The notes below the pieces were generated by a model. That model was given only the letters and a program-made list of their open reading frames with translations. It had not been told where the DNA came from and made no database searches. This document shows positions 1-64,000 of a stretch of 64,000 nt of DNA, one piece after another (within the stretch, counting starts at the first letter, position 1; every line of letters begins with the position of its first letter). The stretch lies in NCBI GenBank assembly GCA_049297675.1, contig JBAQUS010000010.1, positions 6,781 to 70,780 of the forward strand. Direction: 5' to 3'. A program made the translations under genes and the position numbers. The stretch is from Minisyncoccia bacterium. Lineage in GTDB: Bacteria; Patescibacteriota; Minisyncoccia; Phycocordibacterales; DATDWN01.

Positions 1-846
1 GGGAAAATTATTTTTGAAATAGAGTCAGGCGAGTTAAAAAAATACGGATCGGAAGAGGTCAGAGTATCTGACCTCGAAGAATTTGTAGAAGAGCTCCACC
101 TTAAAAATATTTACGTAATAGGTCGCGTGGCTGTTTTTCAAGATGAATACTTTGTAAAATTCAGACCAGATTTAGCAATAAAAAATAGGTCAGGTGAAAA
201 TATTTGGAAGGACAGGAAGGGAATATCTTGGATAGATCCTGCATCAAAAGAATATTGGGACTATATAATATTAATATCAAAGGAAGCTAGAAAAATTGGT
301 TTTGATGAGATAAATTTTGATTATATTAGATTTCCATCGGATGGAAACATGGTAGACATTTCATATCCCTTGAGCTCGACTACTCCAAAGTCTGAAGTTA
401 TGGAAAGTTTTTTTCGATATTTAAAAGAAAATCTGTCAGGAACAGGATTGAAAACCTCTGCAGATCTTTTTGGTATGACGACGACCTCGTATGACGACAT
501 GGGCATCGGTCAAGTTTTGGAAAAGGCTTTGCCTTATTTTGATTATGTTTCTCCTATGGTTTATCCATCGCATTATCCTCCAGGCTTTCAAGGCTATAAG
601 GATCCAGAAGCTCATCCATATGAGATGATTAGTTTTACATTAAAATCAGCATTGGATAGGACTATAAAAGCTAGTTCCACACCCGAAAAAATCAGACCTT
701 GGCTTCAAGACTTCGGGCTGAGGGTCTTTTACAGTTCAAAGGATGTTAGGGCTCAGATTAAGGCAGTAAATGACCTAGGTCTCTCATCTTGGATGCTCTG
801 GTCTCCATCAAACAAATATTCAAAAGACTCCTTTAATAATATATAG
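1..846 (+). CDS. 5'-truncated putative glycoside hydrolase-like TIM-barrel protein (GHL10/DUF4015-like)
   Basis: Frame 1 is open from base 1 through the first Met at 127, so the gene runs off the window start. Motifs such as FDEINFDYIRFP and WIDPASKEYWDYI resemble the DUF4015 hypothetical glycosyl-hydrolase family. Assignment is from memory of the family only. Confidence 0.45.
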   Translation, partial: GKIIFEIESGELKKYGSEEVRVSDLEEFVEELHLKNIYVIGRVAVFQDEYFVKFRPDLAIKNRSGENIWKDRKGISWIDPASKEYWDYIILISKEARKIGFDEINFDYIRFPSDGNMVDISYPLSSTTPKSEVMESFFRYLKENLSGTGLKTSADLFGMTTTSYDDMGIGQVLEKALPYFDYVSPMVYPSHYPPGFQGYKDPEAHPYEMISFTLKSALDRTIKASSTPEKIRPWLQDFGLRVFYSSKDVRAQIKAVNDLGLSSWMLWSPSNKYSKDSFNNI

Positions 847-950
847 GGCTTTTGTCTTTTGTAAATTCGAGTTATACTTTGTTAGGTTTAGTAATATAAA
901 AAACATGACACGGGGTTCACCCCTGCACTAAGTTTGCTCTAGCATTTTTG

Positions 951-986
951 TTGACACATGACATTAACTCTATAAAGTTTTATAAT
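951..986 (+). promoter_or_regulatory. Candidate sigma70-like promoter upstream of the pilin gene (TTGACA ... TATAAT)
   Basis: A perfect TTGACA lies at 951-956 and a perfect TATAAT at 981-986. The 24-nt spacing is too long for a canonical promoter, but an alternative TATAAA lies at 971-976 with 14-nt spacing. Real usage is uncertain. Confidence 0.2.
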
Positions 987-1008
987 GTAACATTAAGTGA
1001 TTTTATTT

Positions 1009-1464
1009 ATGAAAATTAAAAAAATGCTGACAACAAGACCAAACTTAGTGCGGGGGTTTACTCTCATAGAGCTCTTGGTGGTTATTGCAATTATTGGAAT
1101 ACTAAGTTCAATTGTCTTGGTTTCTTTAAGTACCGCAAGAGACAAAGCCGCAAATGCTGGAGTTAAGTCAAATATAAGTGGGATACGAAATCAAGCAGAA
1201 ATTTCCTATGATGAAAATAATAATCTCTATACAAGTGTTTGTTCTGATTCAAAGGTCATGCAGGCACTCTCTGCCGCCAGTTTAGCTGGAACTGCTACAA
1301 CAACTAGTTATATTTGCAATGATGATGACAATTATTGGGTGGCTCAAACTCCACTTAAGATTGCGGATAATGATGGAAGTACGCTTTGGTGTATTGATAG
1401 CTCAGGGTCACCTAAGGGGGGGACGACTGCCATCATCCAAGATGTGGACACCTCCTGCCCATAA
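1009..1464 (+). CDS. Type IV pilin / pseudopilin with prepilin-type N-terminal cleavage-methylation motif
   Basis: The sequence MKIKKMLTTRPNLVRG|FTLIELLVVIAIIGILSSIVLVSL is a classic class III signal peptide, with G-1, F+1 and E+5 followed by a hydrophobic helix. The C-terminal region carries four Cys. The ORF track starts at GTG 997; the ATG at 1009 (or the one at 1024) is the more likely start. Confidence 0.85.
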   Translation: MKIKKMLTTRPNLVRGFTLIELLVVIAIIGILSSIVLVSLSTARDKAANAGVKSNISGIRNQAEISYDENNNLYTSVCSDSKVMQALSAASLAGTATTTSYICNDDDNYWVAQTPLKIADNDGSTLWCIDSSGSPKGGTTAIIQDVDTSCP

Positions 1465-1803
1465 TTAAACTTTCAAAACTGGCGCATTTCGTCGTTGGAA
1501 AGGCAAATGTGCTCGTCAACGTATATCCAATACGTCTCCTCGCCCATTCACCTTTCCGCCTAGAACTGCATCCAGTTTTGAAAGTTTAAGTGTTACGGAT
1601 GCAACGCTTCAGTATTTTGTACATCTGATGTCCAAGTGGCACTAACAAAATTTCGTTGACTAAATACTTTTCAGAGACTCCGCAACCCTCTAGCATGGTG
1701 TCGTCAATGACCCGAGCAAAGCGAGGGCTCTTGACGACTAGAGGGTGAGGACAAGGCTCAAAAAATTCACTGGAATTTTTTGAGCTCGCTCTGAAAAGTA
1801 TTT
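1465..1803. repeat. Two tandem large nested inverted-repeat (cruciform/hairpin) structures in a 370-bp non-coding spacer
   Basis: An 18-bp perfect IR pairs ttaaactttcaaaactgg (1465-1482) with ccagttttgaaagtttaa (1573-1590). A 15-bp perfect IR pairs aaatacttttcagag (1662-1676) with ctctgaaaagtattt (1789-1803). Inside the second are nested IRs: ccctctag/ctagaggg, gtcgtcaa/ttgacgac, and gctcaaaaaattc/gaattttttgagc. Confidence 0.6.
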
Positions 1804-1837
1804 AGGAGAAAGAAATTTTGTGTTATAATACGCCGAA

Positions 1838-3661
1838 ATGGATAACGATATAACATATTTTGCAGAAACTGATGCTAGAAATAAAAAAGTTAAATTTGGA
1901 ATAAAGGCCAAGGATAGATTAAAACATCTCTATGTTATTGGGAAAACAGGAATGGGAAAGTCTACCCTTCTTGAGAATATGGCCATTCAGGATATTCAAA
2001 GCGGAAACGGCTTGGCCGTTATTGATCCTCACGGAAGTATGGCCGAGAAGCTTTTGGATTATGTGCCAGAAAATAGAATAGACGATGTTTTGTATTTTGC
2101 TCCTTTTGATCTAGATTACCCAATTTCCTTTAACATTATGGAGGATGTTGGAGCTGACAAAAGGCACTTGGTAGTGGCGGGACTGATGGCCACATTTGAG
2201 AAGATTTGGGCCGATGCTTGGTCGGCAAGAATGGCATATATATTACAGAACACACTTTTAGCCCTCCTTGAATTTCCGGGAGCGACTCTTCTCGGTGTAA
2301 ACAGGATGTATACCGACAAGAATTTTCGAAATCAGGTAGTTGATAATATAAAGGATGTTGCTGTGCGCTCTTTTTGGGTTGATGAGTTTACAAAATATAC
2401 AGATAGATATACTCAGGAAGCGACGCCTGCAATACAGAACAAAATTGGTCAATTTGCTAGTAATCCTCTCATTAGAAACATTATCGGTCAGAGTAAATCA
2501 AGTTTTAATTTGAGAGACATAATGGATCAAAAAAAGATTCTTATAATGAATCTTTCAAAAGGTCTGGTCGGTGAGGGCAATGCCAAACTACTTGGCTCAA
2601 TGCTTATCACCAAAATTTACCTAGCTGCCATGAGTCGAGCTGACCTCAGTGCCAAAGAGATGATTTCAACTCCTAATTTTTATTTTTATGTTGATGAGTT
2701 TCAATCTTTCGCTAACAAATCATTTGCTGATATTTTATCTGAGGCCAGAAAATACAAACTCAATTTGACGATTGCTCACCAGTACATTGAGCAGATGGAA
2801 GAAGAGGTTCGGGATGCTGTTTTTGGAAACGTTGGAACAATGATTACTTTTAGAGTGGGAGCTTTTGATGCAGAAGTGTTAGAGAAAGAATTTTTCCCTA
2901 CATTTACTGCATCAGATTTGGTCAATCTTGGTTTTGCTCAAGTTTACTTGAAACTGATGATAGACGGAGTGTCATCTCAACCTTTTTCGGCTAGAACAAT
3001 TGCTCCAATACCTAAACCGGTAATTAGCTATAAAAATGCAGTAATAAAAAGTTCCAGAGATCAGTTCGGTCGTTCGAGAATAGATGTGGAGAAAGAAATA
3101 AATGAGTGGCATGGATCAAGTCCAGCAAGCACAAAAGAAGAGAAGCCTCAACAAAGAAGAGAATGGGATAGACCAAAGGAGTATCCAAAACCAAGTGATG
3201 GTGGAAGACCTAATCCACAGTTAGCTCAAGTTCTAACACAATTTACAAAACCTATTGAGCACAAAGAGAGCTTTCAAAAGCCAACAGAGGAGTTTAGAAA
3301 AAGAGAGACTTCTCCAAAACCAATTGCACCAGTGCATAACAATCCTAATCCAAACCAGACGGTTTCACTTTCAAATTTAAGTAGTATAAAAGACAATAAA
3401 AAACCGACAATGGAAGGCATATCCAGTTTAAAAGAAGCACTTTCTAAAGTAATAAATAAACCCAGAATTGAGCCCGAGACAAAACCAATAGTAAAACTTG
3501 AGGCAAAACCACTAGAGAGAAAAATTACCACAGAGAACAATAAAGATAATAGTAAAGATATGAAAGATCAGCAGAGAGAGAATGTTAAAAAAGAAACGCC
3601 TCCAAAAGAGGTCCCAGAAGAAGTTCTTAGGAAAATATTAAGCATGGATGGAAACAAATAG
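1838..3661 (+). CDS. FtsK/HerA-superfamily P-loop NTPase (TraD/VirD4 coupling-protein-like or DUF87/DUF853-like) with a ~200-aa Lys/Glu/Pro-rich low-complexity C-terminal tail
   Basis: Walker A (VIGKTGMGKST) is followed by VIDPHG, and a Walker B-like FYVDEFQSF is followed by IAHQ. There is no N-terminal TM segment. The C-terminus (about aa 400-607) is K/E/P-rich and predicted disordered. Confidence 0.5.
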   Translation: MDNDITYFAETDARNKKVKFGIKAKDRLKHLYVIGKTGMGKSTLLENMAIQDIQSGNGLAVIDPHGSMAEKLLDYVPENRIDDVLYFAPFDLDYPISFNIMEDVGADKRHLVVAGLMATFEKIWADAWSARMAYILQNTLLALLEFPGATLLGVNRMYTDKNFRNQVVDNIKDVAVRSFWVDEFTKYTDRYTQEATPAIQNKIGQFASNPLIRNIIGQSKSSFNLRDIMDQKKILIMNLSKGLVGEGNAKLLGSMLITKIYLAAMSRADLSAKEMISTPNFYFYVDEFQSFANKSFADILSEARKYKLNLTIAHQYIEQMEEEVRDAVFGNVGTMITFRVGAFDAEVLEKEFFPTFTASDLVNLGFAQVYLKLMIDGVSSQPFSARTIAPIPKPVISYKNAVIKSSRDQFGRSRIDVEKEINEWHGSSPASTKEEKPQQRREWDRPKEYPKPSDGGRPNPQLAQVLTQFTKPIEHKESFQKPTEEFRKRETSPKPIAPVHNNPNPNQTVSLSNLSSIKDNKKPTMEGISSLKEALSKVINKPRIEPETKPIVKLEAKPLERKITTENNKDNSKDMKDQQRENVKKETPPKEVPEEVLRKILSMDGNK

Positions 3662-4859
3662 AAATATGATGTACGAAGATCGAAGCACTAAAAGGAGAAT
3701 ATTAATTTTTTCGACAGCCTATTATCCTTTCATGGCAGGGGCCGAGATAGCAATAAAGGAAATAACAAATAGATTGTCGGAAGATTTTGAATTTGACTTG
3801 ATTACCGCAAAACTAGATAAAAATTTAAAAAGTTTTGAGAAAATTGGGGTAGTAAATGTCTATAGGTTGGGTTCTGGCAAGCCTATATTTGATAAATTTT
3901 TTTTACCTTTTCTTGGTGCAATTCGGGCATATAAACTTAGCAGGCAAAATAACTATTTTTGTCTTTGGGCGGTTATGATTACTTTTGCAAGTGGAGCTGG
4001 ATTTCTCTTAAATATTCTTAGATTCTTAACTGGAAAAAATAGAATCCCTATGGTTCTTTCACTTCAAGAAGGGGATTCAGAAAGCCACTTGAAATACAGA
4101 TGGGCAGGCTTAATCTCATTGTCGTGGCGCTTGGCTCTTAGTCAGACGGATATATTGACCGGATTAAGTAATTTTTTATTGAATAGAGCAAAAAAATATG
4201 GTTATAAAGGTGAGGCTGTTCTAGTTCCAAACGGCGTGGATTTATCAATTTTTTTAAATGAAGTTAGTCTGGATGATAAAAATTCACTTAAAGTAAAATT
4301 AGGTAAAAAAGATGAAGAAGTTTTTCTGGTCACAACAAGCAGACTTAACCACAAAAATGCAGTTGATGATATTATAAGAAGTTTAGTAAGTCTTCCGGAA
4401 AATATAACCTTGATTGTTATTGGAAAAGGTGAAGAAGGCCAAAGGCTTCAAAAACTGGCAGATGATTTGAAGGTAGCGCATAGGGTGAAATTTTTAGGTT
4501 TTTTGGATTATGAGGAATTACCAAAACATCTTTCAGTTTGTGATATTTTTATAAGACCCTCTCGTTCGGAAGGATTCGGAAATTCTTTCATAGAGGCGAT
4601 GGCAGTAGGGCTACCGGTTATAGGGACACCAGTTGGCGGTATACCTGATTTTCTTGACGATAAAGAAACTGGAGTTTTTTGCTCACCTGACAATCCGCAG
4701 AGCATTGCTATGGCAGTAAATTTAATTCTTTCGGACAGAGAGCTCCGAGAAAAAATAATTTATAACGCAAAAGACAGGGTTGTTGCCATGTATGGTTGGG
4801 ATCACATATCTCAAAAAATGAAAGGTCTTGCATTTGATAGATTGCTAAAATATGTATAG
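3648..4859 (+). CDS. Glycosyltransferase family 1 (GT4-type, GT-B fold)
   Basis: Carries the C-terminal GT1 signature EGFGNSFIEAMAVGLPVIGTPVGGIPDFL. The start overlaps the upstream gene by 14 nt, consistent with an operon. Confidence 0.8.
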   Translation: METNRNMMYEDRSTKRRILIFSTAYYPFMAGAEIAIKEITNRLSEDFEFDLITAKLDKNLKSFEKIGVVNVYRLGSGKPIFDKFFLPFLGAIRAYKLSRQNNYFCLWAVMITFASGAGFLLNILRFLTGKNRIPMVLSLQEGDSESHLKYRWAGLISLSWRLALSQTDILTGLSNFLLNRAKKYGYKGEAVLVPNGVDLSIFLNEVSLDDKNSLKVKLGKKDEEVFLVTTSRLNHKNAVDDIIRSLVSLPENITLIVIGKGEEGQRLQKLADDLKVAHRVKFLGFLDYEELPKHLSVCDIFIRPSRSEGFGNSFIEAMAVGLPVIGTPVGGIPDFLDDKETGVFCSPDNPQSIAMAVNLILSDRELREKIIYNAKDRVVAMYGWDHISQKMKGLAFDRLLKYV

Positions 4860-4876
4860 TATAGACGCCTTATGAG

Positions 4877-4991
4877 TCCCGTTAGAAACCGCGGTCACGA
4901 AGTAGTATGATTAGTTATAAAAAGTATATGTTAGTCGAATATAAATTAACAAAATTACAGATTGCGATGATCGCGACCTGTTTCTAACGGG
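4877..4991. repeat. MITE-like palindromic element, family 1 copy a (terminal IR CCCGTTAGAAAC / GTTTCTAACGGG)
   Basis: Reads tcccgttagaaaccgcggtcacgaagt ... ttaacaaaattacagattgcgatgatcgcgacctgtttctaacggga, with perfect 12-bp terminal inverted repeats. It is near-identical at both ends to the copy at 13555-13670. The right terminus abuts the ATG of the downstream GT gene (ctaacggg-ATG). Confidence 0.65.
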
Positions 4992-5999
4992 ATGAGAATT
5001 CTAATTACAACAGGTATATATCCACCAAAGGTAGGTGGTCCATCACAGTATGCCAAAAACTTATTTGAAGTCTGGCAAAAGGCGGGTCATGAAGTTTTAG
5101 TTCGAACTTACACTATTGAGAATAGTATACCTACTGGAATAAGACACATTTGGTTTTTTTTGAAAATTATTCCTGCAGTGTTAAAATCGGATTTTGTCCT
5201 AAGCCTTGATACTTATAGTGTTGGGTTTCCCTCTGTCTTTGCCTCAAAAATTTTTGGGAAAAAAGTAATGATTCGTACAGGAGGAGATTTTCTCTGGGAG
5301 AGCTATGTAGAAAGAACAAGAGAAAGAGTATTGTTTAGAAATTTCTACGAAGATAAAGCTGTCAAACTGAATCTTAAAGAAAAAGTTATTTTTTCTATCA
5401 CCAAGTGGACTTTGAAAAATGCTAATAAACTCATTTTTTCGACAAATTGGCAGAGGGACATTTTCGTTAAAGCTTACCAGTTGGATATAGAAAAAACATC
5501 TATTATAGAAAATTATTATGGCCAGAAAGAATCCAGTTTGGGTCCAAATTCTAAAGATTTTATAGCTTCGACTAGAAATTTGTATTGGAAAAATCTCGAT
5601 GTATTGAAAAAGATCTTCGTGAGAATTGTTCGCAAGAACTCGCAGGTAAAGCTTTACACTTTGAATACCGATTATGATTCATTTATGGAAAGGATGAGGG
5701 GTAGTTTTGCTGTTGTTCTTGTCTCACTTGGGGACATAAGTCCAAACATGATTCTCGATGCCATAAGACTAAATAAGCCTTTTATTTGCACAAAAGAAGT
5801 TGGGATTTTTGATAGAATAAAAGATGCCGGTATTTTTGTGGATCCACTGAATGAAAATGAAATTGAGGAGGCTGTTTTAAAACTACTCAATCCTGAGGAA
5901 TATTCAAAAGCTAAAGAGAAGGTCAAAAATTTTAATTTTACACATACATGGGAAGAGATTTGTAATGAATTCATAACAATTTATAATTCAATAGAATAA
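4992..5999 (+). CDS. Glycosyltransferase (GT-B, GT4-like N-terminal domain)
   Basis: The N-terminus MRILITTGIYPPKVGGPSQYAKNL is the typical GT4 N-terminal motif. The C-terminal half is only weakly GT1-like. Confidence 0.55.
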   Translation: MRILITTGIYPPKVGGPSQYAKNLFEVWQKAGHEVLVRTYTIENSIPTGIRHIWFFLKIIPAVLKSDFVLSLDTYSVGFPSVFASKIFGKKVMIRTGGDFLWESYVERTRERVLFRNFYEDKAVKLNLKEKVIFSITKWTLKNANKLIFSTNWQRDIFVKAYQLDIEKTSIIENYYGQKESSLGPNSKDFIASTRNLYWKNLDVLKKIFVRIVRKNSQVKLYTLNTDYDSFMERMRGSFAVVLVSLGDISPNMILDAIRLNKPFICTKEVGIFDRIKDAGIFVDPLNENEIEEAVLKLLNPEEYSKAKEKVKNFNFTHTWEEICNEFITIYNSIE

Positions 6000-6003
6000 A
6001 GGG

Positions 6004-7155
6004 ATGAAAGTCTTATCAATCGGAATGGATAGAAAGTTGTTTGAAGAGGGAAGTTCTGTTTTGGAGCGTTCAAAAGAATATGCCGAAAAAATGGAGGAGC
6101 TCCACATAGTTGTCTTTTCATTACAAAGACACAACCTTTTATACAAAAAATACCAAAATTTGCATATTTATCCGACAAATTCATATTCCAGGATCACTTT
6201 TTTGTTCGGGGCATACTTCCTCGGAAAGAAAATAATAGAGGAGAATAATTTTTTGACGAGTAGATCAATTATAACAGTCCAAGATCCTATGACCATAGTC
6301 GGATATTGCCTATCAAAGAAATTCAAACTTCCCATTCAGCTTCAGATTCACACTGATATATTCAACTCTAATTTTAAAAAATCTCTGATTGGATTTGGAA
6401 ATTTCTGGTATTCTGGGCTCGTTCAGGTTCCACTGACTACTTATTTTCTACCTAGAGTTTCTGGAATAAGAGTGGTTAGCCAATCGATCAAAGATTCTAT
6501 TTTGACTAAGTTTAGTTTTTTAGATAGAAAAATAGAAGTTTTACCAATATATGTCGATATAAATCATCTAATAAGTAGTTATCCAGGAAGGGATATAAAA
6601 AAGGATTTTCCTGGGTTCAACAGTATCATTCTTATGGCCTCTAGATTATCAAAAGAGAAAAGAATCGATATTGCTTTAAATTCCTTTAAGAAAGTATTGT
6701 CAAAGTTTCCACTGGCCGGATTGGTTATTTGTGGGGAGGGTCTTGAAAGAGAAAATCTCATAGTCAAAGCTAAGGAGTTAGATATTTCAAAAAGTGTCGT
6801 TTTTTTGCCTTGGCAGAGCGATCTCATGTCATACTATAAAACTTGCGATGTTTTTCTTCTTACTTCTGAGTATGAGGGGTACGGAATGACGCTTATAGAA
6901 GCTGGGGCATCGGGCTGTCCTGTAGTTACAACAAAGGTAGGTGTGGCTAACTCAAATCTTTTTGAGGATGGAAGAAATTCTTACGTTTGCGAAATCAACG
7001 ATACCGATTGTCTCTCTGAAAAAATTACCATATTATTAGATAACAATACCAAGAGAGACGATTTCAAGAGGAATTTGCAGAAAAACATAAAAAATTATTC
7101 AAAGACAAAAGAAGAGTATGTTGATCAATATGTTTCCTTACTTGAAAAACTTTAA
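6004..7155 (+). CDS. Glycosyltransferase family 1 (GT4-type)
   Basis: Carries the GT1 C-terminal signature SEYEGYGMTLIEAGASGCPVVTTKVG. Confidence 0.75.
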   Translation: MKVLSIGMDRKLFEEGSSVLERSKEYAEKMEELHIVVFSLQRHNLLYKKYQNLHIYPTNSYSRITFLFGAYFLGKKIIEENNFLTSRSIITVQDPMTIVGYCLSKKFKLPIQLQIHTDIFNSNFKKSLIGFGNFWYSGLVQVPLTTYFLPRVSGIRVVSQSIKDSILTKFSFLDRKIEVLPIYVDINHLISSYPGRDIKKDFPGFNSIILMASRLSKEKRIDIALNSFKKVLSKFPLAGLVICGEGLERENLIVKAKELDISKSVVFLPWQSDLMSYYKTCDVFLLTSEYEGYGMTLIEAGASGCPVVTTKVGVANSNLFEDGRNSYVCEINDTDCLSEKITILLDNNTKRDDFKRNLQKNIKNYSKTKEEYVDQYVSLLEKL

Positions 7156-7164
7156 AAAATTTCG

Positions 7165-7590
7165 ATGCATAAAAAAATATTTACTCTAGTTTTGGATGTT
7201 TTGGAGGAACACAAAATACTTAGATACATTATCTCTGGCGGTATGAGTGCTACGGTAAACATTTCTCTTTTCTCTCTATTTTTTTATATCTTTGATATTT
7301 ATTACATAATCTCAAACATTATGGCTTTTTCGGTAGCTTTTTTTGTCAGTTTGTTTTTACAAAAATTTTGGACATTTAGAGATCATTCAACAGAAAATAT
7401 GCACATTCAAGGGATGTATTATCTTCTCAACTCTCTTTTAGGTTTGGCAATAAACACCACAGTCCTTTATGTTTGTGTTGATTATTTGAAATTTATACCG
7501 ATTGTAGGAGTAATCATAGCTGGAATATGTACTGCTCTAGTAACATTTCAGATTTCTAGTAGATATGTGTTTAATAATAGCTTTAAATGA
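7165..7590 (+). CDS. GtrA-family small membrane protein (putative polyprenol-phosphate-sugar flippase)
   Basis: A 141-aa protein with four predicted TM segments. The N-terminal LRYIISGGMSATVNISLFSLF matches the GtrA-family pattern. Confidence 0.6.
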   Translation: MHKKIFTLVLDVLEEHKILRYIISGGMSATVNISLFSLFFYIFDIYYIISNIMAFSVAFFVSLFLQKFWTFRDHSTENMHIQGMYYLLNSLLGLAINTTVLYVCVDYLKFIPIVGVIIAGICTALVTFQISSRYVFNNSFK

Positions 7591-7622
7591 TTCCATAATT
7601 TTGACAGAAATGAGTGTGTATA

Positions 7623-7641
7623 ATGGTACCTGACACCATTT
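7623..7641 (+). repeat. REP-like palindromic sequence (AATGGTACCTGACACCAtt), copy 1
   Basis: One of four copies of the 17-18-bp motif AATGGTACCTGACACCA. It contains the TGGT...ACCA stem and a KpnI-type GGTACC core. It sits at the left edge of the RAYT-containing cassette. Confidence 0.6.
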
Positions 7642-7682
7642 CTCCCTTGGTGTTCCAGTTGATAAATTGCTAAAATAATAAT

Positions 7683-8699
7683 ATGAAAAATCTTGGACAG
7701 TTAACTCCTGCACATGAAAGTGTAGAGAAAAAAGAAAATGGTGTAGAAATTTCTGCTACGAAAGAATCGGCAGTCGTTTCATTTCGTAATCTTGAATTAA
7801 ATGAACAAAACCCCAGATCGCCAGAGATTAAAATTGTTGTTGAAAAACAACCTGTTGAATTAGTTGAGGGGAAAAGCTATGTCAATTCTGCGGTTTTAAT
7901 TGATAAAGAAACGGAAAGAATGCAGTCACTTGCAACTCAGGCGGAAGCACTTTTAGAAATACCAGAAAATGAGAGGCCAGCAAAAGTTTTAGAGATTTTG
8001 AGAAGCAAAATGCACTACGCATACAATGATGTTCTTGATAAACTTTCTGAAAGTGATCCTGATTTAGCAAAATGGGTTGCAGAAAATACTGGTCTTAGTT
8101 CTCCATTTTCCCATGATGTTCCTTTATCGGATCTTGTGGAGAAAGGCTATGGTGTATGTAGGCATTTGTCCGTTGCATATTTATGGTTGGCACAAAAGGC
8201 AGGATTGAAAGGCGTTTTGTTGAGTAGTGAGTATGGTTCAATAAAAAATATTGAAAGAACTGATACAAAACAAAAATTATTTAGATCGGCAGATATTGGT
8301 AAACCAGTTTCTGCTCATTCTTGGGTAGAAATAAAAACAAGTGACGGACAGTGGATTCCAGTTGATCCATCCACGAAACTTGTTGGTGATTCAGAAGAAG
8401 GGCTAGCCATGTTTAAAGAAGCAAATTATTTGGCTATTGGATATGGGATAGACATTGACGCGGAACCAGGAGATAAGTTGGGGGTTGATAGAACAGCAAT
8501 ATTTTTTGCTCCTGCAGAGCCAACATCTTCTGGAACGTTTTGTTTAGAACTTCGTAGTTCAAAACCCACTATCAGATTCGGAAAAGAAAATTTACCGCCT
8601 ACTAATGTCCCGTATTCAGGAGAAGGAAAATTGAAAATAGAAAAAGACGATAATTATGGAGGTTTTGCACTTGATATTTTGGAAGTTAAGGTAGAATAA
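7683..8699 (+). CDS. Transglutaminase-like cysteine-protease-superfamily protein
   Basis: Shows a Cys-His-Asp triad pattern: GYGVCRHLSVAYLW (Cys), SAHSWVEIKTSDGQWIPVDPS (His and Asp). Confidence 0.6.
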   Translation: MKNLGQLTPAHESVEKKENGVEISATKESAVVSFRNLELNEQNPRSPEIKIVVEKQPVELVEGKSYVNSAVLIDKETERMQSLATQAEALLEIPENERPAKVLEILRSKMHYAYNDVLDKLSESDPDLAKWVAENTGLSSPFSHDVPLSDLVEKGYGVCRHLSVAYLWLAQKAGLKGVLLSSEYGSIKNIERTDTKQKLFRSADIGKPVSAHSWVEIKTSDGQWIPVDPSTKLVGDSEEGLAMFKEANYLAIGYGIDIDAEPGDKLGVDRTAIFFAPAEPTSSGTFCLELRSSKPTIRFGKENLPPTNVPYSGEGKLKIEKDDNYGGFALDILEVKVE

Positions 8700-8740
8700 A
8701 AATTATTTTATCAATCCACAGTCTCCATGAAATTGGGAAA

Positions 8741-8758
8741 TTGGTGTCAGGTACCATT
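8741..8758 (-). repeat. REP-like palindromic sequence, copy 2 (inverted orientation)
   Basis: ttggtgtcaggtaccatt is the reverse complement of aatggtacctgacaccaa. It lies immediately upstream of the RAYT gene and is inverted relative to copy 3. Confidence 0.6.
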
Positions 8759-8786
8759 TTTTGTAATTACATGCTAGAGTCACTAA

Positions 8787-9449
8787 ATGTCACGAGTACC
8801 TAGAGTAGATATAGGAGATGAGATTTACCATGTTCTCAACAGAAGTAATGGTCGTGTAAAAATATTCAATAATGACAAAGACTACAAAAACTTTGTAGAT
8901 TTACTGATCGAGACAAAAGAGAAGTTTGATATGAGGATTCTTGCTTACTGTATAATGCCGAATCATTGGCATCTAGTTCTGTATCCAAAGAAAGACGGAG
9001 ATCTTTCAAAATTCATGCAATGGTTATCATTAACTCATACACAAAGATATCATGTTAAAACCGAGACTGTTGGATTTGGTCACCTGTACCAAGGAAGGTA
9101 TAAATCATTTTTAGTATCAAGAGACAACTATCTTCTCCAGGTTATTAGATATGTCGAACAAAATCCACTAAGGGCAAAAATTGTTAAAAGAGCTGAGGAT
9201 TGGAAGTGGGGAAGTGGGTTTAATAGATTTAATCCTTCAGAAAAAAACTTTGTTTCTGAATGTCCGATTGATCTACCAAACGATTATAGACAATGGTTAA
9301 ATGAGGTTCACGAAAAAGATGAATTAGAGAACATTAGACTGTCAGTAGAAAAGAGTAAACCATTTGGTACAATTAGTTGGGTAGATAAAATGGTCGAAAC
9401 TTTTAAATTGGGTTTAACCACAAGACTAAGAGGAAGACCCACGAAATAA
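8787..9449 (+). CDS. REP-associated tyrosine transposase (RAYT; IS200/IS605 TnpA-like HUH Y1 transposase)
   Basis: Has the HUH motif MPNHWHLVLYP and the C-terminal catalytic Tyr helix LLQVIRYVEQNPLRAKIV. It is about 220 aa, typical of the Y1_Tnp family. It is flanked by inverted REP copies at 8741-8758 and 9449-9467. Confidence 0.8.
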   Translation: MSRVPRVDIGDEIYHVLNRSNGRVKIFNNDKDYKNFVDLLIETKEKFDMRILAYCIMPNHWHLVLYPKKDGDLSKFMQWLSLTHTQRYHVKTETVGFGHLYQGRYKSFLVSRDNYLLQVIRYVEQNPLRAKIVKRAEDWKWGSGFNRFNPSEKNFVSECPIDLPNDYRQWLNEVHEKDELENIRLSVEKSKPFGTISWVDKMVETFKLGLTTRLRGRPTK

Positions 9450-9467
9450 TGGTACCTGACACCATTT
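9449..9467 (+). repeat. REP-like palindromic sequence, copy 3
   Basis: aatggtacctgacaccatt overlaps the RAYT stop codon. It is followed by the tandem tacattcatt tacattta. Confidence 0.6.
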
Positions 9468-9502
9468 ACATTCATTTACATTTATCTTGAGGTAAAAAAA
9501 AT

Positions 9503-10723
9503 ATGAAAAAAAATATTCCAAAATTGAACAAAATAATAGGACAATCAAATATAAGTGATCACATTACAACATTCGAGAAGAAATTAGAGGAATTTCTTAA
9601 GAAACACAATAAACCAATCCAATTATCTGTTAATGATATTAAAGATATGGTCTGGAATGATAGGGACAACAAAACTTTAATGAGGCTGGTTTTTTTAATT
9701 GCTGAAAGAAATAATATTAAAGATATAAATATGGTCATGTCCATTCTATCCGAAGCATGGAATAATTTTCCGAGGATAGATATGAACGGATTATCACCCC
9801 AAGAAATGACTCTACGATTAAAAATTGATCCAGATTTTGACTATAAAGATAGACCAGACTTTACACAAATTTTCATTGATGATTTTCCAGAAAAAGATTC
9901 TATAGAAAAAATTAACGAGCATGATTGGCAATGGAGTTTTTCCGGGACAACAAGATTAGATATGGACAAACTAGAATTTATTGATAGTCCAAATAATTTC
10001 AATGATGAAAGTGGTGAATTAGTTGACGAAATATTTAGTCCGCTAAAAATCGAAATGGCAAAGGAACTTTTGTCTGTTAACCCGTTACTTTTCAAGGCAT
10101 CTATCATACTTGCTAATCACGAATTTCAATCTGGATTTTCAAACAGGGCAAAACAAATTCTCCTTGAAACCATAACAAACGCAAAAAAAATGATTCCAAG
10201 CGAATTTGAAATTGGAAAGGATTTGATTCAATGGGGATTTTTGGATAACAGATCATATATCCTACTTTTGGGAGAGCATGCAACTTTAATTGAAGCTGTA
10301 GATGGTATGAAAGCAGCAATACCTCTATATGAAGAGATAGTCTCAATAAATCCAAATGACAATACCGGTATCAGGTCATTTTTAGCAACGGCATATATAG
10401 CAACAAACCAACTTGATAAGCTGTTTATTCTTGATAATAAATATCCGGATGATATGGTTACAGAATTATCAATGGGGACTGTACTTGCTTGGATAAAAGT
10501 TGGAAATTTTGATTTAGCAAAAAAGCGTATCCAAAAGAATAAGAAAATTTGGAAAAATTTATATAGTGAGATTTTAAGTCATGAACACATAAAACCAGAC
10601 TTACTTAGGGATAGGATTTTGATGGGCGGAGAAGATGAAGCATGGTTATACTGGATAAACCAAGGTAATTTTTGGATGACAACAAAGGGAGCAAGAGAAT
10701 TTCTTCAAGAATGCATAAAGTAA
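9503..10723 (+). CDS. Hypothetical protein (406 aa), no recognisable domain
   Basis: A long ORF with plausible codon usage and a GAGGT Shine-Dalgarno 10 nt upstream. No motif recognised. Confidence 0.5.
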   Translation: MKKNIPKLNKIIGQSNISDHITTFEKKLEEFLKKHNKPIQLSVNDIKDMVWNDRDNKTLMRLVFLIAERNNIKDINMVMSILSEAWNNFPRIDMNGLSPQEMTLRLKIDPDFDYKDRPDFTQIFIDDFPEKDSIEKINEHDWQWSFSGTTRLDMDKLEFIDSPNNFNDESGELVDEIFSPLKIEMAKELLSVNPLLFKASIILANHEFQSGFSNRAKQILLETITNAKKMIPSEFEIGKDLIQWGFLDNRSYILLLGEHATLIEAVDGMKAAIPLYEEIVSINPNDNTGIRSFLATAYIATNQLDKLFILDNKYPDDMVTELSMGTVLAWIKVGNFDLAKKRIQKNKKIWKNLYSEILSHEHIKPDLLRDRILMGGEDEAWLYWINQGNFWMTTKGAREFLQECIK

Positions 10724-10748
10724 GAATGATTACTTTTGTACAAAAAAT

Positions 10749-10766
10749 AATGGTACCTGACACCAA
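10749..10766 (+). repeat. REP-like palindromic sequence, copy 4
   Basis: aatggtacctgacaccaa, preceded by the same ataatggtacc context as copy 3. It marks the right boundary of the cassette. Confidence 0.6.
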
Positions 10767-10772
10767 ATAGTA

Positions 10773-11813
10773 ATGAAACTTCTAATCTTTACACAAAAAG
10801 TTGATACAGATGATGTGGTGCTAGGGTTTTTTCACGAGTGGATTTTGGAATTTTCAAAAAAATGTCAGTCAATCAAGGTAATTTGTTTGTATAAGAGTGA
10901 ATTTGACTTACCTGAAAACGTGGAAGTTTTTTCTTTGGGAAAGGAAGATGGTACTTCAAAGATTGGTCAGGGAATAAACTTGTTCAAATATTTATTTCGA
11001 TTGAACGGCTCTTACGACAAAGTTTTTGTTCACATGGATCCCATTTATCTGGTTTTGTGCGGTTGGTATCTATGGATAAAAGATGTACCTGTTTATATGT
11101 GGTATGTGCATAGAAGTGTAGACTTGAAACTAAGGATTGCAACTTTTTTTTCTAGAAAAATTTTCACATCCTCTCCAGAAAGTTTTGGTATAAAGACACC
11201 TAAAGTGGTTTACATGGGTCACGGTATTAACACAGACGAACTGATATATATTGAAAGAGATTTTTCAAAAAAACCCTTGTCTCTGGTTCATCTCGGAAGA
11301 GTTACTCCGATCAAAAATTTAGACACATTGATTTTGACAGGAGCTAATTTGAAAGAAAAAGGGGTAAACGTTTCCGTATCATTTCATGGAGATTGTGTAA
11401 CCGAGACTGACAAAGATTACAAAGCATCTCTTGAGTCTCTTGCTGACACAAAAGGGCTTAAAAACGAGATTATTTGGGCTGGCAAATATAGGCATGATAA
11501 TTTGGCGGAAGTGCTAAAAAATGCTCAAATAAGCCTAAATTTAGCCCCTACAGGGGGTATGGATAAGGCAGTTTTGGAGTCTATACTCATGGGGATTCCT
11601 GTCTTTGTCTCTAATAATGCATTCAACGATCTGTTCGGAGATAATAAGAATCTGTTTGTCTTTAATAACAAAGACCATCTCGATCTCTCTCAAAAAATAG
11701 TCAGATTTTTGGAGCTTGAAAACAAGAAAGAAATAATGAAAAATCTAGACAAAAAAGTCAGAGAAAATTTCAGTTTAACTCGTTTGATAGACAGAATGAT
11801 TGAGACAATGTAA
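10773..11813 (+). CDS. Glycosyltransferase family 1 (GT-B)
   Basis: The N-terminus MKLLIFTQKVDTDDVVLGFFHEW is typical of many GT4 proteins. The C-terminal GGMDKAVLESILMGIPVFVSN matches the GT1 E-x7-E region. Confidence 0.6.
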   Translation: MKLLIFTQKVDTDDVVLGFFHEWILEFSKKCQSIKVICLYKSEFDLPENVEVFSLGKEDGTSKIGQGINLFKYLFRLNGSYDKVFVHMDPIYLVLCGWYLWIKDVPVYMWYVHRSVDLKLRIATFFSRKIFTSSPESFGIKTPKVVYMGHGINTDELIYIERDFSKKPLSLVHLGRVTPIKNLDTLILTGANLKEKGVNVSVSFHGDCVTETDKDYKASLESLADTKGLKNEIIWAGKYRHDNLAEVLKNAQISLNLAPTGGMDKAVLESILMGIPVFVSNNAFNDLFGDNKNLFVFNNKDHLDLSQKIVRFLELENKKEIMKNLDKKVRENFSLTRLIDRMIETM

Positions 11814-11879
11814 TCTATCTAAATATTTTGACTCTTGACTTTTAAACTTATTTGTCTACAATGGAGCTATATCAATACG

Positions 11880-11926
11880 AAAAGGGGTCCGAAAAGTGCA
11901 GGTGCTTAAGGCACCCTTTTCTTTTG
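11880..11926. terminator. Bidirectional rho-independent terminator between convergent genes
   Basis: aaaaggggtcc...ggtgcttaaggcaccctttt cttttg forms a stem (aaaaggg/ccctttt outer, ggtgc/gcacc inner). It is followed by a T-run on the + strand and preceded by an A-run (a T-run on the - strand). Confidence 0.5.
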
Positions 11927-12385
11927 CAAAAATTCTATTTTAGATTTTATGTCTTCTCTTTCTAGAAAATCAAAATAAAAGTTACTCAAATATTTAAATA
12001 ATGATGATGAAAATTTTCGATTTGGGAAAAGTATTTTTTTGAATTTATTTTTCTTTATCAAATAGTCAACTATCTTTATGTAGTCACCATCTCCAGATAC
12101 AAGTATTATTTTATCAAAATTCTTATTATCGATAAGGTTCTTCATAATTTCAAAAACTATATCAGTGTCAACATTTCCTTTCTTTGTTCCCATTAATGTT
12201 GAATCATGTTTTTTGAATGAAATAATAAATCCAGCTTTTTGAATATTATTATATAAATCTTGCTCAGTTTCTGAAACATAACCCAAGAAGTAATACGCCT
12301 CAGTAACCGAATATTTATCTCTCAGGTATGTTCTAAACTTAAAAAGATCTACCCTCCATTCATTTTGGATAGTTCCAAGATGCAA
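11906..12385 (-). CDS. NYN-domain (LabA/YacP-like) putative ribonuclease
   Basis: ILVSGDGDYIKIVDYLIKKNKFKKILFP is the characteristic NYN/DUF88 core. The called start is TTG. The conserved N-terminal motif (N-I-A-F-I-D-G-Q-N) is encoded in-frame immediately upstream (12386-12415), before any canonical start codon. Confidence 0.6.
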   Translation of the reverse strand: MHLGTIQNEWRVDLFKFRTYLRDKYSVTEAYYFLGYVSETEQDLYNNIQKAGFIISFKKHDSTLMGTKKGNVDTDIVFEIMKNLIDNKNFDKIILVSGDGDYIKIVDYLIKKNKFKKILFPNRKFSSSLFKYLSNFYFDFLEREDIKSKIEFLQKKRVP

Positions 12386-12466
12386 GTTTTGACCATCAAT
12401 AAACGCTATGTTGGATTACCTATCTTTTTTCATGCCGAAACTATAGGATAATCTAAACTTCAAAGC

Positions 12467-12475
12467 GTGTATAAT
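12467..12475 (+). promoter_or_regulatory. Candidate extended -10 element (TGTATAAT) immediately upstream of the GT gene
   Basis: The sequence reads gtgtataat at 12467-12475, and the annotated ATG (12478) or the second ATG (12484) follows within 10 nt. This suggests a possible leaderless transcript. Confidence 0.25.
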
Positions 12476-12477
12476 AT

Positions 12478-13545
12478 ATGATTATGAGAGTTTGTTATTT
12501 TGGCACATACGATCCTGCTTATAGCAGAAATAAGATTTTAATAAGAGGACTCGAGGAGAACGAGGTCACTGTTTTGGAGTGTCGGACTGACAAGAGAGGT
12601 TTATCAAAGTATTTTGATCTTTTTAAGAAACATTGGGTTATTAGAAAAGATTATGATGTTATGGTGGTTGGTTTTCCTGGATTTCAGGCAGTCATTCTAG
12701 CAAGATTTCTAACATCGAAACCGATTATTTTTGATGCTTTTGTTTCTATGTATGATTCAATGGTTTTGGATAGGGGAGAAGCCAAGCCTTTTTCTCTAAG
12801 AGCAAAATATTATTGGTGGCTGGATAAAATTTCTATGACATTTCCTGAGGTTGTTCTTTTTGATACACAGAATCACATAGATTTTGTCAAAAATGAATTT
12901 GGCATACAAGACAATAAATTTGTCAGAATTTTTGTTGGTGCAGATATGGAAGTTTTTTTTCCAAAAAAAGAAAGTAAGTGGCAACCAAAGGGAGAGAAGT
13001 TTAAGGTAGTAAGTTATGGCCACTACGTTCCGCTTCAAGGAATGGAGTATGTAGTGAAGTCTGCTTATTTTTTGAAAGATTATGACGATATTGAATTTAA
13101 GATAATTGGCGATGGTAAAGGCAAAGATGACCTAATTAGTTTTTCAGAAGAAAATAACCTGAGAAATATTGAATTTATTTCCAATATTCCACTAGAAGAT
13201 CTGGCTCTACTTATGTCAGAGGCGGATGTATGCCTAGGTATTTTCGGCAACTCTCCGAAGACTAAAAGGGTTATACCGAATAAGGTTTATGAGGCGGTTG
13301 CTTTAAAAAAACCAGTTATAACATCTGATACTCCAGCAGTCAGAGAATTATTTTCTCCAGAGGATTTGTTTCTGATAGAAGTTTCTTCGGCAGAGTCTAT
13401 AGCTAAAAATATTCTTTTTGTGAAGGAAAATAAAGAGGAAGCAGAAAGAAGAGCCGAAAATGCTTACAGTAAACTTCTTGAGTTTGCTTCAACAAAAGAG
13501 TTGGGGTTACAGCTTAAGAAAATTGCCGAAATGTATGTAAAATAA
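12478..13545 (+). CDS. Glycosyltransferase family 1/4-like (GT-B)
   Basis: The N-terminus VCYFGTYDPAYSRNKILIRGLEENEV resembles the GT4/WbuB-like N-terminal pattern. The C-terminal half has an E..A...P GT1-like region (KVYEAVALKKPVITSD). Confidence 0.5.
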   Translation: MIMRVCYFGTYDPAYSRNKILIRGLEENEVTVLECRTDKRGLSKYFDLFKKHWVIRKDYDVMVVGFPGFQAVILARFLTSKPIIFDAFVSMYDSMVLDRGEAKPFSLRAKYYWWLDKISMTFPEVVLFDTQNHIDFVKNEFGIQDNKFVRIFVGADMEVFFPKKESKWQPKGEKFKVVSYGHYVPLQGMEYVVKSAYFLKDYDDIEFKIIGDGKGKDDLISFSEENNLRNIEFISNIPLEDLALLMSEADVCLGIFGNSPKTKRVIPNKVYEAVALKKPVITSDTPAVRELFSPEDLFLIEVSSAESIAKNILFVKENKEEAERRAENAYSKLLEFASTKELGLQLKKIAEMYVK

Positions 13546-13554
13546 AACTATTTA

Positions 13555-13670
13555 TCCCGTCAGAAACCGCGGTCACGAAGTGATATAATCAGTCAAGTAA
13601 GATTTATATTATATTAATTTACATTAACAAAATTACAGATCGTGATGATCGCGACCTGTTTCTAACGGGA
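13555..13670. repeat. MITE-like palindromic element, family 1 copy b
   Basis: Reads tcccgtcagaaaccgcggtcacgaagt ... ttaacaaaattacagatcgtgatgatcgcgacctgtttctaacggga. The left 28 nt and right about 45 nt are near-identical to the copy at 4877-4991. Again the right end abuts the ATG of the downstream gene. Confidence 0.65.
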
Positions 13671-14650
13671 TGAAATACAAAATAACAGTTATTACCCCAA
13701 AGAATAAAAACGATTATTTGACCGATACAGTTATTGACGGTCTTCTGGCTCTGAGAGAGGAGAATTACGATCTAGAGTTTTACATGCCGGATTCTTATCC
13801 AACAGACTTGGAAGTTTTGAGTTTTCGGAAAAGCGAGGGGGATTTTTTTAACTACGCTATTGAAGCGGACATAATTTTATTTGCTTGGGGAAAAGACAAT
13901 ACGAACTATGAACTTGCAGAAAAAATAAATAGATACGAGAGAACTATTTTTATAGATGGATCTGAAATAGGCAGAAATGGAAGATATGATGAGAAAATAC
14001 AAAAATCAATAATTGAAGGAACATATGAGGGTAGGAGCAAAATTGATTTAGAGATGGAGAAAAAATGTACCCAATACTTAAGAAGAGAAAAACCATACTT
14101 AAGAAACATCATTCCTTTTCCTTTTGGAATAGAAAGAAAATATACTAAGCATTACTCAGAAAATACGAAAAAAGATATAGATTTTTTCTGTGTATTTGGA
14201 CAGGACGAATATCCTATAATGCGTAGGGAAGTCAGAGGGACACTAATAGAGTTTTGCAAGAAAAATAATTTTAAATGTTTTACTGAAAAGACTGATAAGG
14301 ATAATTTTTATAGAATGCTCTCTCGATCACGGGTTGGGATTTCTGTCGGTGGGGGTGGTTTTGATACGGCACGCTTCTGGGAGATATTGGGGAACAATTG
14401 CATTCTTTTGACTGAAACGATTGATATCTACGAGCCAAATTCCAATAGACTTAAATATGAGAGAATCAGGCAGTTTAAGGATTTGTCAGAATTTAAGCTT
14501 AAACTTGAGAAGCTTGGGGAGTACTTAAAATCAGAATATGACCAAGATTCACTAAGCTCAGAATATCAAAAAATTATAGTAGATCACTCATCCAAATCAA
14601 GAGTTTTAGAGATAATAAAGAAAGCCAAAGAAAAGGGTATAATTGATTAA
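13670..14650 (+). CDS. CgeB-like glycosyltransferase (Glyco_trans_1_2 / DUF3880-type)
   Basis: The C-terminal RFWEILGNNCILLTE matches the CgeB/Glyco_trans_1_2 motif (R.FE.la.g.lllt). The N-terminal region is not otherwise recognisable. Confidence 0.4.
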   Translation: MKYKITVITPKNKNDYLTDTVIDGLLALREENYDLEFYMPDSYPTDLEVLSFRKSEGDFFNYAIEADIILFAWGKDNTNYELAEKINRYERTIFIDGSEIGRNGRYDEKIQKSIIEGTYEGRSKIDLEMEKKCTQYLRREKPYLRNIIPFPFGIERKYTKHYSENTKKDIDFFCVFGQDEYPIMRREVRGTLIEFCKKNNFKCFTEKTDKDNFYRMLSRSRVGISVGGGGFDTARFWEILGNNCILLTETIDIYEPNSNRLKYERIRQFKDLSEFKLKLEKLGEYLKSEYDQDSLSSEYQKIIVDHSSKSRVLEIIKKAKEKGIID

Positions 14651-14653
14651 GCT

Positions 14654-15556
14654 ATGGATAAAAAATGTTACATCTGCCAGAGTACAACATCTTTTTTTAT
14701 AAGTCAGCAAGGTTTTACTTTTAATAAATGCAAAAACTGCAGTTTGTTTTTTGTAGATCCAATGCCAACTGATCAGGAGTTATCACGAGTTTATTCTCCC
14801 ACAACAAACTACCAGTCCAATAAGATAAGAAAGGATTACAAAAAAGAGAAAAATCTAAAATTTATAAAGATTTTCGATAAGTTGAGAAAGTATGAACTGC
14901 CAAATCAGAAGGTTCTAGATGTCGGAGCTTCAGATGGGGAGTTTTTATATTATGCTAAAAATAATGGATTTGAACCCTTTGGAGTTGAACCAAACAAGAC
15001 CACAGCAGACTTGGCAAATAAAAATAACCTCAATGTTTTTAACGGCTTTTTATCAGATTGTAACTTTTCAAAAAACTCCTTTGGTTTATTAAGACTGGGA
15101 GACGTTTTAGAGCACTCAAATAATCCGCAAAAGCTTATTAATGAGTGTCAGTCCTTCCTGGTTTCAGGGGGGTTACTTGTTGTTTCAATACCAAACATGG
15201 ACTCAAATTGGGTTAGGAGTACTTATTTATTAAAAAAAATATTCAGCATACCCTGGTCAATTTTAGAGCCACCCCACCATTTGTTGTATTTTAGAGAAAA
15301 TAATTTGGATTTATTTATGGACAAGGAAGGTTTTAAGAAAATTACATCATGGTATGATAGACCACCAACCCTAAAATACGAGTTAGGCAACACTCACCTT
15401 TTCGGCAAATTTAATAAACAAAAAAATCTGACAAATTTTCTTCAGTTTTTTTTCGGTTTCTCACTATACACCATTCTCTATTCATTGGATTACATCATTA
15501 CACCTTTAAAGAAAAAAGATTATAGTATGGTTTGTATATACAAAAAAAATGCTTAA
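14654..15556 (+). CDS. Class I SAM-dependent methyltransferase with N-terminal Zn-ribbon (CxxC...CxxC)
   Basis: The Zn ribbon is CYICQ...CKNC. The SAM-binding motif I is VLDVGASDGEFLYYAKNNGFEPFGVE. Confidence 0.75.
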   Translation: MDKKCYICQSTTSFFISQQGFTFNKCKNCSLFFVDPMPTDQELSRVYSPTTNYQSNKIRKDYKKEKNLKFIKIFDKLRKYELPNQKVLDVGASDGEFLYYAKNNGFEPFGVEPNKTTADLANKNNLNVFNGFLSDCNFSKNSFGLLRLGDVLEHSNNPQKLINECQSFLVSGGLLVVSIPNMDSNWVRSTYLLKKIFSIPWSILEPPHHLLYFRENNLDLFMDKEGFKKITSWYDRPPTLKYELGNTHLFGKFNKQKNLTNFLQFFFGFSLYTILYSLDYIITPLKKKDYSMVCIYKKNA

Positions 15557-16592
15557 TATTTATATCCACAAAAAACTTGATAAATTGTCACACATCCCAC
15601 TACTGGACTATTATTTTGGTAGGAGCAATTTAGGAGTAGAAAGATATGGTGATCAAGCCATTGGTCTTTTAAATAAGCAGTTTTTTAATTTAGTAATGTC
15701 TCCAGAAGAAGCGGATTATTTTTTAATACCTCATAATTTCTTTTATATAAAAGACCAAAAGTATCTTGATGATTTTGTTGGTTTATCCAAAAAATACAAC
15801 AAAAAAATTATTATTTTTTCCTATGGCGATTCAGATAATGATATAAATATTCCAAACAGCATCATCTTTCGAAGTTCGCAATATGCTTATAAAGCCAGGA
15901 GAAACGAAATAATAATGCCAGCTATAGCTGATGATTTATCTATAGGATTAGATTTGAGACCTAGACAAAAATCTGAGAAACCAGTTGTTGGATTTTGTGG
16001 TTGGGCAGACTATCCGAATTTTTACAGAGCTATAATCGAAAATATTAAATCAACCGTAGTTAGTTTTAAAAGTGTGTTCATTGGGAACTATTATTACCAA
16101 AAAAGAGGGCTCATGTTTCGAATAGAGGCGATAAAACATCTAAGAAAATCAAATTTATTGCAAGCGAACTTTATTATTCGTGATACATTTTCAGGTAACG
16201 AAAAAACAAGAAAAATAGACCCAAAAGTGGCAAGAGAAGAATATATTAAAAATATCTTAGAATCTGACATGTCCTTGGCTGTTAAGGGAGATGGCAATTT
16301 CTCTATAAGATTTTATGAAATTTTGAGCTTAGGAAGAATCCCTATTCTGGTTGATACAAGTTGTCCTTTGCCACTAAAAGATATTGTTAAATATAGCGAT
16401 TTTTCTGTAAGAGTTGATTCAAAAAATCTCAGCAATCTATCTGAAACAATATTAAAATTTTATACAAATTTGTCTGAAGATCAGTTCATAATGATGCAAA
16501 AAAATGCTAAGATAACCTTTGACTCGTATTTGAGAATCGATCAATTTTTCTCATACACTTTCACAGCTGAATTTCTAAAAAAATTTGACTAG
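15549..16592 (+). CDS. Putative glycosyltransferase (exostosin-like / CgeB-like GT-B C-terminal domain)
   Basis: DYFLIPHNFFY and the C-terminal IRFYEILSLGRIPILVDTS resemble the exostosin/Glyco_trans_1_2 motif. Confidence 0.4.
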   Translation: MLNIYIHKKLDKLSHIPLLDYYFGRSNLGVERYGDQAIGLLNKQFFNLVMSPEEADYFLIPHNFFYIKDQKYLDDFVGLSKKYNKKIIIFSYGDSDNDINIPNSIIFRSSQYAYKARRNEIIMPAIADDLSIGLDLRPRQKSEKPVVGFCGWADYPNFYRAIIENIKSTVVSFKSVFIGNYYYQKRGLMFRIEAIKHLRKSNLLQANFIIRDTFSGNEKTRKIDPKVAREEYIKNILESDMSLAVKGDGNFSIRFYEILSLGRIPILVDTSCPLPLKDIVKYSDFSVRVDSKNLSNLSETILKFYTNLSEDQFIMMQKNAKITFDSYLRIDQFFSYTFTAEFLKKFD

Positions 16593-18015
16593 CTCTATGG
16601 TAAAACCGCTCAAAATTGCTCCAGTTGTTTTTCTCTTATTAGTCACTACTTTTTTCTCTATTTACAAACTTTCTGAAAGTCCAAGAACATGGATGGATGA
16701 GGGTATTATCACACAGGTTTCAAAAAATGTTGCTGAATATGGAAAGCATGCTTTGCAGGTGGCACCAGAGAGATTTGTTTCGGCAGGTATAGTCTCAACA
16801 GGTTTTCCTGTCACTTTTCCTATAGCGTTATCTTTCAAATTCTTTGGCACTGGTTTGCTTCAGGCTAGAATAGTTATGGTTATTTTTATACTGCTACTTA
16901 TTTCTACAGTATTTTTTTATTTAAAGAGACTTTATGGAATGAAAGTTGGATTTTGGGGAACTTTACTTGTGGCCACTTTTTCTCCACTTTATGGTAATGG
17001 TAAAAATGTATTAGGTGAAGTTCCAGGTCTCTTTTTCTTTTTTGCAATGCTTTTGTTTATTGACAAAGCTATTCATGACAAAGAGAAAATTAGTAATTAT
17101 ATTCTTGCTGGTTTGTTTACAGGCTTAGCATTTTCAACTAAATCAATTTTCATTCTACTATTACCAGCACTATTGGTAGCTAGTTTATGGCATTTTTATA
17201 GAGGAGGTATTAATTTTGACAAGTATTACTTGTATTCATTTATAAGTTTTATAGCTGTCTTTTTTCTGTGGATATACATTCAGTTCAGTAATGATTCAAT
17301 ATCTAAGATATTGCTTATTTATGCTAATCCTTATTACATATCTGTAATTGATTCAATAAAAAATAATTTACTGTTGTTTATAGGTAGACCTGAACCAATT
17401 TATTTTCTAGGGACATTACTAATTTGGATAGTTTCATATTTCTATCGTATCAAAAAGGCAGTACCAATTAATTTTTCAGAGTCCCTTGCTCTCATGTTCT
17501 CAATACTGATCTTTCTGGCATTTTTTAGAACTCCTGGTTATTTTAGATATTTCTTTCTAGCACAGTTTATAAGTCTTGTGTATTTACTACCCTCATTGAA
17601 CTCTTTATTTTCACATACCAAACTATCAAAATTTATTTTATGGGGTATAGGAATCCTTATTGTTTTTCATATTTATATGACATCATTCCATTCTTGGGTG
17701 GCAAGTCATTACAGAGGTACTAGATCCCATGATATATCGATTTTGGCGAATGAAATATCGGATGATGGCAAAATATTGTTTTACCAAGTTCCAGAATTTA
17801 TTATTTTTCTAAAAAACAACAATTATCATCAGTTTATAGATATTACAGCTCTCATAAAAGTTGGAGAAGAAAATAAAGCATTAGTTGAGAATGGTTATTT
17901 TGATAAAATAGTCATTAATGATTCAGTCTATGATAAAAATGACTCAATGTTTAAATATTATGGTAGAGTTGGGGGTCTTGACCACTATATAATTCTGAAA
18001 AAAAATAAATTATGA
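16585..18015 (+). CDS. GT-C fold membrane glycosyltransferase (ArnT/PMT-like)
   Basis: About 11 predicted TM helices. The first extracytoplasmic loop reads ESPRTWMDEGIITQVSKNV (acidic DE motif), as in the ArnT/PMT family. Confidence 0.5.
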   Translation: MTSSMVKPLKIAPVVFLLLVTTFFSIYKLSESPRTWMDEGIITQVSKNVAEYGKHALQVAPERFVSAGIVSTGFPVTFPIALSFKFFGTGLLQARIVMVIFILLLISTVFFYLKRLYGMKVGFWGTLLVATFSPLYGNGKNVLGEVPGLFFFFAMLLFIDKAIHDKEKISNYILAGLFTGLAFSTKSIFILLLPALLVASLWHFYRGGINFDKYYLYSFISFIAVFFLWIYIQFSNDSISKILLIYANPYYISVIDSIKNNLLLFIGRPEPIYFLGTLLIWIVSYFYRIKKAVPINFSESLALMFSILIFLAFFRTPGYFRYFFLAQFISLVYLLPSLNSLFSHTKLSKFILWGIGILIVFHIYMTSFHSWVASHYRGTRSHDISILANEISDDGKILFYQVPEFIIFLKNNNYHQFIDITALIKVGEENKALVENGYFDKIVINDSVYDKNDSMFKYYGRVGGLDHYIILKKNKL

Positions 18016-19118
18016 AAATAGTCTATATAGCTTCCGTGAGGTTACCCACTGAGAAAGCTCATGGTGTTCAGATAATGAAAACCTGCGAAGCATTAGCTAA
18101 ATCAGGAATAAAAACATCTTTGTTTGTTCCGAATTATTCTAGTACAAATGATATAAAAGAAGACGCCTTTCTTTACTATGGAGTCAGAAAATTGTTTACC
18201 ATTAAGAAACTCTTTGGAATAAGGCTTATTCGTTTAGGTGCCCTTGGATTTTTTTCTGAGAGTTTAATATTTTTTATCTCGGTCATTTTTTCTTCTGATT
18301 TTTGGAAAGCCGACTACATATACAGTCGAGATGAGATGATCGTGGTTCTTTCAAGTCTTCTAGGCAGAAAATCTATTTGGGAGACTCACACTGGGAGCTA
18401 TAACTATTTTGCAAAAATAGCCTTGAAAAAGGCTTACTTAATAGTTGCAATTTCACAAGGTTTAAAAGACTTTTATGTAGAAAAAGGAACTAATAGTAAT
18501 AAGGTGGTAGTGGCTCATGACAGTGTTGATTTGGACGAGTTCAAAGTCTCTAAAACTAAAAACGAATTAAGGGAAAAATTCGGGTTACCACAAGACAAAA
18601 AAATAATTCTATATGTTGGTAGACTGGATGGATGGAAAGGAATAAAAGTTTTTCTTGATGCAACTAAATATTTCAACGATTTGCAAGTAGCACTAATAAT
18701 AGGAGGAGACAATGATCAAATAAATAATCTATCAAAGGATTACAAAAATGTTATTTTTTGGGGTTATAGGCCATACAAGGATTTACCAATGTATCAAAAA
18801 TTAGCTGATGTATTAGTTGTACCAAATACAGGCAAGAGCGAAGTATCAAAATTTTTTACTTCACCTCTTAAAGTTTTTGCTTATATGGCTTCTGGAGTTT
18901 CTATTGTTGCATCAGATTTACCCTCTATACGAGAGATATTAAATGAAGATAATTCAATACTGGTAGAGCCTGATAATCCTAAAGCTTTCGCGGACGCCAT
19001 TAATATGATTCTAGGGGATGAAGGAAGAGCAAGAATGATAAGAGAGCAGGCACTCAGAGATGTTAGAATGTATACATGGGATGAAAGAGTGAAAAATATT
19101 CTTTCTTCATTAAAATAG
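18012..19118 (+). CDS. Glycosyltransferase family 1 (GT4-type)
   Basis: The N-terminal EKAHGVQIMKTCEALAKSGI is the GT4 N-domain motif. The C-terminal region carries an E..A.G.P-type GT1 motif. Confidence 0.7.
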   Translation: MKIVYIASVRLPTEKAHGVQIMKTCEALAKSGIKTSLFVPNYSSTNDIKEDAFLYYGVRKLFTIKKLFGIRLIRLGALGFFSESLIFFISVIFSSDFWKADYIYSRDEMIVVLSSLLGRKSIWETHTGSYNYFAKIALKKAYLIVAISQGLKDFYVEKGTNSNKVVVAHDSVDLDEFKVSKTKNELREKFGLPQDKKIILYVGRLDGWKGIKVFLDATKYFNDLQVALIIGGDNDQINNLSKDYKNVIFWGYRPYKDLPMYQKLADVLVVPNTGKSEVSKFFTSPLKVFAYMASGVSIVASDLPSIREILNEDNSILVEPDNPKAFADAINMILGDEGRARMIREQALRDVRMYTWDERVKNILSSLK

Positions 19119-19823
19119 ATGAAAAATGTAGTCATTATTCCAACATATAATGAGAAGGAAAATATTGAGGTTATTATTCCTCTAATTTATAAATTATATC
19201 CGGAAATATATGTTTGTGTTGTTGATGACAATTCTCCTGATGGGACTGCAGGTTCAGTTAATTTATTAAAGAAACAATATGTGAATTTAAGTTTGATTTT
19301 ACGAAAAGGGAAAGAAGGTCTAGCAAAAGCATACATACATGCTTTCAAGGAGGTACTTAAAGACAATGACGTTGAAACAATAATAATGATGGATGCCGAT
19401 CTTTCTCATGATCCAAAGCATATAGGTGAAATGATTGAGCTTAGAAAAAAATATGATGTGATAGTTGGTTCTAGGTATATAAAAGGCGGAAGAACTGAGG
19501 GCTGGGAATTTTATAGAAGATTATTGAGTCGTTTAGGTAATATTTATGCCAAACTAATCACACAGATGCCTGTCAACGAGTGCACTGGAGGGTTTAACGC
19601 AATTAATGCTAATATACTAAGAAAGATAAACCTAGATGAGATTAATATGTCAGGTTACGCTTTCATAATGTATTTTAAGTATGTACTGTATAAAAATGGA
19701 GCAAAGTTTTTTGAGATTCCAATATGTTTCAAGAACAGAGTAGAAGGTGTCTCAAAGCTATCAAATATGATTATTCGCGAAGGGATACTTGCTCCATGGG
19801 AAATGATTTTTTCAAAGAAATAA
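19119..19823 (+). CDS. Polyprenol-phosphate sugar synthase (DPM1-like GT2, soluble)
   Basis: Motifs VIIPTYNEKENIE, VVDDNSPDGT and DADLSHDP form a DxD-type GT2 catalytic core typical of dolichol/undecaprenol-phosphate mannose or glucose synthases. Confidence 0.75.
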   Translation: MKNVVIIPTYNEKENIEVIIPLIYKLYPEIYVCVVDDNSPDGTAGSVNLLKKQYVNLSLILRKGKEGLAKAYIHAFKEVLKDNDVETIIMMDADLSHDPKHIGEMIELRKKYDVIVGSRYIKGGRTEGWEFYRRLLSRLGNIYAKLITQMPVNECTGGFNAINANILRKINLDEINMSGYAFIMYFKYVLYKNGAKFFEIPICFKNRVEGVSKLSNMIIREGILAPWEMIFSKK

Positions 19824-19875
19824 ATTTTAGATGCATTGGATTCTTTGAGTAAAAAGGATTATAGTACTCAATAAT

Positions 19876-20823
19876 ATGAAAATTTCTGTTGTTACACCCA
19901 TATACAATGAAGCCAAAAATATACCCATTTTACTTAAAGAGTTGAAGGATGTTCTAGTTAATATTAGTGATGATTATGAGATTATTACTATTGATGATGG
20001 TTCAAGGGATAATTCATTTGATGTATTATCAAATATTGCACAAAGTGATATTCACATTAAGGTAATAAATTTCAGAGTAAATAATGGTCAAACTGCAGCA
20101 ATATCTGCTGGAATTGAGCACGCAACTGGTGATCTAATTATCCCAATAGATAGTGATTTGGAAAATGATCCAAAGGATATTCCAAAATTGTTGTTAAAAA
20201 TAAATGAAGGTTTTGATGTTGTTTCTGGTTGGCGAAAAAATAGATGGAAGGACAAACTTTTGACAAGAAAATTACCATCAATGTGTGCTAATTGGATTAT
20301 ATCAAAGATTACGAGATTGAAGCTTCATGATTATGGTTGTACTTTGAAAGTTTACAAGAGGGAAGTAATAGAATATACAAATCTCTATGGTGAGATGCAC
20401 AGATTTATCCCAGCCTATGCATACTGGAGAGGGGCAAAAGTTACTGAGGTTATCATCAATCATAGATCCAGAATTCATGGTGAAAGTAATTATGGATTCA
20501 ATAGACTTTTCAAAGTTTTGCTGGACTTGATTGTAATAAAATTTCTAGAAAAATATATGAACAAGCCGATACATTTTTTCGGAGGACTCGGTTTTATATT
20601 ATTTGGTTTCGGTATATTTTTTGGCCTAACTTCTATAATTCTAAAAATTATCCAACTGAGAGATTTTGTCTCGACACCACTCCCTGTATTTTCCGCCTTC
20701 CTTTTAGTTGTAGGTATTCAACTTATTGTCATGGGAATTATTGCTGAAATACTGATGAGGACATATTACGAATCTCAAGGTAAGAAGTCATATATTATTA
20801 AGGATAAGATAAATTTGAAATAA
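19876..20823 (+). CDS. GtrB-like GT2 polyprenol-phosphate sugar synthase with C-terminal TM helices
   Basis: GT2 motifs ISVVTPIYNE, IDDGSRD and DSDLENDP are present. Two C-terminal hydrophobic helices follow, as in GtrB/ArnC. Confidence 0.75.
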   Translation: MKISVVTPIYNEAKNIPILLKELKDVLVNISDDYEIITIDDGSRDNSFDVLSNIAQSDIHIKVINFRVNNGQTAAISAGIEHATGDLIIPIDSDLENDPKDIPKLLLKINEGFDVVSGWRKNRWKDKLLTRKLPSMCANWIISKITRLKLHDYGCTLKVYKREVIEYTNLYGEMHRFIPAYAYWRGAKVTEVIINHRSRIHGESNYGFNRLFKVLLDLIVIKFLEKYMNKPIHFFGGLGFILFGFGIFFGLTSIILKIIQLRDFVSTPLPVFSAFLLVVGIQLIVMGIIAEILMRTYYESQGKKSYIIKDKINLK

Positions 20824-20824
20824 A

Positions 20825-22684
20825 ATGTGTGGTATAGCAGGTTTCGTTGGTCAAGGTGATGTATCAGACCTAGAAAAGATGACAGCATCCCTATCTAACA
20901 GAGGTCCTGATGATAGCGGTTTGTTTTGTGAAGACGGGGTTGGTTTGGGACACACAAGGCTAAGTATTATAGATCTAAGTCCTACTGGGCATCAACCAAT
21001 GTTTTCCAGTGATAAAAAAGTTGGCATCGTTTTTAATGGTGAGATGTATAATTACTTAGAATTGAAGGAAGAATTACGAAGTCAGAATTACAATTTTAAA
21101 TCTACTTCGGATACTGAAGTCATAATTGCTTTGTACATAAAGTATGGTGAGAAGTGTTTCGAAAAGATGAATGGTATGTTTGCCTTAGCTATTTATGATT
21201 TTGAGAAAGGGAAATTGATTCTCGCTCGAGACAGGCTAGGCAAAAAGCCTCTCTATTGGGCAATATTTGATAACACTTTAATTTTCGGTTCGGAACTCAA
21301 GTCTCTTCTTAAACACCCTTCATTTGTTAAAGAGATGGATCCAGAATCCCTGGAGTTATATCTTCAGCTGGATTATGTTCCCACACCGAAAACAATTTAC
21401 AAAAATGTTTTTAAGCTCGAACCAGCAAGTTTTCTTAAATTTCAAAACGGACAATATGAAGTAAAAAAGTTTTGGGAGTTGGGGGCAAAAGAAGAAGAAA
21501 AAATCTCACTAAGTGATGCCATGAAAAAACTTCATAGAGAGTTACAAGTTGCTGTAAAATCAAGAATGATCTCTGATGTTCCACTCGGTGTCTTTCTAAG
21601 CGGTGGCCTGGATAGTTCTACTGTAGCTTATTATGCTAAGAATGCTTATAAAAACGATATTCACACATTCTCAATTGGATTTAAGGAAAAAAGTTTTGAT
21701 GAGTCAAAATACGCTATTAAAGTGGCAAAATATCTTGGTACTACTCACCATCACAAAATTGTCTCGGCCAGGGACTGTTTTGAGACACTGGACGAAATAG
21801 TTGAAATTTTTGATGAACCAGTAGCCGATGCCTCTGTCATCCCAACATATCTTTTATCAAAATTTGCCAAAGAAAGCGTAACTGTAGCTATAGGTGGAGA
21901 CGGTGGGGATGAGTTGTTTGCAGGTTATCCAACTTTTCAAGCAGATAAATACCACAAAACTTATTTAAATCTACCTTCTGTGGTTAAGAAGCTAATTTCC
22001 GTAGTAATAAGTTTAATTCCGGCAACAGACAATAATTTTGGGTTGAAATTTAAACTCCAAAAATTTATTGAGGGTATTGATAAAGATAGGTTTATGAGTC
22101 ATCAAAACTGGTTAGGGACATTTTCCAGGTCTGACTTAGAAAGTTTGCTTAGGTCAAAGACTGGGAAAAATTTGGTAAAAGATTACTTGGGAAATGTATT
22201 AAGTGAGACAAAAATAAAAGATGAGGATAATAAATTACTTTACTCATACATGAGAACTTACATGATGGATGAAGTTTTGGTAAAGGTTGATAGAGCTAGT
22301 ATGTTTGCATCTCTTGAAACCAGATCACCCTTTCTCGATTATAGATTGGTAGAATTTGTATTTAGTCTACCATACTCCTTTAAACTGTATGGTTTTAAGA
22401 CAAAATTTATTCTAAAAATGCTTATGTCAACAAAATTGCCAAGATCGATTGTTTGGAGAAAAAAGAAAGGATTTGGAATACCGCTTACAAAGTGGCTAAA
22501 AGGGGACCTAAAAGAGTTTTGTCTCAGTTTGCTTTCCAAAGAAAATATTTTAAAGCAAGGTATATTTGATTATGAATTTATAGAAAAAACCTTAAATGAA
22601 CACTTTTCAAACAAACAAGACAATCGTAAAAAAATATGGAATTTGATGGTTTTTCAGATGTGGTATAGGAGGTATATGAAATAG
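20825..22684 (+). CDS. asnB: Asparagine synthetase, glutamine-hydrolysing (class II amidotransferase)
   Basis: The N-terminal MCGIAGFVG places the catalytic Cys at position 2. The PP-loop SGGLDSS marks the synthetase domain. Confidence 0.9.
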   Translation: MCGIAGFVGQGDVSDLEKMTASLSNRGPDDSGLFCEDGVGLGHTRLSIIDLSPTGHQPMFSSDKKVGIVFNGEMYNYLELKEELRSQNYNFKSTSDTEVIIALYIKYGEKCFEKMNGMFALAIYDFEKGKLILARDRLGKKPLYWAIFDNTLIFGSELKSLLKHPSFVKEMDPESLELYLQLDYVPTPKTIYKNVFKLEPASFLKFQNGQYEVKKFWELGAKEEEKISLSDAMKKLHRELQVAVKSRMISDVPLGVFLSGGLDSSTVAYYAKNAYKNDIHTFSIGFKEKSFDESKYAIKVAKYLGTTHHHKIVSARDCFETLDEIVEIFDEPVADASVIPTYLLSKFAKESVTVAIGGDGGDELFAGYPTFQADKYHKTYLNLPSVVKKLISVVISLIPATDNNFGLKFKLQKFIEGIDKDRFMSHQNWLGTFSRSDLESLLRSKTGKNLVKDYLGNVLSETKIKDEDNKLLYSYMRTYMMDEVLVKVDRASMFASLETRSPFLDYRLVEFVFSLPYSFKLYGFKTKFILKMLMSTKLPRSIVWRKKKGFGIPLTKWLKGDLKEFCLSLLSKENILKQGIFDYEFIEKTLNEHFSNKQDNRKKIWNLMVFQMWYRRYMK

Positions 22685-22802
22685 TTTTATTGTTTATCCA
22701 CAACTAACCATAATAAATCAATTTACACAATTTTAGTGATAATATATAATTGAAAGTAGAAAATATCACCTTTCCGTTATATATTATAAATAATACAATT
22801 TT

Positions 22803-23390
22803 ATGTCTACCGACAACCTTATTGCTAAGTTATATGAATCCACGAAAACAATTCTAACCATAAAGGACATAGCTTTAATTTGGGGGGAAACTAACACCGT
22901 CAGTCTTATCTCAAAGATCAAATACTATGCTAAACAAGGGTCGCTCAACCGCCTGACTCGTGGTGTGTTTGCAAAAAATAATGGGTATGATGTTAAAGAA
23001 TTAGCGACTAGCATCTATACCCCATCATATATAAGTTTTGAAACAGTCCTAAGAGAAGCCGGGATTATTTTTCAGCATCAGACTGCTATCTTTGTAGCCG
23101 GTCCATATCCAACTACAAAAAAGATTGGTGATAAAACAATTACATTTAGAAAATTAAAAGACAGTATTCTCTACAGTGCAGTTGGTGTGAAAAATGAAAA
23201 AAATTACAGCATTGCTACACCGGAGCGAGCATTTCTAGATACAATTTATTTATCTCCTAAATTATATTTTGACAATCTCCAATCCATTAACTGGGAGACA
23301 TGTTTTGAAATCGTGAAAATTTACGATAATAAACAACTAATAAAACGCCTAAAAAAATATCAGACTAACTACCAAAAACATGCTCAATAA
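22803..23390 (+). CDS. AbiEi-family antitoxin (type IV TA system)
   Basis: RLTRGVFAKN and PSYISFETVLREAGII match the AbiEi_4 pattern (rGvY ... SYiSlesAL). It overlaps the downstream toxin gene by 11 nt. Confidence 0.65.
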   Translation: MSTDNLIAKLYESTKTILTIKDIALIWGETNTVSLISKIKYYAKQGSLNRLTRGVFAKNNGYDVKELATSIYTPSYISFETVLREAGIIFQHQTAIFVAGPYPTTKKIGDKTITFRKLKDSILYSAVGVKNEKNYSIATPERAFLDTIYLSPKLYFDNLQSINWETCFEIVKIYDNKQLIKRLKKYQTNYQKHAQ

Positions 23391-24093
23391 AGAAAAACAC
23401 CAGCTTATCATGGGACAGATTCTCCGAGACATTTACTCGGATACTTCCATTTCTTCCCTTATCGGATTCAAGGGCGGTACCTGTGCCTACTTTTTCTATG
23501 GACTGACTCGTTTCTCTGTTGATTTAGACTTTGATCTCTTCTCTACCGATGAAGCCACACAAAAATTGGTGTACGAAAGAATCCAGAGGCTATTAGGAAA
23601 ATACGGAGAGGTTAAAGATAACTATATAAAACGTAACACCATCTTCTTCCTGATATCCTATGGTGATGCGGACCACAATATCAAAGTTGAAGTGAATGTC
23701 AGAATCCTTGTGCCGGATATTAGAAAACATTATGAAGTGATGAAATATCTTGGAATTTCCATGTTGGTTGGAAAAAAAGATTATATCTTTGCCAGTAAGC
23801 TTACTGCTCTGACAAGTCGAAGCGAAACAGCCATGCGTGATATTTATGACATCTGGTTTTTTGGCATCAATCATTGGGACATCAATGCCGAGGTGATCAA
23901 AGCTCGAACTGGCAAGACTATTAAAGAATATATAGCTGATTGTATTCCTGTTGTTGAAGTGGTTAAAGATAATGAAATCTTGAGAGGTCTGGCAGAGTTA
24001 TTGACTGATGAAAAAGAAAAGATGTGGGTTAAAACACATCTGCGAAAGGAGGTTATCTTCCTGCTTAAGAACTATCAGTCAATATTAAAATAA
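23380..24093 (+). CDS. AbiEii/AbiGii-family nucleotidyltransferase toxin (DUF1814)
   Basis: FKGGTCAYFFYGLTRFSVDLDFDL carries the GG[ST]...D.D nucleotidyltransferase motif of AbiEii toxins. Confidence 0.7.
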   Translation: MLNKEKHQLIMGQILRDIYSDTSISSLIGFKGGTCAYFFYGLTRFSVDLDFDLFSTDEATQKLVYERIQRLLGKYGEVKDNYIKRNTIFFLISYGDADHNIKVEVNVRILVPDIRKHYEVMKYLGISMLVGKKDYIFASKLTALTSRSETAMRDIYDIWFFGINHWDINAEVIKARTGKTIKEYIADCIPVVEVVKDNEILRGLAELLTDEKEKMWVKTHLRKEVIFLLKNYQSILK

Positions 24094-24110
24094 AATTTAT
24101 GATTCACAAA

Positions 24111-24198
24111 ATGACCACTTTTCAAGCCGAGAAGATAATCGTAAAAAAATCTGGAATCTAGTGGTTTTTCAGATGTGGTATGATAGATATATGAAATA
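24111..24198 (+). pseudogene. Diverged duplicate of the asnB 3' end (remnant fragment)
   Basis: About 88 nt with roughly 85% identity to 22597-22684. It would encode ...NRKKIWNLVVFQMWYDRYMK*, against the asnB C-terminus ...NRKKIWNLMVFQMWYRRYMK*. Confidence 0.7.
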
Positions 24199-24230
24199 AC
24201 TTTTATTATTAATAATAAATTTAAACCTTA

Positions 24231-25712
24231 ATGAAAAAAATAACTAATGTATTTATGTCGATCATTTTGTCTGTTTTGGTGGCAATTCCATTCAATGTTT
24301 TTGCCTTTACTTCTGAGTGTACTGGTGGAACTATTACTAATGTCGGAGCAAATACAGTTCACACTTTTACATCGAGCGGAACTTTTGAATGTTCTAGTGC
24401 AGGAACAGGAAATGTAGATTATTTGGTTGTTGCAGGCGGTGGTGGAGGTGGTGGAGCAAACAGTGCTGGTGGTGGCGGTGCTGGTGGTGTGAGGATGGGT
24501 ACTTCACTCTCATTCTCGGGCAGTTCATCTGTAACAGTTGGTTCTGGAGGTACAGGTGGGGCTGACACTGGGGTAACTGGATCGAATGGTTCTGACTCGG
24601 TGTGGAATAGTATAATCTCAATTGGTGGCAGTGGAGGTGGTGGCAATACTGCCCCCTCAAACGCTGGGACTAATGGTGGTTCAGGCGGTGGAAATGCTGG
24701 ATTTGGTACTGGACTTGCTGGATCGGGAATAGTTGGTCAAGGTAATGATGGGGGTGTTGGTGCAGATAATCCTTTTCCTTCTGGTGGGGGTGGTGGAGCA
24801 GGTTCAACTGGACAAGCTGGGACGGGTTTTCAATCAGGGTCTGGAGGAGCTGGCATAGTTAGTTCAATTTCTGGTTCTGCTATTTACTATGGAGGCGGAG
24901 GTGGTGGAGGCTCTAGCTCACAAGGATCATTATATGGACTCGGTGGTATAGGTGGTGGTGGAAATGGAGGAGAATTGGGGAATCCAACGTTAGGTGTTGC
25001 CAATACTGGAGGGGGAGGTGGTGGTTCGGGTAGTGCTAACACTGTTGGAGCGTCAGGCGGTTCGGGTATTGTAATACTGAGTTATGTAACCCCGGTCTAT
25101 CTTCCACCAATAACTGGAACTGGAATAAATAATAGATTAGCAAAATTTTCATCAGCCACCACAATAACTAACTCCTTACTTTCCGATGATGGACTAAACA
25201 TATCTCTTACCTCTGGTAACTTATTTATCTCGAACGGTTCTTTATTTTCACAATTTATTAGTTTATTAGCTGACGGTTTGGGTTTAGATACTGATACTCC
25301 CAGACTTCTCTCTATTGGCTCTACAACCGCAACTTCAATAAATATTGGTAGGGCAAATGTTACAACTACAATATTTGGTACAACAAAAATATCAAATATT
25401 GGTACTGTCTCAAATTGTGTTTCAACAATCACTCCTGCTGTATGTGGTTCTGCTCCATCTGGAAGTGTAGCAATGTCAACTGGAGGTAGTACTTTAATAG
25501 TGAATACAACAGCAGTGACATCAGATAGTCAGATATTTGTAATAGAAGATGCATCACTTGGTGCAAGACTAGGTATTACTTGTAGTGGTGCAGGGGCAAA
25601 TAGAAGTTTTAGTATTAGTGCTAGAACGGCTAATACTAGTTACACTATTAAATCTAGTGGTAATATAACTGGTGCTAACAAAGCTTGTTTGAGTTATTTT
25701 ATAGTGAACTAA
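24231..25712 (+). CDS. Secreted glycine-rich domain protein (Gly_rich-like) with conserved C-terminal Ser/Thr-rich domain; paralog A
   Basis: A signal peptide (MKKITNVFMSIILSVLVAIPFNVFA) is followed by VDYLVVAGGGGGGG and long GGxGG tracts, then GSGIVILSY. The C-terminal roughly 190 aa are about 75-80% identical to the paralog at 52750-54213. Both end in CLSYFIVN. Confidence 0.75.
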   Translation: MKKITNVFMSIILSVLVAIPFNVFAFTSECTGGTITNVGANTVHTFTSSGTFECSSAGTGNVDYLVVAGGGGGGGANSAGGGGAGGVRMGTSLSFSGSSSVTVGSGGTGGADTGVTGSNGSDSVWNSIISIGGSGGGGNTAPSNAGTNGGSGGGNAGFGTGLAGSGIVGQGNDGGVGADNPFPSGGGGGAGSTGQAGTGFQSGSGGAGIVSSISGSAIYYGGGGGGGSSSQGSLYGLGGIGGGGNGGELGNPTLGVANTGGGGGGSGSANTVGASGGSGIVILSYVTPVYLPPITGTGINNRLAKFSSATTITNSLLSDDGLNISLTSGNLFISNGSLFSQFISLLADGLGLDTDTPRLLSIGSTTATSINIGRANVTTTIFGTTKISNIGTVSNCVSTITPAVCGSAPSGSVAMSTGGSTLIVNTTAVTSDSQIFVIEDASLGARLGITCSGAGANRSFSISARTANTSYTIKSSGNITGANKACLSYFIVN

Positions 25713-25757
25713 ACTTTGATTAAAAAACAGATTTTTTATAGCTAACAATTCAGTGCA

Positions 25758-26582
25758 TTGAAAGATATGTCTAATGATGATAAAACAGCACAAGCCTTTG
25801 CCACTTCATGGAATAATTTACCTAAAGGATCAATTTACACTGCGGACCAGTTCGTTGATTGGATGACTCCAATTACAAAAGGAGATGTAAAAAATAAAAG
25901 AGTGCTTGAGCTCGGTTGTGGTAATGCTAGTCTCATGGTTCATATATTGAATTGGGGACCATCCTATCTTGAGGGTGTTGATTTGGGTGATTCTGTTCTA
26001 TCGGCAGAAGAAAACTTATTAAGCAAGAAAAATTGGAAAATTGTTAAAGCTGATCTTACACAATATCGAAGTGAGGGTTTTGATGTGGTTTATTGCATTG
26101 GGGTAATACATCATTTAAAAAGTCCCAAGTCAGGATTTGATTCTGTGATTAAAAATACAGAAAAAGGAGGGAAATTTCATGTCTGGGTATATGCTAAAGA
26201 GGGAAACGGGATAATAATATATATTGTTGATCCAATTAGAAAAGTTGCTTCGGCACTACCGTGGTGGATTATAAAATATTTTATTGCCACTCCTCTCGTT
26301 ACACCATTCTTTTTTTATGCTAATATTGTTAGGATTTTTAAAAATGTTGGTTTTGTAAAGAGATTGCCTCTTTATGAATATAGTCAGTGGATTTCAAAAA
26401 GAGAATATAGTTTTTTTAGACATGTTGCTTTCGATCAGCTGGTTACACCACAGACTACATATATAACACGAAGCACAATTGAAAGTTGGCTTGTCTCTAA
26501 CGATAGAATTGATAAAAATACTACTTATGTAATATTAAGAAATGGTAACTCTTGGAAATTTGGTGGAAGTTTAAAGTTGTAG
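25758..26582 (+). CDS. Class I SAM-dependent methyltransferase
   Basis: Motif I is VLELGCGNASLMVHIL, followed by VDLGDSV. Confidence 0.7.
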   Translation: MKDMSNDDKTAQAFATSWNNLPKGSIYTADQFVDWMTPITKGDVKNKRVLELGCGNASLMVHILNWGPSYLEGVDLGDSVLSAEENLLSKKNWKIVKADLTQYRSEGFDVVYCIGVIHHLKSPKSGFDSVIKNTEKGGKFHVWVYAKEGNGIIIYIVDPIRKVASALPWWIIKYFIATPLVTPFFFYANIVRIFKNVGFVKRLPLYEYSQWISKREYSFFRHVAFDQLVTPQTTYITRSTIESWLVSNDRIDKNTTYVILRNGNSWKFGGSLKL

Positions 26583-26635
26583 TGTTTCGTTTGACATAAT
26601 ATATTTTTCTGTTAATACTTAGCTGTATAAATTAA

Positions 26636-27565
26636 ATGATTTCTATTGTTATCCCCGTGTATAATGAGGAAGAAAATGTTGTCTTGTTATATAACAAGAT
26701 AGTTTCAGTGATGGAAAAAATGAAAGATAATTATGAAATTATTTTTAGTGATAATGCTTCTACAGACTCTACATTAAAAAAACTTAAAACATTACCAAGA
26801 GTAAAAATTTTGTTGTTGTCTAGAAATTTCGGACAAACATCTAATCTTGATGCTGCAATTCATGAGGCTATTGGTGATATTATAGTGACAATGGACGGTG
26901 ATTTACAAAATGATCCTGAAGATATTCCAAAACTAGTTGAGAAAATTAACGAGGGTTATGATGTTGTTTCTGGATGGAGAATTGAAAGAAATGATTCATT
27001 TAGTAGAAGGTCATTATCTAGGTCTGCTAATTGGCTTGCCAGCATTGTTACTGGTTTAAAACTAAAAGACTCTGCATGTGCTATCAAGGCGTATAAAAGT
27101 GAAGTATTAAGTGATATTCATTTGTATGGAGAGATGCACGTGTTTTTGCCAGCATATTTGTATATGAGAGGAGCAAAAGTTTGTGAGATTCCAGTTAAAC
27201 ACCATTCAAGGAAGCATGGATTTTCAAAACATAATTTTATGAAAGCGGTAAAGGACATATCCGATTTACTAACCATTCGTTTCTTATCAAGTATGAATGG
27301 TAGACCACTCGTGTTTTTTGGTGGTGTTGGTGTTGTATCTATGTTTCTTGGATTTATCATTTTTGCTATTTCAGTATACTTAAAACTTGCTTCAATAAGA
27401 AATTTTGGACAAACACCCTTACCAATTCTCGCTATATTTTTTGTTTTATCATCAATTATTTTCATACTTTTAGGGTTTCTTGCTGAATTGATGTTGAGAA
27501 TATATTTTGAAACAAGTAACAAAAAACCATATTCAATAAGGGAAAGGATAATTATAGGTAAATAA
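26636..27565 (+). CDS. GtrB-like GT2 polyprenol-phosphate sugar synthase with C-terminal TM helices (paralog of 19876..20823)
   Basis: Motifs ISIVIPVYNEEENV and DGDLQNDPEDIPKLVEKINEGYDVVSGWR, plus two C-terminal TM helices. It is co-linear with the paralog at 19876..20823. Confidence 0.75.
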   Translation: MISIVIPVYNEEENVVLLYNKIVSVMEKMKDNYEIIFSDNASTDSTLKKLKTLPRVKILLLSRNFGQTSNLDAAIHEAIGDIIVTMDGDLQNDPEDIPKLVEKINEGYDVVSGWRIERNDSFSRRSLSRSANWLASIVTGLKLKDSACAIKAYKSEVLSDIHLYGEMHVFLPAYLYMRGAKVCEIPVKHHSRKHGFSKHNFMKAVKDISDLLTIRFLSSMNGRPLVFFGGVGVVSMFLGFIIFAISVYLKLASIRNFGQTPLPILAIFFVLSSIIFILLGFLAELMLRIYFETSNKKPYSIRERIIIGK

Positions 27566-27569
27566 AATT

Positions 27570-28259
27570 ATGAAAGTAGTAATATTGGCTGCAGGTGAAG
27601 GTGTTCGTATGAGACCACTTACTCTTACAACACCAAAACCACTTATTATAGTATCTGGTAAACCAATACTCGATCATATTTTTGTGGCACTGCCTTTGGA
27701 AATTAATGAAGTTATAATAGTAGTTGGACATCTCGGCAACAAAATAAAAGATTATTGTGGTGATAGTTTTTACAACAGAAGAATAAAGTATGTTGAGGGT
27801 TCAAAGGAGGGTAACGCTATGAGTTTTTTGTCAGCAAAACCATTTTTAGAAAATGAAGAACGTTTTTTGCTAGTACAAGGTGATGAATTGCCATATAAAA
27901 AAGACGTAGAAAGATGCTTGAGTCATAAATCAAGCAGTCTTTGTTGGGAGATAAATGACCCATGGAATCATGGAGTTATAACTTTAAAAGATGGAATGAT
28001 AAATGATATTATTGAGAAGCCAAAAAATCCACTATCAAATTTAATAAGTAATGGTGTAATGGTTATTACGAGTAAAATTTTTGATTGTATTCCAAAAAGA
28101 GAAAACAATGGTGAGTATTATTTTTCATCCATGTTTAATCAGTACATTAAAAAAGAAAATGTTGTAGCGGTTTCAACGATCTATGGTACAGTGGGTTTTT
28201 CAAGTCCAGAAGATATAAAAAGAAACGAGGAGGTTTTAAAATCTCGACCAAAAATCTAA
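27570..28259 (+). CDS. Sugar-1-phosphate nucleotidyltransferase (HddC-like heptose-1-P guanylyltransferase candidate)
   Basis: The NTP_transferase N-terminus is MKVVILAAGEGVRMRPLTLTTPKPLIIVSGKPILDHI. The HddC assignment is inferred from the pathway context (adjacent HddA-like kinase, GmhA, GmhB). Confidence 0.55.
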   Translation: MKVVILAAGEGVRMRPLTLTTPKPLIIVSGKPILDHIFVALPLEINEVIIVVGHLGNKIKDYCGDSFYNRRIKYVEGSKEGNAMSFLSAKPFLENEERFLLVQGDELPYKKDVERCLSHKSSSLCWEINDPWNHGVITLKDGMINDIIEKPKNPLSNLISNGVMVITSKIFDCIPKRENNGEYYFSSMFNQYIKKENVVAVSTIYGTVGFSSPEDIKRNEEVLKSRPKI

Positions 28260-28287
28260 GTTGAAAAAATGGCTGACATGACCTATA

Positions 28288-29307
28288 GTGAGTGGTATGA
28301 TAATTAGTCGTACCCCATTTCGAATACCATTAGGAGGAGGATCAACAGATTTACCAGCATATTACGAGAAGTATGGAGGTTTTATTTTTGCTGTAACTAT
28401 TAATTTGTATATGTATATAGGGGCAAATAGGCCACCGGTTGATGATTTAATAAGAGTAAAATATCATGAAAGTGAGACGGTTTCAGATGTGAATGATTTA
28501 AGGCACGGATTAGCGAAGTATGCCTTAAAAAGAACCAGGTTGAACAAAATGATTGAGATATCTTCAAAGGCTGATGTTCCCGATGGTACTGGACTAGGAA
28601 GTTCGGCAAGTTATCTTGTGGGACTTCTTAATGTTCTCCATACATTGAATGGTCGTAATATTTCGAGACGTCAAATTGCTGAAGAGGCATTTCAGATTGC
28701 CACAAAGGATTTAGATCTACCAGATGGTAAACAGGATTTTTATGTTACGTCCTTCGGAAATTTTACTGTTTTAGATATTGATAAAAATGGAAACGTAAAA
28801 GTGTCCAACGCAAAAGTTAGCAGTGATACACAGAAGAAATTTGAGGATCAAACCCTTTTATTTTATACCGGGGTAAGAAGATCCAGCACTGACATTTTGA
28901 AAGAGCAACAAAAAAAGATTAAATCAAATGATTTAAAATCTATAAAACTAAAACATGAGATAAAAAAAATTGGTCAGCAGATACATAAAGTATTTGAAGA
29001 GGGAGACCTTGATACTTTTGGTAAATTAATGCACAAACATTGGGAACTTAAGAAAAAGATGTCAGATAAAATGTCCAATGATATTTTTGATGAAATCTAT
29101 GAGAAAGTTAGGAAGCAAGGGGTAGTAGGAGGGAAAATATTGGGTGCAGGTGGCGGGGGATTTTTTCTTGTTTATTGTAGAAAGGGAACTCAAAATGCAA
29201 TTAAAAAGATATTTAGTAACTACAAAATGAGGCATATTCCTATTAGAGTTGACTCGGGAGGAACACAAATAATCGTTAATCACCCACGTAATTCAAATAC
29301 AATATAA
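28288..29307 (+). CDS. GHMP kinase, D-glycero-alpha-D-manno-heptose-7-phosphate kinase (HddA)-like
   Basis: The N-terminal IISRTPFRIPLGGGSTDLP resembles HddA. The GHMP ATP-binding motif is PDGTGLGSSASYLVGLL. Confidence 0.65.
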   Translation: MSGMIISRTPFRIPLGGGSTDLPAYYEKYGGFIFAVTINLYMYIGANRPPVDDLIRVKYHESETVSDVNDLRHGLAKYALKRTRLNKMIEISSKADVPDGTGLGSSASYLVGLLNVLHTLNGRNISRRQIAEEAFQIATKDLDLPDGKQDFYVTSFGNFTVLDIDKNGNVKVSNAKVSSDTQKKFEDQTLLFYTGVRRSSTDILKEQQKKIKSNDLKSIKLKHEIKKIGQQIHKVFEEGDLDTFGKLMHKHWELKKKMSDKMSNDIFDEIYEKVRKQGVVGGKILGAGGGGFFLVYCRKGTQNAIKKIFSNYKMRHIPIRVDSGGTQIIVNHPRNSNTI

Positions 29308-30134
29308 TGTCTAGGAAAAAAGTTATAGTAATAGTTGGTGCCACGGGTGTACTTGGCTCTTCTATTGCTGAAAAATTTACTGACTCTGATGCTGAATTAG
29401 TATTAACTTGTAGCACAAGGAACAAAATTAAATTGCTAAAAGGTTCAATGACCGAAGTTGTTGATGTTACATCGGACAAGTCGGTTAAAAATTTCTTCAA
29501 AAAAGTACAAATAAGATACAAAAAAATTGACGTTTTGATTACAGCCTTTGGGGTTTATGGAAGCATCGGTCTTTTAAGTGATATTGACCCAAGGAGATGG
29601 GAAAATGCAATCAATGTAAATTTATTTGGGAATGTTAAATGTTTTTATTATGCAATTCCACTTCTTAAAAAATCTAAAAATGGGAAAATAATAACTTTTG
29701 CTGGTGGTGGAGAGGGGGCGAAGCCAAACTTCACTTCTTATGTCAGTAGTAAAATGGCTGTAGTAAGATTGATCGAAACTTTGGGTGAAGAATTAAAGGA
29801 TAATAACATTGATGTGAACGCCATCTCTCCGGGTCCTATAAAATCTAGATTCACTGAAGATATAATAAAAGCCGGTGCTAAGCTTGCTGGTAAAAAATCA
29901 TTTGATGAGGCAAAGGAGCAAATGAGTGGTAGAAAAGAAACAGTAGATCCAAAATTAATTGCGAATCTTGTAGAATTTCTTTCATCATCTGATTCAGATG
30001 GCATAACTGGTAAAAACATTAGCGCAGTTCATGATCCATGGAGGGATTTTTCAAATCATAAAAAAGATATAATAAACTCCAAGGTTTATACATTTCATAG
30101 AATTAAGCCTAAGGAAGAAGGTTATGACTGGTAA
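29307..30134 (+). CDS. Short-chain dehydrogenase/reductase (SDR) family oxidoreductase
   Basis: The Rossmann motif is VIVIVGATGVLGSSIAEKF. The SDR catalytic region YVSSKMAV has the YxxxK signature. Confidence 0.75.
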   Translation: MSRKKVIVIVGATGVLGSSIAEKFTDSDAELVLTCSTRNKIKLLKGSMTEVVDVTSDKSVKNFFKKVQIRYKKIDVLITAFGVYGSIGLLSDIDPRRWENAINVNLFGNVKCFYYAIPLLKKSKNGKIITFAGGGEGAKPNFTSYVSSKMAVVRLIETLGEELKDNNIDVNAISPGPIKSRFTEDIIKAGAKLAGKKSFDEAKEQMSGRKETVDPKLIANLVEFLSSSDSDGITGKNISAVHDPWRDFSNHKKDIINSKVYTFHRIKPKEEGYDW

Positions 30135-31131
30135 AAATATTAAAATTGGAATCATTGGAGCTGGGAAAATGGGTTCGCGTTGGGCAGATATTGTAAGCAA
30201 AAATAAGGATACTAATCTAACAGTTATTATTGATACAAATAATGCTTCAGGATTAAATTTATCAAAAAAATATTCTGCTAAATACTACCAAGACCTCAAG
30301 TCAATTTTAGAATCTGATATTCCAGATGCTTTTTTAGTTATAACACCACACAGGTTTTTATCAGATTATGCAAGAGAAATTTTGACCATGAATAAGCACG
30401 TTTTTATCGAAAAACCAGGTGCATCATCAGCTAAGGACATGAAAAGCATTATCGGTTTAGCAAAAAGAAAGAAGAGGATTTTAATGGTAGGATTTAATTA
30501 CCGATTTTTTGATGCTATTAGTCGTGCTTATAATATTGTTAAAAAAGGCGAGATAGGTAAATTGTTATCTATACGTATCAAACACGGTCACGCTGGTCGT
30601 CCTGGTTATGAAAATGAATGGAGAATGAACAAAAAAATGGCTGGTGGTGGGGTCTTGATGGATCAAGGGGTCCATCTTATTGACCTGGCACTTTGGTTTT
30701 TTGGTAGTCAAAAAAAAGGCAAGATCAAATTTGTTTCAGGAGTAATGAGTAATTTATTTTTAAATACAAAGGTAGAAGATAATGCCATGGTGGTTCTGAA
30801 ACATTCCAACGGAAGCATTGCTTCGATTTCTGTTGGAGTTAGTGAGTGGCAACCTGTTTTCCAATTAGAGGCCATATGTACTTTAGGTTTGTGTAGGGTA
30901 GATGGTGTAGGTAGGAAATATGGAGGTAGGGAGTTGTTGACAGTGACGAAACATGACAGTAAAGCTGAACTCAGTTCCAAGGAATTTGAGTGTAATTCAG
31001 ACCCTGATAATTCTTTAAGATATGAATTAGCAGAATTTATCAATGCTATTAAGGGTCATAGAAAACCAGTTCCTGGCGGGGATGATGCCCTAAACACCCT
31101 TTTAGTTATTGGTAAAATTTACTCTAAATAA
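30124..31131 (+). CDS. Gfo/Idh/MocA-family NAD(P)-dependent oxidoreductase
   Basis: Contains IKIGIIGAGKMGSRWADIV and the EKP motif FIEKPGASS. Confidence 0.75.
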   Translation: MTGKNIKIGIIGAGKMGSRWADIVSKNKDTNLTVIIDTNNASGLNLSKKYSAKYYQDLKSILESDIPDAFLVITPHRFLSDYAREILTMNKHVFIEKPGASSAKDMKSIIGLAKRKKRILMVGFNYRFFDAISRAYNIVKKGEIGKLLSIRIKHGHAGRPGYENEWRMNKKMAGGGVLMDQGVHLIDLALWFFGSQKKGKIKFVSGVMSNLFLNTKVEDNAMVVLKHSNGSIASISVGVSEWQPVFQLEAICTLGLCRVDGVGRKYGGRELLTVTKHDSKAELSSKEFECNSDPDNSLRYELAEFINAIKGHRKPVPGGDDALNTLLVIGKIYSK

Positions 31132-31132
31132 A

Positions 31133-32260
31133 ATGAGAAAAAAATTTAAAAAAATACTTGTTACGGGGGGGGCTGGCTTCATAGGTTCACATGTAGTAGA
31201 TGAGCTAGTCAAATCTGGCTACAAGGTAAGAATATTAGATTCACTTTGTTATCCCTCTCATGATGGCAAATTGCCGTTTTGGATAAACAAAAAGGCTGAG
31301 TTTATACATGGAGATGTAACTAAAAAGAAAGACTGGGTTAGAGCTTTAGATGGAGTTGAAGCCATAATACATCTTGCCGCCTACATGGATTATCATAAAA
31401 ATTTTAGTGGATATGTTAGAACAAACATAGAAAGTATCGCTTTAATGTTTGAGGTTATACTTGAAAACAATATTAAAATAAAAAAAATTATTTCAGCATC
31501 CTCACAATCTGTATATGGTGAGGGTAAGTACAAATGTATCAAACACGGAGAGTTTTATGGGGTGAAAAGAAGTGAGGATCAACTCAGAAAACACATTTGG
31601 GAACAACTTTGTCCTCGATGTGATAGAGTTTCACTTCCTGTTATAGAAGAAGAAGAAGATGATAATTTAAATCCTCTTTCTCCTTACGGTATTTCCAAAT
31701 TATCAAGTGAATTAATGCTAAAAAATTTAGGGCATGAGTATAATGTACCCGTGGTTCTTTTGAGATTTAGTATAGTACTTGGTGCTAGACAATCATATCG
31801 TCACTTTTATTCCGGAGCCTTAAGATCATTTACAGTAAATGTATTGAGTAATGACCCTATCCAACTAAATGAGGATGGTAAACAAATAAGGGATTTTGTC
31901 CATGTTCGCGATGTTGCCTTGGTCCATATCTTTGTTCTCGAGGATAACAGAACTAATTTTGAAAGTTATAATGTTGGTAGAGGTAAATCTACATCAGTTC
32001 TTGAGTTGGCAAAAATGGTTGCCAAGGTTGGCATGGTTGATTTTAATCCATTATTAAATAATCGTTTTAGAGTAGGAAGCACACGTCATTCCATGATGAG
32101 CATTGCAAAATTAAGAAAATTAGGTTGGAAACCAAAGTACTCAATAGAAGATGCTGTCAAAGAATATTATAAATGGATAAGGCAATTTAAAGATCTTGAT
32201 AAGATATTGACTAGTAACGAATTACAAATGAAAAATAGTGGGATTATAAAAAATTACTAA
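31133..32260 (+). CDS. NAD-dependent epimerase/dehydratase (extended SDR) acting on a nucleotide sugar
   Basis: The motif ILVTGGAGFIGSHVVDELVKSGYKV is present and the YxxxK region reads YGISKLSSE. The start was moved to the ATG at 31133, just after the upstream stop. Confidence 0.75.
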   Translation: MRKKFKKILVTGGAGFIGSHVVDELVKSGYKVRILDSLCYPSHDGKLPFWINKKAEFIHGDVTKKKDWVRALDGVEAIIHLAAYMDYHKNFSGYVRTNIESIALMFEVILENNIKIKKIISASSQSVYGEGKYKCIKHGEFYGVKRSEDQLRKHIWEQLCPRCDRVSLPVIEEEEDDNLNPLSPYGISKLSSELMLKNLGHEYNVPVVLLRFSIVLGARQSYRHFYSGALRSFTVNVLSNDPIQLNEDGKQIRDFVHVRDVALVHIFVLEDNRTNFESYNVGRGKSTSVLELAKMVAKVGMVDFNPLLNNRFRVGSTRHSMMSIAKLRKLGWKPKYSIEDAVKEYYKWIRQFKDLDKILTSNELQMKNSGIIKNY

Positions 32261-32261
32261 T

Positions 32262-33539
32262 ATGAAAATTTCTGTAATAGGATTGTGGCATTTAGGAAAC
32301 GTAATATCAGCGTCAATGGCAGAATTAGGACATGATGTTGTAGGTATTGATTTCGATGACAAAAAAATAGATGAGTTAAGAAGAAATAAAATTCCTGTCA
32401 ATGAACAAGGTTTATCACAAATGCTTAATAAGCATCAAAGTAAGGGTAGACTGAAATTTGATTCAAATCCTGAAGCAGTAAAAAATTCTAATGTTTTAAT
32501 TATTGCATATGATACTCCTGTATCTAAAAATGATGAAGTTGATACTACAGTTATTTTTCAAGCAATGAAGAAGATTAGGCCATTTTTGAATAAAAATGTA
32601 CTTGTAGTTGTAATGAGCCAAGTTCCAGTTGGCACCACAGCTTTATTGTCAAAAGGTTTTAAAAAAATAATTTATTGTCCAGAAAATTTGCAACTCGGAA
32701 AAGCTATCGATTGTTTTTTAAATCCAGATAGAATCATTATTGGTTCAAATGATAAGGATTCTACCGAGATGTTCATTAAAGTAATAAAAGACATAAAAGG
32801 ACCAAGAATTTTTATGAGTATTGCCTCTGCTGAAATGAGTAAGCACGCCTTAAATGCATTTTTAGCCACATCCCTTTCCTTTACTTATAACATTTCAGAT
32901 TTATGTGAAAGGGTTAACGCGGATGTAATAGATGTTATGAAGGCGTTAAAAAGTGATAATCGTGTAGGAAATTTAGCCTATTTGGACACGAGTTTAGGTT
33001 TTTCCGGAGGAACTTTAATGAGAGATTTAAGGATTTTAGAATCTTTTGGCAAAAAATACAAAACACATATTCCAGTTGTCAGAGCAGTATTAAAAACAAA
33101 TGAACTAAGAAGAAAGTTAGTTGTAAAAAAGCTTGAGAAAGTATTATCACAACTTTCTACTAAAAAAATTACTATATATGGAGTTACTTATAAGCCTGGG
33201 ACCTCAACATTAAGACAATCAATTTCCATTGAACTAATTAGTGTATTAAAAAAATATAGAATAAGTGTTTCAGCATTTGATCCAAGTGCCGATAAAAATG
33301 AATTTTATAAGCAAACTGGTTTTCATTTATCAGACGATCCATATTTAGCTGCAGAAGGAAGTCATTGTCTACTTTTTATTACGCCATGCCCTGAATTCCT
33401 CAATCTAAACATCAATAATCTAAAGTCTAAAATGAAAAAACCTTACATATTTTTTGATACAAGAGGTATGTTTAAAAACATAGAATTAAATATTTCTAAA
33501 ACTGGATTAAATTATATGAGACTTGGCAAGGGTTTTTAA
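32262..33539 (+). CDS. Nucleotide-sugar dehydrogenase (UDP-glucose/GDP-mannose dehydrogenase family)
   Basis: The N-terminal MKISVIGLWHLGNVISASMAELGHDVVGIDFDDKKIDEL matches the family. The C-terminal YGVTYKPGTSTLRQSISIELI is the UDPG_MGDP_dh_C region. Confidence 0.75.
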   Translation: MKISVIGLWHLGNVISASMAELGHDVVGIDFDDKKIDELRRNKIPVNEQGLSQMLNKHQSKGRLKFDSNPEAVKNSNVLIIAYDTPVSKNDEVDTTVIFQAMKKIRPFLNKNVLVVVMSQVPVGTTALLSKGFKKIIYCPENLQLGKAIDCFLNPDRIIIGSNDKDSTEMFIKVIKDIKGPRIFMSIASAEMSKHALNAFLATSLSFTYNISDLCERVNADVIDVMKALKSDNRVGNLAYLDTSLGFSGGTLMRDLRILESFGKKYKTHIPVVRAVLKTNELRRKLVVKKLEKVLSQLSTKKITIYGVTYKPGTSTLRQSISIELISVLKKYRISVSAFDPSADKNEFYKQTGFHLSDDPYLAAEGSHCLLFITPCPEFLNLNINNLKSKMKKPYIFFDTRGMFKNIELNISKTGLNYMRLGKGF

Positions 33540-33561
33540 AGTGCTATGATGTCTAAAATAT

Positions 33562-34230
33562 ATGAATAATAATAAAAAAATTAAATCATTTTCAGATAAT
33601 TTTTTGAAGGATATTGAGGATGTTGTAATTCGTACATCCAGAGAGTATTCTTCCAAGTTAGATAATGCAATAGAGCTTCTTTTCAATGCGTGGAAAAATG
33701 ATAACTGGGTTTATATTATGGGGAATGGTGGTTCTGCATCTACTGCCACCCATATTGCTGCCGACTTGGCAAAAACTATTTGTTCTGGTCCTGAAGATCG
33801 AGGTATGAAGGCAATGGCTCTTGTAGATAATATTCCCTTGGTTAGTGCTTTAACTAACGATTGGGGTTGGGAGAATATATATGTTAACCAATTAACAACT
33901 TTTTATGAGAAGGATGGTGTAGGCGTCGGTATAAGTGTTCATGGTGGAAGTGGAAAAGATATCTCTGGTAAGTGGTCTCAAAATCTATTAAAAGGTCTGC
34001 AGTATATTAAAGATAGAGGGGGGAAAACAATTGGACTGTCTGGTTTTGATGGAGGTCCAATGAAAAAATTAGTTGATGTGAGTATAGTTGTTTCAGCAGA
34101 TTCAACTCCTATCGTTGAAGGCATGCACGTTGTACTGCATCATTTGATTGTTTTTGGTCTTAAAGAAAAAATTAATGAATACAAAAAAACTATTAATCCG
34201 GCAAAAAAGAAAAGCAGTATTTCTAGATAG
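33562..34230 (+). CDS. gmhA: Sedoheptulose-7-phosphate isomerase (SIS domain, GmhA-like)
   Basis: The SIS core GNGGSASTATHIAADLAKT and the downstream DxxxxSxSG-type region are present. Confidence 0.7.
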   Translation: MNNNKKIKSFSDNFLKDIEDVVIRTSREYSSKLDNAIELLFNAWKNDNWVYIMGNGGSASTATHIAADLAKTICSGPEDRGMKAMALVDNIPLVSALTNDWGWENIYVNQLTTFYEKDGVGVGISVHGGSGKDISGKWSQNLLKGLQYIKDRGGKTIGLSGFDGGPMKKLVDVSIVVSADSTPIVEGMHVVLHHLIVFGLKEKINEYKKTINPAKKKSSISR

Positions 34231-34750
34231 AGATGGAGTGATAAATGAACTAGTTTTTAGAGGGGAAGATTTTTTGGTTGCAAACGAAAAAGTGAGTCAC
34301 ACTGCTCCATTTTTTTTACATGAACTAAAAATCAAGAATGAAATAATTGACTCGATTATTAAAATAAAGGATATGGGTTTTTTGTGTATCTTAGTGACTA
34401 ACCAACCGGATGTGTATTATGGGGTAATGCAAGATGAAGAGTATCATAAAATTATGTCTGAAATTTCTAAATTGCCTCTGGACGATATTTTTGTTTGTAG
34501 ACATGGTAGAGACGAAAATTGTCAATGCAAAAAACCAAAAACAGGCATGTTCATAAAAGCTTCAAAGAAGTGGGATATTGATTTTGAAAAATCATTTATG
34601 GTTGGAGATAGTGATACAGACATTTTAGCAGGTAGGCATGTTGGATGTACTACCGTTTTAGTCAAAGATTGTGAACTAGAAAATGTCGATTATCATCATC
34701 GAATTAGCCATTTAAGTGAACTTTCGTCAATTCTTGTTAAGTACTCCTAG
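34175..34750 (+). CDS. gmhB: D,D-heptose-1,7-bisphosphate phosphatase (HAD family, GmhB-like)
   Basis: The HAD motif I is AVFLDRDGVINE. The GmhB Zn-binding signature CQCKKPKTGM matches CxCRKPxPGM. The ORF track starts at 34148; the ATG at 34175 gives the typical short N-terminus. Either start overlaps gmhA. Confidence 0.7.
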   Translation: MNTKKLLIRQKRKAVFLDRDGVINELVFRGEDFLVANEKVSHTAPFFLHELKIKNEIIDSIIKIKDMGFLCILVTNQPDVYYGVMQDEEYHKIMSEISKLPLDDIFVCRHGRDENCQCKKPKTGMFIKASKKWDIDFEKSFMVGDSDTDILAGRHVGCTTVLVKDCELENVDYHHRISHLSELSSILVKYS

Positions 34751-34768
34751 ATACAGTAAAATTAATTC

Positions 34769-35503
34769 ATGAAAATATTTATAGACAGTGCGAATCTTGC
34801 TGATATAGAAGAGTCATTGAGAAGGGGTTTTGCTCATGGCATTACTACTAACCCGTCTTTATTAGCTAAGGAACCAAAAGGGTCATTTAATAGTCATGTA
34901 CTAAAAATAATAAAGTTAATAAAAAAATATAAGCCTGGTACGCATTTAAGTATAGAGGTTTTTTCAAAGAATCCTGAGGAAATATATAAACAAGCATGTG
35001 ATTTTGTTAAGCGTTTCAACTATTCTCATTTAAGCATAAAGGTTCAGGTTGGATGGGATGAACTTGAGGTTATAAAAAAATTATCTGATAAAAGAATTTC
35101 AGTTAACTGTACTGCATGTATGAATACAACACAGGCTGTCATGGCTGCAAAAGCTGGAGCAAAATACGTTAGTCTTTTTTGGGGTAGGATAAAGGACGGT
35201 GGTATAGACACTGCATTTGAAAAAGTTAGAAGTGAGATGATTGAGAAAAGTGTGATAGACAAAAACGACTTCAATCCTGCGTTTGTAGTAAAGTCAGTTA
35301 GGCAAATCTTGGATGATCAAAATATTAAGTCAGAGATTATTGTCGGAAGTATTCGTGGTGTAACGGATATTCGCGATGCGGCCTTATCAGGTGCTCATAT
35401 TGTGACTATACCACCAAAATTTTTCCCTCAGATGATGAATCATTTCAAAACTGATCAGGTAGTTGAGCAGTTTTTAAGTGATTTTGATCACTGGTTGTCC
35501 TGA
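34769..35503 (+). CDS. Transaldolase / fructose-6-phosphate aldolase family (TalC/FSA-like)
   Basis: MKIFIDSANLADIEE...GITTNPSLL and IKVQVGWDELEVIKKLSDKRISVNCTACMNTTQAVMAAKAGAKYVSLFWGRIKD match the FSA/TalC core. The Schiff-base Lys lies in IKV. Confidence 0.75.
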   Translation: MKIFIDSANLADIEESLRRGFAHGITTNPSLLAKEPKGSFNSHVLKIIKLIKKYKPGTHLSIEVFSKNPEEIYKQACDFVKRFNYSHLSIKVQVGWDELEVIKKLSDKRISVNCTACMNTTQAVMAAKAGAKYVSLFWGRIKDGGIDTAFEKVRSEMIEKSVIDKNDFNPAFVVKSVRQILDDQNIKSEIIVGSIRGVTDIRDAALSGAHIVTIPPKFFPQMMNHFKTDQVVEQFLSDFDHWLS

Positions 35504-35522
35504 TTGGTTTAAGTAAAATTTT

Positions 35523-37475
35523 GTGTTAACCATATTACTAACACTTCTATTCTTCATAGTTACCTTTTTCTTTGGAATAACCTTCTCTATTGTTGTTATA
35601 GATGAAAAAAGATGTTTTGCATTGTTGGGACTGAGTATAATTATTGGTATTAATAGTTACGTCTTTTTTTTGAATTTTCTTTCTTACTTTCTACCATTTT
35701 TTTACAGTTCTTGGCTTTCCTTGATCTCATTGTTACTTATCTCTTTATTTATATATTTACTTTATATAAAAGGTAATAGAGTAGGTAATTTGTTTGAAAA
35801 CACACTAGATAAAGGTCAATCTAAATTACTCTATATCGTTATATCAATTATTGTTATTATCTGTGGGGTTGCCACTTTCAGAACCAATGTCTTTGATCCA
35901 CTCCACATAGCTTTTGCTCATACAATAAGTGAAGGTAATTTTCCTATGGTAGATCCTACATCACCAGATCATCCATTTGCATATCATTATGGTTCTGACT
36001 TACTTACAGCAGGTATGTATAAAATAGCTGGGGGACCTCTTCTATGGTTAGCTTTTAATCTCCAGATAGTATTTTTTCTTTTTGGTATATTATTGATTCT
36101 ATTCACTATCGCATATGATTTCTCTAAAAATTTTTACAAAGCATTAATTTGTTCAGTTTTTTTCGTTTTTGTATCTGGTCTTCAATTTCTCAACCTTTTC
36201 TTAGAGGGTTTTCCAGTTTTATATCAAAAATTTTTTCTGAATACAGAAGTTGTCGCTCAATGGAAATTTGTGGCTTCTGCAGTTTTTCCCCCCTTGAACA
36301 CGAGTTATGTGTTTGGCATGCATAATCACTCACTAGCAATGGGGATGCCACTATTACTACTTGTTTTGTATCTATATTTTAAATTTCACCATAGTTTAGA
36401 TTATTCAAATAAAGGTAATCTTGTAGTAGCAGTTTTTTCCGGTTTGTTTTTTGGTCTTAGCGCCTTAAGTGTCGAAACTTACTTTGGAGTTTTTGCAATT
36501 GCCTTCATTCTTCTTTTCTTAAAACAAGCTGTAATTGACAAGAGATTAAATTTTTATATTATAGTCATATTGTTCGTTGGTTTTTTTACTGCTTTTTTAC
36601 AAGGTGGTGTTTTAACTCATATTTTTGATTCAAGTGATGGTAGTACTAAGTTAGTGTTTGTAAAGAGTCTACATGACTTGATAAACTGGAATTTATCAAT
36701 AAATCAGCCAGGTATAATCGACCCCAATAGCATAACTAGAGTATTCAGTCTTAACTTCATTATTCAATTTGGTTTGTCAATTTTTCTAATTATCCCAGCA
36801 CTTATACATTACAGAAAAAATGAAAAGATTTTGTTTCTGGGTGTTATAGGTCTTGGTGCTTTTTTTGCACCAGTATTGTTTCATTATACAGAAAGACCTT
36901 GGGAAATGACCAGATTTTTTACGTTGGCATTACCTTTTTTTGCGTATGTAGTTGGTATGTATTTTGTTGATTTGTATGATAAGGGATTTCCTAGATGGAT
37001 AATTTATCTTAGTTCCGTGTTTATTATAATAACAGGATTATTCTCCCAAGTAATGTTTATGTTGACGCCGTTAGATAATTTTGGTGCAATTAGTGTTCCA
37101 TTTGTGGGAGGGCTAATGGAGCCAACTCAGGCAAAAAAAGATTTATATGAGTGGATAGACAAAAATACTACAATCAACGACAGATTTTTTCCTTACAATA
37201 CGGATATCATGACGTATACTGGTAGATTTACACCCGGTTACTCTCTCATATCTTTCTCATCTAGAAATAAAGATTTTGAAAATTATAATTCTATTCTCTC
37301 TTCCTGCAGTCAACAGACTTTGGGTATACTCAAAATAACTCATATCGTAGTTGTTTCTCCAGAAATAGAGAAGTTTTTCAGTGATAGGTGCGATACAAAA
37401 TTATTTACTAAGTTGTATAATGATTTGGAAAATCATTATTATGTATACAAAATTAATATCAACCTTAAGAAATAA
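35523..37475 (+). CDS. Large polytopic membrane protein (>12 TM), candidate GT-C-like glycosyltransferase/polymerase
   Basis: 650 aa, highly hydrophobic, with a GTG start. Extracytoplasmic loops contain acidic and aromatic clusters (VDPTSPDHPFAYHYG). No firm family recognised. Confidence 0.45.
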   Translation: MLTILLTLLFFIVTFFFGITFSIVVIDEKRCFALLGLSIIIGINSYVFFLNFLSYFLPFFYSSWLSLISLLLISLFIYLLYIKGNRVGNLFENTLDKGQSKLLYIVISIIVIICGVATFRTNVFDPLHIAFAHTISEGNFPMVDPTSPDHPFAYHYGSDLLTAGMYKIAGGPLLWLAFNLQIVFFLFGILLILFTIAYDFSKNFYKALICSVFFVFVSGLQFLNLFLEGFPVLYQKFFLNTEVVAQWKFVASAVFPPLNTSYVFGMHNHSLAMGMPLLLLVLYLYFKFHHSLDYSNKGNLVVAVFSGLFFGLSALSVETYFGVFAIAFILLFLKQAVIDKRLNFYIIVILFVGFFTAFLQGGVLTHIFDSSDGSTKLVFVKSLHDLINWNLSINQPGIIDPNSITRVFSLNFIIQFGLSIFLIIPALIHYRKNEKILFLGVIGLGAFFAPVLFHYTERPWEMTRFFTLALPFFAYVVGMYFVDLYDKGFPRWIIYLSSVFIIITGLFSQVMFMLTPLDNFGAISVPFVGGLMEPTQAKKDLYEWIDKNTTINDRFFPYNTDIMTYTGRFTPGYSLISFSSRNKDFENYNSILSSCSQQTLGILKITHIVVVSPEIEKFFSDRCDTKLFTKLYNDLENHYYVYKININLKK

Positions 37476-39219
37476 CTACATAGCTTTTCTGTTTTCACTG
37501 TTAGTTGGTATTGTATATATTTTCCCACATGTTTATTTTATTTTGGATCAGGGAGAAAATTACAAAGGTATATACATATCTAGATCGTACGACGAAGACA
37601 CATACTACTCATCCATAAGGCAAATTTATGATGGAAAATCTGCCACCATGAATCCCTATCTACCTGAATATGAAGAAAAGACCATTGTTTCAGCTTATAA
37701 GTTTATTGAGAGTATAATAGGATATTTGGGGGTATTTTTCAATTTGAGCATATCCAGTCTAGCAATTTTATCTAAATTTATCTTTCCGACATTAATATTT
37801 TTGTCAGTATACTTCTTTATTCTTGTGCTTTTCCACGATAAATTAACGGCTATTTTCACAGCGTTTTTTGTGCTTCTCGGACAGGAATTAGCACCACTCA
37901 ATATTACATCTGCCATAGAAACATTCATGTTCCAGAGCCCATTTCATAGTTTTCTCCTATTCAATCGTCCCATAAATCCACAAGTAAGTATAATTTTCTT
38001 TTTCTTAGTTTTGTGTTTACTAGCTAAGCTTTGGAACAATACTCATTCAAAAAAATATGCAATTTTGAGTGGTATTATTGTTGGTTTTTTGTCATATATA
38101 TATTTTTATTATTGGAATTTCACTTTAATATTTCTTGGGTTAATTTTTCTGTACTCTATTTTTTTGAAGGAAAAGGAGTTATTGAAAAACATTTCAATTT
38201 CTATTATTGTAAGTTTAGCTGTAGCAATGCCATTTATAGTAAATACATTACTAGCACTCAAGACAGGAGCCATGAGTGTTAGTAAAAATTATATTCTTAC
38301 CCACAGATATATAAACGAAAAAGTTATCCTTCTTCCACTTATAGTGTTCATTGTTATTTATCTTTGGAATACAATAATTTCAAAAAAATTTAACATTAGT
38401 GTGGTGTTATCATTTATCAATGAAAAAAAATTTTTGTTTATATTCCTTCTGGTTGTCACAGGATTTCTTGCTACGAATCAACAGGTGATTCATGGTTATG
38501 AGATACAACAACATCACTATCATTTCATGACTAATATTTCAGTATTTATCATTACTATGTCAGTAATTTTTAGTACTTTTTTAAAGAGTCATATCAATAA
38601 ATACAAATTATTTATAGTTTCCTTAGTAATGTTTGTTATTTTCATCCATGCAATAAGTGTTCAGGCTTCATCATATAAGTACTGGGTGGATAAATTCGGA
38701 CATTTTCAGGATTATTCCCCAGTATTTGATTGGTTAAATAATAATTCAAAAGCTGATGACGTAGTTTATTCAAGCACAGAAATTTCCGAGATCATTCCTG
38801 TCTACACACATAATAGTGTTTACGGCTCTCTTCATGCAAGTGTTTATCCTGTGCCAACAGAAAGACTTGCTCACAATTATTTCACCTTAATGTATTTAAG
38901 AGGAATTTCAGGAAAGGAAGTTAAAACTTATCTATATGATGAAAAGTATAGAAACGAATTCGGTCATATGGTTTTTGAGGGACAATATTGGAGAAGTGTA
39001 TGCGGGTCATTTGGCTGTTTTCCGGACTCTGTATTGGATAGTTACATAAAAAATTATGAACTACTTGTCAAGGACTCGTTTGAAACTAATTTAAAAAAAT
39101 ATAAAATTGACTACATTTTATGGGATAGTGAATTAAACCCTGAATGGGAGATTGATAAATTCAATTTTGTTAAAGAAGTGTTTAGACACGAAAGTATTCA
39201 CTTATTTTCTGTCATATGA
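37441..39219 (+). CDS. Large polytopic membrane protein, candidate GT-C-like glycosyltransferase
   Basis: About 590 aa with many TM helices and a large C-terminal soluble domain. The ORF track starts at 37381 inside the upstream gene; the ATG at 37441 is the more plausible start. Confidence 0.45.
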   Translation: MYTKLISTLRNNYIAFLFSLLVGIVYIFPHVYFILDQGENYKGIYISRSYDEDTYYSSIRQIYDGKSATMNPYLPEYEEKTIVSAYKFIESIIGYLGVFFNLSISSLAILSKFIFPTLIFLSVYFFILVLFHDKLTAIFTAFFVLLGQELAPLNITSAIETFMFQSPFHSFLLFNRPINPQVSIIFFFLVLCLLAKLWNNTHSKKYAILSGIIVGFLSYIYFYYWNFTLIFLGLIFLYSIFLKEKELLKNISISIIVSLAVAMPFIVNTLLALKTGAMSVSKNYILTHRYINEKVILLPLIVFIVIYLWNTIISKKFNISVVLSFINEKKFLFIFLLVVTGFLATNQQVIHGYEIQQHHYHFMTNISVFIITMSVIFSTFLKSHINKYKLFIVSLVMFVIFIHAISVQASSYKYWVDKFGHFQDYSPVFDWLNNNSKADDVVYSSTEISEIIPVYTHNSVYGSLHASVYPVPTERLAHNYFTLMYLRGISGKEVKTYLYDEKYRNEFGHMVFEGQYWRSVCGSFGCFPDSVLDSYIKNYELLVKDSFETNLKKYKIDYILWDSELNPEWEIDKFNFVKEVFRHESIHLFSVI

Positions 39220-39281
39220 TCCGATTCTATCAGCTTCGTTGTATACAGTGATTATTATTGATAGAAAAATTTCTTCCATTT

Positions 39282-40232
39282 TTATTCTTTATGCCAATTT
39301 GAGAGTGATTCAATCAAGGCTTCCTCAACAGTTCGGATTTTTACTCCTGTTTTAAGGAGTTTAGACACGTCAAGAATACAATTTGATCTTGGAGTTTTTG
39401 CTATTTTAGAGTAGAATTCTTTATCGTTTTTCCAAAAAATAAGTTTTTTCTTTGGTCTCAGTGTTTTTTCAACCATTTCCACTACTTTTTTGGTCGTAAT
39501 AAATCCAGGGTTAGCTATGTTATATATTCCATATGGAGCACCTATTTTCCACAAATCTAAAGAAGCTTTGACAAAATCTCCGAGATGGGAAAGTGTGTTG
39601 GTGTTGTTGTAAACCTTGCTATATCTTTGAATTTTAGAGAGATAGTTACGATTATTATCGAATTCATCAAACGGCACACGAAGTCTTAGTATATATACTT
39701 TTCCTGAATTTTTTAAAAGAATTTCTTCAGCCAGTGCTTTTGTACCACTATAAAAACTACATGGTCCATTTCTAAAAGAAAAATTTGGGGTGTCCTTTTC
39801 GTTAAATCCTCGGATTTTTTCTGGACTGTTTTCAATAATAGATCTTATTTCTGGTTTATTAAGATTTTTTTCAATAACAGTCTTTCCGTTCCTTGATATT
39901 TTTGTCCCGTTGTATATACAGCCAGACGATATGTGCGCCCATGGTATGTTTTCCGTCTGACAAACCTCCGCAATAGTAGTGGGAAGGACTACGTTTCCAA
40001 GAAGCGTATCTGCCCAGTTCAGTTCGCAAGCGTCGATATTTGGTTTTCCCGTATATCCAGCAGCATTAATGACAAAATCAGGTTTTCTTTTTTTGAGTAA
40101 TTTTAGAAGTTTACTGTAGTTTGTGTAGTCTAATGCTTTTCGTGTTGGGGCAAAAAAACGAATCTTTCTTGCCCTGAGTTCTTTTTTGAAAGCTTCTCCA
40201 ACATACCCTGATCCGCCTAATAATATAATCAT
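39282..40232 (-). CDS. RmlD-like NAD(P)-dependent sugar-nucleotide reductase (dTDP-4-dehydrorhamnose reductase family)
   Basis: MIILLGGSGYVGEAFKKEL...FVINAAGYTGKPNIDACE is the RmlD substrate-binding-domain pattern. Confidence 0.65.
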   Translation of the reverse strand: MIILLGGSGYVGEAFKKELRARKIRFFAPTRKALDYTNYSKLLKLLKKRKPDFVINAAGYTGKPNIDACELNWADTLLGNVVLPTTIAEVCQTENIPWAHISSGCIYNGTKISRNGKTVIEKNLNKPEIRSIIENSPEKIRGFNEKDTPNFSFRNGPCSFYSGTKALAEEILLKNSGKVYILRLRVPFDEFDNNRNYLSKIQRYSKVYNNTNTLSHLGDFVKASLDLWKIGAPYGIYNIANPGFITTKKVVEMVEKTLRPKKKLIFWKNDKEFYSKIAKTPRSNCILDVSKLLKTGVKIRTVEEALIESLSNWHKE

Positions 40233-41155
40233 TTTTTATATATTTTAAGGATTGTTTTCACAATAGATGTTGAATCAAGCCCAGCTTTATTCAGTAGAAA
40301 ATTACGACTTCCAACATCTTTTATAAAATGATCAGGTAATCCAAATATTTTGAAAAGTTTAGGTCTCATTGATGATTGCATTAAAAGCTCGGAGACTGCT
40401 CCACCAAATCCTCCTTGCATTCCATTTTCTTCTATCGTAAAAATTGCCTCAGCTTTTTTATTTTTATACAGTATGAGTTTTTTATCAAGCGGTTTTACCG
40501 ATGGCATACTAATAACAGAAATACTCTTTTTTAGTTTTTTCTCCAAAATATTTCCTGCTTCAACAACCACATCCAAAATGTTACCAGTTGATAAAAGTAT
40601 AACATCTTCACCTTTCTTTACCTCATATCCCTTGCCTATTTCAAATTTCCAACCTGGTTTCTCGAAATGTGTGCTGGGACTTTTGCCAAGACGCATATAT
40701 GTTGGTCCTTTGGTCTCAAAAGCTACTCTAGTTGCGCCTTCCGCTTCCCATGCATATGCAGGATTCATGACCTTCATATTTGGTAAGGAGCGCATTATGG
40801 CCAAATCCTCCACGGTATGGTGAGTTATGCCGTGAGTTGCATAGTTATATCCTCCACCAGCCCCAAACAGTTTAACGTCAAGGTTGTGATAGCAAATGTC
40901 TGTCCTAATTTGTTCAAAACAACGTAGAGTTAAAAATGAAGCTATGGAGTAGGCGATAACCGTCTTACCAGTCAAGGCTAGACCACAGGCAACGCCAATC
41001 ATATTTGATTCTGCAACGCCCACATTTATAAATCTATCTGGAAAAGCATCTCTTATTGGTTCAAGAGCATTAAACCCCAAGTCACCAGTTAGAAAGAATA
41101 TATTTTTATTCTTTTTCATTTCAACCAAAGCTTGTTTTACAAAACTATTTCGCAT
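40229..41155 (-). CDS. Transketolase, C-terminal (pyrimidine-binding) subunit
   Basis: FPDRFINVGVAESNMIGVACGLALTGK is the transketolase pyrimidine-binding domain. It overlaps the upstream N-terminal subunit by 11 nt. Confidence 0.85.
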   Translation of the reverse strand: MRNSFVKQALVEMKKNKNIFFLTGDLGFNALEPIRDAFPDRFINVGVAESNMIGVACGLALTGKTVIAYSIASFLTLRCFEQIRTDICYHNLDVKLFGAGGGYNYATHGITHHTVEDLAIMRSLPNMKVMNPAYAWEAEGATRVAFETKGPTYMRLGKSPSTHFEKPGWKFEIGKGYEVKKGEDVILLSTGNILDVVVEAGNILEKKLKKSISVISMPSVKPLDKKLILYKNKKAEAIFTIEENGMQGGFGGAVSELLMQSSMRPKLFKIFGLPDHFIKDVGSRNFLLNKAGLDSTSIVKTILKIYKK

Positions 41156-41981
41156 GTTTTTTCCGGGTCATTTTTTGACTCTCTATGTATGTTTCCTTGT
41201 CAGGAACAAAGTAGTGAGCAAGCAAAGTGTTTTCTATTTTTGGAACTCCCTTACCGCTCACAGTATCTGCTAGTACTATTGCCGGACGATCGGTGTATAT
41301 CGCTTCTGTAATAATTTGCTCTAGTTCTTTTATATCATGACCTGATGATCTAAAGACATCCCATCCAAAAGCCGACCACTTTTTCACTAAATCCATAGTG
41401 TGAACTTTTTTCGTCTCGCCAAATCCTTGGAATTTATTTTCGTCTATTATAGCCACTACATTATTTAGTTTATGAGTTGATGTAAACATAGCCGCTTCCC
41501 ATATTGATCCTTCGTTGCATTCTCCGTCTCCCATGAGTACAAATACTTTTCGATCAGGATGGGTTTCTCTTATAGATAGAGCAACACCAGCTCCAATCGA
41601 TAAACCGTGTCCAAGTGAACCGGTTGAGACCTCAATTCCCTTGGCAGCAAATGAGCAAGGATGAAGATGAAAAATGCCATTATCAACTCTATATTTTTTT
41701 AGATCAGATTTTGGGAAAAAACCGCGTAAAGCTAAGGCCGAGTATAGTGCCGCTCCACCATGACCTTTGCTCAAAATAAACCTATCTCGATTTGGGTGAT
41801 CTGGTTTTTTGGGGTCTATGTGAAGAATACGAAAATAAAGTACTGCTAATATGTCACTAATACAAAGTGCTGAGCCACTTTCTCCAGATTGGCTATTATA
41901 CGACATCTCAATAATCAGTCGTTTCATTTCTGCACTTATCGCTGTAACATCTTTATGTGTATAGAGCTTATTATGAGCCAT
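41145..41981 (-). CDS. Transketolase, N-terminal (thiamine-diphosphate-binding) subunit
   Basis: Carries the TPP-binding region GHGGAALYSALALRGFF, GSLGHGLSIGAGVALS, MGDGECNEGSIWEAAMF. Confidence 0.85.
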   Translation of the reverse strand: MAHNKLYTHKDVTAISAEMKRLIIEMSYNSQSGESGSALCISDILAVLYFRILHIDPKKPDHPNRDRFILSKGHGGAALYSALALRGFFPKSDLKKYRVDNGIFHLHPCSFAAKGIEVSTGSLGHGLSIGAGVALSIRETHPDRKVFVLMGDGECNEGSIWEAAMFTSTHKLNNVVAIIDENKFQGFGETKKVHTMDLVKKWSAFGWDVFRSSGHDIKELEQIITEAIYTDRPAIVLADTVSGKGVPKIENTLLAHYFVPDKETYIESQKMTRKKHAK

Positions 41982-42089
41982 ATGTAGTCACAAAGTATTG
42001 TCTATTTTAGGACTGATGTCAATTCTATTCTTCTGGTCAAAAGAAAAGTTTTGAGATAGTATAGGTCATAATAAATTGCTAAGCCTAAA

Positions 42090-43052
42090 ATGACTAGTCA
42101 CTCCCCAGAATCAATAAAGAATAAGAAAATTTCCGCTATTATCGCCTGTTACAGGGATGGTCAAGCTATTCCTTTTATGCATGAACGTTTAACCAAAACT
42201 TTTAAAGAGATTGGATGTAAATACGAAATTATCTTTGTTAATGATGGAAGTCCAGATAATTCTGAAGCCGTTTTGGATAAAATCGCAGAAGCTGACCACA
42301 ATGTGGTTGCTATCACACATTCGAGGAATTTCAGTTCTCAAAATGCCTTCTTTAGCGGTTTAACAGTCTCAACAGGGGATTCAGCTGTATTTTTAGATGG
42401 TGATTTACAAGATCCTCCAGAGGTTATAAAGGAGTTCGCTCAAAAGTGGATGGAAGGGTTCGATGTGGTTTATGGTGTGAGGGTTAAAAGAGATGCTTCA
42501 CTTTCTCTACGTGTCGGATTTAAGGCTTTCTATTGGATATTCAGTAAACTCTCATACATTAAAATTCCTCGAGATGCAGGGGACTTTGGTCTAATCGATC
42601 GAAAGGTTATTGATGTTATTTTGTCCATGCCAGAGAAAGATCTTTTTATCCGTGGTATGAGAGCCTGGGCAGGCTACAAGCAAGTTGGAGTTCCGTATTT
42701 TAGACCAGAGAGAATGTTTGGAGTTACAACTAATAGTTTTTGGAAAAACGTACGCTGGGCTAAAAAGGGGGTCTTCTCATTCTCCTATGAGCCACTAGAG
42801 TTTATTTTTTATCTATCACTAGTTACATTCTGTATTGCACTAATAGGTATTATCACATACATAAGTTTTTACTTTGTATACCCAGATCAACCGCGAGGAA
42901 TTACCACTATAATAGTACTCATACTTTTTTTCAGTAGTGTACAGCTACTGAGTATAAGTATTATTGGGGAATATCTCGGGCGTATTTTTGAAGAAGTTAA
43001 AGATAGACCACGGTTTGTGGTTAAGAAAATATTAAATAAACCCAAAAAATAG
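42090..43052 (+). CDS. GtrB-like GT2 polyprenol-phosphate sugar synthase with C-terminal TM helices (third paralog)
   Basis: Motifs ISAIIACYRDGQAIP, VNDGSPDNS and LDGDLQDPPE, plus C-terminal TM helices. Confidence 0.75.
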   Translation: MTSHSPESIKNKKISAIIACYRDGQAIPFMHERLTKTFKEIGCKYEIIFVNDGSPDNSEAVLDKIAEADHNVVAITHSRNFSSQNAFFSGLTVSTGDSAVFLDGDLQDPPEVIKEFAQKWMEGFDVVYGVRVKRDASLSLRVGFKAFYWIFSKLSYIKIPRDAGDFGLIDRKVIDVILSMPEKDLFIRGMRAWAGYKQVGVPYFRPERMFGVTTNSFWKNVRWAKKGVFSFSYEPLEFIFYLSLVTFCIALIGIITYISFYFVYPDQPRGITTIIVLILFFSSVQLLSISIIGEYLGRIFEEVKDRPRFVVKKILNKPKK

Positions 43053-43063
43053 AAGATTGCAAA

Positions 43064-43199
43064 ATTCAAAACTCGACGAAAACACACGTTTTCTGGCGTA
43101 TCTCGGAGAGCGTGAAGCTCGAGAGCTAAGGAAAATTTTTAGCATAAAATTATTCCGGCGCCAGAAAATATGTGTTGAGTAAGAGTTTTGTATTTAGCG
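43064..43199. repeat. MITE-like palindromic element, family 2 copy A
   Basis: Reads aaaactcgacgaaaacacacgttttctggcgtatctcggagagcgtgaagctcgagagctaaggaaaattt...attattccggcgccagaaaatatgtgttgagtaagagttttgta. The internal IR is acacgttttctggcg / cgccagaaaatatgtgt. It is near-identical to 57611-57780 apart from a 34-bp insertion in that copy. Confidence 0.65.
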
Positions 43200-43207
43200 A
43201 CTATCGA

Positions 43208-44152
43208 TTATTTTTGATAGTAGGATTTGTGATCTTTCATCCAAGTAATCATTTTCTCTAAACCATTCTCAAAAGACATTTCAGTTTTAAAACCAAGAAG
43301 TTTTTCTGCCTTCGAGCTATCGGCTACCCAAATAGAGGTATCAAAAGGTCTTTTTGGATAGCTATTCCAAAGAAGTTTTGATGTGCTTTTTGTTACCCTC
43401 ATACAGGTGTCCACGGCAGTTTTTATTGTTTCTTGTTTTCCGCTACCTATATTGAAGACTTCTCCTGAAAGATCTGGTCTTTCTCCCGCGAGTATAAATG
43501 CTCTGACAACATCATCTATATAAATAAAGTCTCTTGCCGTATCTGGCGAGGCTAGTGGTGCATCTTTATTCTCTAGGGTATTAAGTATAAGTGTCGGGAC
43601 AAATCTTCCTGGTTCTTCAAAAGCCCCGTATACAGAAAAAAGACGTAGGGTTATTGTAGGCAAGCCTTTCTCTTTGGAGAAGTGAGAGCAAAGTAGAGTT
43701 TGTGCCACTTTCCCCACAGCATAAAAACTGTTTGGCACAACTATTTCGTCTTCACGCATGGGATGATCTTTTGTGCCGTATTCAGAGGAGCTTCCAGTGT
43801 TTACAAACATTTTTACATCGTTTTCCTTTGCTGATTCAAGAAGATAGAGTGTTGCCATAACCGATGACTCTAGTGTCAGTTCAGGATCTTTTTGAGTAGG
43901 GTAGGCACCATAGACAGCTAGATGATATATTACATCTGGTTTTACTTCTGAAATAACTTTTTTAATAAATTCTTTATCTATAATACTACCAGTATGTATT
44001 TTTATTTTTGATTTTATTTCTTCTAGCCTCCATGCATTCTTGGATTCATCTCTGACAATACCATGGACTTCGTGCCCGTTTTCTACTACTCCTCTTGCCA
44101 GGTTTGCACCGACAAATCCAGAGATTCCTGTTATTAGTATTTTTTGTGACAT
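43208..44152 (-). CDS. NAD-dependent sugar-nucleotide epimerase/dehydratase (GMD/Rmd-like extended SDR)
   Basis: Contains KILITGISGFVGANLARGVVENGHEVHGI. The Y-x3-K region reads YAVGKVAQTLL. Confidence 0.75.
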   Translation of the reverse strand: MSQKILITGISGFVGANLARGVVENGHEVHGIVRDESKNAWRLEEIKSKIKIHTGSIIDKEFIKKVISEVKPDVIYHLAVYGAYPTQKDPELTLESSVMATLYLLESAKENDVKMFVNTGSSSEYGTKDHPMREDEIVVPNSFYAVGKVAQTLLCSHFSKEKGLPTITLRLFSVYGAFEEPGRFVPTLILNTLENKDAPLASPDTARDFIYIDDVVRAFILAGERPDLSGEVFNIGSGKQETIKTAVDTCMRVTKSTSKLLWNSYPKRPFDTSIWVADSSKAEKLLGFKTEMSFENGLEKMITWMKDHKSYYQK

Positions 44153-44245
44153 ATTGTTTCCAATAATTTTACCTTAATTATTTCTGAATATAAAGAGTTG
44201 ACAAAGAAATATTAACATGATCCTATTTATGGTAGGAGGATAAAG

Positions 44246-44527
44246 GTGAGTCCAGAAACAATGGGAGTGCTGGCGACGGCTGTCACACTGCTCTACACTC
44301 TTCTCGGTCTGCCGTCGCAGATTTGGAAGAATTACCAGAACAAGTCTATTGAGGGCATTTCGCTCTCGATGACCATTCTGCTCTGCCTGACCTTTACCAC
44401 ATGGGTCGTGTACGGATGGGTGATGAAGGACATCTACATCATCATCTCGAACACGACCGGAGGTATTGGAGGGTACGCGATCCTCTTTCAGTTCTTTCAC
44501 TTTCGAAGCGGGAGGCGACATGTCTGA
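44246..44527 (+). CDS. SemiSWEET / PQ-loop family 3-TM sugar transporter, encoded in a G+C-rich islet
   Basis: 93 aa with three TM helices. GLPSQIWKNYQNKSIEGISL matches the PQ-loop motif (l[PS]Qi.k.y.tks..gis). A strong GGAGGA Shine-Dalgarno lies 6 nt upstream of the GTG start. The local G+C is visibly far above the genome background. Confidence 0.6.
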   Translation: MSPETMGVLATAVTLLYTLLGLPSQIWKNYQNKSIEGISLSMTILLCLTFTTWVVYGWVMKDIYIIISNTTGGIGGYAILFQFFHFRSGRRHV

Positions 44528-45101
44528 GTCAGACGTCTTGCTCACCGAGGACGAGCAGGTAGAGCTCGCTCGTCTCATGGAGAAGCGGGCACTCCACCCT
44601 CGTCAGAGGGTTACGCTAGATCTGTTCTTAGCGGGGATTAAGGTCCACACGTCGAACTCGTCGGAGGTGGCAATCCTTCGCCACGGTTCGAATGGTCTCG
44701 AGATCTACCTCTTGCAGAGACCGGAGAACGACCCGTTCTACGCTGGCGAGTGGCACATGCCCGGGGTGATGCTCTTCTACGATGAACTCATCCACGACGG
44801 CGCAGTCCGCGCCATGAAGGAGGCGCTCAAAGAGGAGGTGGATCCGAGTACGATCCCGCCTCATCACCAGGTCTTCGAGTGGCTCATGGGCAACAAGTCC
44901 GGTCACTGCCCTCGCGGTCACACTGTCTGTTTCCTCCACACGATCATCGTGTCGGAGGAACATGCATGGAAACTCACGAAGGGACAGTTCTTTCCACTCA
45001 AGTCTACACCGACGCCGATGATCGAGGTACACGGAAGGTATCTTACATGGCTTCGGGCCAATCTCCAGTCTGTTCTGAACCGACACAGACAACTGGTCTA
45101 G
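44520..45101 (+). CDS. NUDIX-family hydrolase-like protein, encoded in the G+C-rich islet
   Basis: GEWHMPGVMLFYDELIHDGAVRAMKEALKEEVD partly matches the NUDIX box (G.5E.7REuxEExGu). The ATG at 44520 overlaps the SemiSWEET stop. The ORF track lists a TTG start at 44466. Confidence 0.45.
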   Translation: MSESDVLLTEDEQVELARLMEKRALHPRQRVTLDLFLAGIKVHTSNSSEVAILRHGSNGLEIYLLQRPENDPFYAGEWHMPGVMLFYDELIHDGAVRAMKEALKEEVDPSTIPPHHQVFEWLMGNKSGHCPRGHTVCFLHTIIVSEEHAWKLTKGQFFPLKSTPTPMIEVHGRYLTWLRANLQSVLNRHRQLV

Positions 45102-45125
45102 GTCGAACGACAACAAGTACAAAAG

Positions 45126-45164
45126 ACGGTCCCACGCATACGCGGGGACCGTTCTTCTTTTTAT
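45126..45164 (+). terminator. Rho-independent terminator closing the G+C-rich islet
   Basis: The stem acggtccc / gggaccgt (with an extra cgc/gcg) is followed by tcttctttttat. Confidence 0.55.
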
Positions 45165-45214
45165 AAATTTATAGAGAATGGACAATTTGTTGTTTTTTAG
45201 GATAATGTTATGTA

Positions 45215-46156
45215 ATGAATGAAGGCAATTCTCCCATAGTTCTAAGTATAGTTACTAAATGTGCGATTTGTGGAACTTTTGGTAATTCTAGGGAAATTTA
45301 TAAAGCTAGACTCCATGGAGAAAATTTAGATGAAAAGGCCTTTTCAGCTCGTCGTTTTTACAATGAAAAAATTCATTTTAGAATGGTAAAGTGTCTTACA
45401 TGCGGGCTACTGCGTTCTGATCCGATCATTGACCCAAAAATATATGATGAATTGTATCTTAGAAGTGAGTTTACATATATCGGGCTGGTAGAAAATCTCA
45501 AAAAAACTTACGGATATTATTTGAAAAAGGCTGAAAAATATGTACCATCCAAAAATTCTTTGCTTGAAATTGGATGTGGAAACGGATTCTTTCTTGAAGA
45601 GGCACTGGAGCAAGGGTATAAAAACGTCTCTGGGGTTGAACCAGGACGAGAGGCAATAGAGAAGGCAAGAGGGGATATAAAAAAACATATAAAGATGGAA
45701 ATGTTTACAAAAGATTCTTTACCTCCCAATTCCTTTGATTGTATATGCATTTTTCAGACGCTAGATCACTTACTTGATCCAGTAAAAATGCTGGAGGATG
45801 CTCTGGCTATTCTAAAACCCGGAGGAGTGTTGATTGCTATAAATCATAATCTCAATTCTTTAAGTAGCAAGATTCTTGGAGAAAAATCACCCATAATAGA
45901 TATAGAGCATACATATCTATATAATAAAAATACAATTAGAAAGTTATTTGAAAAAAGCGGATTTGAAGTTATAAAAATTTTCTTCCCTTACAGCAGGCAT
46001 TCTGTTGGTTATTTGTTTTCTCTTTTGCCTATACAACCTGTTGGATTAAAAAAAATGATTCACAGAATCTTAGATTTTCTCCGAGTTTCAGATGTTCCAC
46101 TTTTTGTACCGATAGGTAATCTTGGGATTGTTGCTAAAAAGAAAGTTAATTTTTAA
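45215..46156 (+). CDS. Class I SAM-dependent methyltransferase with N-terminal Zn-ribbon
   Basis: The Zn ribbon is CAICG...CLTCG. Motif I is LLEIGCGNGFFLEEALEQGYKNVSGVEPG. Confidence 0.75.
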   Translation: MNEGNSPIVLSIVTKCAICGTFGNSREIYKARLHGENLDEKAFSARRFYNEKIHFRMVKCLTCGLLRSDPIIDPKIYDELYLRSEFTYIGLVENLKKTYGYYLKKAEKYVPSKNSLLEIGCGNGFFLEEALEQGYKNVSGVEPGREAIEKARGDIKKHIKMEMFTKDSLPPNSFDCICIFQTLDHLLDPVKMLEDALAILKPGGVLIAINHNLNSLSSKILGEKSPIIDIEHTYLYNKNTIRKLFEKSGFEVIKIFFPYSRHSVGYLFSLLPIQPVGLKKMIHRILDFLRVSDVPLFVPIGNLGIVAKKKVNF

Positions 46157-46158
46157 AA

Positions 46159-48459
46159 ATGAGCAAGTTTTTCTTCTATATATTTATACCAGTACTAGTC
46201 ATCATAACCCCAATATTTTTTTTTGGGAAAGTTTTTTTATCAGGAGACACACTACATTATGTTTATCCTGCCGTTGAGTTTTTCCAGAATAACTATCTTT
46301 CTGGACTTAATCCAAATCTTTATTTAGGTTTTCCAGTAGCCTCTTCATTTCATTATGCTTTTTTTAATCCTGTATATTTATTAATTTTTGGCTTGTTTGA
46401 TTTTTTGACTGGCTTCAATTTAGTTTTAGCATTTGATATTTTTCTAGGAGCGCTGTTTTTCTATTTTTTTGCAAGAAATCTCTCATTTGATAAGGAGGAG
46501 TCTACATTGGCGAGCATCACATATATTTTCAGCCAGTTCAGCACATTCTGGTTTGCTTCACTTACTATTTCTAATGGGCTTTTTATTTTACCAGCTATTT
46601 GTTTTGTTGTTTGCAAAATTACGACTGGAAAAAGGTGGTATTTCTTACTTTTGTCGGTCATATTGGGATACGCTTTTTTAAGCTCACACACTCAGTTTAT
46701 TGTTATGGCATTTGTAGGAGGGGCGGTTTTTCTCCTCTATCGCATCTGGGAAATGTATGACAGCAACATATCAATTTTTAAAAATTTTACACCAATATTT
46801 TTATATTTTCTTGGATTAGTCGGTGGGGTGATTTTGGGTGCACCGCAAATTTTAAATATTCTTAGGTTTTTCAAATACATTACTCGTTCAGACTTTATTA
46901 CGTTCGATTATATTAAGATTCTGGATCCCTTAAAGTACTTATTGCCTAGCTTTAATGTATACAAGCTTACTAGTCAGGAGTTTCTGCCTTACGTAGGACT
47001 GATCCCTTTGTTTTTGATTCTATATGCCGTAATATACAAAGTTCGTACTGACAAGAAAATATTTTTCTATTCAGCGTCGTTCGTTCTTTTTTTCAGTCTA
47101 ATGATCAAATATTCACCAACTGCTTATGTCTTAAAACATCTACCGGTTTTTCAGTATTTTTCTCAACCAGTTAGGTGGCTATATGTCGGTAATTTGTTTC
47201 TAGCACTTCTTTCCGGGGTAGGTTTGAGATTATTGAGAGAAAACAAAGAATCTGAATTTTTCAAAACTGCTTTAAAGTATTATAAGAAGACATTAATTCT
47301 AGTAGTTTTTCTATTTATCTTGTTGAACGCTTTAGGGTACTTCTTTGGGACCTATTTTGTCAGTAAAGTTCAGAATTATTTTGATCTGCACTTGTATGCC
47401 AAAACCTCACAGCTTTCAACAGACTATTATCATAATATTATTAAAGTTCTTGTTGACGGTATTATATATAATTTTAGCTTTACTAACCCTAATGTGCTTC
47501 TGTTTTTCTCAGTAGTTGTTTCGTTTTATATATTACTTAAGTATTTTCGAAATAGTCGATTTTTTGTAAATAACATCTTAATTCTGGTAATTTTTAATCT
47601 ATTAGGGTCGTTTTTTATAAATACTAAATTTACTGATAAAAATCAAGTATTAAATAAACCAGACTTTGTGAAATTTATACAAGATAAAGAAAAAGACACA
47701 AATTCTTTTAGAGTTTTCAGTTATGCTATTCCTGATGCTCAATATAAAAAAATTGCGGCCATATATCCAAATGAATCACTTGAGATTGAGAAGTTTGCTA
47801 TCGAGGGTATTATTGGAAACACAAACGACTTAGCATTAGTTGGGGGACTGGAGCCAAATGGAGATAAAAAAGTCCAACAAATTATATATTTTTATTTAAA
47901 TCAAAAGGAGGATAATTTTGATAAAAAAATTCCTATACTTTCAGCCATTAACACAAAATATATTGTTACTCCCTATATATTAAATTCCAAAGGTCTATCT
48001 TTAGCCACAAGTACTTCGGTAACCAAATTTAATGTTCCACTTTACTTGTATGAAAATAAGAATGCTTTACCAAGAGTCTATTTATCAAAAAAAGTTACTT
48101 ATCTTAATGAGGGTGAAGATAAAAAAAACCTAAGTCTTGTTTTAGACGATAAAAATGATTTTTCTAAAATTACTTTTATTGAATGTGACACTTGCAGTGA
48201 CTATGTCTTAAGTCAGGTTAGTACAGACTCAGCCTCTGTTTTAGAATATAATAATGAGTATATTAGAATTAGTGTTAAAAGCAGATTAGGTGGCTGGGTT
48301 GTTATTGGAAATGCAAATGTGCTTGGCTGGACAGCCAGTGTTGATGGCGTTGATACTAAGATATATCCTGCGAACTACATATTACAAGGAGTTTATCTAA
48401 GCGGAGGAGAACGTCTTTTGGAGTTATCTCATAAAACTATTTGGTATCCATCCATATGA
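46159..48459 (+). CDS. YfhO-like GT-C family membrane glycosyltransferase
   Basis: 766 aa and polytopic. The N-terminal region FFGKVFLSGDTLHYVYPAVEFFQNNYLSGLNPNLYLGFPVASSF matches the YfhO pattern (f.g.d...Q..P......l..G..P.W...G.P). Confidence 0.55.
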   Translation: MSKFFFYIFIPVLVIITPIFFFGKVFLSGDTLHYVYPAVEFFQNNYLSGLNPNLYLGFPVASSFHYAFFNPVYLLIFGLFDFLTGFNLVLAFDIFLGALFFYFFARNLSFDKEESTLASITYIFSQFSTFWFASLTISNGLFILPAICFVVCKITTGKRWYFLLLSVILGYAFLSSHTQFIVMAFVGGAVFLLYRIWEMYDSNISIFKNFTPIFLYFLGLVGGVILGAPQILNILRFFKYITRSDFITFDYIKILDPLKYLLPSFNVYKLTSQEFLPYVGLIPLFLILYAVIYKVRTDKKIFFYSASFVLFFSLMIKYSPTAYVLKHLPVFQYFSQPVRWLYVGNLFLALLSGVGLRLLRENKESEFFKTALKYYKKTLILVVFLFILLNALGYFFGTYFVSKVQNYFDLHLYAKTSQLSTDYYHNIIKVLVDGIIYNFSFTNPNVLLFFSVVVSFYILLKYFRNSRFFVNNILILVIFNLLGSFFINTKFTDKNQVLNKPDFVKFIQDKEKDTNSFRVFSYAIPDAQYKKIAAIYPNESLEIEKFAIEGIIGNTNDLALVGGLEPNGDKKVQQIIYFYLNQKEDNFDKKIPILSAINTKYIVTPYILNSKGLSLATSTSVTKFNVPLYLYENKNALPRVYLSKKVTYLNEGEDKKNLSLVLDDKNDFSKITFIECDTCSDYVLSQVSTDSASVLEYNNEYIRISVKSRLGGWVVIGNANVLGWTASVDGVDTKIYPANYILQGVYLSGGERLLELSHKTIWYPSI

Positions 48460-49529
48460 AAGTATTAGTAATTACTAAAACAGTAAAAAAAGATTCTGGT
48501 TGGGGACGGTATTCTAGCTCAGTTGTAGAGGAGTACAAGAATTTTGGTATTGATTATAGAGTTATAACAGAAGGGGAAGAGTTATTGCCCTTAAATTCCT
48601 TTTTTTTATTTATAAAAAATTGCCTAGGAGTTAGAAGGATTTCCAAAGAGTTTGATATTGTTCATGCCTTTGATGGTTGGCCGTATGGTGTTTATGCGTG
48701 GTTTTCAACAATAGGTACAAATAAGAAATTATTTATAAACGCCATCGGTACTTACTCTGTGGCACCACTGAATGATCTTTTCAAAGGTCTATTATTGAAG
48801 ATTGCATATAAAAATTCTAACGCGGTGTTCGCTATAAGTAATTTTTTGAAAGAAAAGATTTTGTCACTGGTTAGTCTTAAAAATATACATACAGTTTATT
48901 TGGCTTCATCGGATTTTCCTCATCTATCACAACTGGAAATAGATGGATATAAATCTCGTTTTGGTATTTCAGGAGTGAGCCCGATTATATTAACGGTCGG
49001 TGAGATAAAGGATAGAAAGGGTCAGTACGAAGTGGTGGAGGCAATTGAGATTTTAAAAAATAAATATCCCAATATACTGTATATTATGGTTGGTTCGATC
49101 GAGAGAAATAAAGGTTATACAGGAGAGATAAATAATTTTATTCTAAAAAAATCGCTTCAGAAAAACATAAAGATAGTTTCTGATGCAAAAAACGATTCAG
49201 ATCTGGTATTTTTCTACAATATAGCGGATGTGTTTGTGCTCAATGCCAAGAAAAATGATAGACACTTTGAGGGATTTGGTATTGTCATGCTTGAAGCCGC
49301 AAGTTTTGGAAAGGCAGTAATTGGTGTATCTGGTACTGCACTTGAAGAAACCATGAAAGATGGATTAAACGGCTTACTAATAAGAGACCAGAGCAAAGAG
49401 GGTATAAGTGAAACAATGAAAAAAGTTCTAGTGAATAAAGACAAATATGCTTCCAACTCTATTAATTTTAGAAATAACTTTTCTTGGAAGAAAACAGCTT
49501 CTGAGTATGTTAAGTATTATGAAAAATAA
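48456..49529 (+). CDS. Glycosyltransferase family 1 (GT4-type)
   Basis: Carries the signature EGFGIVMLEAASFGKAVIGVSGTALEETMKDGLNGLL. The start was moved to the ATG at 48456, which overlaps the upstream stop (ATGA). Confidence 0.8.
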   Translation: MKVLVITKTVKKDSGWGRYSSSVVEEYKNFGIDYRVITEGEELLPLNSFFLFIKNCLGVRRISKEFDIVHAFDGWPYGVYAWFSTIGTNKKLFINAIGTYSVAPLNDLFKGLLLKIAYKNSNAVFAISNFLKEKILSLVSLKNIHTVYLASSDFPHLSQLEIDGYKSRFGISGVSPIILTVGEIKDRKGQYEVVEAIEILKNKYPNILYIMVGSIERNKGYTGEINNFILKKSLQKNIKIVSDAKNDSDLVFFYNIADVFVLNAKKNDRHFEGFGIVMLEAASFGKAVIGVSGTALEETMKDGLNGLLIRDQSKEGISETMKKVLVNKDKYASNSINFRNNFSWKKTASEYVKYYEK

Positions 49530-50994
49530 TTTATACAAACACATAGATCATCTATCTTTTTTTATGGATAACAGAGAGAGAAAGTTATACATTTTTACTA
49601 TAGCAATTAGGGTAGTGTTTTTGATATTTGTGCTTTTTAGTTTTGGAGACAGGGGTTTAGTTATGATGGGGGATTCACCAGACTATCTTGTTCTTGCTCA
49701 AAAAATTGTTACAACTAATTCTATGATATCTGGAGGAGAAGGTTACGAGGATATATATGAAACAACAAGACTCCCAGGATTTCCTCTATTTTTGAGTGTT
49801 TTAGTTTTTTTCCAAATTCCTTTTTTTATTGGATCGTTAGTCCAGATACTTATTACTTCCTCCATTCCAATAATCATAATGCGTTTGGGTAAATATTGCG
49901 GACTCGACGGAAAAATAACTTTTCTAACAGGAATATTGTGTGCTTTTGAGCCTTCTGGAATAGTTTATGGCACTATGCTTTTACCAGATGCTTTCAATGC
50001 TTGGATGTTTATAGTTGCATTTTCTTATTTAGTCTATTTTATTAAGGAGACTAATTCTAAGTATCTTTATGCTTCAGCAGTTTTGTTTTCTATAATGAAT
50101 TATATACGTCCCTCAGGTTTGTTTTTAGGCATTATTCTTCCAGTTTGTCTGGTGTTGTATTCTCTTTTCCTTGAACGAGAGAAATTTAAGTCATACTTAA
50201 AAAATGCAATTGTTTTCGGGTTTATATTTTTTGCTATTCTTCTACCATGGATGACTCGTAACTATATACATTATAGGGTGTTCAGTTTTGCCTCTGGGAT
50301 AGAAAGACAAATTTATGAAATTACTGCCGTGGGAGTAAGAGCCTCATTTGAAAAGGTGTCTCAGGCGGAAATGCTTCAGAAAATGAGAGGAGAAATACTT
50401 CCTAAGCTTATTGAAAAAAGAGATCTTGCCAATTTCAGAAATAATGGAATATTACTTTCTCCAGCTTTAGATATAATTATTTCACACCCAGTCCAATACT
50501 TAAAACTCTACGTAATGTCTCTAGTTACTTTTTTTGCTTCTGGGAATTATCACTATATTGGTTCAGTTTTTCACCTGTTTGACAATTCAGAGATTTCAAC
50601 ATCTTACACAATGATTTATGCAACACAGGGAATTATACCAATGATAAAAGCTTTGTTTATGAGTGTTATGCGTCCCTACGGTGCCACAATCATATTTGGT
50701 AGGATATTGTGGGTGTTACTAGCGGTATTTACTATTATCGGGATGTTTATAGAAAGAAAAAATAAAGAAATTAGACCAATCACTATCTTTTTTTTATGTA
50801 TATGTATTTATATGGTCATCGTCATTTCTCATATAACTGTCGGTATTGAAGCGCGTCATCGTCTGTTTATTAATCCTTTTTATTATTTATTTACCGCTAT
50901 TTCCGTTCATGCTATGATTGCTCTATTAAAAAAATCTAAATATGTCAAAGCTATTTCCCAACAAAAAGATAGTAGTGGTACTTCCGGCGTATAA
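49519..50994 (+). CDS. GT-C fold membrane glycosyltransferase (PMT/ArnT GT39/GT83-like)
   Basis: Polytopic. The first loop ETTRLPGFPLFLS resembles the RLPsal motif of the PMT/ArnT family. The start is uncertain (ATG 49507 or 49519; the track gives 49447). Confidence 0.5.
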   Translation: MKNNLYKHIDHLSFFMDNRERKLYIFTIAIRVVFLIFVLFSFGDRGLVMMGDSPDYLVLAQKIVTTNSMISGGEGYEDIYETTRLPGFPLFLSVLVFFQIPFFIGSLVQILITSSIPIIIMRLGKYCGLDGKITFLTGILCAFEPSGIVYGTMLLPDAFNAWMFIVAFSYLVYFIKETNSKYLYASAVLFSIMNYIRPSGLFLGIILPVCLVLYSLFLEREKFKSYLKNAIVFGFIFFAILLPWMTRNYIHYRVFSFASGIERQIYEITAVGVRASFEKVSQAEMLQKMRGEILPKLIEKRDLANFRNNGILLSPALDIIISHPVQYLKLYVMSLVTFFASGNYHYIGSVFHLFDNSEISTSYTMIYATQGIIPMIKALFMSVMRPYGATIIFGRILWVLLAVFTIIGMFIERKNKEIRPITIFFLCICIYMVIVISHITVGIEARHRLFINPFYYLFTAISVHAMIALLKKSKYVKAISQQKDSSGTSGV

Positions 50995-52567
50995 TGCAGA
51001 AAAGACTCTCAAAAAGACTTTTGACACAATACCTAAGGATTATATTGACGACATAATATTGGTTGACGATTGTTCTAAAGATAATACAGTTTCGTATTCT
51101 CGATCACTTGGGATCAAGACTTTTAGACATGATATAAATCTTGGTTATGGAGGCAATCAGAAAACATGTTACAGAGAAGCAATAAAGCTTGGAGCAGATA
51201 TAGTCGTTATGGTTCATCCAGATTTTCAGTATAATCCGGTTTATATTCCAGATATGATTAAACCGATTGCAGAAGGTAAAGCCGAAGCTGTTTTCGGTTC
51301 AAGAATGATTATAAAAGGTGGGGCAAGAAAAGGAGGTATGCCACTATGGAAGTATATAGCTAATATAACTCTTACAAAGATTGCAAATTTATTTTTGTGG
51401 CTAAACTTGAGTGAATATCATTCTGGTTTTAGGGCTTATAGTAAAAAAGCTCTAGAGACGATGCCTATTCAAACAAACTCAAACAATTTTGTTTTTGATG
51501 CTCAAATTATCGCCCAATTAAAGCAATTCAATTTAAATATCGCAGAAGTTCCTATTACCACGAAATATTTCCCAGGTGCCTCAATGATAGGTTTTTGGAA
51601 GAGTGTTGAGTACGGAATATCTATTCTTCTGGTACTTTCATTATATATTCTTCACAATATAGGATTAAGAAAATATAGAATTCTGTTGCCACCCGTTAAA
51701 TCTAAGTGTAGAATTTGTGATTCTGAGACAGCCCAGCTGATTTATAAAGAAAGCGAAGATTGGAACAATTCAAATAACAAGTTCAAATCCTATCGCATAA
51801 CTGACAGTATTCGATCGCATGGAAAGATTTTGAAATGTGTAAAGTGTGATTTAATTTATGTATCAGTTGATTCATCTCCTGATGTAGCAAAAATATATTC
51901 TGAGCAAGTAATTGATGATGAATATATAAAGGAAGAATTTGGCAGAAGAAAGCAATATAAAAAAATTGTTTCATTTTTAAAAAGCATTGGTTCATTTGGT
52001 GAGTTGGTCGATATAGGTTCTGGTCCAGGTTTCTTTTTAGATGAAGCTAAAAAAGCTGGGTTTAAGGTCTCCGGAATTGAGTCCGGGAAAGTTTGGGTAA
52101 ATTATGCTAAGGAAAAATTAAGACTAACCCAAGTCAGTCTAGGTAGTTTCGAAGATTTAACAAAATACCCAGATAATTATTTTTCTGTTATTACGGCGTG
52201 GGATGTTATTGAACATGTTGATTCGCCCAAGTTTTTTATGGAATTAATACACAAGAAATTAAAAGTTGGAGGAATTTTTGCACTATCAACCCCGATTATT
52301 GATAGTTTAGCATCACGTGTTTTAGGAGAGAGGTGGCATGCTGTTATTCCTTCTCACTTGACTTACTTTACCAGGAGCACATTACTCAATAATCTAAAGG
52401 ATGTCGGATTTGTTGTAAAGAGAACAAAGTTTTACACTAGATTTTTTTCTTTGCAATATTTATTCAACCGATTATTTAAAAAGACCAAGGACAGTTTTAT
52501 GAGAAAAATTGTGGTTCCAGTATCCCTGTTTGATGAAATAGAATTATATGTTATAAAAAAACATTAA
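50942..52567 (+). CDS. Bifunctional GT2 glycosyltransferase fused to C-terminal Zn-ribbon class I SAM methyltransferase
   Basis: The N-terminal half reads VVLPAYNAEKTL...VDDCSKDNT...VHPD (GT2). A C-terminal TM segment follows. Then come CRICDSE...CVKCDL (Zn ribbon) and LVDIGSGPGFFLDEAKKAGFKVSGIESG (SAM motif I). Confidence 0.7.
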   Translation: MSKLFPNKKIVVVLPAYNAEKTLKKTFDTIPKDYIDDIILVDDCSKDNTVSYSRSLGIKTFRHDINLGYGGNQKTCYREAIKLGADIVVMVHPDFQYNPVYIPDMIKPIAEGKAEAVFGSRMIIKGGARKGGMPLWKYIANITLTKIANLFLWLNLSEYHSGFRAYSKKALETMPIQTNSNNFVFDAQIIAQLKQFNLNIAEVPITTKYFPGASMIGFWKSVEYGISILLVLSLYILHNIGLRKYRILLPPVKSKCRICDSETAQLIYKESEDWNNSNNKFKSYRITDSIRSHGKILKCVKCDLIYVSVDSSPDVAKIYSEQVIDDEYIKEEFGRRKQYKKIVSFLKSIGSFGELVDIGSGPGFFLDEAKKAGFKVSGIESGKVWVNYAKEKLRLTQVSLGSFEDLTKYPDNYFSVITAWDVIEHVDSPKFFMELIHKKLKVGGIFALSTPIIDSLASRVLGERWHAVIPSHLTYFTRSTLLNNLKDVGFVVKRTKFYTRFFSLQYLFNRLFKKTKDSFMRKIVVPVSLFDEIELYVIKKH

Positions 52568-52749
52568 AACTTAAGTTTAATTTGCAAACTAGATGTGTTA
52601 GAGTTAGAAGTTCTAGTTTCATATTTCGACTGGATTCAATCTAGTGTTTTTGTCAGTATTAATTCTACCACTGGAGATGTGGACAGGAGGTATATATAGT
52701 GTATACTCGTGAAATTAATATAGATTAATATTAAATATCCACTAAAATT

Positions 52750-54213
52750 ATGAAAAAAATAACCAGCTTATTAACATCATTATTTTTATCAATCTTACTT
52801 CTTTTCCCAATAAATAGTGCAAATGCATTTATCTCTGATTGTAGCGGGGGTAGCGTAACTCATGCTGGAGGAAAAACTATACATACTTTTAATTCAAGCG
52901 ATATATTAGATTGTACTGGAACAAGTGGTGGGGCAGTTGATTATCTAATTGTTGGAGGGGGTGGGGGAGGATCTTATCAAGATAGTGGTGCCGGCGGAGG
53001 TGCCGGCGGAGTATTGGTGGGTAATGATTACGTATTAAATGCACAATCTTATTCAGTTGTTGTGGGTGGTGGGGGTGCTATATTTTCAAAAGGAAACGAC
53101 TCTGTCTTTGATGGAATGACTGCTTACGGAGGGGGTACTCCAGTTACAGGTGGTACTGGCGACGCTATTGGTGGTTCTGGAGCTGGTGGGGGTGGCGGTG
53201 ATATTCCTGGTGCAGGAATATCTGGTCAGGGACATTCAGGTGGTTATGGACACACTGGTAGTGGCGGTGCGTGTTCTGGTGATCCCTATTCTACTGGTGG
53301 AGGTGGTGGGGCAAGTTCGATTGGGGTTGCAGGGACATCTTCTGGTTCAGGTAATGGTGGCGATGGTATAATGAGTTCAATATCTGGATCAAATTCATAT
53401 TATGGCGGAGGAGGTGGCGGAGGAGCTGAAATTTTTAGGCAATGTAGCGGGGGAAATGGGACAGGTGGTTTGGGTGGTGGCGGTAATGGTGGAACTGCTC
53501 CAAATGGTGACACAGGTTCGACTGCAGGAAGCGTAAATACAGGTGGAGGTGGTGGGAATTTTCGTTCAGGAGGTTCAGGTGTAGTAATAATAAGTTATCC
53601 TTCACTTCCAACAATAATAGGCTTGGGTGTAACAAATAGATTAGCAAAGTTCTCAACGACTAATACTATAGCTAGTTCTCTCTTCTCTGATGATGGATTA
53701 AACATCACTCTAACTTCTGGAAATTTATTTATCTCAGGAGGATCATTATTTACACAATTTATTAATATACTAGCAGATGGTCTAGGTTTAGATACAAGTA
53801 CAGCAGGACTTCTTTCCATCGGCTCTACTACTGCGACTTCAATTAATATAGGCAGATCAGGTGTAACCACAACGATACTTGGGAAGACAAAATTATCAAA
53901 TATTGGCACAATCTCAAATTGTAACTCCGTAGCTTCTCCAGCGGTATGTGGATCTGCACCGTCAGGTAGTGTTACAATGTCTAAAGGTGGCAGTACTTTA
54001 ATAGTGAATACAACATCTGTAACTCCTGATAGCCAGATATTTATCATTGAAGACTCATCACTTGGTGTAAGATTGGGAATTACCTGTAACACCGCTACAA
54101 ATCGTACTTATACAATAAGTGCAAGAGTACCTAGTACAAGCTTTACAATAAAATCAAGTAACAATGTGAATGGTGCAAACAATGCATGTCTAAGTTACTT
54201 TATTGTGAATTAA
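52750..54213 (+). CDS. Secreted glycine-rich domain protein (Gly_rich-like) with conserved C-terminal Ser/Thr-rich domain; paralog B
   Basis: A signal peptide (MKKITSLLTSLFLSILLLFPINSANA) is followed by VDYLIVGGGGGGS, GGxGG tracts and GSGVVIISY. The C-terminal domain is shared with the paralog at 24231..25712 and ends CLSYFIVN. Confidence 0.75.
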   Translation: MKKITSLLTSLFLSILLLFPINSANAFISDCSGGSVTHAGGKTIHTFNSSDILDCTGTSGGAVDYLIVGGGGGGSYQDSGAGGGAGGVLVGNDYVLNAQSYSVVVGGGGAIFSKGNDSVFDGMTAYGGGTPVTGGTGDAIGGSGAGGGGGDIPGAGISGQGHSGGYGHTGSGGACSGDPYSTGGGGGASSIGVAGTSSGSGNGGDGIMSSISGSNSYYGGGGGGGAEIFRQCSGGNGTGGLGGGGNGGTAPNGDTGSTAGSVNTGGGGGNFRSGGSGVVIISYPSLPTIIGLGVTNRLAKFSTTNTIASSLFSDDGLNITLTSGNLFISGGSLFTQFINILADGLGLDTSTAGLLSIGSTTATSINIGRSGVTTTILGKTKLSNIGTISNCNSVASPAVCGSAPSGSVTMSKGGSTLIVNTTSVTPDSQIFIIEDSSLGVRLGITCNTATNRTYTISARVPSTSFTIKSSNNVNGANNACLSYFIVN

Positions 54214-54222
54214 TAGTTATTA

Positions 54223-55458
54223 ATGAAAATTGTTATTTTATCAGATGGTTTTCCTCCACTTGCCTTGGGTGGCGCGGAAGTCATTGCTAGAAATTTAGCA
54301 AAGGCTTTAGCGGAAAGAGGTCATGAGGTTTCGGTTATAACTTCTACAAAAGATATAAATGATGCAGGAAAGTTTACGGACGGAAAAATAAATATATACA
54401 AAATATATAGTGATTATTCTGATAGGTGGAGAGCTTACAGGAGTTTGTACAATTCAGGGGTTGTTCATAAGGTAGAGTCGATTTTGTCAAAAATAAAACC
54501 TGATATTGTTCATATTCATAATATTCATAAGCATCTGTCATATGCTTGCATTAATGTGGCAAAAAAATACTCGAGAGGGATTGTATTGACTGCACATGAT
54601 CTTATGCTTGTACATTACGGGAAATTAGGTGCACATGTAGGCAAAAACAATGAGGTTGAAGTGGACAAAATAAGTTTTTTGAGTCAAATAATGCAATACA
54701 AATTTAGATATAATCCATTTAGGAATTTTGTAATACGGTACTATCTTCGCAAAGTAGATAAGATTTTTGCTGTTAGTAGTGCATTGAAGAATATCTTAGA
54801 AAGAGAGGGTATCTCCGGAATAGAAGTTTTACATAACGGTATTAAGGTTTCGGATTGGATTATTGATAAAAGTAAATTAATTGATTTTAAAAATAAATAC
54901 GAACTCTCTGACAAAAAAGTTCTTTTTTTTGGTGGTCGTTTAACTGGGATAAAAGGGGGTATCGTTGCACTTCAAGTATTGGAAAAAGTGTTATCAAAAA
55001 TCGATAATGCAGTTTTGATTGTTGTAGGTCACAAGGATGATTGGGGGAAAGAGATGTTGGAGAAAACAAAAGATATGAGAATAGATAGAAAAGTCATCTT
55101 TACAGGGTGGATTCCCCATGAAGATATCCGTTATGCTTACGCTTCTTCGGATGTGGTGCTAGTTTTATCTAGGTATCTAGATCCATTTCCTACAATAAAT
55201 CTTGAGGCTATGGCTACAAGCAAAGCTGTAGTTGGTACAATTTTAGGTGGTACTCCAGAGGCAGTATTAGATAACAAGACAGGGTATATAGTTGATCCAA
55301 ATAATATTGAGTTGGTAAGTGAAAAAGTGTTAGATTTGCTGAGTGACATTGATAAATTAAAATCATTTGGACTTTCAGGTTTCAAGAGAGTTTCAAATAT
55401 TAATAACGAAGAGATTTGGGTAGATAAAACTATTTTATGCTATACTTCAGTACTTTAG
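54223..55458 (+). CDS. Glycosyltransferase family 1 (GT4-type)
   Basis: The N-terminus is MKIVILSDGFPPLALGGAEVIARNLAKALAERGHEV. The C-terminal region carries the GT1 E..A...PVV-type motif. Confidence 0.75.
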   Translation: MKIVILSDGFPPLALGGAEVIARNLAKALAERGHEVSVITSTKDINDAGKFTDGKINIYKIYSDYSDRWRAYRSLYNSGVVHKVESILSKIKPDIVHIHNIHKHLSYACINVAKKYSRGIVLTAHDLMLVHYGKLGAHVGKNNEVEVDKISFLSQIMQYKFRYNPFRNFVIRYYLRKVDKIFAVSSALKNILEREGISGIEVLHNGIKVSDWIIDKSKLIDFKNKYELSDKKVLFFGGRLTGIKGGIVALQVLEKVLSKIDNAVLIVVGHKDDWGKEMLEKTKDMRIDRKVIFTGWIPHEDIRYAYASSDVVLVLSRYLDPFPTINLEAMATSKAVVGTILGGTPEAVLDNKTGYIVDPNNIELVSEKVLDLLSDIDKLKSFGLSGFKRVSNINNEEIWVDKTILCYTSVL

Positions 55459-55468
55459 AGTAAATCTC

Positions 55469-56185
55469 ATGGCAAATGAAAGTACTATAGATTACTACGA
55501 TAATCAAAGCGGTCAATACTCCCAGAAACGTTACGAAGGGAAGACAGAGACTTATTTTCAATTTCTCTTTAAGAGAAGAAGGCAGATTTTTTTGGGTTTT
55601 ATAGCTAGTCTTGGTGATTTTAAGGATTTTAGACTATTTGAAATTGGTTGTGCTGATGGTGTTTTAATAAAAAAAATATTACAGAAAATGCCAAACAGTT
55701 TTAGTAAAATAGTTGGCATAGACATTTCTCCAAAAATGTTGGAGAAGGCGAGAGCTACTACGGCAGACTCGAGGGTCAGTTACTTTTTGAGAGGTGAAGA
55801 AGATTTTTCAATAAAATATAACCTTGTTCTTGAGGTGGGTGTACACGTCTCAGATCTTTTAACTGAGGTAAAATTTGTAAGTAACAAACTTTCTGTTGGT
55901 GGCTATTTTATATATTCTACTGCAGGCAAGAATTCCCTCCATGCAAGAATAAAACTAAGAGATAAGGATTATGCCAAAGAATATATAACTTATTTTAAAT
56001 GTGAAGAAATCTTAAACAGATATTTTGAGATAATCTCATCCCAAGGCTATGGTCTTTTCATTCCCAAACTTTGGGCGGTTCCGGCTTTGGCAAGAGTGGT
56101 CCAGCCGATTGCCGAAGCTTTATTTCGAAAAATACTTCCAAATCTATTTCATGAAAAAATTTATCTTCTAAGAAAGAAAAACTAG
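55469..56185 (+). CDS. Class I SAM-dependent methyltransferase
   Basis: Motif I is LFEIGCADGVLIKKIL, followed by IVGIDISPKMLEKA. Confidence 0.7.
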   Translation: MANESTIDYYDNQSGQYSQKRYEGKTETYFQFLFKRRRQIFLGFIASLGDFKDFRLFEIGCADGVLIKKILQKMPNSFSKIVGIDISPKMLEKARATTADSRVSYFLRGEEDFSIKYNLVLEVGVHVSDLLTEVKFVSNKLSVGGYFIYSTAGKNSLHARIKLRDKDYAKEYITYFKCEEILNRYFEIISSQGYGLFIPKLWAVPALARVVQPIAEALFRKILPNLFHEKIYLLRKKN

Positions 56186-56190
56186 GAAAG

Positions 56191-56309
56191 TCCCGTTAGA
56201 AATCACTCGGTTATATTTAGAGAAAAAATGTATATTTAAAAAATCAGTGACTTTATATATATTATTCACCTAAACTACGGAAACAATAGGTTTCCTATCT
56301 CTAACGGGA
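56191..56309. repeat. MITE-like palindromic element, family 1 copy c (diverged interior)
   Basis: Has the terminal IRs tcccgttagaaatc and gatctctaacggga, matching the termini of the copies at 4877 and 13555. The interior is unrelated. The right terminus encodes the last codons and the stop (…LSR*) of the minus-strand Wzx gene. Confidence 0.55.
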
Positions 56310-57569
56310 TAGATCCTCCTTGTGTGTCGCGAAGAAGTAGTAGTTTACTAAAAGCATGATGAGCCAAGAGATGCCGTTTTCTATGACTGCACCTTTTAGT
56401 CCGAAATTGTAAATAAGCACAAAAGTTAGGGCAATAGTTATCAGGTTGCTAATTGTAGTTAGTTTGTACATTGTCTTTGCGTCTTTCTTTATCTGGAAAT
56501 AGATGCCAAAGAGTGATATGCCAGGAATAGCTATGAGTCCGAGCATGTAGATCTGTGAGTAAATAACTGCCTCGGTGTATTTGGGAAAGAAAAGCTCAAA
56601 GACAAATGGAGCTAAGACAATGTACACGGCAACAATGACAATTGTTATTAATGTAAGTTGCCATGTTTTCTTCATGATGCTACTTCGGAGGTTCGCTTCA
56701 TCCAACACAGCATATTTTGGAAGAGCAATGTTAAAGAGATTTTTATAGCTACCTTTTATTTGTTCAGGTATTGCTTGTGAAAAGGCATATATTGCCAAGT
56801 TAGCCGCACCAAGATAATGAAAGACTAAAATTTTGTCTAGCTGGTTTGCTAAACTGTTAAAGAAATTCATAAAGCTGACATGTTTGCCGTAAGAAAGGAA
56901 AGAATCATCTGTTTCCGTGTTGGGACGATATTTTGAGATTACATGAAAATAAGACCATGTGGCTGATCCCGCACTCAAAACAAAATATACTGCAACTAGA
57001 GATAAGACACTCTCAGAGAAAAGGGCTATAGCGATTATCCCCATGTTTAGAAGAAGTTGAGAAAAAATCCAGTAAACTGTGCTCAGCTTAAAATTTTTCT
57101 TTCCTGAAAAATATGTGCCGTATAATCCATATGAGTTTATAATCGGTAAGCAAACTGAAGCTATGGCAAAAGAAAATCCAAGAACTTTGTTTCCATTTAG
57201 AAGATAGTAGATAGACATACTTAAACCTACTAAAACCATAATAAAGCTCCATTTAAATGATAGAGAAACGGTTTTTCTAAGCATTCCTTCTTTTCCCTTA
57301 GCAATTGCTTGAGTTAATACGTTCGGCATTCCCGTTAAGGAAAGTGTTCCGAGGATGCCAATTGCTGAGAGTATAAATTTATACTGACCGTAAAAATCTT
57401 TTGAAACAAAGTTTGCAAAAAAGACAGACAGTCCGAATGCCATTACCACGGCTGAAATTTGCCCTACAGTCATCCAGAAACCACTTTTCGCAACATAAGC
57501 CATGTCGGTTTCGAAATAGTTTCCTAGCCAGTTTATGGCGTAGAGCCTCTTATCTTTGAGCTTTTGCAT
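56301..57569 (-). CDS. Wzx-like oligosaccharide/polysaccharide flippase (MOP superfamily, Polysacc_synt)
   Basis: 422 aa with about 12 TM helices. The N-terminal KSGFWMTVGQISAVVMAFGLSVFFANFVSKDFYGQYKFILSAIGILG is typical of Wzx. Confidence 0.65.
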   Translation of the reverse strand: MQKLKDKRLYAINWLGNYFETDMAYVAKSGFWMTVGQISAVVMAFGLSVFFANFVSKDFYGQYKFILSAIGILGTLSLTGMPNVLTQAIAKGKEGMLRKTVSLSFKWSFIMVLVGLSMSIYYLLNGNKVLGFSFAIASVCLPIINSYGLYGTYFSGKKNFKLSTVYWIFSQLLLNMGIIAIALFSESVLSLVAVYFVLSAGSATWSYFHVISKYRPNTETDDSFLSYGKHVSFMNFFNSLANQLDKILVFHYLGAANLAIYAFSQAIPEQIKGSYKNLFNIALPKYAVLDEANLRSSIMKKTWQLTLITIVIVAVYIVLAPFVFELFFPKYTEAVIYSQIYMLGLIAIPGISLFGIYFQIKKDAKTMYKLTTISNLITIALTFVLIYNFGLKGAVIENGISWLIMLLVNYYFFATHKEDLSR

Positions 57570-57610
57570 GGCGTCATATTACTTTATTTTTCATCTATTT
57601 GCCAACGCGA

Positions 57611-57780
57611 ATTATAAAACTCGACGAAAATACATGTTTTCTGGCGTATCTCGGAGAGCGTGAAGCTCAAGAGTTAAGGAAAATTTTCAGCCCGCCCGTA
57701 CCCGAACGGTACGTTCGGGCGGGCAGAAAATTATTCCGGCGCCAGAAAATATGTGTTGAGTAAGAGTTTTGTAGTTCGCG
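57611..57780. repeat. MITE-like palindromic element, family 2 copy B, carrying a 34-bp G+C-rich perfect-palindrome insertion
   Basis: The copy is co-linear with 43064-43199. An extra gcccgcccgtacccgaacggtacgttcgggcgggc lies at about 57690-57724. Its nested perfect stems are gcccgcccg/cgggcgggc and cccgaacg/cgttcggg with loop gta. The G+C content there is strikingly above the local level. Confidence 0.65.
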
Positions 57781-57806
57781 ATTTACTAGCTTGTGGGAAT
57801 ACCATT

Positions 57807-57815
57807 TGCTATACT
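57807..57815 (+). promoter_or_regulatory. Candidate extended -10 promoter element (TGCTATACT) giving a leaderless transcript for the ligase-like gene
   Basis: tgctatact at 57807-57815 has a TGn-TATACT architecture. The ATG at 57822 lies 7 nt downstream, and there is no Shine-Dalgarno. Confidence 0.3.
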
Positions 57816-57821
57816 CGACCC

Positions 57822-59999
57822 ATGAAAAATACAAAAAAAATACTTGAATATTTAATTATAAGCGGTTTGTTTTTATTGCCATTTATTCCTTTTATTGTTC
57901 CATCAAATTTCTTTTTCCCTTTTATTACAGGCAAAGGTTTTGCTTTCAGAATTTTGGTAGAAATTTTGTTCGGGCTTTTTGTCATACTTTGCTTTGTAGA
58001 TAAAGAATATAGACCAAATTTTTCGTGGATTACTAAATCCGTTTTACTTTTCACTTTCGTTACTTTTGTCGCAGATATTTTTGGTGAGAATCCTTACAAA
58101 AGCATGTGGAGTAACTTCGAAAGAATGGAAGGATTTGTCCTCATAGCTCACCTCTGTCTTTTTTATCTGGTTATATCTTCATTTATTAAACAGAAGAAAA
58201 AATGGCATCAATATATTAACCTAACCATAGGAGCAAGTGTCCTCATGTCCGTCTATTCACTTTTTCAGCTAGCAGGTAAGTTAAACATAAATCAAGGAGG
58301 AGTTCGTGTTGATGCTACGTTTGGAAACGCCACATACATGGCTATTTACGTTGTTTTTCATATATTCTTGTCTCTTTATATGCTTACAGAGAAAGAGAGC
58401 AAGAAATGGCAAAAATGGACGTATGGTGGCATTATCCTTCTCGAAACCACCATACTCTATTTCACAGCAACTAGAGGGGCAATCTTGGGGTTAATAGGAG
58501 GTGTTCTCCTTACAGGACTTATTCTTCTTTTCAAAGATAGAGGTAACGCACATTTGAGAAAAATTTCTTATTCTATCTTGGGATTGGTAGTGGCTATTGT
58601 GCTCATTTTTATTTCTGTAAAAGATACAGGTTATGTAAAAACAAGTCCAGTTCTCTCGAGATTTTCCTCACTTAGTTTTTCTGAAATAAAAACTCAGGGC
58701 AGATATTTTGTTTGGCCAATGGCAGTAAAGGGGGTTATCGAGCGACCGATTTTGGGTTGGGGACAGGAGAATTTTAACTTTGTCTTTAATAAAAATTACG
58801 ATCCAAGAATGTGGAATCAAGAACAGTGGTTTGATAGGACTCACAATGTTTTTCTCGATTGGCTTATCGCTGGAGGTCTCTTAGGTTTTCTGTCTTATGC
58901 CAGTATGTATTTGGCGCTCTTCTACTATATCTGGAGAAAGAAAACCGATCTGACAGTTCTTGAGAGGAGTGTTCTGACAGGGATGATATCGGCATATATT
59001 TTCCACAATATATTCGTATTCGACAATCTCATAAGTTACATAATGTTCTTTACTGTCTTGGGTTATATTCATGCCATTTCTACCCATGACGAACCTCGGT
59101 ATCATAAATTCCATTCTCTAAATTTCTCACACGATACAGTAAACTATGTTGTCTTTCCCACTGTTCTGGTGGCTACGATCGGGATGATTTACTTTGTAAA
59201 TATTCCTGCTATTTCTGCAAATATTAATCTAATCAAAGCTTTAACCCCGAGTGGTAATTATGAAAAGAATCTTGAGCTATTTAAAAAAGCATACAGTTAT
59301 AACTCCTTAGCTGATTCAGAAATAACAGAGCAGATTGTGACATCGGCGATTCAAGCAATAGGTACCCAGGGTGTCGATAATAAAATTAAAAATGATTTTT
59401 ACAATCTCGCTAAAACCCAAATTGAGAAGAAAATAAATAAAGTCCCAAATGATGCAAGGTATCTCGTTTTCGCTGGGAGTTTTTTCAACAGAGTAGGGCA
59501 GTTTGATGAGGCAATAAAGTATCTGGATATGGCAGTTAAAGAATCACCTAGAAAGCAATCAATTTTATTTGAGCTCGGTTCTTCATACATAGGCAAAGGA
59601 GATTTACCAAAAATGTTTGAAATGTTTAAGAAAGCATACGAACTTGAACCAAGCTCAAACGAGGCTTTAGCTTTGTATGCAGTTGGGGCAATATATACTA
59701 AAAATATTGCCGTACTTAAAGAACTACAATCAAAAATAAGTACTGAAGACCTCATTAAAGACGATAGATTTTTGAGGGCATATAGTGAGATAGGGGATTA
59801 TCAAACAGTCCTGACAATACTAAATGCCAGACTAGAAAAGGATCCAAAGAATCCTCAAAATAATTTACTTCTTGCTTCCACTTATGCTTCGCTTGGTCAA
59901 AAACAAAAAGCAATAGAAATTATTCAAAAAATAATAAATGAAAATCCTAGCTTCAAAGCACAAGGGGAAGGGTATATAAAAGAGATCGAATCAAGATAG
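57822..59999 (+). CDS. O-antigen ligase-like (Wzy_C domain) polytopic membrane protein fused to C-terminal TPR repeats
   Basis: TRGAILGLIGGVLLTGL and FVWPMAVKGVIERPILGWGQENFNFVF match the Wzy_C/O-antigen ligase signature. The C-terminal roughly 250 aa form TPR-like repeats (YLDMAVKESPRKQSILFELGSSYIGKGDLPKMFEMFKKAYELEPSS...). The track starts at 57753 within the repeat element; the ATG at 57822 is preferred. Confidence 0.65.
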   Translation: MKNTKKILEYLIISGLFLLPFIPFIVPSNFFFPFITGKGFAFRILVEILFGLFVILCFVDKEYRPNFSWITKSVLLFTFVTFVADIFGENPYKSMWSNFERMEGFVLIAHLCLFYLVISSFIKQKKKWHQYINLTIGASVLMSVYSLFQLAGKLNINQGGVRVDATFGNATYMAIYVVFHIFLSLYMLTEKESKKWQKWTYGGIILLETTILYFTATRGAILGLIGGVLLTGLILLFKDRGNAHLRKISYSILGLVVAIVLIFISVKDTGYVKTSPVLSRFSSLSFSEIKTQGRYFVWPMAVKGVIERPILGWGQENFNFVFNKNYDPRMWNQEQWFDRTHNVFLDWLIAGGLLGFLSYASMYLALFYYIWRKKTDLTVLERSVLTGMISAYIFHNIFVFDNLISYIMFFTVLGYIHAISTHDEPRYHKFHSLNFSHDTVNYVVFPTVLVATIGMIYFVNIPAISANINLIKALTPSGNYEKNLELFKKAYSYNSLADSEITEQIVTSAIQAIGTQGVDNKIKNDFYNLAKTQIEKKINKVPNDARYLVFAGSFFNRVGQFDEAIKYLDMAVKESPRKQSILFELGSSYIGKGDLPKMFEMFKKAYELEPSSNEALALYAVGAIYTKNIAVLKELQSKISTEDLIKDDRFLRAYSEIGDYQTVLTILNARLEKDPKNPQNNLLLASTYASLGQKQKAIEIIQKIINENPSFKAQGEGYIKEIESR

Positions 60000-61296
60000 T
60001 TTAGGGAAATAGTTTTCAACCAAAAGACGCAGATGGGCGTCTTTTGATTTGCTCAAATTGTTTGCACGACTGACCATTTAGGTCTATTGAAATTAATTAC
60101 TTATGTGTTGTAACTTTTTCTGTTCTCAGACAATAATATTAAAATTTATACAGAAGCATAAAATAAATCTGGGCAAATATTCAGAAAATGAAAACAACTT
60201 TTATCTACCATCTGCAGATATTTAATGGACAGATAAAAATTACAAATAAATATATGATCTACAGCTCAAGAATAAACATTAATAGATAATTAAAAATATG
60301 GCTAATAATAGTAAGTAAATTATATCTTATATTGATGTACAGAAATCCTACAATGGACAAATTAAAGTCAACAATGCTGAATACTCTCATCAATTTAAAT
60401 GTACAGAGTGATAATTAGGTAAGTCACATTGCATAGTACACAATTATAGAGCCAAAAAATTGAAAATTCAGTCGAAACCACAAAGCAAAATTCAGGTTCG
60501 AAATATTGAAACATATATTAACTCGCAGTCACTGCATTTGGTAGCAGAAGTAACATTCAGACTCAGAGAAATTGCTAAAACATTGAACTCGTCTAAACGA
60601 TATTTACCTTAATATATGAATATTACTGCAAATTAGTAATTTCATGACATATGTCAAAACTAGGAATATAAATGCATTATGTATTAATAAAGTACTAACC
60701 TGGTCTGATCTCTTAATTGATTCATTACAAGTTAATGGAAGATATTGTTTGTCATAAGCAATGAACTTAGAAGAAAGAATGTATGCGGGTAGGATGCCCG
60801 ATAATAAGTAGTTAGTGTCATAATAGGCTAGTAACTAGTAGTGTGTAGTTTCATCATCCCTCCTGAGGAGAACAGACTAATACATACAATAAACTGCATG
60901 GTTATAAATTAGTGAACGAAACTATACGAACAGGCGTGAGCTCCTTTGAACGAAGATGCTCATAACAACATATTACTCACTTAGGCAAAACAAACATATA
61001 TAAACATTGATAAAGATATATAAGTCTGCATGAAAATTTATATATGATTAATAATATTTAGTATGGAAAACTAGAATTACAGTTTTAATATTAGAGTTTT
61101 GTGATACATATTATTTTCTGACTATAGGTAACTCTATAGTTTTGGACTCTTCTCTAATTTAATTTTCTCTTTATTCTTTTGAAATAATTTTTTTATGAGG
61201 GCATTTTTAATCAATCTCGGATTAACAATAAATCCTTATTTATCCACACTTTTCTTCGATATTTTGGTGACTCGTTGTCAATTAAATCGTATAATA

Positions 61297-64000
61297 TTTT
61301 CAATGTCGCCAGATCTATTTTTTGAAAATAAAAAGTTCATAACTTCAAAGCAGGCGAGTAAGTTGACAGGCTACTCAAAAGATTACATCGGTCAGCTTTC
61401 TAGAAGTCAGAAAATTGAGTCACGAAGAATCGGACATACTTGGTATGTTTGTGAGGAGTCACTTTTGAACTATAAAAATTCTCCAACGGATTATGACTTC
61501 TCAAAAAATTTTTTGGGTAAGGAATTACTTAGTAGTGAGAAAGCTGAAGTTTTAAGTTTACCTGAAAATGCTACAAAGGAGGAGGTCAGTCAAGTAATCA
61601 ATGATGACATAAGTAGTTTTGTTAAATCTGTATCGTTAGGAAAATCTCACACTTCCATTTTTGAAAAGCATAATAATCATACATCTCTTTCTGAAGTTCA
61701 GAAGGTTAGAAAAACTGTTGATAATAAATCCCCTTACTTTGGAGAAATCTCAAAATATATTTTCCATCGTGGTGTTCCAGTTTTTGTTTCATTAGTTTTA
61801 TTTTTAGCTTTTGTTTTATCTGGAGCAAATTTTTCAAACATCAGAAGTTCTATGTTGGCTTCTGTTGCCACAACAACAGGCGATCTAAATTTGGTTGATG
61901 AGTCTGGAGTAGTTGTTTATCATGAAGTTAACGATTGGTTTTATTTTAATATTTACGAACCAGTTGCGGAACTTCTAAATAGAAGAATAATCGAGGTCAA
62001 TAATGTTTACATCGCAAAAAATCTGCCAGCAGTTTCGACAACTACAAATCGAATAATTCTTGCACAAGGGAATCCTGCACCTGTTGCTCCTAGAGTTGTA
62101 AACACAACAAACGTTGTTGAAAGAATATATGAGAGAGAAGTTCCATCTGATTTTTCAAAAGATTATTTGGAGTTGAGATTACAGGAATTAAATAACAAAA
62201 TTCAATCACAGCTTTCACAACTTTCAACCGGCAGTGGTGGAAATGTTACAAACATTTATCGTGAAATTGCTCAGAGTCAGAGGATCGATCAGCTCTCTGG
62301 AACTCAAATCAACAACCCAATAATTACAGGCGGATCAATAACTAACACTTCGATTAATGCTAGTAGTCTAAATGCCACAAGTCTTTCGGTTTCTGGCAGT
62401 GTTACTTTAGGTACGACAACAGTTACAAATCTCATAGTTACAAACACCTCGACCTCGACATTCTCTGGTGGAATTTCAGTAACTGGTGGATGTGTCTCTG
62501 TAAATGGAACCTGCCTTGGTACCGGATCTAGTGGAGGTGTATCTACTGGTGGAACATTCTCAACCACAACCTCTACAGTAGCCGGAATACTTGTGAACTA
62601 CTCAAATAACTCTACAGATATACTTGCAATTGGAGGAAATTCCACATCTTCATCAAAATTCTTTTATGATCCAAACTCACTAACCGGTTATCTTGCTGGT
62701 TCCTTAGGCATAGGCACTACCTCTCCTTATACTTCTCTAGGTGTAGCTGGCACAGTAGTAGCTAACAACTTTCTAGCTACCTCTACAACAGCTACCTCAA
62801 CCTTTTCAGGCGGTGTCTCAATCAATTCTCTTGCTGTAACTGGCACGATCTCTTCCTCAACTTTTGCAAATGGTATCAACCTAACAACTGGTTGTTTTGC
62901 AGTAAATGGAGTCTGTCTTGGAAATTCATCACCACTAACTTTTACATATCCTCTAACAAATTCTTCAAACGTAATCTCTTTAGCTTTCGGAACAACAACA
63001 GCAAACAGTTGGTCAGCCCTTCAAACATTTGCATACTCATCATCAACTGCTTACTCATCCTTCACAACTGCTTCAACAACAAATCTTTTTGCAGGAACAC
63101 TATCACTTCCAAACATCACACAAGGTTTTGCTTACTTTGGAACAAATGGAATCGTAAACTCTGTCGCTAGTTCATCCATCCGTCTCTCATGGTTTAACAA
63201 CGATAGCAACTTCCTATCATCATACGATGCATTCACACATCCACTTGCAGGTCAATCTGCAACAACATCTCTAGTATTATTTTACGGTCAAGCATCCTCC
63301 ACACAACTATCCGCTAACGTAGCTTACTTTGGAGGTACAGCCACAACCACAATCTCTCAGAACGGTAACCTAACAACTCAACAAGCTACAACAACAAATC
63401 TAGCTATCACAAACATTCTCTCCACTCTCCTCAAAACAAATGCACAAGGTTCAGTTATCCCAGCCATAGCTGGAACAGATTATCTTGCATCAACCTTCGC
63501 TTTCCCATTCACCACGAATGCTAACTACAACTCCACCTCAACAGTCATCGGATTCTCTGGCGGTCTCTTCTCCACAGCTTCATCAACATTTAACTCATCT
63601 CTCTTCTTATCAAATCTAACACAAGGTTACTCCTTCATCGGTTCAAACGGTCTAGTACAAACAGTATCTACATCAACACTAGCAGGACAAGTATTTCCTT
63701 TCACTAACAATGTTGGTTACAACTCTACATCAACTACACTAGGTCTACTCAATGGATTCTTCTCAACAGCCTCATCAACAATATCTGGAACATTTAACCT
63801 ACCAACACTCACTACAGGAGGCTTAGCAGTAAACCCTGCAGGACAAGTCTACAGCTATTCAACATCAACGTGGACTTTTGCATCATCTACCCTCCTATCC
63901 GACACTAACTTCTGGAGTGGAGTAAATAGATTCGCTTTCTCATCAACCACATACGGATCATTCACAACAGCTTCTACAACAAATCTTTTTGCAGGAACAC
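61297..64000 (+). CDS. 3'-truncated giant surface protein: N-terminal HTH (excisionase/MerR-like) domain + single TM helix + >650-aa Ser/Thr-rich repetitive extracellular region
   Basis: Frame 1 is open from the ATG at 61297 to the window end. It is not in the ORF track because no stop lies within the window. The HTH is KKFITSKQASKLTGYSKDYIGQLSRSQKIESRRIGHTWYV. The TM helix is VPVFVSLVLFLAFVLSGA. The remainder is S/T-rich, with repeated FxTASxT...NLTQG[FY]x[FY]xG[ST]NG[IL]V units. A 40-nt near-identical DNA repeat at 63061 and 63961 shows an approximately 300-aa period. Confidence 0.7.

Follow-up and report, generated by a model that had tools for sequence, protein, structure and literature searches.

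The 64-kb stretch of Minisyncoccia (CPR/Patescibacteria) DNA analysed here, referred to as the window, is most likely a cell-surface glycan island in which five membrane enzymes would attach lipid-carried sugars outside the cell. Five polytopic ORFs, encoding the proteins A to E, are present at 16585, 35523, 37441, 46159 and 49519 (Table 1), and all are probably of the GT-C type. Five such proteins among about 35 genes is a concentration that exceeds chance expectation; the whole Bacillus subtilis genome has three GT-A/GT-C pairs (PMC8035078). A first-pass annotation of the sequence had placed large polytopic proteins at these positions and called their concentration unusual. The ORFs and the concentration are real, but the latter is a conserved trait of the lineage, not an oddity of the Minisyncoccia genome analysed, and the span that was given for the set, 16585-18015, matches A and includes only the first of the five. 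The mechanism looks conventional, being the known one of multi-component transmembrane glycosylation, repeated about five times and including two unclassified GT-C families.

Table 1. Features of the glycan island (window positions; aa, length of product).
Feature	Position	Strand	Basis
GtrA-like small membrane protein, 141 aa	7165-7590	plus	Pfam GtrA_DPMS_TM, E 1.8e-20
SAM methyltransferase, upstream partner of A	14654-15556	plus	Pfam
GT47/exostosin-like glycosyltransferase, upstream partner of A	15549-16592	plus	Pfam
GT-C A, PMT_2-family polytopic glycosyltransferase, 476 aa	16585-18015	plus	Pfam PMT_2
GT4	18012-19118	plus	Pfam
Short GT2, DPM1/PpgS/AglJ-like, 234 aa, no TM helix	19119-19823	plus	Pfam, NCBIfam
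GtrB/ArnC-type GT2	19876-20823	plus	NCBIfam ArnC model, E 1.1e-58, full length
GtrB/ArnC-type GT2, first gene of heptose cassette	26636-27565	plus	NCBIfam ArnC, E 1e-54, full length
Nucleotide-heptose / NDP-sugar supply cassette	27570-35503	plus	Pfam
GT-C B, orphan polytopic protein, 650 aa	35523-37475	plus	B-C homology, fold match
GT-C C, polytopic protein, 592 aa	37441-39219	plus	ATG inside ORF 37381-39219
Conserved sugar-supply and synthase module	39282-44152	mixed	Pfam, NCBIfam
RmlD-like reductase	39282-40232	minus	Pfam
Split transketolase	40229-41981	minus	Pfam
GtrB/PgfS-type GT2	42090-43052	plus	NCBIfam PgfS model, E 1.3e-68, full length
Epimerase/dehydratase	43208-44152	minus	Pfam
SAM methyltransferase, immediately upstream of D	45215-46156	plus	Pfam Methyltransf_23, E 4e-23
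GT-C D, divergent YfhO-family protein, 766 aa	46159-48459	plus	homologues in YfhO
GT4 between D and E	48441-49529	plus	Pfam Glycos_transf_1, E 2.2e-27
GT-C E, PMT_2-like polytopic protein, 491 aa	49519-50994	plus	ATG inside ORF 49447-50994
GT2 (PpgS/AglJ-like), one TM helix and SAM methyltransferase, fused	50942-52567	plus	Pfam, NCBIfam
Wzx/MOP-type polysaccharide flippase	56301-57569	minus	Pfam Polysacc_synt, E 1.4e-22
Wzy_C polytopic protein with C-terminal TPR domain	57753-59999	plus	Pfam Wzy_C, E 9.6e-21, and TPR repeats

Five polytopic proteins and their families

By direct family search, four of the five (B, C, D and E) lie below the family threshold, so that the earlier count of two without a recognisable family holds for B and C but leaves out D and E. 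Protein A passes, with 50.3 bits (E 4.1e-13) against Pfam PMT_2 (PF13231; gathering threshold 26.1 bits), and the sole PDB match of its family profile is ArnT (5ezm, E 0.039). Its genes upstream, for a methyltransferase and a GT47-like enzyme, precede A in the same order in the contigs L005 and L006 of relatives, and the PMT_2 protein of L005 includes the GT47-like domain as an in-frame fusion. Downstream, the triplet of A, GT4 and GT2 is kept in L002, L005 and L006 (GT2 identity 52-77%). This GT2 (19119) has AglJ, PpgS and ArnC as its best NCBIfam matches and is a putative polyprenol-P-sugar synthase partner of A.

Protein D has no direct match to YfhO (PF09586) or any other Pfam family even at E ≤ 10. 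Its relatives number 5759 at E ≤ 1e-3, and 34 of 40 sampled full-length homologues (21-61% identity to D) match YfhO, the best with E 2.5e-33, while six of the 40 carry an N-terminal GT2 domain. D is assigned to YfhO because its homologues belong there (transitive homology), which bears out its earlier description as YfhO-like. The methyltransferase upstream of D has a 65% identical orthologue in L006, where an orthologue of GT4 48441 also follows D. For protein E, described earlier as PMT/ArnT-like, the label is borderline: E scores 19.1 bits against PMT_2 (E 1.6e-3), below the gathering threshold, and its orthologue in L004 (34% identical) just exceeds it with 26.5 bits, while that in L002 has no PMT_2 match. 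E also matches the NCBIfam LA_3751/3752 putative GT (E 7e-4), and its small family profile has no match in the PDB or in the other four GT-C families. A stand-alone 255-aa GT2, 66-68% identical to the GT2 domain of the fusion protein 50942, lies directly after the E orthologue in L002 and L004, making 50942 the putative synthase partner of E.

Protein C had no family match in database searches, and its AF2 model is of high quality (pLDDT 90.1, pTM 0.90), with 11 long TM helices followed by an extracytoplasmic domain of 155 aa at the C-terminus, in which CGSFGC is invariant. GT-C fold enzymes are polytopic, with 7-13 TM helices (PMC11127046), and have a DxD or modified acidic motif in the extracytoplasmic loop after TM1 (PMC8035078). 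C has such a TM count, an acidic motif in the loop after TM1, and 3D similarity to solved GT-Cs. E52 is invariant in all 19 sequences covering it (context Y-D-E-[DE] at 50-53), further invariants are K112, R176-P-x-N-P and Q347...H359, and the order of helices in the model puts every invariant residue in an extracytoplasmic loop; K4 and R10 at the N-terminus are consistent with an N-in topology. Of the PDB matches that Foldseek gives for the model, the first 23 are without exception GT-C enzymes; PglB ranks highest (6gxc, E 1.6e-6, TM 0.50), and transporters have probabilities below 0.1. The enzymes matched are PglB, STT3, DPY19, AftA, ArnT, AftD and Pmt4, at Foldseek probability 1.0 and TM 0.43-0.52. 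What C shares with the solved GT-C(A) enzymes is TM1, a multi-TM core, an extracytoplasmic domain at the C-terminus and a long EL1 that contains an acidic residue and two short helices; what sets it apart is a count of 11 TM helices against their 13, motifs of its own (RPxNP, NQQ...QQHHYH, CGSFGC), and a sequence identity of 9-14% to them. The best structural matches of C are oligosaccharyltransferases, users of PP-linked donors, an observation that speaks against the main reading.

Protein B, with about 15 TM helices and a C-terminal soluble domain, has no sequence match in Pfam, NCBIfam or the PDB, and about ten relatives are known (four database clusters and orthologues in L002/L003, L005 and L006); the orthologue in L002 weakly matches DUF2298 (E 0.0027). 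It is probably a remote homologue of C: in hhalign comparisons its sequence family scores 96.3% against that of C, and 97.0% over 356 columns covering the TM core, compared with 79-83% against the YfhO-like family of D. The best eight Foldseek matches are all GT-C with probability 1.0, and transporters reach at most 0.2; because the model of B is poor (pLDDT 56, from an MSA of four sequences), this fold match is taken as supportive. The conserved extracytoplasmic loop (D125, H128, GNFPxxDP, YHYG) comes after about four TM helices (TM4, not TM1), so that B differs from the solved GT-C(A) enzymes in having about three extra TM helices before the catalytic loop. D125 and H128 are invariant, and this loop contains neither Lys nor Arg, whereas those before it (27-31 and 84-100) carry positive charge.

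Profile-profile comparison also links C to D (94%) and A to C (90%), and Cys pairs are conserved in the C-terminal domains of both C and D, that of D being large, extracytoplasmic and containing ECxxC. The suggestion that B and C might be novel GT-C enzymes is supported by Foldseek and hhalign, which group them, B less securely, with GT-C enzymes; a grouping with transporters, the outcome that had been named as refuting it, was not observed. An acidic motif, proposed for checking in the first extracytoplasmic loop, is found at its start in all five proteins and is conserved in each family: WMDEG after TM1 in A (invariant in four orthologues), D125 in B, E52 in C, D-G-D in D (family consensus, D itself reading 'SGD' after TM1) and GDxPDY in E (invariant, after TM1).

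Putative synthases, flippases and sugar supply

The window holds five synthase-like GT2 domains (19119, 19876, 26636, 42090 and the N-terminal domain of 50942). Four had been recognised before, correctly as one DPM1-like and three GtrB-like; the domain at 50942 was overlooked. The GtrB-like enzymes 19876, 26636 and 42090 each have two C-terminal TM helices near residues 225-292 (238-256 and 271-289 in 19876), and score 198.7, 185.7 and 231.5 bits, respectively, short of the equivalog cutoffs (ArnC 529, PgfS 500). Since all GT2 matches fall far under NCBIfam equivalog cutoffs, the term polyprenol-P-sugar synthase applies at the family level. Generic GT2 enzymes also assemble glycans in the cytoplasm. 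The GtrA-like protein reported earlier is the sole GtrA in the window (73.7 bits, cutoff 26.1), has about four hydrophobic segments, and is a candidate flippase for polyprenol-P-sugars.

Two gene sets could supply sugars. The heptose cassette encodes an HddC-like nucleotidyltransferase, an HddA-like kinase (NCBIfam HddA, E 1.2e-44), an SDR, a GFO oxidoreductase, an epimerase/dehydratase, a UDP-Glc/GDP-Man dehydrogenase, GmhA (E 8.6e-28), a HAD phosphatase and a transaldolase. The module at 39282-44152 is syntenic in L002, L004, L005 and L006 (identity 49-76%). The island glycosyltransferases further include eight GT4s and the GT47-like enzyme. Among the genes of the window there was no sign of a priming phosphoglycosyltransferase, a point against the main reading. 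Overlooked in the first-pass annotation were the Wzx flippase and the Wzy_C protein with TPR repeats. The latter, a member of the O-antigen ligase/polymerase family Wzy_C, is not GT-C and may be a ligase, a polymerase or an O-oligosaccharyltransferase. The window also encodes a type IV pilin (997) and, at 24231 and 52750, a pair of secreted Gly-rich/Ser-Thr-rich paralogues.

The island probably comprises about five modules for multi-component transmembrane glycosylation that work in parallel and are of the GtrABC, CsbB-GtcA-YfhO or ArnC-ArnT type. In the cytoplasm, nucleotide sugars would come from the heptose pathway and from the transketolase, epimerase and RmlD-like set; the five GT2s would load single sugars on polyprenol phosphate, and several methyltransferases would probably add O-methyl groups. 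The lipid-P-sugars may then be flipped by GtrA, with Wzx possibly helping, and on the outside of the membrane A, B, C, D and E would transfer the sugars, each relying on the acidic residue at the start of its first extracytoplasmic loop. As acceptor, either a secreted protein could serve or a lipid- or wall-linked glycan that the island's many GT4, GT2 and GT47 enzymes would make.

Conservation in relatives and comparison with known systems

At least four further Paceibacterota contigs show the set in synteny, and Zambryskibacteria, Vogelbacteria and other Paceibacterota repeat it with a GT2 partner for each GT-C. A separate short GT2, matching best PgfS, ArnC, PpgS, AglJ or Dol-P-hexose transferases, adjoins B, C and E orthologues in L001, L002, L004, L005 and L006 (those of C in L002 and L004), and four homologues of C (P0006, P0007, P0009, P0011) have an N-terminal GT2 domain. 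A small GT2 fused to or adjoining a GT-C is a hallmark of P-monosaccharide systems, and these fusions and adjacencies support the earlier proposal of a polyprenol-P-based glycosylation logic used several times over; in line with them, C may use a lipid-phosphate-linked sugar donor. In the window, B and C lack these small GT2 partners, and in their place stands a 15.7-kb block of two GtrB-type synthases and the heptose-nucleotide pathway, so the source of the donors of B and C here is uncertain. GT-C content differs among genomes, E being absent from L005 and L006 and D not seen in L002.

Lactococcus lactis and Bacillus subtilis have several GT-A/GT-C pairs that share one GtrA-type flippase, and the Gram-positive systems include CsbB/GtcA/YfhO, GtlA/GtcA/GtlB and L. 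lactis CsdAB/CsdCD/CsdEF with the single flippase CflA (PMC8035078). The island resembles these three-component systems in its membrane-linked or soluble GT2 synthases, its one GtrA-type flippase that would serve several pairs, its polytopic GT-Cs (YfhO, PMT_2 or with no Pfam family) and their modified DxD motif in an extracytoplasmic loop. It differs in that five GT-Cs lie within 34 kb of a CPR genome of the 1-Mb class, whereas the Gram-positive systems have two to three pairs scattered over genomes of 2-4 Mb, and in that neither Pfam nor NCBIfam has a model for the families of two of its GT-Cs. The Gram-positive acceptor polymers, teichoic acids and rhamnan, are to our knowledge not known to exist in this lineage. 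GtrB/ArnC-type GT2s, a GtrA and a PMT_2/ArnT-like GT-C (A) also recall the GtrA/GtrB/Gtr* systems that glucosylate O-antigen in Shigella and Salmonella and the modification of lipid A by ArnC/ArnT, but no LPS or lipid A pathway is present in the window, scores are far under the equivalog cutoffs, and the island sugars are probably different ones (heptose-derived, transketolase-modified, methylated). The three-component GT136 pentofuranose system is a precedent for a sequence-orphan GT-C that was recognised from its gene context and its predicted fold (Kelly et al. 2024, PMC11127046). It too joins an orphan GT-C to a special lipid-P-sugar from a dedicated cassette, but uses a PRPP-dependent synthase and a MATE flippase where the island has GT2/GtrB-type synthases, a GtrA-type flippase and a nucleotide-heptose cassette.

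Alternative readings and a possible heptose system

Some or all of the GT-Cs may instead be protein glycosyltransferases of the PMT, PgfM1, TMEM260 or DPY19 type, acting on secreted Ser/Thr-rich proteins or pilins, which we regard as possible but doubtful. A and E are PMT_2-like, the C- and B-family models match DPY19 and OST enzymes, and Gly-rich/Ser-Thr-rich proteins and a pilin are encoded nearby. The closest match of 42090 is PgfS (E 1.3e-68), the GtrB-type synthase of streptococcal protein O-glycosylation, in which it is reported to work with the GT-C PgfM1 on Ser/Thr-rich extracytoplasmic regions (bioRxiv 10.1101/2024.05.05.592596); 42090 differs from PgfS proper in scoring 231 bits against an equivalog cutoff of 500, and no PgfM1 orthologue was identified. 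The Gly-rich proteins are missing from the syntenic clusters L002-L006, and Gram-positive PMT_2 members mostly act on teichoic acids and wall polysaccharides (PMC8035078). It is unlikely that the GT-Cs, rather than decorating a glycan already made, act in sequence, building an extracytoplasmic polymer from polyprenol-P-monosaccharides as the mycobacterial Emb/Aft/Mpt enzymes do for arabinan and mannan. Four to five different GT-Cs are kept in conserved order across Paceibacterota with a donor synthase each, the structures matched by C and B include AftA and AftD, and the lack of a priming phosphoglycosyltransferase in the window would fit such a scheme; set against it, the eight GT4s, GT47-like enzyme, Wzx and Wzy_C are a standard kit for cytoplasmic assembly followed by flipping, and variable GT-C content is typical of variable decorations.

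On another reading, B and C would be oligosaccharyltransferase- or ligase/polymerase-like and use polyprenol-PP-linked oligosaccharides. In its favour, PglB and STT3 lead the structural matches of both C and B, the window encodes a Wzx flippase for PP-linked units, and neither B nor C adjoins a small GT2 there. However, none of the five GT-Cs contains WWD or the WWDxG motif of the C-terminal extracytoplasmic domain of OSTs, from which it follows that C is not one of them. OSTs give TM-scores of just about 0.5, with the P-monosaccharide users DPY19, AftA and ArnT scoring nearly alike, and DPM1/ALG5-like small GT2s are fused to or lie directly before C orthologues and directly before B orthologues. 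We judge PP-linked donors decidedly improbable. For B, the weakest case among the GT-Cs, a role as a transporter or scaffold merely co-occurring with C would be consistent with the poor model, the missing family match and the three unusual extra N-terminal TM helices. Such a role is very improbable given the hhalign match to the C family across the TM core, the invariant acidic/His/aromatic loop between positively charged cytoplasmic loops, the contrast in Foldseek probability between GT-C enzymes and transporters, and the small GT2 that always adjoins B in relatives.

The block at 26636-39219 could tentatively be seen as a three-component heptose glycosylation system, in which 26636 would take a (modified) glycero-manno-heptose from the nucleotide-heptose product of the neighbouring cassette and load it on polyprenol phosphate, and B and/or C would transfer it outside. 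This is supported by the unrelated contig L009, where an operon-like array interleaves a C-family GT-C with an orthologue of 26636 (43% identity) and an orthologous heptose cassette (37-71%), and by L001, where GtrA and genes of GT9, the heptosyltransferase family, come after the B-C pair. A literature search found no description of a lipid-P-heptose donor or of such GT-C families. If the heptose system is real, it would bring together a lipid-P-heptose donor and two founding GT-C families.

Content of the glycan island

Members of the phylum Minisyncoccota (formerly CPR/Patescibacteria), which includes the class Minisyncoccia, are tiny-celled, and their lifestyle is usually regarded as one of attachment to host cells, which their surfaces would probably mediate. 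To our knowledge, almost nothing is known of their envelope glycans. At about 33% G+C the window is GC-poor; nearly all of its genes lie on the plus strand, and two of its ORFs are identical to NCBI entries MFZ2569286.1 and MFZ2522332.1 ('hypothetical protein', from 'Minisyncoccia bacterium' MAGs). Pfam and NCBIfam scans of essentially all window ORFs showed a cell-surface glycan island. Its glycosyltransferases comprise eight GT4, five GT2 and one GT47-like enzyme, and these are accompanied by about 14 sugar-nucleotide enzymes, at least five SAM methyltransferases, one AsnB-type amidotransferase, GtrA, a Wzx flippase and a Wzy_C+TPR protein, together with the five large polytopic proteins A to E. 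The same scans found no initiating phosphoglycosyltransferase in the window, and Rfam no RNA families. Altogether, glycan synthesis is the apparent role of roughly 40 of the ~52 window genes, a large share for this genome size class.

Coordinates and properties of features in the window
Feature	Position	Length	Remarks
DUF4015 glycosyl-hydrolase-like gene	1-843		cut by window start
Type IV pilin	997-1464		N-terminal methylation motif; upstream island edge
VirD4/TraG-like coupling ATPase	1838-3661		upstream island edge
GtrA	7165-7590		E 1.8e-20
IS200-type Y1 transposase	8787-9449		inside island
NYN-domain gene	11906-12385		minus strand; inside island
A, PMT_2	16585-18015	476 aa	Pfam 50.3 bits (cutoff 26.1)
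Short GT2	19119-19823		TM-less
GtrB/ArnC/PgfS-type GT2s	starts 19876, 26636, 42090		full-length model alignment E 1e-55 to 1e-69; two C-terminal TM helices
AbiEi-like/AbiEii toxin-antitoxin pair	22803-24093		inside island
Two paralogous secreted proteins	24231-25712, 52750-54213		N-terminal signal/anchor (MKKIT...); Pfam Gly_rich_2
B, rare probable GT-C without curated family	35523-37475	650 aa	GTG start
C, GT-C without curated family	37441-39219	592 aa	
semiSWEET (MtN3/PQ-loop); overlapping weak NUDIX ORF	44216-44524; 44427-45098		semiSWEET E 1.8e-11; patch GC 0.43; minus-strand ORFs listed in the patch look spurious
D, divergent YfhO	46159-48459	766 aa	
E, PMT_2-like (borderline)	49519-50994	491 aa	
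GT2 (short, PpgS/AglJ-like), SAM methyltransferase fused	50942-52567		one TM helix; GT2 of this type stand-alone in relatives
Very large ORF	61183-64000, past window end	>939 aa	weak HTH_17 match near start; one TM segment; body repetitive, Ser/Thr/Asn-rich

The toxin-antitoxin pair, transposase and NYN-domain gene within the island fit a mosaic, exchange-prone locus. A GC-rich gap (44152-45215) was ruled out as a non-coding element or insertion; the semiSWEET gene and weak NUDIX ORF lie inside it. The ORF at 61183 probably encodes a giant surface protein. The two secreted paralogues (24231 and 52750) share a near-identical Ser/Thr-rich C-terminal half and occupy locally GC-rich patches of the island; the syntenic clusters of relatives lack them. 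A weak match to K1-lyase_C was also obtained for the 52750 protein. Both proteins may be glycoprotein acceptors, or else fibres of the cell surface.

The polytopic proteins A to E

The first-pass annotation described five polytopic proteins of GT-C fold, alongside GtrA-like, DPM1-like and three GtrB-like proteins. All are present, the five ORFs being strongly hydrophobic and lying at the coordinates given there. Protein A carries an invariant W-M-D-E-G motif after TM1, and its family profile matched only ArnT among PDB sequences. The assignment of E as PMT/ArnT-like proved borderline, with 19.1 bits against PMT_2 and 26.5 bits for its orthologue in a Paceibacterota MAG (cutoff 26.1); there is also a weak NCBIfam LA_3751/2 match, and an invariant G-D-x-P-D-Y motif follows TM1. 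Profile-profile comparison of the E family (only three sequences) with the other four families gave no informative alignment. Protein D has no direct match in Pfam (even at E <= 10) or NCBIfam; its relatives in the representative library nevertheless number 5759. The earlier YfhO-like reading of D stands, since 34 of 40 sampled full-length homologues match Pfam YfhO (best 2.5e-33); six of the 40 carry an N-terminal GT2 domain.

Proteins B and C, annotated by NCBI as hypothetical, were thought to have no recognisable family, and Pfam (E <= 10), NCBIfam and PDB sequence searches with each were indeed empty. With B, C, D and E as queries, neither single-sequence nor profile searches of PDB sequences produced a meaningful match; those to calcineurin, TMEM260 and ribosomal proteins (E >= 0.0015) covered short stretches only and were dismissed as chance. 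The AlphaFold2 model of C, built with 20 relatives, is of high quality (pLDDT 90.1, pTM 0.90), and its significant Foldseek matches in the PDB are all GT-C proteins (PglB, STT3, DPY19, AftA, ArnT, AftD and Pmt4; best E 1.6e-6, TM about 0.5), transporters appearing only at probability < 0.1. In the model, 11 TM helices are followed by a C-terminal domain of 155 aa, in which CGSFGC is invariant; the other invariant residues are E52 just after TM1, K112, R176-P-x-N-P and N346-Q-Q...H359, and from the helix order of the model all are predicted to lie in extracytoplasmic loops. At profile level, the C family is linked to families D (YfhO-like, 94%) and A (PMT_2, 90%). A locus scan with a 10-sequence C alignment found three loci only.

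Protein B is very rare, with four clusters in total among 5.8 billion, the iterated search (3-sequence profile) having added only one protein; further orthologues were revealed by synteny (loci L002/L003, L005 and L006). NCBI MAG annotations give two starts, 35523 (650 aa) and 35790 (561 aa), of which the longer (GTG) is favoured because relatives align from residue 1; the first 89 residues, with three TM helices, are conserved among them. Although the model is poor (pLDDT 56), the top eight structures that it matches in the PDB are without exception GT-C proteins (probability 1.0). Independently of any model, profile alignment of B with the C family gave 96.3% probability, and 97.0% with enlarged families over 356 columns (B128-553/C55-440). 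The layout of B is non-canonical, with about three extra TM helices ahead of the helix entering a conserved acidic loop (D125, H128, GNFPxxDP, YHYG), which the loop charge distribution would place outside the cell. Had B and C been transporters, they should have grouped with that class; both their Foldseek matches and their profile links are to GT-C proteins, and on this evidence a transporter role was rejected for both, as unlikely in the case of B and as all but excluded in that of C.

BLASTP among A to E found no significant pair and their kinship is visible only at profile level, so they are not recent paralogues. The WWDxG motif occurs in none of the five, and so none is an STT3/PglB-type oligosaccharyltransferase.

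Conserved gene order, putative donor synthases and heptose genes

Gene context is the strongest functional evidence. The concentration of these genes, considered unusual at first, is real, and since the whole array recurs in relatives it is a conserved lineage trait. It is found in an aquifer metagenome contig (L002) and in Paceibacterota (L004), Zambryskibacteria (L005) and Vogelbacteria (L006) MAGs, at 35-77% identity gene by gene, in the order [13670]-MTase-GT47-like-A-GT4-GT2-[GT2]-B-[GT2]-C-(E-GT2)-GtrB(42090)-split transketolase-epimerase-MTase-D-GT4-GT4. In Zambryskibacteria RIFOXYD1_FULL_40_13 (L005:1405-3906), orthologues of window genes 15549 and 16585 are fused in frame (833 aa), a GT47/exostosin-like and PMT_2 fusion that joins a cytoplasmic GT-B-like domain to a GT-C.

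The first-pass annotation counted four polyprenol-P sugar synthases, for which the GT2 genes are all there, and missed a fifth synthase-like GT2 domain (50942-52567); its fusion to a methyltransferase might serve methylation of the lipid-linked sugar. A 240-aa DPM1/ALG5-like GT2 is fused N-terminally in four C-family proteins, and in L002 and L004 a separate GT2 of 247-249 aa directly precedes C. Directly before the B orthologue of L005 and L006 is a 241-247-aa GT2, and in another related locus (L001) a methyltransferase lies between GT2 and B. Immediately after the E orthologues comes a 255-aa GT2 that shares 66-68% identity with the N-terminal domain of 50942, and the A-GT4-GT2(19119) triplet is conserved among relatives. 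The best matches of the partner GT2s are PgfS, ArnC, PpgS, AglJ and Dol-P-hexose transferases, all below curated cutoffs. A module at 39282-44152, kept in L002, L004, L005 and L006, includes a transketolase split into separate genes for its N and C halves, an epimerase/dehydratase, a GtrB/PgfS-type GT2, and RmlD-like or NTP-transferase genes; it would fit TPP-dependent two-carbon transfer onto a nucleotide keto-sugar, giving a branched or extended sugar.

In the window, B and C lack the small GT2 partners of their orthologues. A 15.7-kb block (19876-35503) separates 19119 from B and contains two GtrB-type synthases, AsnB, the AbiEi/AbiEii pair, a secreted Gly-rich protein, a methyltransferase and a complete nucleotide-heptose pathway (HddC-like, HddA-like (E 1e-44), GmhA (E 9e-28), HAD phosphatase and transaldolase). 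On an unrelated contig (L009:1-9414; ENA ERZ27280021 k141_867542), an orthologous heptose cassette of 37-71% identity (SDR 46%, GFO 37%, epimerase 58%, GmhA 71%, HAD 46%, transaldolase 68%), also interleaved with a methyltransferase, surrounds a C-family GT-C (27% identical to C), and the array ends with orthologues of 27570 (HddC-like nucleotidyltransferase, 43%) and 26636 (GtrB, 43%). This arrangement suggests a heptose-specific three-component module. In L001, two GT9 genes and GtrA follow the B-C pair. From these gene contexts, B- and C-type enzymes may use a lipid-P-heptose donor, a pairing with GT-C of which we found no description in the literature. The cassette was rejected as a general, ancestral partner of B and C, which in L005 and L006 adjoin small GT2s without heptose genes.

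Proposed mechanism and significance

Multi-component transmembrane glycosylation begins with a GT-A synthase, whose product is a polyprenol-P-sugar; after export of this product by a flippase, of GtrA type or another, its sugar is passed on by a GT-C to an acceptor outside the cytoplasm (PMC8035078, PMC11127046). The window arrangement matches such systems, repeated about five times, and in the Lactococcus lactis scheme, in which one flippase serves three GT-A/GT-C pairs (PMC8035078), there is a direct precedent for several pairs relying on a single GtrA. From the observed gene presence, folds or families, motifs, fusions and synteny we infer donors, pairing, flippase role and acceptors as follows: the GT2 synthases would make polyprenol-P-sugars, GtrA would flip them, and A to E would transfer the sugars outside the cell. 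The acceptor may be a Wzx/Wzy-type glycan assembled by the GT4, GT2 and GT47 enzymes of the island, in which case sugars would be added to a separately built chain; it is also possible that the GT-Cs themselves build a polymer sequentially outside the cell, in mycobacterial style. Protein O-glycosylation is likewise possible, candidate acceptors being the Ser/Thr-rich Gly_rich_2 paralogues (24231 and 52750) or the pilin (997). Donors linked through pyrophosphate instead of as P-monosaccharides are less likely, because GT2 fusions exist and WWDxG is missing.

The first-pass annotation was right in what it observed and in how it read it. The system is of a known kind and conserved in Paceibacterota, with B and C families that are new to curated libraries. 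Since the mechanism is conventional, the system is of value for cataloguing and for CPR biology, not for new principles. Four to five GT-C transferases acting outside the cytoplasm form a conserved set in it, and each has a putative donor synthase of its own. B and C, if characterised, would found new CAZy GT-C families (compare GT136), and their repeated association with the heptose cassette provides a concrete, testable donor hypothesis.

Follow-up and report, generated by a model that had tools for sequence, protein, structure and literature searches.

An AbiE Toxin-Antitoxin Cassette Between Two Diverged asnB Gene Ends in a Minisyncoccia Bacterium: A Candidate Scar of 3'-End Displacement

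The asnB Locus and Its Repeated Gene End

The window considered here is the whole 64-kb stretch of DNA that was analysed, and all coordinates in the text are positions in it. Within a glycan-biosynthesis gene cluster, it contains an intact asnB-like gene (20825-22684, on the forward strand, as are all the stranded features described below) that encodes a glutamine amidotransferase/asparagine synthase of 619 aa, with matches to the Pfam families Asn_synthase (4e-99), GATase_6, and GATase_7. The end of this gene is present twice. Copy 1 (22594-22697) consists of the last 29 codons of asnB, the stop codon, and about 13 nt beyond, and it recurs as a direct repeat at 24109-24213 (copy 2; 105 columns, 83% identity, same reading frame), with a single gap of 1 nt located directly 3' of the stop codon. 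Inside the window, blastn aligns the two copies with E = 4e-25, and their Smith-Waterman score is 117, against a mean of 22.5 and a maximum of 38 for the cross-locus null. The coding-like part of copy 2 (24110-24199) is an orphan asnB 3' stub, whose in-frame peptide, NDHFSSREDNRKKIWNLVVFQMWYDRYMK, shares 23 of 29 residues with the C-terminus of the asnB product, NEHFSNKQDNRKKIWNLMVFQMWYRRYMK, and is likewise followed by a stop codon.

The order of the parts is thus the intact asnB, an AbiE cassette, and a leftover copy of the last 90 bases of asnB. An earlier note on this DNA had described the second asnB 3' end and the toxin-antitoxin pair enclosed by imperfect direct repeats, and both observations are borne out, the repeat being slightly longer than claimed and abiEi and abiEii lying between its copies. 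Over 22400-24400, contigs from three separate sequencing runs agree base for base with the NCBI MAG, and the arrangement is therefore no assembly chimera. Besides the intact gene and copy 2, the window holds no second asnB-like sequence.

The stub has no usable start codon and is preceded by an in-frame stop 8 codons upstream; in annotation, a gene fragment rather than a small ORF should be entered at 24110-24199. A glycine-rich gene (24231-25712; Pfam Gly_rich_2, 9.5e-17), whose product has a hydrophobic N-terminus and is probably secreted, starts 32 nt past the stop codon of the stub. This spacing is like that of native junctions between asnB and the next gene, which begins 12-39 nt after the asnB stop codon in relatives. 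A search for close relatives of the glycine-rich gene found none.

The AbiE Cassette

AbiE is a type IV toxin-antitoxin and abortive-infection system (Dy et al. 2014, as cited in PMC13059738). It has been reported as one of the most frequent defence families of groundwater bacteria, and a patescibacterial epibiont has been found to carry AbiEi-AbiEii pairs as well (PMC12259885, PMC13059738). Profile and motif matches indicate that the genes between the repeats are a real AbiEi/AbiEii pair, i.e., a two-gene type IV toxin-antitoxin, and the identification given in the earlier note was right. The first gene, abiEi (22803-23390, 195 aa), encodes the antitoxin/transcriptional regulator and is matched over its full length by the PADLOC model AbiEi PDLC02255 (1.7e-56). 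The second, abiEii (23380-24093, 237 aa), encodes the nucleotidyltransferase toxin and is recognised both by PADLOC AbiEii (1.1e-66) and by DUF1814/PF08843 (6.6e-17; 62.7 bits vs a cut-off of 22.5).

As in AbiE bicistronic operons, the antitoxin gene comes first, and the two genes overlap by 11 nt; in the first set of 80 loci, the pair is complete in 78, and a contig end truncates the other two. The Pol-beta-type catalytic motifs of AbiE toxins, GG...DxD and RDxYD, are present as GG...DLDFD (FKGGT...FSVDLDFD) and RDIYD, which align with the solved chain 4o8s. The antitoxin, in contrast to AbiE systems in general, falls below every Pfam AbiEi threshold, the best match being AbiEi_3 (E = 0.12, 12.4 bits vs a cut-off of 26). 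Hence, of the two profile matches that had been anticipated, the one to PF08843 was obtained and the PF13338-type antitoxin match was not. AbiEi antitoxins combine an N-terminal wHTH domain with a C-terminal one. It is the PADLOC model alone that recognises the present protein, and a sequence search for a solved relative of it found none. To our knowledge, no phenotype has been reported for any CPR AbiE copy.

Upstream of abiEi lies a predicted promoter (22722-22750; TTTACA, a 17-nt spacer, and TATAAT) that agrees with the consensus at 11 of 12 positions, and at the homologous position other cassettes have TTGACT-N17-TATACAAT. An imperfect inverted repeat (22733-22793), for which a repeat search gave arms of 24 nt (22733-22756 and 22770-22793) that are 83% complementary, lies across the promoter and overlaps the predicted -10 element. 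It is a candidate AbiEi operator, such as would be expected for negative autoregulation by AbiEi. The inner arms, GAAAGTAG and CACCTTTC, are at 22752-22774, and the inner inverted repeat, GGAAAGGTG..CACCTTTCC, is kept in related cassettes.

Regarding the edges of the cassette, a DnaA-box-like motif read from the sequence, TTATCCACA (22694-22702), is located at the junction with copy 1. Of 112 related loci, 15 have the exact 8-mer TTATCCAC on this strand at 50-100 nt from the abiEi start codon, on its upstream side; in the rest of the cassette flanks the 8-mer is almost absent. In a subset of loci the left edge of the cassette starts at this 8-mer, a possible sign that the end is defined and the mechanism more specific. 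The right edge comprises 15 nt (24094-24108; AATTTATGATTCACA). In a right-flank comparison it looks like the start codon, with the spacer before it, of a radC-like third gene present 3' of abiEii in other loci, and it may be a remnant of such a gene. The string AAYTTATGA in this edge is common to L011, L012, and L024, the gene downstream of the cassette in L011 matches RadC PF04002 at 1e-9, and ATGACCAC at the start of the stub, where homology-facilitated illegitimate recombination would predict microhomology, resembles the radC-like start regions in L012, L099, and L104.

Ancestry of the Two asnB Ends

The product of the intact asnB (P0001) is 0.89 identical to its closest relative, P0002, at residues 100-555, and this value drops to 0.40 at residues 555-590, where P0002 and P0003 are still 0.83 identical to each other. 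Over the same residues, the otherwise distant P0006 rises to 0.74 identity with the intact asnB (Fisher p = 4.7e-4), and the nucleotide identities flip likewise. The intact asnB is a mosaic, with a tail of about codons 555-619 (22490-22684, the left limit being an approximate recombination breakpoint) that is foreign to its own P0002/P0003 clade. As 3'-end displacement predicts, the gene end on the side of the insert has another ancestry than the rest of the gene.

The stub keeps every family-conserved residue and the stop codon (TAG to TAA), and its 6 residue changes, as read from the alignment, are either conservative or at positions that vary among homologues; between the copies, pN/pS is 0.19 (0.106/0.571). 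The earlier note had suggested a duplication on insertion followed by drift. When drift was simulated by placing 14 random substitutions on copy 1 (n = 20,000), a stop codon was gained in 66% of the runs, no more than 6 residue changes were found in just 0.27% of them, and the family-profile score of copy 2 was reached in none, which together with the low pN/pS refutes that origin. On these substitution patterns the stub is a genuine asnB tail that evolved under purifying selection and, as 3'-end displacement requires, an allelic gene end rather than a decayed duplicate.

Copy 1 and copy 2 are mutual closest relatives among 120 homologues (79% between the stub and copy 1). The stub does not match the resident, vertical lineage of the host gene: its identity to the P0002 tail is 62% rather than the roughly 80% that vertical descent would predict, and it agrees with the L008 and L009 tails at 58-61 of 90 nt. 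For this reason, a single event in the direct ancestor does not fit, and the comparison would imply either at least two tail replacements or a scar that was made in a donor lineage and then imported whole. Because the stub fails to fit P0002-type vertical descent, the breakpoint near codon 555 could also date from a larger exchange in the variable glycan region rather than from the entry of the cassette.

Four related loci (L008, L009/L010, L091, and L092) have the order GT2-asnB-methyltransferase with a single asnB, and they contain neither toxin-antitoxin genes nor a second asnB. In these relatives GT2-asnB is conserved and the genes downstream differ, which makes the asnB 3' end a boundary between conserved and variable DNA. 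An arrangement of asnB followed by abiE, as expected in a donor, was not found, and asnB adjoins the cassette in 0 of 160 fetched AbiE loci; an empty site, i.e., asnB with the copy 2 tail followed by the glycine-rich gene, was not found either.

These loci bear on another suggestion of the earlier note, namely that the cassette replaced most of a second, tandem asnB; an old tandem duplication would then have lost all but the last 90 nt of the second gene to the cassette. The stub does have the selection signature of a once-functional gene, and the mutual closeness of the two copies is what a duplication would leave. However, the relatives carry one asnB each and no intact second gene with the same 3' end, and the tail of the intact asnB is itself foreign. 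Moreover, the same anatomy at the unrelated genes and non-coding terminators described in the next section would call for a separate tandem duplicate in every case, and this in genomes of some 1 Mb; we regard a tandem origin as very unlikely.

Recurrence at Other AbiE Loci

Related AbiE cassettes were gathered in two independent collections, one of 70 genome loci and one of 42 metagenome loci (112 in total). Imperfect direct repeats of host sequence flank 17 of the 112 cassettes (15%), compared with 1% of shifted control positions, and the other 85% are without a flanking repeat. In the genome set, the left and right flanks share a significant repeat in 11/70 loci vs 10/946 shifted controls (odds ratio 17, p = 1.6e-8), and in the metagenome set in 6/42 vs 3/333 (odds ratio 18, p = 9e-5).

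The repeat is host DNA, and its sequence differs at each examined locus: it comes from the 3' end of ndk, the 5' ends of ftsW/rodA and pfkA, the 3' end of a TsaD-like gene, intergenic or terminator sequence, and, in a further locus (L114), the 3' end of tRNA-Ser. Across the fetched loci, related cassettes adjoin many different genes, among them ndk, ftsW, pfkA, tRNA-Ser, and translation genes, and the link with surface glycans drawn in the earlier note is not specific. The repeats are 30-203 nt long, and at no locus are the two copies identical. From the end of the left copy to the abiEi start codon the distance is 64-234 nt in most cases. Right copies begin 0-229 nt after the abiEii stop codon, and at 8 of the 17 loci with repeats they do so within 25 nt of it.

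Six loci have the repeat in a clear gene, five of them with a Pfam family match. Pooled, their copies are separated by 34 synonymous and 22 nonsynonymous changes, giving a pN/pS of 0.18 (p = 2.7e-10 vs neutrality, and p = 2.4e-5 vs a model of one constrained and one neutral copy); in L066, all 8 of the 8 differences are synonymous. A long target-site duplication made at insertion, with neutral drift of the unused copy, would explain why the insert is flanked by direct repeats of host sequence. Nevertheless, these substitution counts, the lack of perfect repeats at any locus, and the failure of the drift simulations to reproduce the stub all contradict it, as do repeat lengths unlike any transposase footprint known to us, and we find this explanation hardly credible.

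Mobility and Origin of the Arrangement

The AbiE cassette is, to judge from its relatives and composition, horizontally mobile. Homologues of AbiEii are 79-88% identical across Kaiser-, Uhr-, Nomura-, Magasanik-, and Azambacteria and other groups, while asnB identity does not exceed 64% beyond the two closest matches, and the GC skew, which runs from +0.1 to +0.3 in the genes on either side, is close to 0 or negative within the cassette. No recombinase or integrase lies between the repeats in the window, where both genes belong to AbiE, or in L114, where the repeat-bounded unit holds two genes and one small gene; an integrase may act in trans. Relatives in viral contigs are only two, and distant. 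A transposon or insertion sequence was rejected, given that only AbiE genes are enclosed, that the repeats are 105 nt at 83%, and that no terminal inverted repeat was reported. Nor does the unit fit a site-specific integrative element of the e14 or CIME type as it stands, since no integrase lies between the repeats in the window or in L114 and the repeats differ per locus.

The unit could instead be what is left of an integrase-bearing element that once entered the asnB 3' end with a replacement tail and then lost everything except the toxin-antitoxin pair, so that the repeats would be attL and attR. Such elements classically replace the 3' end of a gene and leave imperfect repeats on both sides, as do e14 in icd and the tRNA-targeting islands. 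The tRNA-Ser repeats of L114, the L011 island, in which the cassette is accompanied by a large serine recombinase, a putative DNA methyltransferase, and the radC-like gene, and the resistance of toxin-antitoxin pairs to deletion also agree with this origin. Against it stand the lack of an integrase noted above, the roughly 17 different targets with no common core sequence, and the scarcity of relatives in viral contigs. In addition, both repeats adjoin the functional ends of the cassette, which random decay would not yield repeatedly, and we judge this origin improbable.

The best explanation, which we hold with moderate confidence, is a scar of 3'-end displacement left by flank-homology recombination without a cassette-encoded recombinase. 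The 1.4-kb cassette (promoter/operator, abiEi, and abiEii) would have arrived on the DNA of a diverged relative, in which it was already placed directly 3' of asnB. One end would have recombined by homology within the conserved part of asnB, near codon 555, so that the incoming tail completes the present gene, and the other would have been joined illegitimately, 15 nt past the abiEii stop codon and 90 nt before the stop codon of the then-resident asnB tail. This earlier tail would have been displaced downstream as a non-functional stub, and the outcome would be an intact asnB, the cassette, and an allelic asnB stub. The divergence of the two repeat copies would then reflect descent from two lineages and not the decay of one in place. 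After installation, loss of the cassette by recombination between the repeats would be hindered by toxin-antitoxin addiction and also by their 17% divergence. Homologous recombination is inefficient at about 17-25% divergence, and this counts against the displacement reading, as do the fruitless search for a donor arrangement or an empty site, the poor match of the stub to the P0002 tail, the left edges that start at TTATCCAC, and the 85% of cassettes that have no flanking repeat.

The same anatomy, with the same allelic differences between the copies, is predicted by a Campbell-type integration, in which a circular molecule bearing the cassette and about 100 nt of a diverged asnB tail would undergo a single homologous crossover in that tail and thereby duplicate it around the cassette; recombination from repeat to repeat could release the same circle again. 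Such a route suits the short repeats that hug the cassette and would account for its spread among genomes that share the target gene. However, neither a circular form nor an excision junction was seen, and the first arrival at a new target gene is left unexplained. Furthermore, the foreign asnB tract begins about 100 nt upstream of the repeat, which a crossover within the 105-nt homology does not predict, although the asnB breakpoint could belong to a separate event. We consider the Campbell-type route possible, if unlikely. The data show the anatomy, the AbiE identity, the selection signature of the stub, the mosaic asnB tail, and the recurrence at many other loci. We infer the route of the displacement, which may be homology-facilitated illegitimate recombination or the single crossover of a circular molecule, as well as the order and number of the events and whether they took place in the lineage of this bacterium or in a donor that later passed on the complete structure.

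The presence of the scar in about 15% of the related CPR cassettes suggests that they spread by recombination on borrowed gene ends, and not by an integrase of their own. A bolder proposal, which we regard as quite doubtful, is that the cassette family is a self-propagating, recombinase-less mobile unit of CPR bacteria that uses a piece of a neighbouring host gene as a homology handle, displaces gene ends, and is locked in by addiction. Transfer would possibly proceed through the DNA-uptake machinery on which CPR bacteria are thought to rely, and in the strongest form of the proposal AbiEi/AbiEii or the TTATCCAC left end would actively promote integration.

Significance and Comparison with Known Systems

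How toxin-antitoxin and other small defence cassettes move between chromosomes without a mobility gene is poorly understood, and little is known about gene exchange in CPR/Patescibacteria, whose genomes are tiny. The window and the roughly 17 parallel cases offer a testable footprint, i.e., allelic gene-end stubs beside a cassette family of many CPR lineages, which speaks for recombination by the host on borrowed flank homology. Should this prove true, the stubs would be a genome-wide marker of who donated defence genes to whom, and they would help to explain how cassettes can lie beside housekeeping genes (such as ndk, ftsW, and pfkA) without disrupting them.

C-terminal or effector displacement was reportedly described by Jackson in 2009 for the Rhs, CDI, and T6SS effector-immunity loci. 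There, as proposed for asnB, an incoming gene end with linked cargo anchors by homology in the conserved resident part, and the old 3' end is pushed downstream as an orphan stub with no dedicated recombinase. In Rhs and T6SS loci, such displacement has been attributed to homology-facilitated illegitimate recombination (Kirchberger 2017, PMC5361080). The displaced ends of these systems are functional, variable toxin tips, and the gene itself is diversified, whereas at asnB the end of the gene for a housekeeping/glycan enzyme would merely offer homology for anchoring, and the toxin-antitoxin cassette carried along has no relation to that gene. Moreover, unlike these systems, the same AbiE cassette family uses many different host genes.

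The asnB arrangement also resembles e14 and phage 21 in icd, the tRNA-targeting islands, and the CIMEs of Streptococcus thermophilus, in which a tail supplied by the insert completes an intact target gene and the native tail is displaced to the far end, leaving imperfect direct repeats. Those elements move by means of a site-specific integrase, either their own or one supplied in trans, that has a single defined att core, whereas the AbiE unit measures 1.4 kb, carries no integrase, and has targets that vary by locus.

A repeated asnB gene end encloses an AbiE cassette

The asnB gene of the window (20825–22684, + strand) has a 3′ end that recurs downstream of a toxin gene, and on this point the earlier note is borne out. 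The stretch 22594–22697 (copy 1) aligns with 24109–24213 (copy 2, or the stub) over 105 columns at 83% identity, in the same frame and with one 1-nt gap directly 3′ of the stop codon; blastn inside the window gives E = 4e-25, and the Smith-Waterman score is 117, where 400 comparisons of flanks across loci gave at most 38. The in-frame translation of copy 2 is NDHFSSREDNRKKIWNLVVFQMWYDRYMK*, with 23 of its 29 residues matching the AsnB C-terminus, and a stop codon is retained (TAA, versus TAG in asnB). Apart from asnB and copy 2, no second asnB or other asnB-like sequence was found in the 64-kb window. The 2 kb from 22400 to 24400 are identical across contigs of three separate runs and in the NCBI MAG GCA_049298995.1 (Minisyncoccia, Patescibacteria/CPR), so the structure of repeat and cassette is real. 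One asnB-bearing contig from SRR28011841 (L004, 2664 nt) stops 64 nt into abiEi, a break that could come either from low coverage or from differences among strains at the edge of the cassette.

Between the two copies lies an AbiE toxin-antitoxin (TA) pair, correctly named as such beforehand. abiEi (22803–23390, + strand) matches the PADLOC AbiEi model at 1.7e-56, with no Pfam family over threshold for its product in the Pfam profile search, and abiEii (23380–24093, + strand), which overlaps it by 11 nt, matches PF08843 at 6.6e-17 and the PADLOC AbiEii model at 1.1e-66. The nucleotidyltransferase motifs of AbiEii, FKGGT...DLDFD and RDIYD, align with the solved chain 4o8s. Upstream of abiEi are a predicted, near-consensus promoter, TTTACA-17-TATAAT (22722–22750), and an imperfect inverted repeat (22733–22793) whose inner arms are conserved in related cassettes; together they would form the arrangement expected for AbiEi autoregulation. 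Pairwise DNA homology among the cassettes reaches no further than the promoter on the left (~40–80 nt before abiEi begins) and the stop codon of abiEii on the right, but these limits were rejected as precise element termini because they coincide with the places where selection stops.

The left edge of the cassette starts with TTATCCAC(A), in the window (22694–22702) as well as in 15 of 112 loci. In its wider form, TTATCCAC(A/T), the motif resembles a DnaA box and lies on the + strand, 50–100 nt upstream of the abiEi start, in 15 of the 112 cassette loci, including L011, L015, L028, L032, L040, L051, L098, L100, and L115. It usually stands ~8 nt 5′ of the −35 element, directly past an upstream terminator, and is nearly absent elsewhere in the 1-kb flanks of cassette loci; in L115 it is found on both sides of the cassette, within the repeat. 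The motif could have a regulatory role, or it could hint that the cassette has a defined terminus.

The stub as the former end of a working gene

Over 29 codons the two copies differ at 14 nucleotides, ~5.7 of these differences being synonymous (pS 0.57, pN 0.11), and the six residue changes in the stub, as read from the alignment, are either conservative or at positions variable among homologues. Drift was simulated in 20,000 runs by placing 14 random substitutions on copy 1 and scoring the products against a profile of 119 homologues. A stop codon was gained in 66% of the runs, and six or fewer residue changes resulted in only 0.27%; the profile score of copy 2, 78.4 versus a simulation median of 28.7, was reached in 0 of the 20,000. 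The substitution pattern and the simulations therefore place copy 2 inside a functional asnB until recently. This refutes one of the two origins offered in the earlier note, namely duplication on insertion followed by drift. At present the stub is untranslatable: it has no in-frame start codon, and 8 codons upstream there is a stop in its frame.

The other origin, replacement of a second, tandem asnB by the TA pair, would also supply a tail from a working gene, but is unlikely given the closest relatives. The nearest AsnB proteins (83, 79, 64, and 61% identity) are all encoded in GT2-asnB-methyltransferase arrangements, with 12–39 nt between asnB and the next gene, and neither TA genes nor a second asnB were found in these loci. 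Synteny with the relatives is kept upstream of asnB, and the downstream genes are unrelated to those of the window, so that in the glycan locus conserved DNA gives way to variable DNA at the asnB 3′ end. The GT2-asnB pair (19876–22684), compared with L008, L009, L091, and L092, is a conserved block edging a highly variable glycosylation gene cluster; with this placement, and judged from gene context only, the asnB-like enzyme is more likely a sugar amidotransferase than a housekeeping asparagine synthase.

The asnB gene is itself a mosaic. Over residues 100–555, the AsnB protein of the window (P0001) is the sister of its homologue P0002 (identity 0.89), with values of 0.82 for P0002 versus a second homologue, P0003, and 0.59 for P0001 versus a third, P0006. 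Over residues 555–590, the identity of P0001 to P0002 is 0.40, that of P0002 to P0003 is 0.83, and the otherwise distant P0006 becomes the closest to P0001, at 0.74 (Fisher p = 4.7e-4); nucleotide identities flip at the same place. The collapse between P0001 and P0002, with P0002 and P0003 steady, means that the replaced tail is the window's own, from ~nt 22490, and not that of P0002. Nor is the stub P0002-like: the sequence closest to it is copy 1, at 79% identity, and with the P0002 tail it shares 62%. One event in the direct line of descent is therefore not sufficient: either two tails would have arrived in succession, or the scar would have formed in a donor lineage and been imported with the variable region.

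Search for a donor or an empty site

No donor or empty site for this locus was found among protein look-ups, asnB relatives, glycine-rich homologues, and AbiE loci. Exact-protein look-ups gave matches from the same strain only, and asnB stood beside the cassette in 0 of 160 AbiE loci. Downstream of the stub is a gene for a glycine-rich protein (24231–25712), with a GC content of up to 0.51 in its glycine-rich part and a non-repetitive C-terminal half. Homologues of this half are 38–72% identical (~50% for those with full coverage) and are weakly annotated as PF24146 K1-lyase_C. Both of the contexts that were inspected are glycan-gene neighborhoods, and in neither is the homologue directly downstream of asnB; in L095, an Asn_synthase gene is ~1.4 kb away on the opposite strand.

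Recurrence of repeats at cassette borders

In the loci with enough flank, 400 nt left of abiEi were aligned with 400 nt right of abiEii, a score of at least 45 counting as a repeat and shifted positions in the same loci serving as control. Repeats were present at the cassette border in 11 of 70 genome loci, versus 10 of 946 controls (odds ratio 17, p = 1.6e-8), and in 6 of 42 independent metagenome loci, versus 3 of 333 controls (odds ratio 18, p = 9e-5); 85% of the cassettes are without one. Three of the five strongest control matches examined came from repetition within large surface proteins and were not cassette borders.

The flanking repeats are 30–203 nt long and 72–96% identical, with no perfect pair, and every one is a different host sequence: the 3′ end of ndk in L066, the 5′ end of ftsW/rodA in L064, the 3′ end of a TsaD-like gene with its terminator in L061, the 5′ end of pfkA in L167, and intergenic or terminator sequence. 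The cassettes that bear them span the full divergence range, from 58% to 88% identity to the AbiEii of the window. In a wider-flank search, abiEi, abiEii, and one extra gene of 205 aa were found in L114 (689–2934) between tRNA-Ser(GGA) and a 51-nt copy of the tRNA's 3′ end (92% identity); no integrase was found inside this repeat-bounded unit.

Synonymous and nonsynonymous differences were counted in six loci with the repeat inside an evident gene (matched by a Pfam family in five), with frames fixed from clear ORFs. Between the copies there are 34 synonymous and 22 nonsynonymous changes (pN/pS 0.18; p = 2.7e-10 versus neutrality, p = 2.4e-5 versus one neutral and one constrained copy). All 8 differences in L066 are synonymous, and the terminator copies in L115 appear, from the alignment, to differ by a compensatory pair in the stem.

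Two further segments were noted. In L039, a 66-nt direct repeat of 98% identity (5832–5897 and 7249–7314) surrounds two small ORFs immediately downstream of the abiE pair and may delimit another repeat-bounded cassette. In L048, the repeat-bounded segment is longer (407–2589) and includes, upstream of abiE, a minus-strand ORF for a putative PIN-domain (VapC-type) toxin.

Distribution and mobility of the cassette

AbiE has already been reported in CPR bacteria (PMC12259885, PMC13059738). Homologues of the AbiEii described here occur at 79–88% identity in many CPR lineages, and relatives of the cassette were found in more than 550 stretches of species-representative genomes and more than 550 metagenome stretches, together over 1,100 matches confirmed by tblastn, all of these counts being minima. 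The cassette was also seen, at 60–88% identity, in MAG records from binchicken co-assemblies titled "uncultured Gammaproteobacteria" or "Candidatus Saccharibacteria" (L035, L036, L047, L050, and others); some of these titles may be placeholder taxonomy, and the lineage labels need caution.

Its spread over CPR lineages marks the cassette as mobile, as does GC skew, which is about zero or negative across it versus +0.1 to +0.3 in the flanking genes. A radC-like JAB-domain gene directly follows abiEii in L011 (6720–7214; PF04002, 1e-9), L014, L049, L051, L054, L058, L067, L098, and L100, and the three-gene unit may be ancestral. In the window, only ~15 nt are kept past the abiEii stop (24094–24108), and they look like the start codon of the third gene with the spacer before it. 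The L011 cassette is part of an island that includes a large serine recombinase. Carriage by phages was dropped as an idea, with just two distant IMG/VR viral-contig matches at 47% identity, as was a discrete or circular unit suggested by AbiEii contigs of 1.3–1.5 kb, whose sizes vary continuously, as those of short metagenome contigs typically do.

Proposed displacement of gene ends and its parallels

Each stub is an allelic end of a gene. Most simply, the cassette would travel on DNA that also bears the end of a neighboring gene, integrate into a related genome via homology in that gene, and leave the previous gene end behind as a stub. This displacement model takes the place of both origins proposed in the earlier note and generalizes across CPR genomes. 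The same picture would result if a circular molecule had integrated by a single crossover, or if an integrase-bearing element had first replaced a gene end, in the manner of e14 in icd, and later decayed. Compared with these, a recombinase-free, homology-driven route is favored because the repeat-bounded unit is the cassette alone, both repeats adjoin its functional ends, and the targets have no common core.

Searches of the open-access literature yielded no account of gene-end stubs on either side of cassettes for AbiE or other toxin-antitoxin systems, and recurrent allelic stubs beside AbiE have, to our knowledge of that literature, not been described previously. The homology-driven route proposed for the AbiE cassette follows the same logic as C-terminal displacement in Rhs loci and effector displacement in T6SS clusters, both of which have been attributed to homology-facilitated illegitimate recombination (PMC5361080).

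What the first reader, a model, noticed from the sequence alone, without database searches (positions are those of the whole stretch)
24231..25712. Paralogous secreted glycine-rich proteins with a shared C-terminal domain ending in CLSYFIVN
Two genes 28 kb apart (24231-25712 and 52750-54213) encode proteins with signal peptides and a very Gly-rich central region (VDYL[VI]V[AG]GGGGGG, long GGxGG tracts, GSG[IV]V[IV]). Their roughly 190-aa Ser/Thr-rich C-terminal domains are highly similar, with conserved Cys pairs and an identical C-terminal octapeptide. They flank the glycosyltransferase core of the island, and each is followed by GT or methyltransferase genes. This is the arrangement expected for S-layer or surface glycoprotein substrates. 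The identical C-terminal tail could be an anchoring or sorting signal.
Basis: partly seen in the sequence, partly recalled or inferred. Interest (0 to 1): 0.55.

Follow-up and report, generated by a model that had tools for sequence, protein, structure and literature searches.

The report
Secreted phage-fibre-like proteins in a glycan island
Two old paralogous genes in a Patescibacteria (CPR) surface-sugar gene island encode exported, probably trimeric fibre proteins built from two modules otherwise typical of phage receptor-binding proteins; the 'CLSYFIVN tail' is the last strand of a folded tailspike-type end domain, not a short sorting peptide.

Summary
ORFs 24231-25712 (493 aa) and 52750-54213 (487 aa) have signal peptides, 36-37% Gly central regions, conserved Cys pairs and the same last eight residues. 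Their C-terminal 214 aa are 73% identical.

The Gly-rich half is Pfam Gly_rich_2 (PF21722), not PF12810. Its model best matches the TNF-like/polyglycine heads of phage tail fibres (Pam3, Bxb1), then ALK/LTK. The last ~98 aa fold confidently into a beta-sandwich most like tailspike/depolymerase C-terminal domains (K1-lyase_C type).

This end domain is always terminal. It defines about 2,600 protein clusters, and all 150 best end in ...C[LF]SYx[IV][VI]N. It occurs in phage contigs, Acidobacteriota and a monophyletic CPR clade.

In CPR it sits behind signal peptides and variable heads (Gly_rich_2, ConA-like lectin). In 14 of 15 loci the gene lies inside glycan-biosynthesis islands.

A and B are old paralogues (dS saturated). 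The C-terminal half is under strong purifying selection.

Best reading: exported trimeric lectin/adhesin-like fibres whose function is tied to the cell's glycan coat. Glycoprotein-substrate and anchoring roles remain open. S-layer and classical sorting-signal membership are not supported.

The parts
24231..25712 (+). Gene A, 493 aa; NCBI name 'glycine-rich domain-containing protein [Minisyncoccia bacterium]'
   Evidence: ORF; identical protein P0019 on contig JBAQWQ010000017.1 of GCA_049298995.1
24231..24305 (+). A: predicted Sec signal peptide (aa 1-25, ...NVFA|FTSEC)
   Evidence: Read from the sequence. Modelled as an N-terminal helix, aa 2-18. Orthologues L008, L011 and L013 have the same layout
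24369..25085 (+). A: Gly_rich_2 head (aa 47-285), a TNF-like beta-sandwich plus polyglycine-type lattice; extra Cys pair C30/C54 just upstream and inside
   Evidence: PF21722 at 62.2 bits, cut-off 24.3. pLDDT mostly above 90 with almost no alpha/beta assigned in aa 103-279. Foldseek: Pam3 fibre 7ypx E 5.6e-6, Bxb1 tail tip 9d93 E 4e-5. phrog_2295 E 1.7e-50
25086..25409 (+). A: Ser/Thr-rich fibre-like stalk (aa 286-393) with the NRLAKF...SDDG.N...GLGLDT...IGSTTATSINIGR motif
   Evidence: Conserved in relatives and present as tandem units in P0001. Low pLDDT as a monomer. Stalk plus end domain aligns over more than 200 columns with Caudovirales proteins. omega 0.125 against B
25410..25709 (+). 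A: C-terminal beta-sandwich end domain (aa 394-493), four invariant Cys, ends CLSYFIVN
   Evidence: Alignments A1 and A3. pLDDT above 90. Foldseek: Pam1 tailspike 7eea, K64-1 depolymerase 9k4a. BFVD K1-lyase_C-named proteins. omega 0.094
52750..54213 (+). Gene B, 487 aa, paralogue of A; same NCBI name
   Evidence: ORF; P0279; sister to A in the C-domain tree
52750..52827 (+). B: predicted Sec signal peptide (aa 1-26, ...NSANA|FISDC)
   Evidence: Read from the sequence
52930..53598 (+). B: Gly_rich_2 head (aa 61-283)
   Evidence: PF21722 at 46.2 bits; phrog_2295 E 2.9e-33
53599..53913 (+). B: fibre-like stalk (aa 284-388)
   Evidence: Alignment with A
53914..54210 (+). B: C-terminal beta-sandwich end domain (aa 389-487), ends CLSYFIVN
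   Evidence: Sub-threshold PF24146 match, 22.5 bits against cut-off 27; alignment A3
25758..27565 (+). Context: SAM methyltransferase and GT2 directly downstream of A (45-bp gap, no terminator)
54223..56185 (+). Context: GT4 glycosyltransferase (9-bp gap) and methyltransferase directly downstream of B
56301..59999 (.). Context: Wzx-type flippase (- strand) and Wzy_C + TPR membrane protein (+ strand); the latter is the only candidate O-oligosaccharyltransferase/polymerase-type protein near B
   Evidence: 7 TM-like segments
16585..18015 (+). Context: PMT_2 (GT-C type) membrane glycosyltransferase
   Evidence: Precomputed Pfam; 7 TM-like segments

Best explanation
A and B are two anciently duplicated members of a Patescibacteria-specific family of Sec-exported, disulfide-bonded fibre proteins assembled from phage receptor-binding-protein modules. 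Each mature protein is about 43.5 kDa and acidic. It has three parts: (i) an N-terminal TNF-like/polyglycine 'head' (Pfam Gly_rich_2); (ii) a Ser/Thr-rich beta-fibre stalk; (iii) a ~98-aa tailspike-type beta-sandwich whose last strand is the CLSYFIVN 'tail'.

Shown: the domain identities, their predicted folds, the family distribution, the selection pattern and the conserved location in glycan islands.

Inferred mechanism: after export, three C-terminal sandwiches associate into the trimer-locking cap described for tailspikes. The stalk then zips up from that nucleus, and three Gly-rich heads are presented at the other end as a ligand-binding tip, probably for a glycan. CPR family members combine one conserved C-terminal module with interchangeable binding heads (Gly_rich_2 or ConA-like lectin) and are almost always encoded among surface-glycan genes. 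I therefore infer that they are lectin/adhesin-like surface fibres whose function is coupled to the cell's own glycan coat. They could be held on that coat through the conserved end, or decorated by it.
For: Head:
- PF21722 at 62 and 46 bits.
- AF2 pLDDT above 90 with long stretches lacking alpha/beta assignment.
- Best solved matches are Pam3 fibre gp24 and the Bxb1 tail-tip protein, then LTK/ALK TG domains. In Pam3 this domain is the proposed receptor-binding tip (PMC9608196).

End domain:
- pLDDT above 90.
- Best matches are tailspike/depolymerase C-terminal domains and BFVD proteins named K1-lyase_C.
- Close CPR relatives reach the PF24146 cut-off.
- In K1 lyase three such sandwiches form a dome that locks the trimer (PMC8822698). 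The CTD is described as essential for trimerisation (PMC11652154).

Exported state:
- Signal peptides.
- The head Cys pair is present only in the secreted CPR forms; relatives without a signal peptide have Ala and Val/Pro there.

Modularity:
- CPR carriers pair the same end domain with Gly_rich_2, Laminin_G_3 or other heads.

Selection:
- dS is saturated everywhere. omega is 0.33 in the head, 0.125 in the stalk and 0.094 in the end domain.

Context:
- GT1, GT2, methyltransferase, epimerase, DegT and AsnB neighbours dominate 104 flanking ORFs of 11 CPR loci.
- 10 of those 11 loci have at least two homologues of window glycan genes.
- P0003 and P0006 are in glycan clusters too.
- CPR end domains are monophyletic.
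Against: - No oligomer was modelled, so trimerisation rests on analogy.
- Links to solved structures are fold-level only, at 21-25% identity. Sequence searches of the PDB and of deposited phage genomes found nothing.
- A itself has no PF24146 hit and B is below the cut-off.
- No ligand is known for any Gly_rich_2 protein of bacteria.
- The layout is inverted relative to phage fibres. There the Gly-rich head is C-terminal, so the phage analogy may not transfer.
- One CPR locus (L012) shows no BLAST-detectable glycan genes nearby.
- Nothing shows whether the protein stays on the cell or is released.
Confidence: 0.5

Rival explanations
1. One reading: A and B are the protein substrates (S-layer or other surface glycoproteins) of the glycosylation machinery encoded around them. 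This does not exclude the best explanation.
For: - Conserved co-location with glycan genes in CPR.
- Short gaps and no terminators to downstream methyltransferase and GT genes.
- The island holds a PMT_2 GT-C enzyme, a Wzy_C+TPR protein and four unannotated polytopic membrane proteins that could act outside the membrane.
- It also holds a GDP-heptose-type gene set. From my own knowledge, such a pathway feeds S-layer glycans in some Gram-positives.
- The proteins are acidic, exported and rich in Ser/Thr.
Against: - No S-layer or wall-binding family is detected.
- Six to eight Cys per protein.
- Ser/Thr richness is equally present in phage-contig relatives and lies in conserved beta-strands, not in a disordered linker.
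- N-sequons are not enriched.
- Wzy_C and PMT_2 are not among the recurrent neighbours in other CPR loci.
- No specific partner gene is conserved next to the carriers.
Confidence: 0.22
2. The ~98-aa end domain is a dedicated C-terminal sorting or anchoring module, functionally like a T9SS C-terminal domain. A specific machinery would recognise it and attach the passenger to the envelope or glycan.
For: - It is always at the extreme C-terminus, in 150 of 150 best representatives, with an invariant terminal Asn and Cys at -8.
- About three quarters of the carriers with a complete N-terminus have signal-peptide-like N-termini and very diverse passenger domains.
- It is the most strongly constrained part of A and B.
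Against: - It is homologous or structurally similar to tailspike end domains that act as trimer caps.
- There is no hydrophobic helix or basic tail.
- No NCBIfam or Pfam sorting-domain hit.
- No sortase- or PorU-like gene in 64 kb.
- Only one or two carriers were seen per genome in the scans, unlike general sorting systems.
- It is shared by CPR, Acidobacteriota and phage contigs, which have no known common sorting machinery.
Confidence: 0.12
3. A and B are virion tail fibres or remnants of a prophage or tailocin that happen to lie in the island.
For: - Both folded modules are typical of phage receptor-binding proteins.
- 74 IMG/VR contigs carry the end domain, with head protein and endolysin genes nearby.
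- An AbiEi/AbiEii pair sits just upstream of A.
Against: - Signal peptides and secretion-specific disulfides.
- No capsid, terminase, tail or lysis gene among the window's ORFs.
- Purifying selection on two old paralogues.
- A monophyletic CPR clade with the same glycan-island context.
- No virion-attachment N-terminus.
Confidence: 0.05
4. They are enzymes that trim or remodel the island's polysaccharide, like depolymerases encoded in exopolysaccharide operons.
For: - The end domain is named after a capsule lyase.
- One phage-contig relative carries a GDSL esterase domain.
- Location in a glycan operon.
Against: A and B have no beta-helix or other catalytic domain. The whole length is accounted for by signal peptide, binding-type head, stalk and end domain.
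Confidence: 0.04

Closest known systems
Cyanophage Pam3 tail fibre gp24 (PDB 7YPX/7YFW) and the mycobacteriophage Bxb1 tail-tip protein (9D93 chains Q)
   Same: TNF-like beta-sandwich that extends into a glycine-rich lattice. These are the best fold matches of the A head: E 5.6e-6 and 4e-5, 23-25% identity over about 260 columns. The domain is the proposed receptor-binding tip (PMC9608196).
   Different: In the phage proteins, and in about 90 of the 119 closest Gly_rich_2 relatives, the head is at the C-terminal distal end behind a virion-docking N-terminus, with no signal peptide. In A and B it follows a signal peptide at the N-terminus, has an added Cys pair, and is followed by a stalk and a second globular domain. 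No fibre chaperone gene is nearby.
C-terminal beta-sandwich of phage tailspikes and depolymerases (Pfam K1-lyase_C PF24146; K1 lyase, Pam1 tailspike 7EEA, K64-1 S2-4 9K4A)
   Same: A ~90-100-aa beta-sandwich with a short helix at the very C-terminus. Fold match: rmsd 2.6-2.9 A, 21-24% identity. BFVD proteins with this Pfam name match at about 1e-5. Relatives reach the Pfam cut-off.
   Different: There is no beta-helix enzyme in front. It has two conserved disulfides and an invariant ...AC[LF]SYx[IV][VI]N-COOH end. The carriers are exported. A has no hit and B is below the Pfam cut-off.
ALK/LTK extracellular TNF-like + glycine-rich (TG) domain (Pfam Gly_rich PF12810)
   Same: Extracellular ligand-binding domain combining a TNF-like sandwich with polyglycine-type helices. 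Weak fold matches, E 0.02-0.1.
   Different: No PF12810 hit at E <= 1. The structural match is much weaker than to phage fibres.
Folded C-terminal sorting domains such as the T9SS C-terminal domain (comparison from my own knowledge)
   Same: A ~100-aa beta-sandwich that always ends Sec-exported proteins with diverse passenger domains.
   Different: No HMM hit to such families. No T9SS is expected in CPR. Homologues occur on phage contigs. Few carriers per genome.
Surface-protein genes linked to wall-glycan or S-layer-glycan loci in Gram-positive bacteria (from my own knowledge; not tested here)
   Same: Exported surface protein genes embedded in, or next to, the genes that make the glycan they carry or bind.
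   Different: No SLH, CWB2 or other known wall-binding or S-layer domain. The domain content is phage-fibre-like.

Membership tests
Pfam Gly_rich_2 (PF21722) | Profile score at or above the gathering cut-off (24.3 bits) | tested here: met
   A 62.2 bits (aa 47-285); B 46.2 bits (aa 61-283)
Pfam Gly_rich_2 (PF21722) | TNF-like sandwich plus glycine lattice fold, as in solved phage fibre heads | tested here: met
   Predicted model only: pLDDT above 90; Foldseek Pam3 7ypx E 5.6e-6, Bxb1 9d93 E 4e-5
Pfam Gly_rich (PF12810, ALK/LTK type) | Profile match | tested here: not met
   No hit at E <= 1; only weak fold similarity to LTK/ALK, E 0.02-0.1
Pfam K1-lyase_C (PF24146) | Profile score at or above the gathering cut-off (27 bits) | tested here: inconclusive
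   A has no hit and B scores 22.5 bits. Close relatives score 27.2 (L008), 28.2 (L009), 27.2 (L015) and 27.7 (L028). Precomputed PF24146 marks appear on many homologues
Pfam K1-lyase_C (PF24146) | C-terminal beta-sandwich fold of tailspikes | tested here: met
   7eea: rmsd 2.9 A over 86 columns, 24% identity. 9k4a: rmsd 2.6 A over 98 columns. BFVD proteins with this name at E 1.7e-5 to 1e-4
Pfam K1-lyase_C (PF24146) | Three copies form a trimer-locking dome | not testable with these tools
   Only monomer prediction was available. The property is taken from PMC8822698
Phage virion tail fibre / tailspike | Encoded in a phage genome among structural genes | tested here: not met
   The window's ORFs are glycan-pathway, toxin-antitoxin, pilin, VirD4-like and membrane proteins; none is a phage structural gene. 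CPR relatives also lie in glycan islands
Phage virion tail fibre / tailspike | Cytoplasmic assembly with an N-terminal virion-attachment domain | tested here: not met
   The N-terminus is a signal peptide directly followed by the head
S-layer protein | Known S-layer or wall-anchoring domain (SLH, CWB2 and similar) | tested here: not met
   Pfam and NCBIfam give no such hit
S-layer protein | Forms an abundant 2-D lattice on the cell | not testable with these tools
   Needs proteomics or cryo-ET
Short C-terminal sorting signals (LPXTG/sortase, PEP-CTERM/exosortase, GlyGly-CTERM) | Motif followed by a hydrophobic helix and a basic tail, plus a cognate processing enzyme | tested here: not met
   The protein ends ...KACLSYFIVN inside a predicted beta-strand, aa 484-492. 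No sortase-type gene in the window. No NCBIfam hit
T9SS C-terminal domain | Match to T9SS CTD profiles and presence of a T9SS | tested here: not met
   No NCBIfam or Pfam hit. T9SS components were not seen in the window. That they are absent from CPR rests on my own knowledge
Glycoprotein substrate of the island | Carries a glycan | not testable with these tools
   Only indirect evidence: conserved synteny in favour; no sequon enrichment against

The most novel reading that the evidence does not exclude
Patescibacteria have domesticated both 'business ends' of phage receptor-binding proteins into one Sec-exported, two-ended fibre. The conserved tailspike-type end domain would be a new kind of non-covalent anchor to the cell's own surface glycan, which would explain why the genes travel with glycan islands. 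The interchangeable N-terminal heads (polyglycine TG head, ConA-like lectin) would recognise the surface of the host bacterium on which these episymbionts live. That would make these proteins a previously unrecognised class of CPR host-recognition adhesins, alongside type IV pili.
Probability: 0.2. Interest if true: 0.7.

Novelty: new variant of a known kind. Interest (0 to 1): 0.45.

Why it matters
How ultrasmall Patescibacteria recognise and hold on to their hosts is largely unknown beyond type IV pili. Their cell-surface proteins are almost entirely unannotated. This family offers concrete candidates: exported proteins with a binding-type head also used by phages and by the ALK/LTK receptors, fixed to a conserved end domain, and genetically linked to the glycan coat. 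It also shows phage receptor-binding modules being used as secreted cellular proteins. The polyglycine-type head is a rare fold of interest to protein designers. Relatives occur in MAGs labelled Saccharibacteria, a group that can now be genetically manipulated (PMC10633639), so the idea can be tested. If the proteins turn out to be only structural glycoproteins, the finding is an ordinary annotation refinement.

Tried and rejected
The domain is PF21722.
- Sequence searches of the PDB with the C-terminal profile (A1, A3) and with the head alone: nothing significant. The only matches were chance hits to antibody light chains at E 0.5-1.
- tblastn of both halves against 50,697 deposited phage genomes: no match. 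The low-complexity filter probably masks much of the Gly-rich query.
- Literature search for PF21722, Gly_rich_2, PF24146 or K1-lyase_C: no papers. Searches on Patescibacteria surface proteins found nothing on this family.
- Promoter and terminator scans around both genes: not above shuffled expectation.
- N-x-S/T sequon enrichment: none.
- A specific conserved partner gene, such as a fibre chaperone or dedicated transferase, next to CPR carriers: none. Only generic GT2/methyltransferase, GT1 and AsnB clusters recur.
- Recent gene conversion as the reason for the similar C-terminal halves: rejected, because dS is saturated along the whole gene.
- A further copy of the end domain in the window: none. 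The weak hit at 62.2-63.5 kb is compositional similarity to another Ser/Thr-rich fibre-like ORF.
- tRNA and Rfam scans of the window: nothing.
Full report
**1. The observation**

- BLASTP aligns their C-terminal 214 residues at 73% identity (E 6e-98). tblastn aligns the full lengths at 57% and finds no third copy of the C-terminal region in the window.
- Residues 30-285 are 36-37% glycine. The remainder is about 15% Ser and 14-15% Thr.
- Both begin with a typical lysine-rich, then hydrophobic, then small-x-small N-terminus. This was read from the sequence; no predictor was run.
- Both share six Cys positions and both end in CLSYFIVN.
- The window has 34% G+C and no tRNA or Rfam hit.
- Protein A is identical to an NCBI protein called 'glycine-rich domain-containing protein [Minisyncoccia bacterium]' from MAG GCA_049298995.1. 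B carries the same name. The organism is therefore a member of the Patescibacteria (CPR).
- One correction: the genes do not flank the glycosyltransferase core. They sit inside one very large glycan island. The island contains:
  - GT1, GT2, GT4 and GT47 glycosyltransferases from about 3.6 to 55 kb, and several methyltransferases;
  - AsnB, sugar epimerases/dehydratases and a UDP-sugar dehydrogenase;
  - a GHMP-kinase / NTP-transferase / SIS / HAD set;
  - Wzx, PMT_2 and Wzy_C-TPR.

**2. The Gly-rich half**

- Pfam assigns it to Gly_rich_2 (PF21722; 62 and 46 bits against a cut-off of 24.3), not to PF12810. PHROGs gives a strong match to phrog_2295, of unknown function (E 1.7e-50).
- I predicted an AlphaFold2 model of full-length A with a 139-sequence alignment. 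Residues 31-290 are confident (mostly pLDDT above 90). A small beta-sandwich is followed by about 180 residues that are confidently placed yet almost free of alpha or beta assignment. That is what a polyglycine/polyproline-II-type lattice looks like.
- Foldseek against the PDB ranks the hits in this order:
  - cyanophage Pam3 tail fibre, E 5.6e-6, 23% identity over 266 columns;
  - a mycobacteriophage Bxb1 tail-tip protein, E 4e-5;
  - the TNF-like/glycine-rich domains of LTK and ALK, E 0.02-0.1.
- In Pam3 this module forms the distal tip of the fibre and is proposed to bind the receptor. Its resemblance to S16 gp38 and to ALK has been noted (PMC9608196).
- The family is huge: more than 4,798 hits.
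- Among the 119 closest relatives, about 90 have no signal peptide and carry the Gly-rich domain at their C-terminal end (…GGSGIVIIRY-COOH) behind phage-fibre-like N-termini. Twenty have a signal peptide or membrane helix. Four are fused to a type IV pilin N-terminus.
- A and B are therefore an unusual, 'inverted' use of the module, with the head coming straight after the signal peptide.
- The head of A and B carries a Cys pair (C30/C54). That pair is absent from the other 137 aligned sequences, where the aligned positions are mostly Ala and Val/Pro. It is conserved, with the same 24-residue spacing, in the CPR orthologues L008, L011 and L013. This fits adaptation to an extracytoplasmic location.

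**3. The C-terminal half is two things**

- Alignment with 18 homologues shows a repetitive fibre-like segment (NRLAKF…SDDG.N…GLGLDT…IGSTTATSI.IGR, tandemly repeated in P0001). It is followed by a sharply conserved ~98-residue module with four invariant Cys, an invariant Tyr and an invariant terminal Asn.
- Both AF2 runs give pLDDT above 90 for the last ~100 residues, as eight strands and one short helix. The stalk gets low confidence as a monomer.
- Foldseek against the PDB puts the C-terminal domains of the Pam1 cyanophage tailspike (24% identity, rmsd 2.9 A) and of Klebsiella phage K64-1 depolymerase S2-4 (21%, rmsd 2.6 A) on top. Sf6, phi297, LKA1 and AP22 tailspikes follow.
- Against predicted viral structures there are 22 hits at E <= 1e-3. 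They are mainly uncultured Caudovirales proteins. Several are named 'K1 capsule-specific polysaccharide lyase C-terminal domain-containing protein', and some have collagen-like stalks. Several alignments span the stalk as well.
- Pfam agrees at the margin. B scores 22.5 bits on PF24146 (cut-off 27) and A has no hit, but close CPR relatives reach 27.2-28.2 bits.
- In the K1 lyase crystal structure this beta-sandwich (4+3 strands plus a short 3-10 helix) associates three-fold into a dome that locks the trimer (PMC8822698). A review calls the depolymerase CTD essential for trimerisation and possibly helpful in receptor binding (PMC11652154).
- CLSYFIVN is thus the last strand (aa 484-492) of a folded domain, tied to the rest through Cys486. 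It is not a free tail.

**4. How widespread the end domain is**

- An exhaustive profile search of 1.84 billion representative proteins finds 2,595 clusters at E <= 1e-3 and 198 at E <= 1e-30.
- In all 150 best hits the domain ends at the last residue. All 150 end in Asn and have Cys at -8, with the pattern A-C-[LF]-S-Y-x-[IV]-[VI]-N.
- 106 of the 140 with a complete N-terminus look exported by a simple hydrophobicity rule. Only 5 of 150 have a Gly-rich head.
- Pattern scans found 27 genome loci: 12 CPR at 57-69% identity, 14 Acidobacteriota at 33-55% and one Desulfobulbia. They also found 74 IMG/VR viral contigs at 37-54% identity.
- In a neighbour-joining tree (no bootstrap, midpoint root) the 14 CPR domains form one clade with no outsiders, and A and B are sisters.

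**5. Context separates the CPR clade from the rest**

- Around 12 viral loci, PHROGs recognises major head proteins, endolysins, HNH and homing endonucleases, an Ig-domain structural protein and a pectate lyase. The most distant homologue, P0018, lies among dozens of small unannotated ORFs with SSB and SLT.
- Around 11 further CPR loci, the 104 flanking ORFs contain 14 GT1 and 11 GT2 glycosyltransferases, about 14 SAM methyltransferases plus 6 of the FkbM type, epimerases/dehydratases, DegT and AsnB. No phage family is among the top 25.
- Per locus, 10 of those 11 have at least two BLASTP homologues of this window's glycan genes within 6 kb.
- P0003 (Parcubacteria GW2011_GWA1_47_8) and P0006 are also in glycan clusters, next to methyltransferases.
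- Counting A and B, that makes 14 of 15 CPR loci.
- CPR carriers are 283-575 aa. Those with a complete, confidently called N-terminus start with a signal peptide. Their heads are Gly_rich_2 (L008, L011, L012, L013, A, B), Laminin_G_3/ConA-like lectin (L009, L017, P0004) or unannotated.
- No single partner gene is conserved beside them.

**6. Evolution of the pair**

- Nei-Gojobori estimates show synonymous sites saturated along the whole gene (dS 1.3-1.8).
- omega is 0.33 in the head, 0.125 in the stalk and 0.094 in the end domain.
- The duplication is therefore old. The greater similarity of the C-terminal halves reflects stronger constraint, not gene conversion. The heads have diverged faster, as expected if they carry the specificity.

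**7. What it most likely does**

Shown:
- an exported, disulfide-bearing protein made of a phage-fibre binding head, a fibre stalk and a tailspike-type end domain;
- a CPR-specific clade;
- conserved residence in glycan islands;
- modular heads on a constant end.

Inferred:
- the end domain trimerises and nucleates folding of the stalk, as in tailspikes and other phage fibres;
- the heads bind a ligand, probably a carbohydrate, given that the alternative heads are ConA-like lectins and that this module is proposed to recognise receptors in phages;
- the link to the glycan island means the fibres are either retained on, or decorated by, the cell's own glycan.

I put about 0.5 on this overall picture of a lectin/adhesin-like trimeric surface fibre coupled to the glycan coat. 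The specific sub-claim that the end domain anchors the fibre to self glycan gets about 0.2.

**8. Rivals**

  - For: the synteny, the operon-like spacing (gaps of 45 and 9 bp, no terminator), and the presence of PMT_2, Wzy_C-TPR and four unannotated polytopic membrane proteins.
  - Against: Ser/Thr richness is a family trait shared with phage-contig relatives. Sequons are not enriched. Nothing identifies an S-layer protein.
- *Dedicated sorting or anchoring domain.* The strictly terminal position on many exported proteins suggests it. It lacks any supporting machinery or signal features, and it is homologous to a structural trimer cap.
- *Prophage or tailocin remnant.* Signal peptides, secretion-specific cysteines, purifying selection and the absence of phage genes in 64 kb argue against it.
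- *Enzymatic role.* There is no domain left to carry it.

**9. Comparison with known families, and novelty**

- A and B are members of Pfam Gly_rich_2. By fold and by the scores of their close relatives, they belong to a divergent branch of the K1-lyase_C end-domain family.
- They are not virion fibres, not ALK-type Gly_rich (PF12810) members by profile, and not members of any known S-layer or sorting-signal family.
- The architecture (signal peptide, N-terminal TG head, stalk, tailspike end domain) and its fixed association with CPR glycan islands were not found in the literature I could search.
- I rate it a new variant of a known kind, of moderate interest. It is a concrete, testable candidate for a CPR surface adhesin family, but no function is demonstrated.

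Noticed in passing
window 61195/61303 to beyond 64000 (+ strand; runs off the window): A very large ORF of more than 900 aa. It has an N-terminal helix-turn-helix-like segment and one membrane helix (around aa 152 counted from 61303). Then comes a long Ser/Thr-rich fibre-like region with repeated 'GG.SVTGGCVSVNGTCLG / GINLTTGCFAVNGVCLG' Cys-loop motifs. The same motif occurs in the middle of end-domain homologue P0008. There are no Pfam, NCBIfam or PHROGs hits. It may be another surface fibre of the same cell.
   Followed up: partly
viral loci L042, L045, L049, L059, L081 and others; Acidobacteriota loci L022, L025: Many carriers of the end domain on IMG/VR viral contigs (53-62% G+C) and in Acidobacteriota genomes also begin with signal-peptide-like N-termini. 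That is unexpected for virion fibres assembled in the cytoplasm. One carrier has a GDSL esterase domain. They may be phage-encoded secreted proteins or host genes inside predicted prophages. Unexplained.
   Followed up: partly
window 22803-24093 (+): An AbiEi-like antitoxin and AbiEii nucleotidyltransferase toxin pair sits inside the glycan island, immediately upstream of gene A. The same arrangement appears in four independent assemblies.
   Followed up: no
window 27570-29307 and 33562-35503 (+); 40229-41981 (-): NTP-transferase, GHMP kinase, SIS-domain isomerase and HAD phosphatase, plus a transaldolase and a split transketolase. From my own knowledge this gene set suggests a nucleotide-activated heptose pathway fed from sedoheptulose-7-phosphate.
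   Followed up: no
window 35523-39219, 46159-48459, 49447-50994 (+): Four large polytopic membrane proteins (650, 612, 766 and 515 aa; 6-13 hydrophobic segments) have no Pfam family. The first two ORFs overlap by about 95 nt. They could be unrecognised GT-C-type glycosyltransferases or polymerases.
   Followed up: partly
window 997-1464 and 1838-3661 (+); 8787-9449 (+): A type IV pilin-like gene (N_methyl motif) and a VirD4/TraG-like coupling-protein gene lie at the 5' edge of the island. An IS200-type Y1 transposase lies within it.
   Followed up: no
L010 (Parcubacteria GW2011_GWA1_47_8, contig LCOP01000003.1) about 3905-5510: The deposited 301-aa protein P0003 seems to be the C-terminal part of a split gene. 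The open frame upstream of its start already reads ...GGAGGTHSGGGQSGMDGGSGIVMISV, which is the end of a Gly_rich_2 head. An overlapping upstream ORF without a Pfam hit may be the rest of that head.
   Followed up: no
end-domain profile A3 against PDB sequences: The only, non-significant, sequence matches are antibody light-chain V domains. Cys3 ('RLGITC') and Cys4 ('ACLSY') of the end domain align with the two canonical Ig-fold cysteines (E 0.5-1). This is probably chance, but it is compatible with a core disulfide bridging the two sheets.
   Followed up: no
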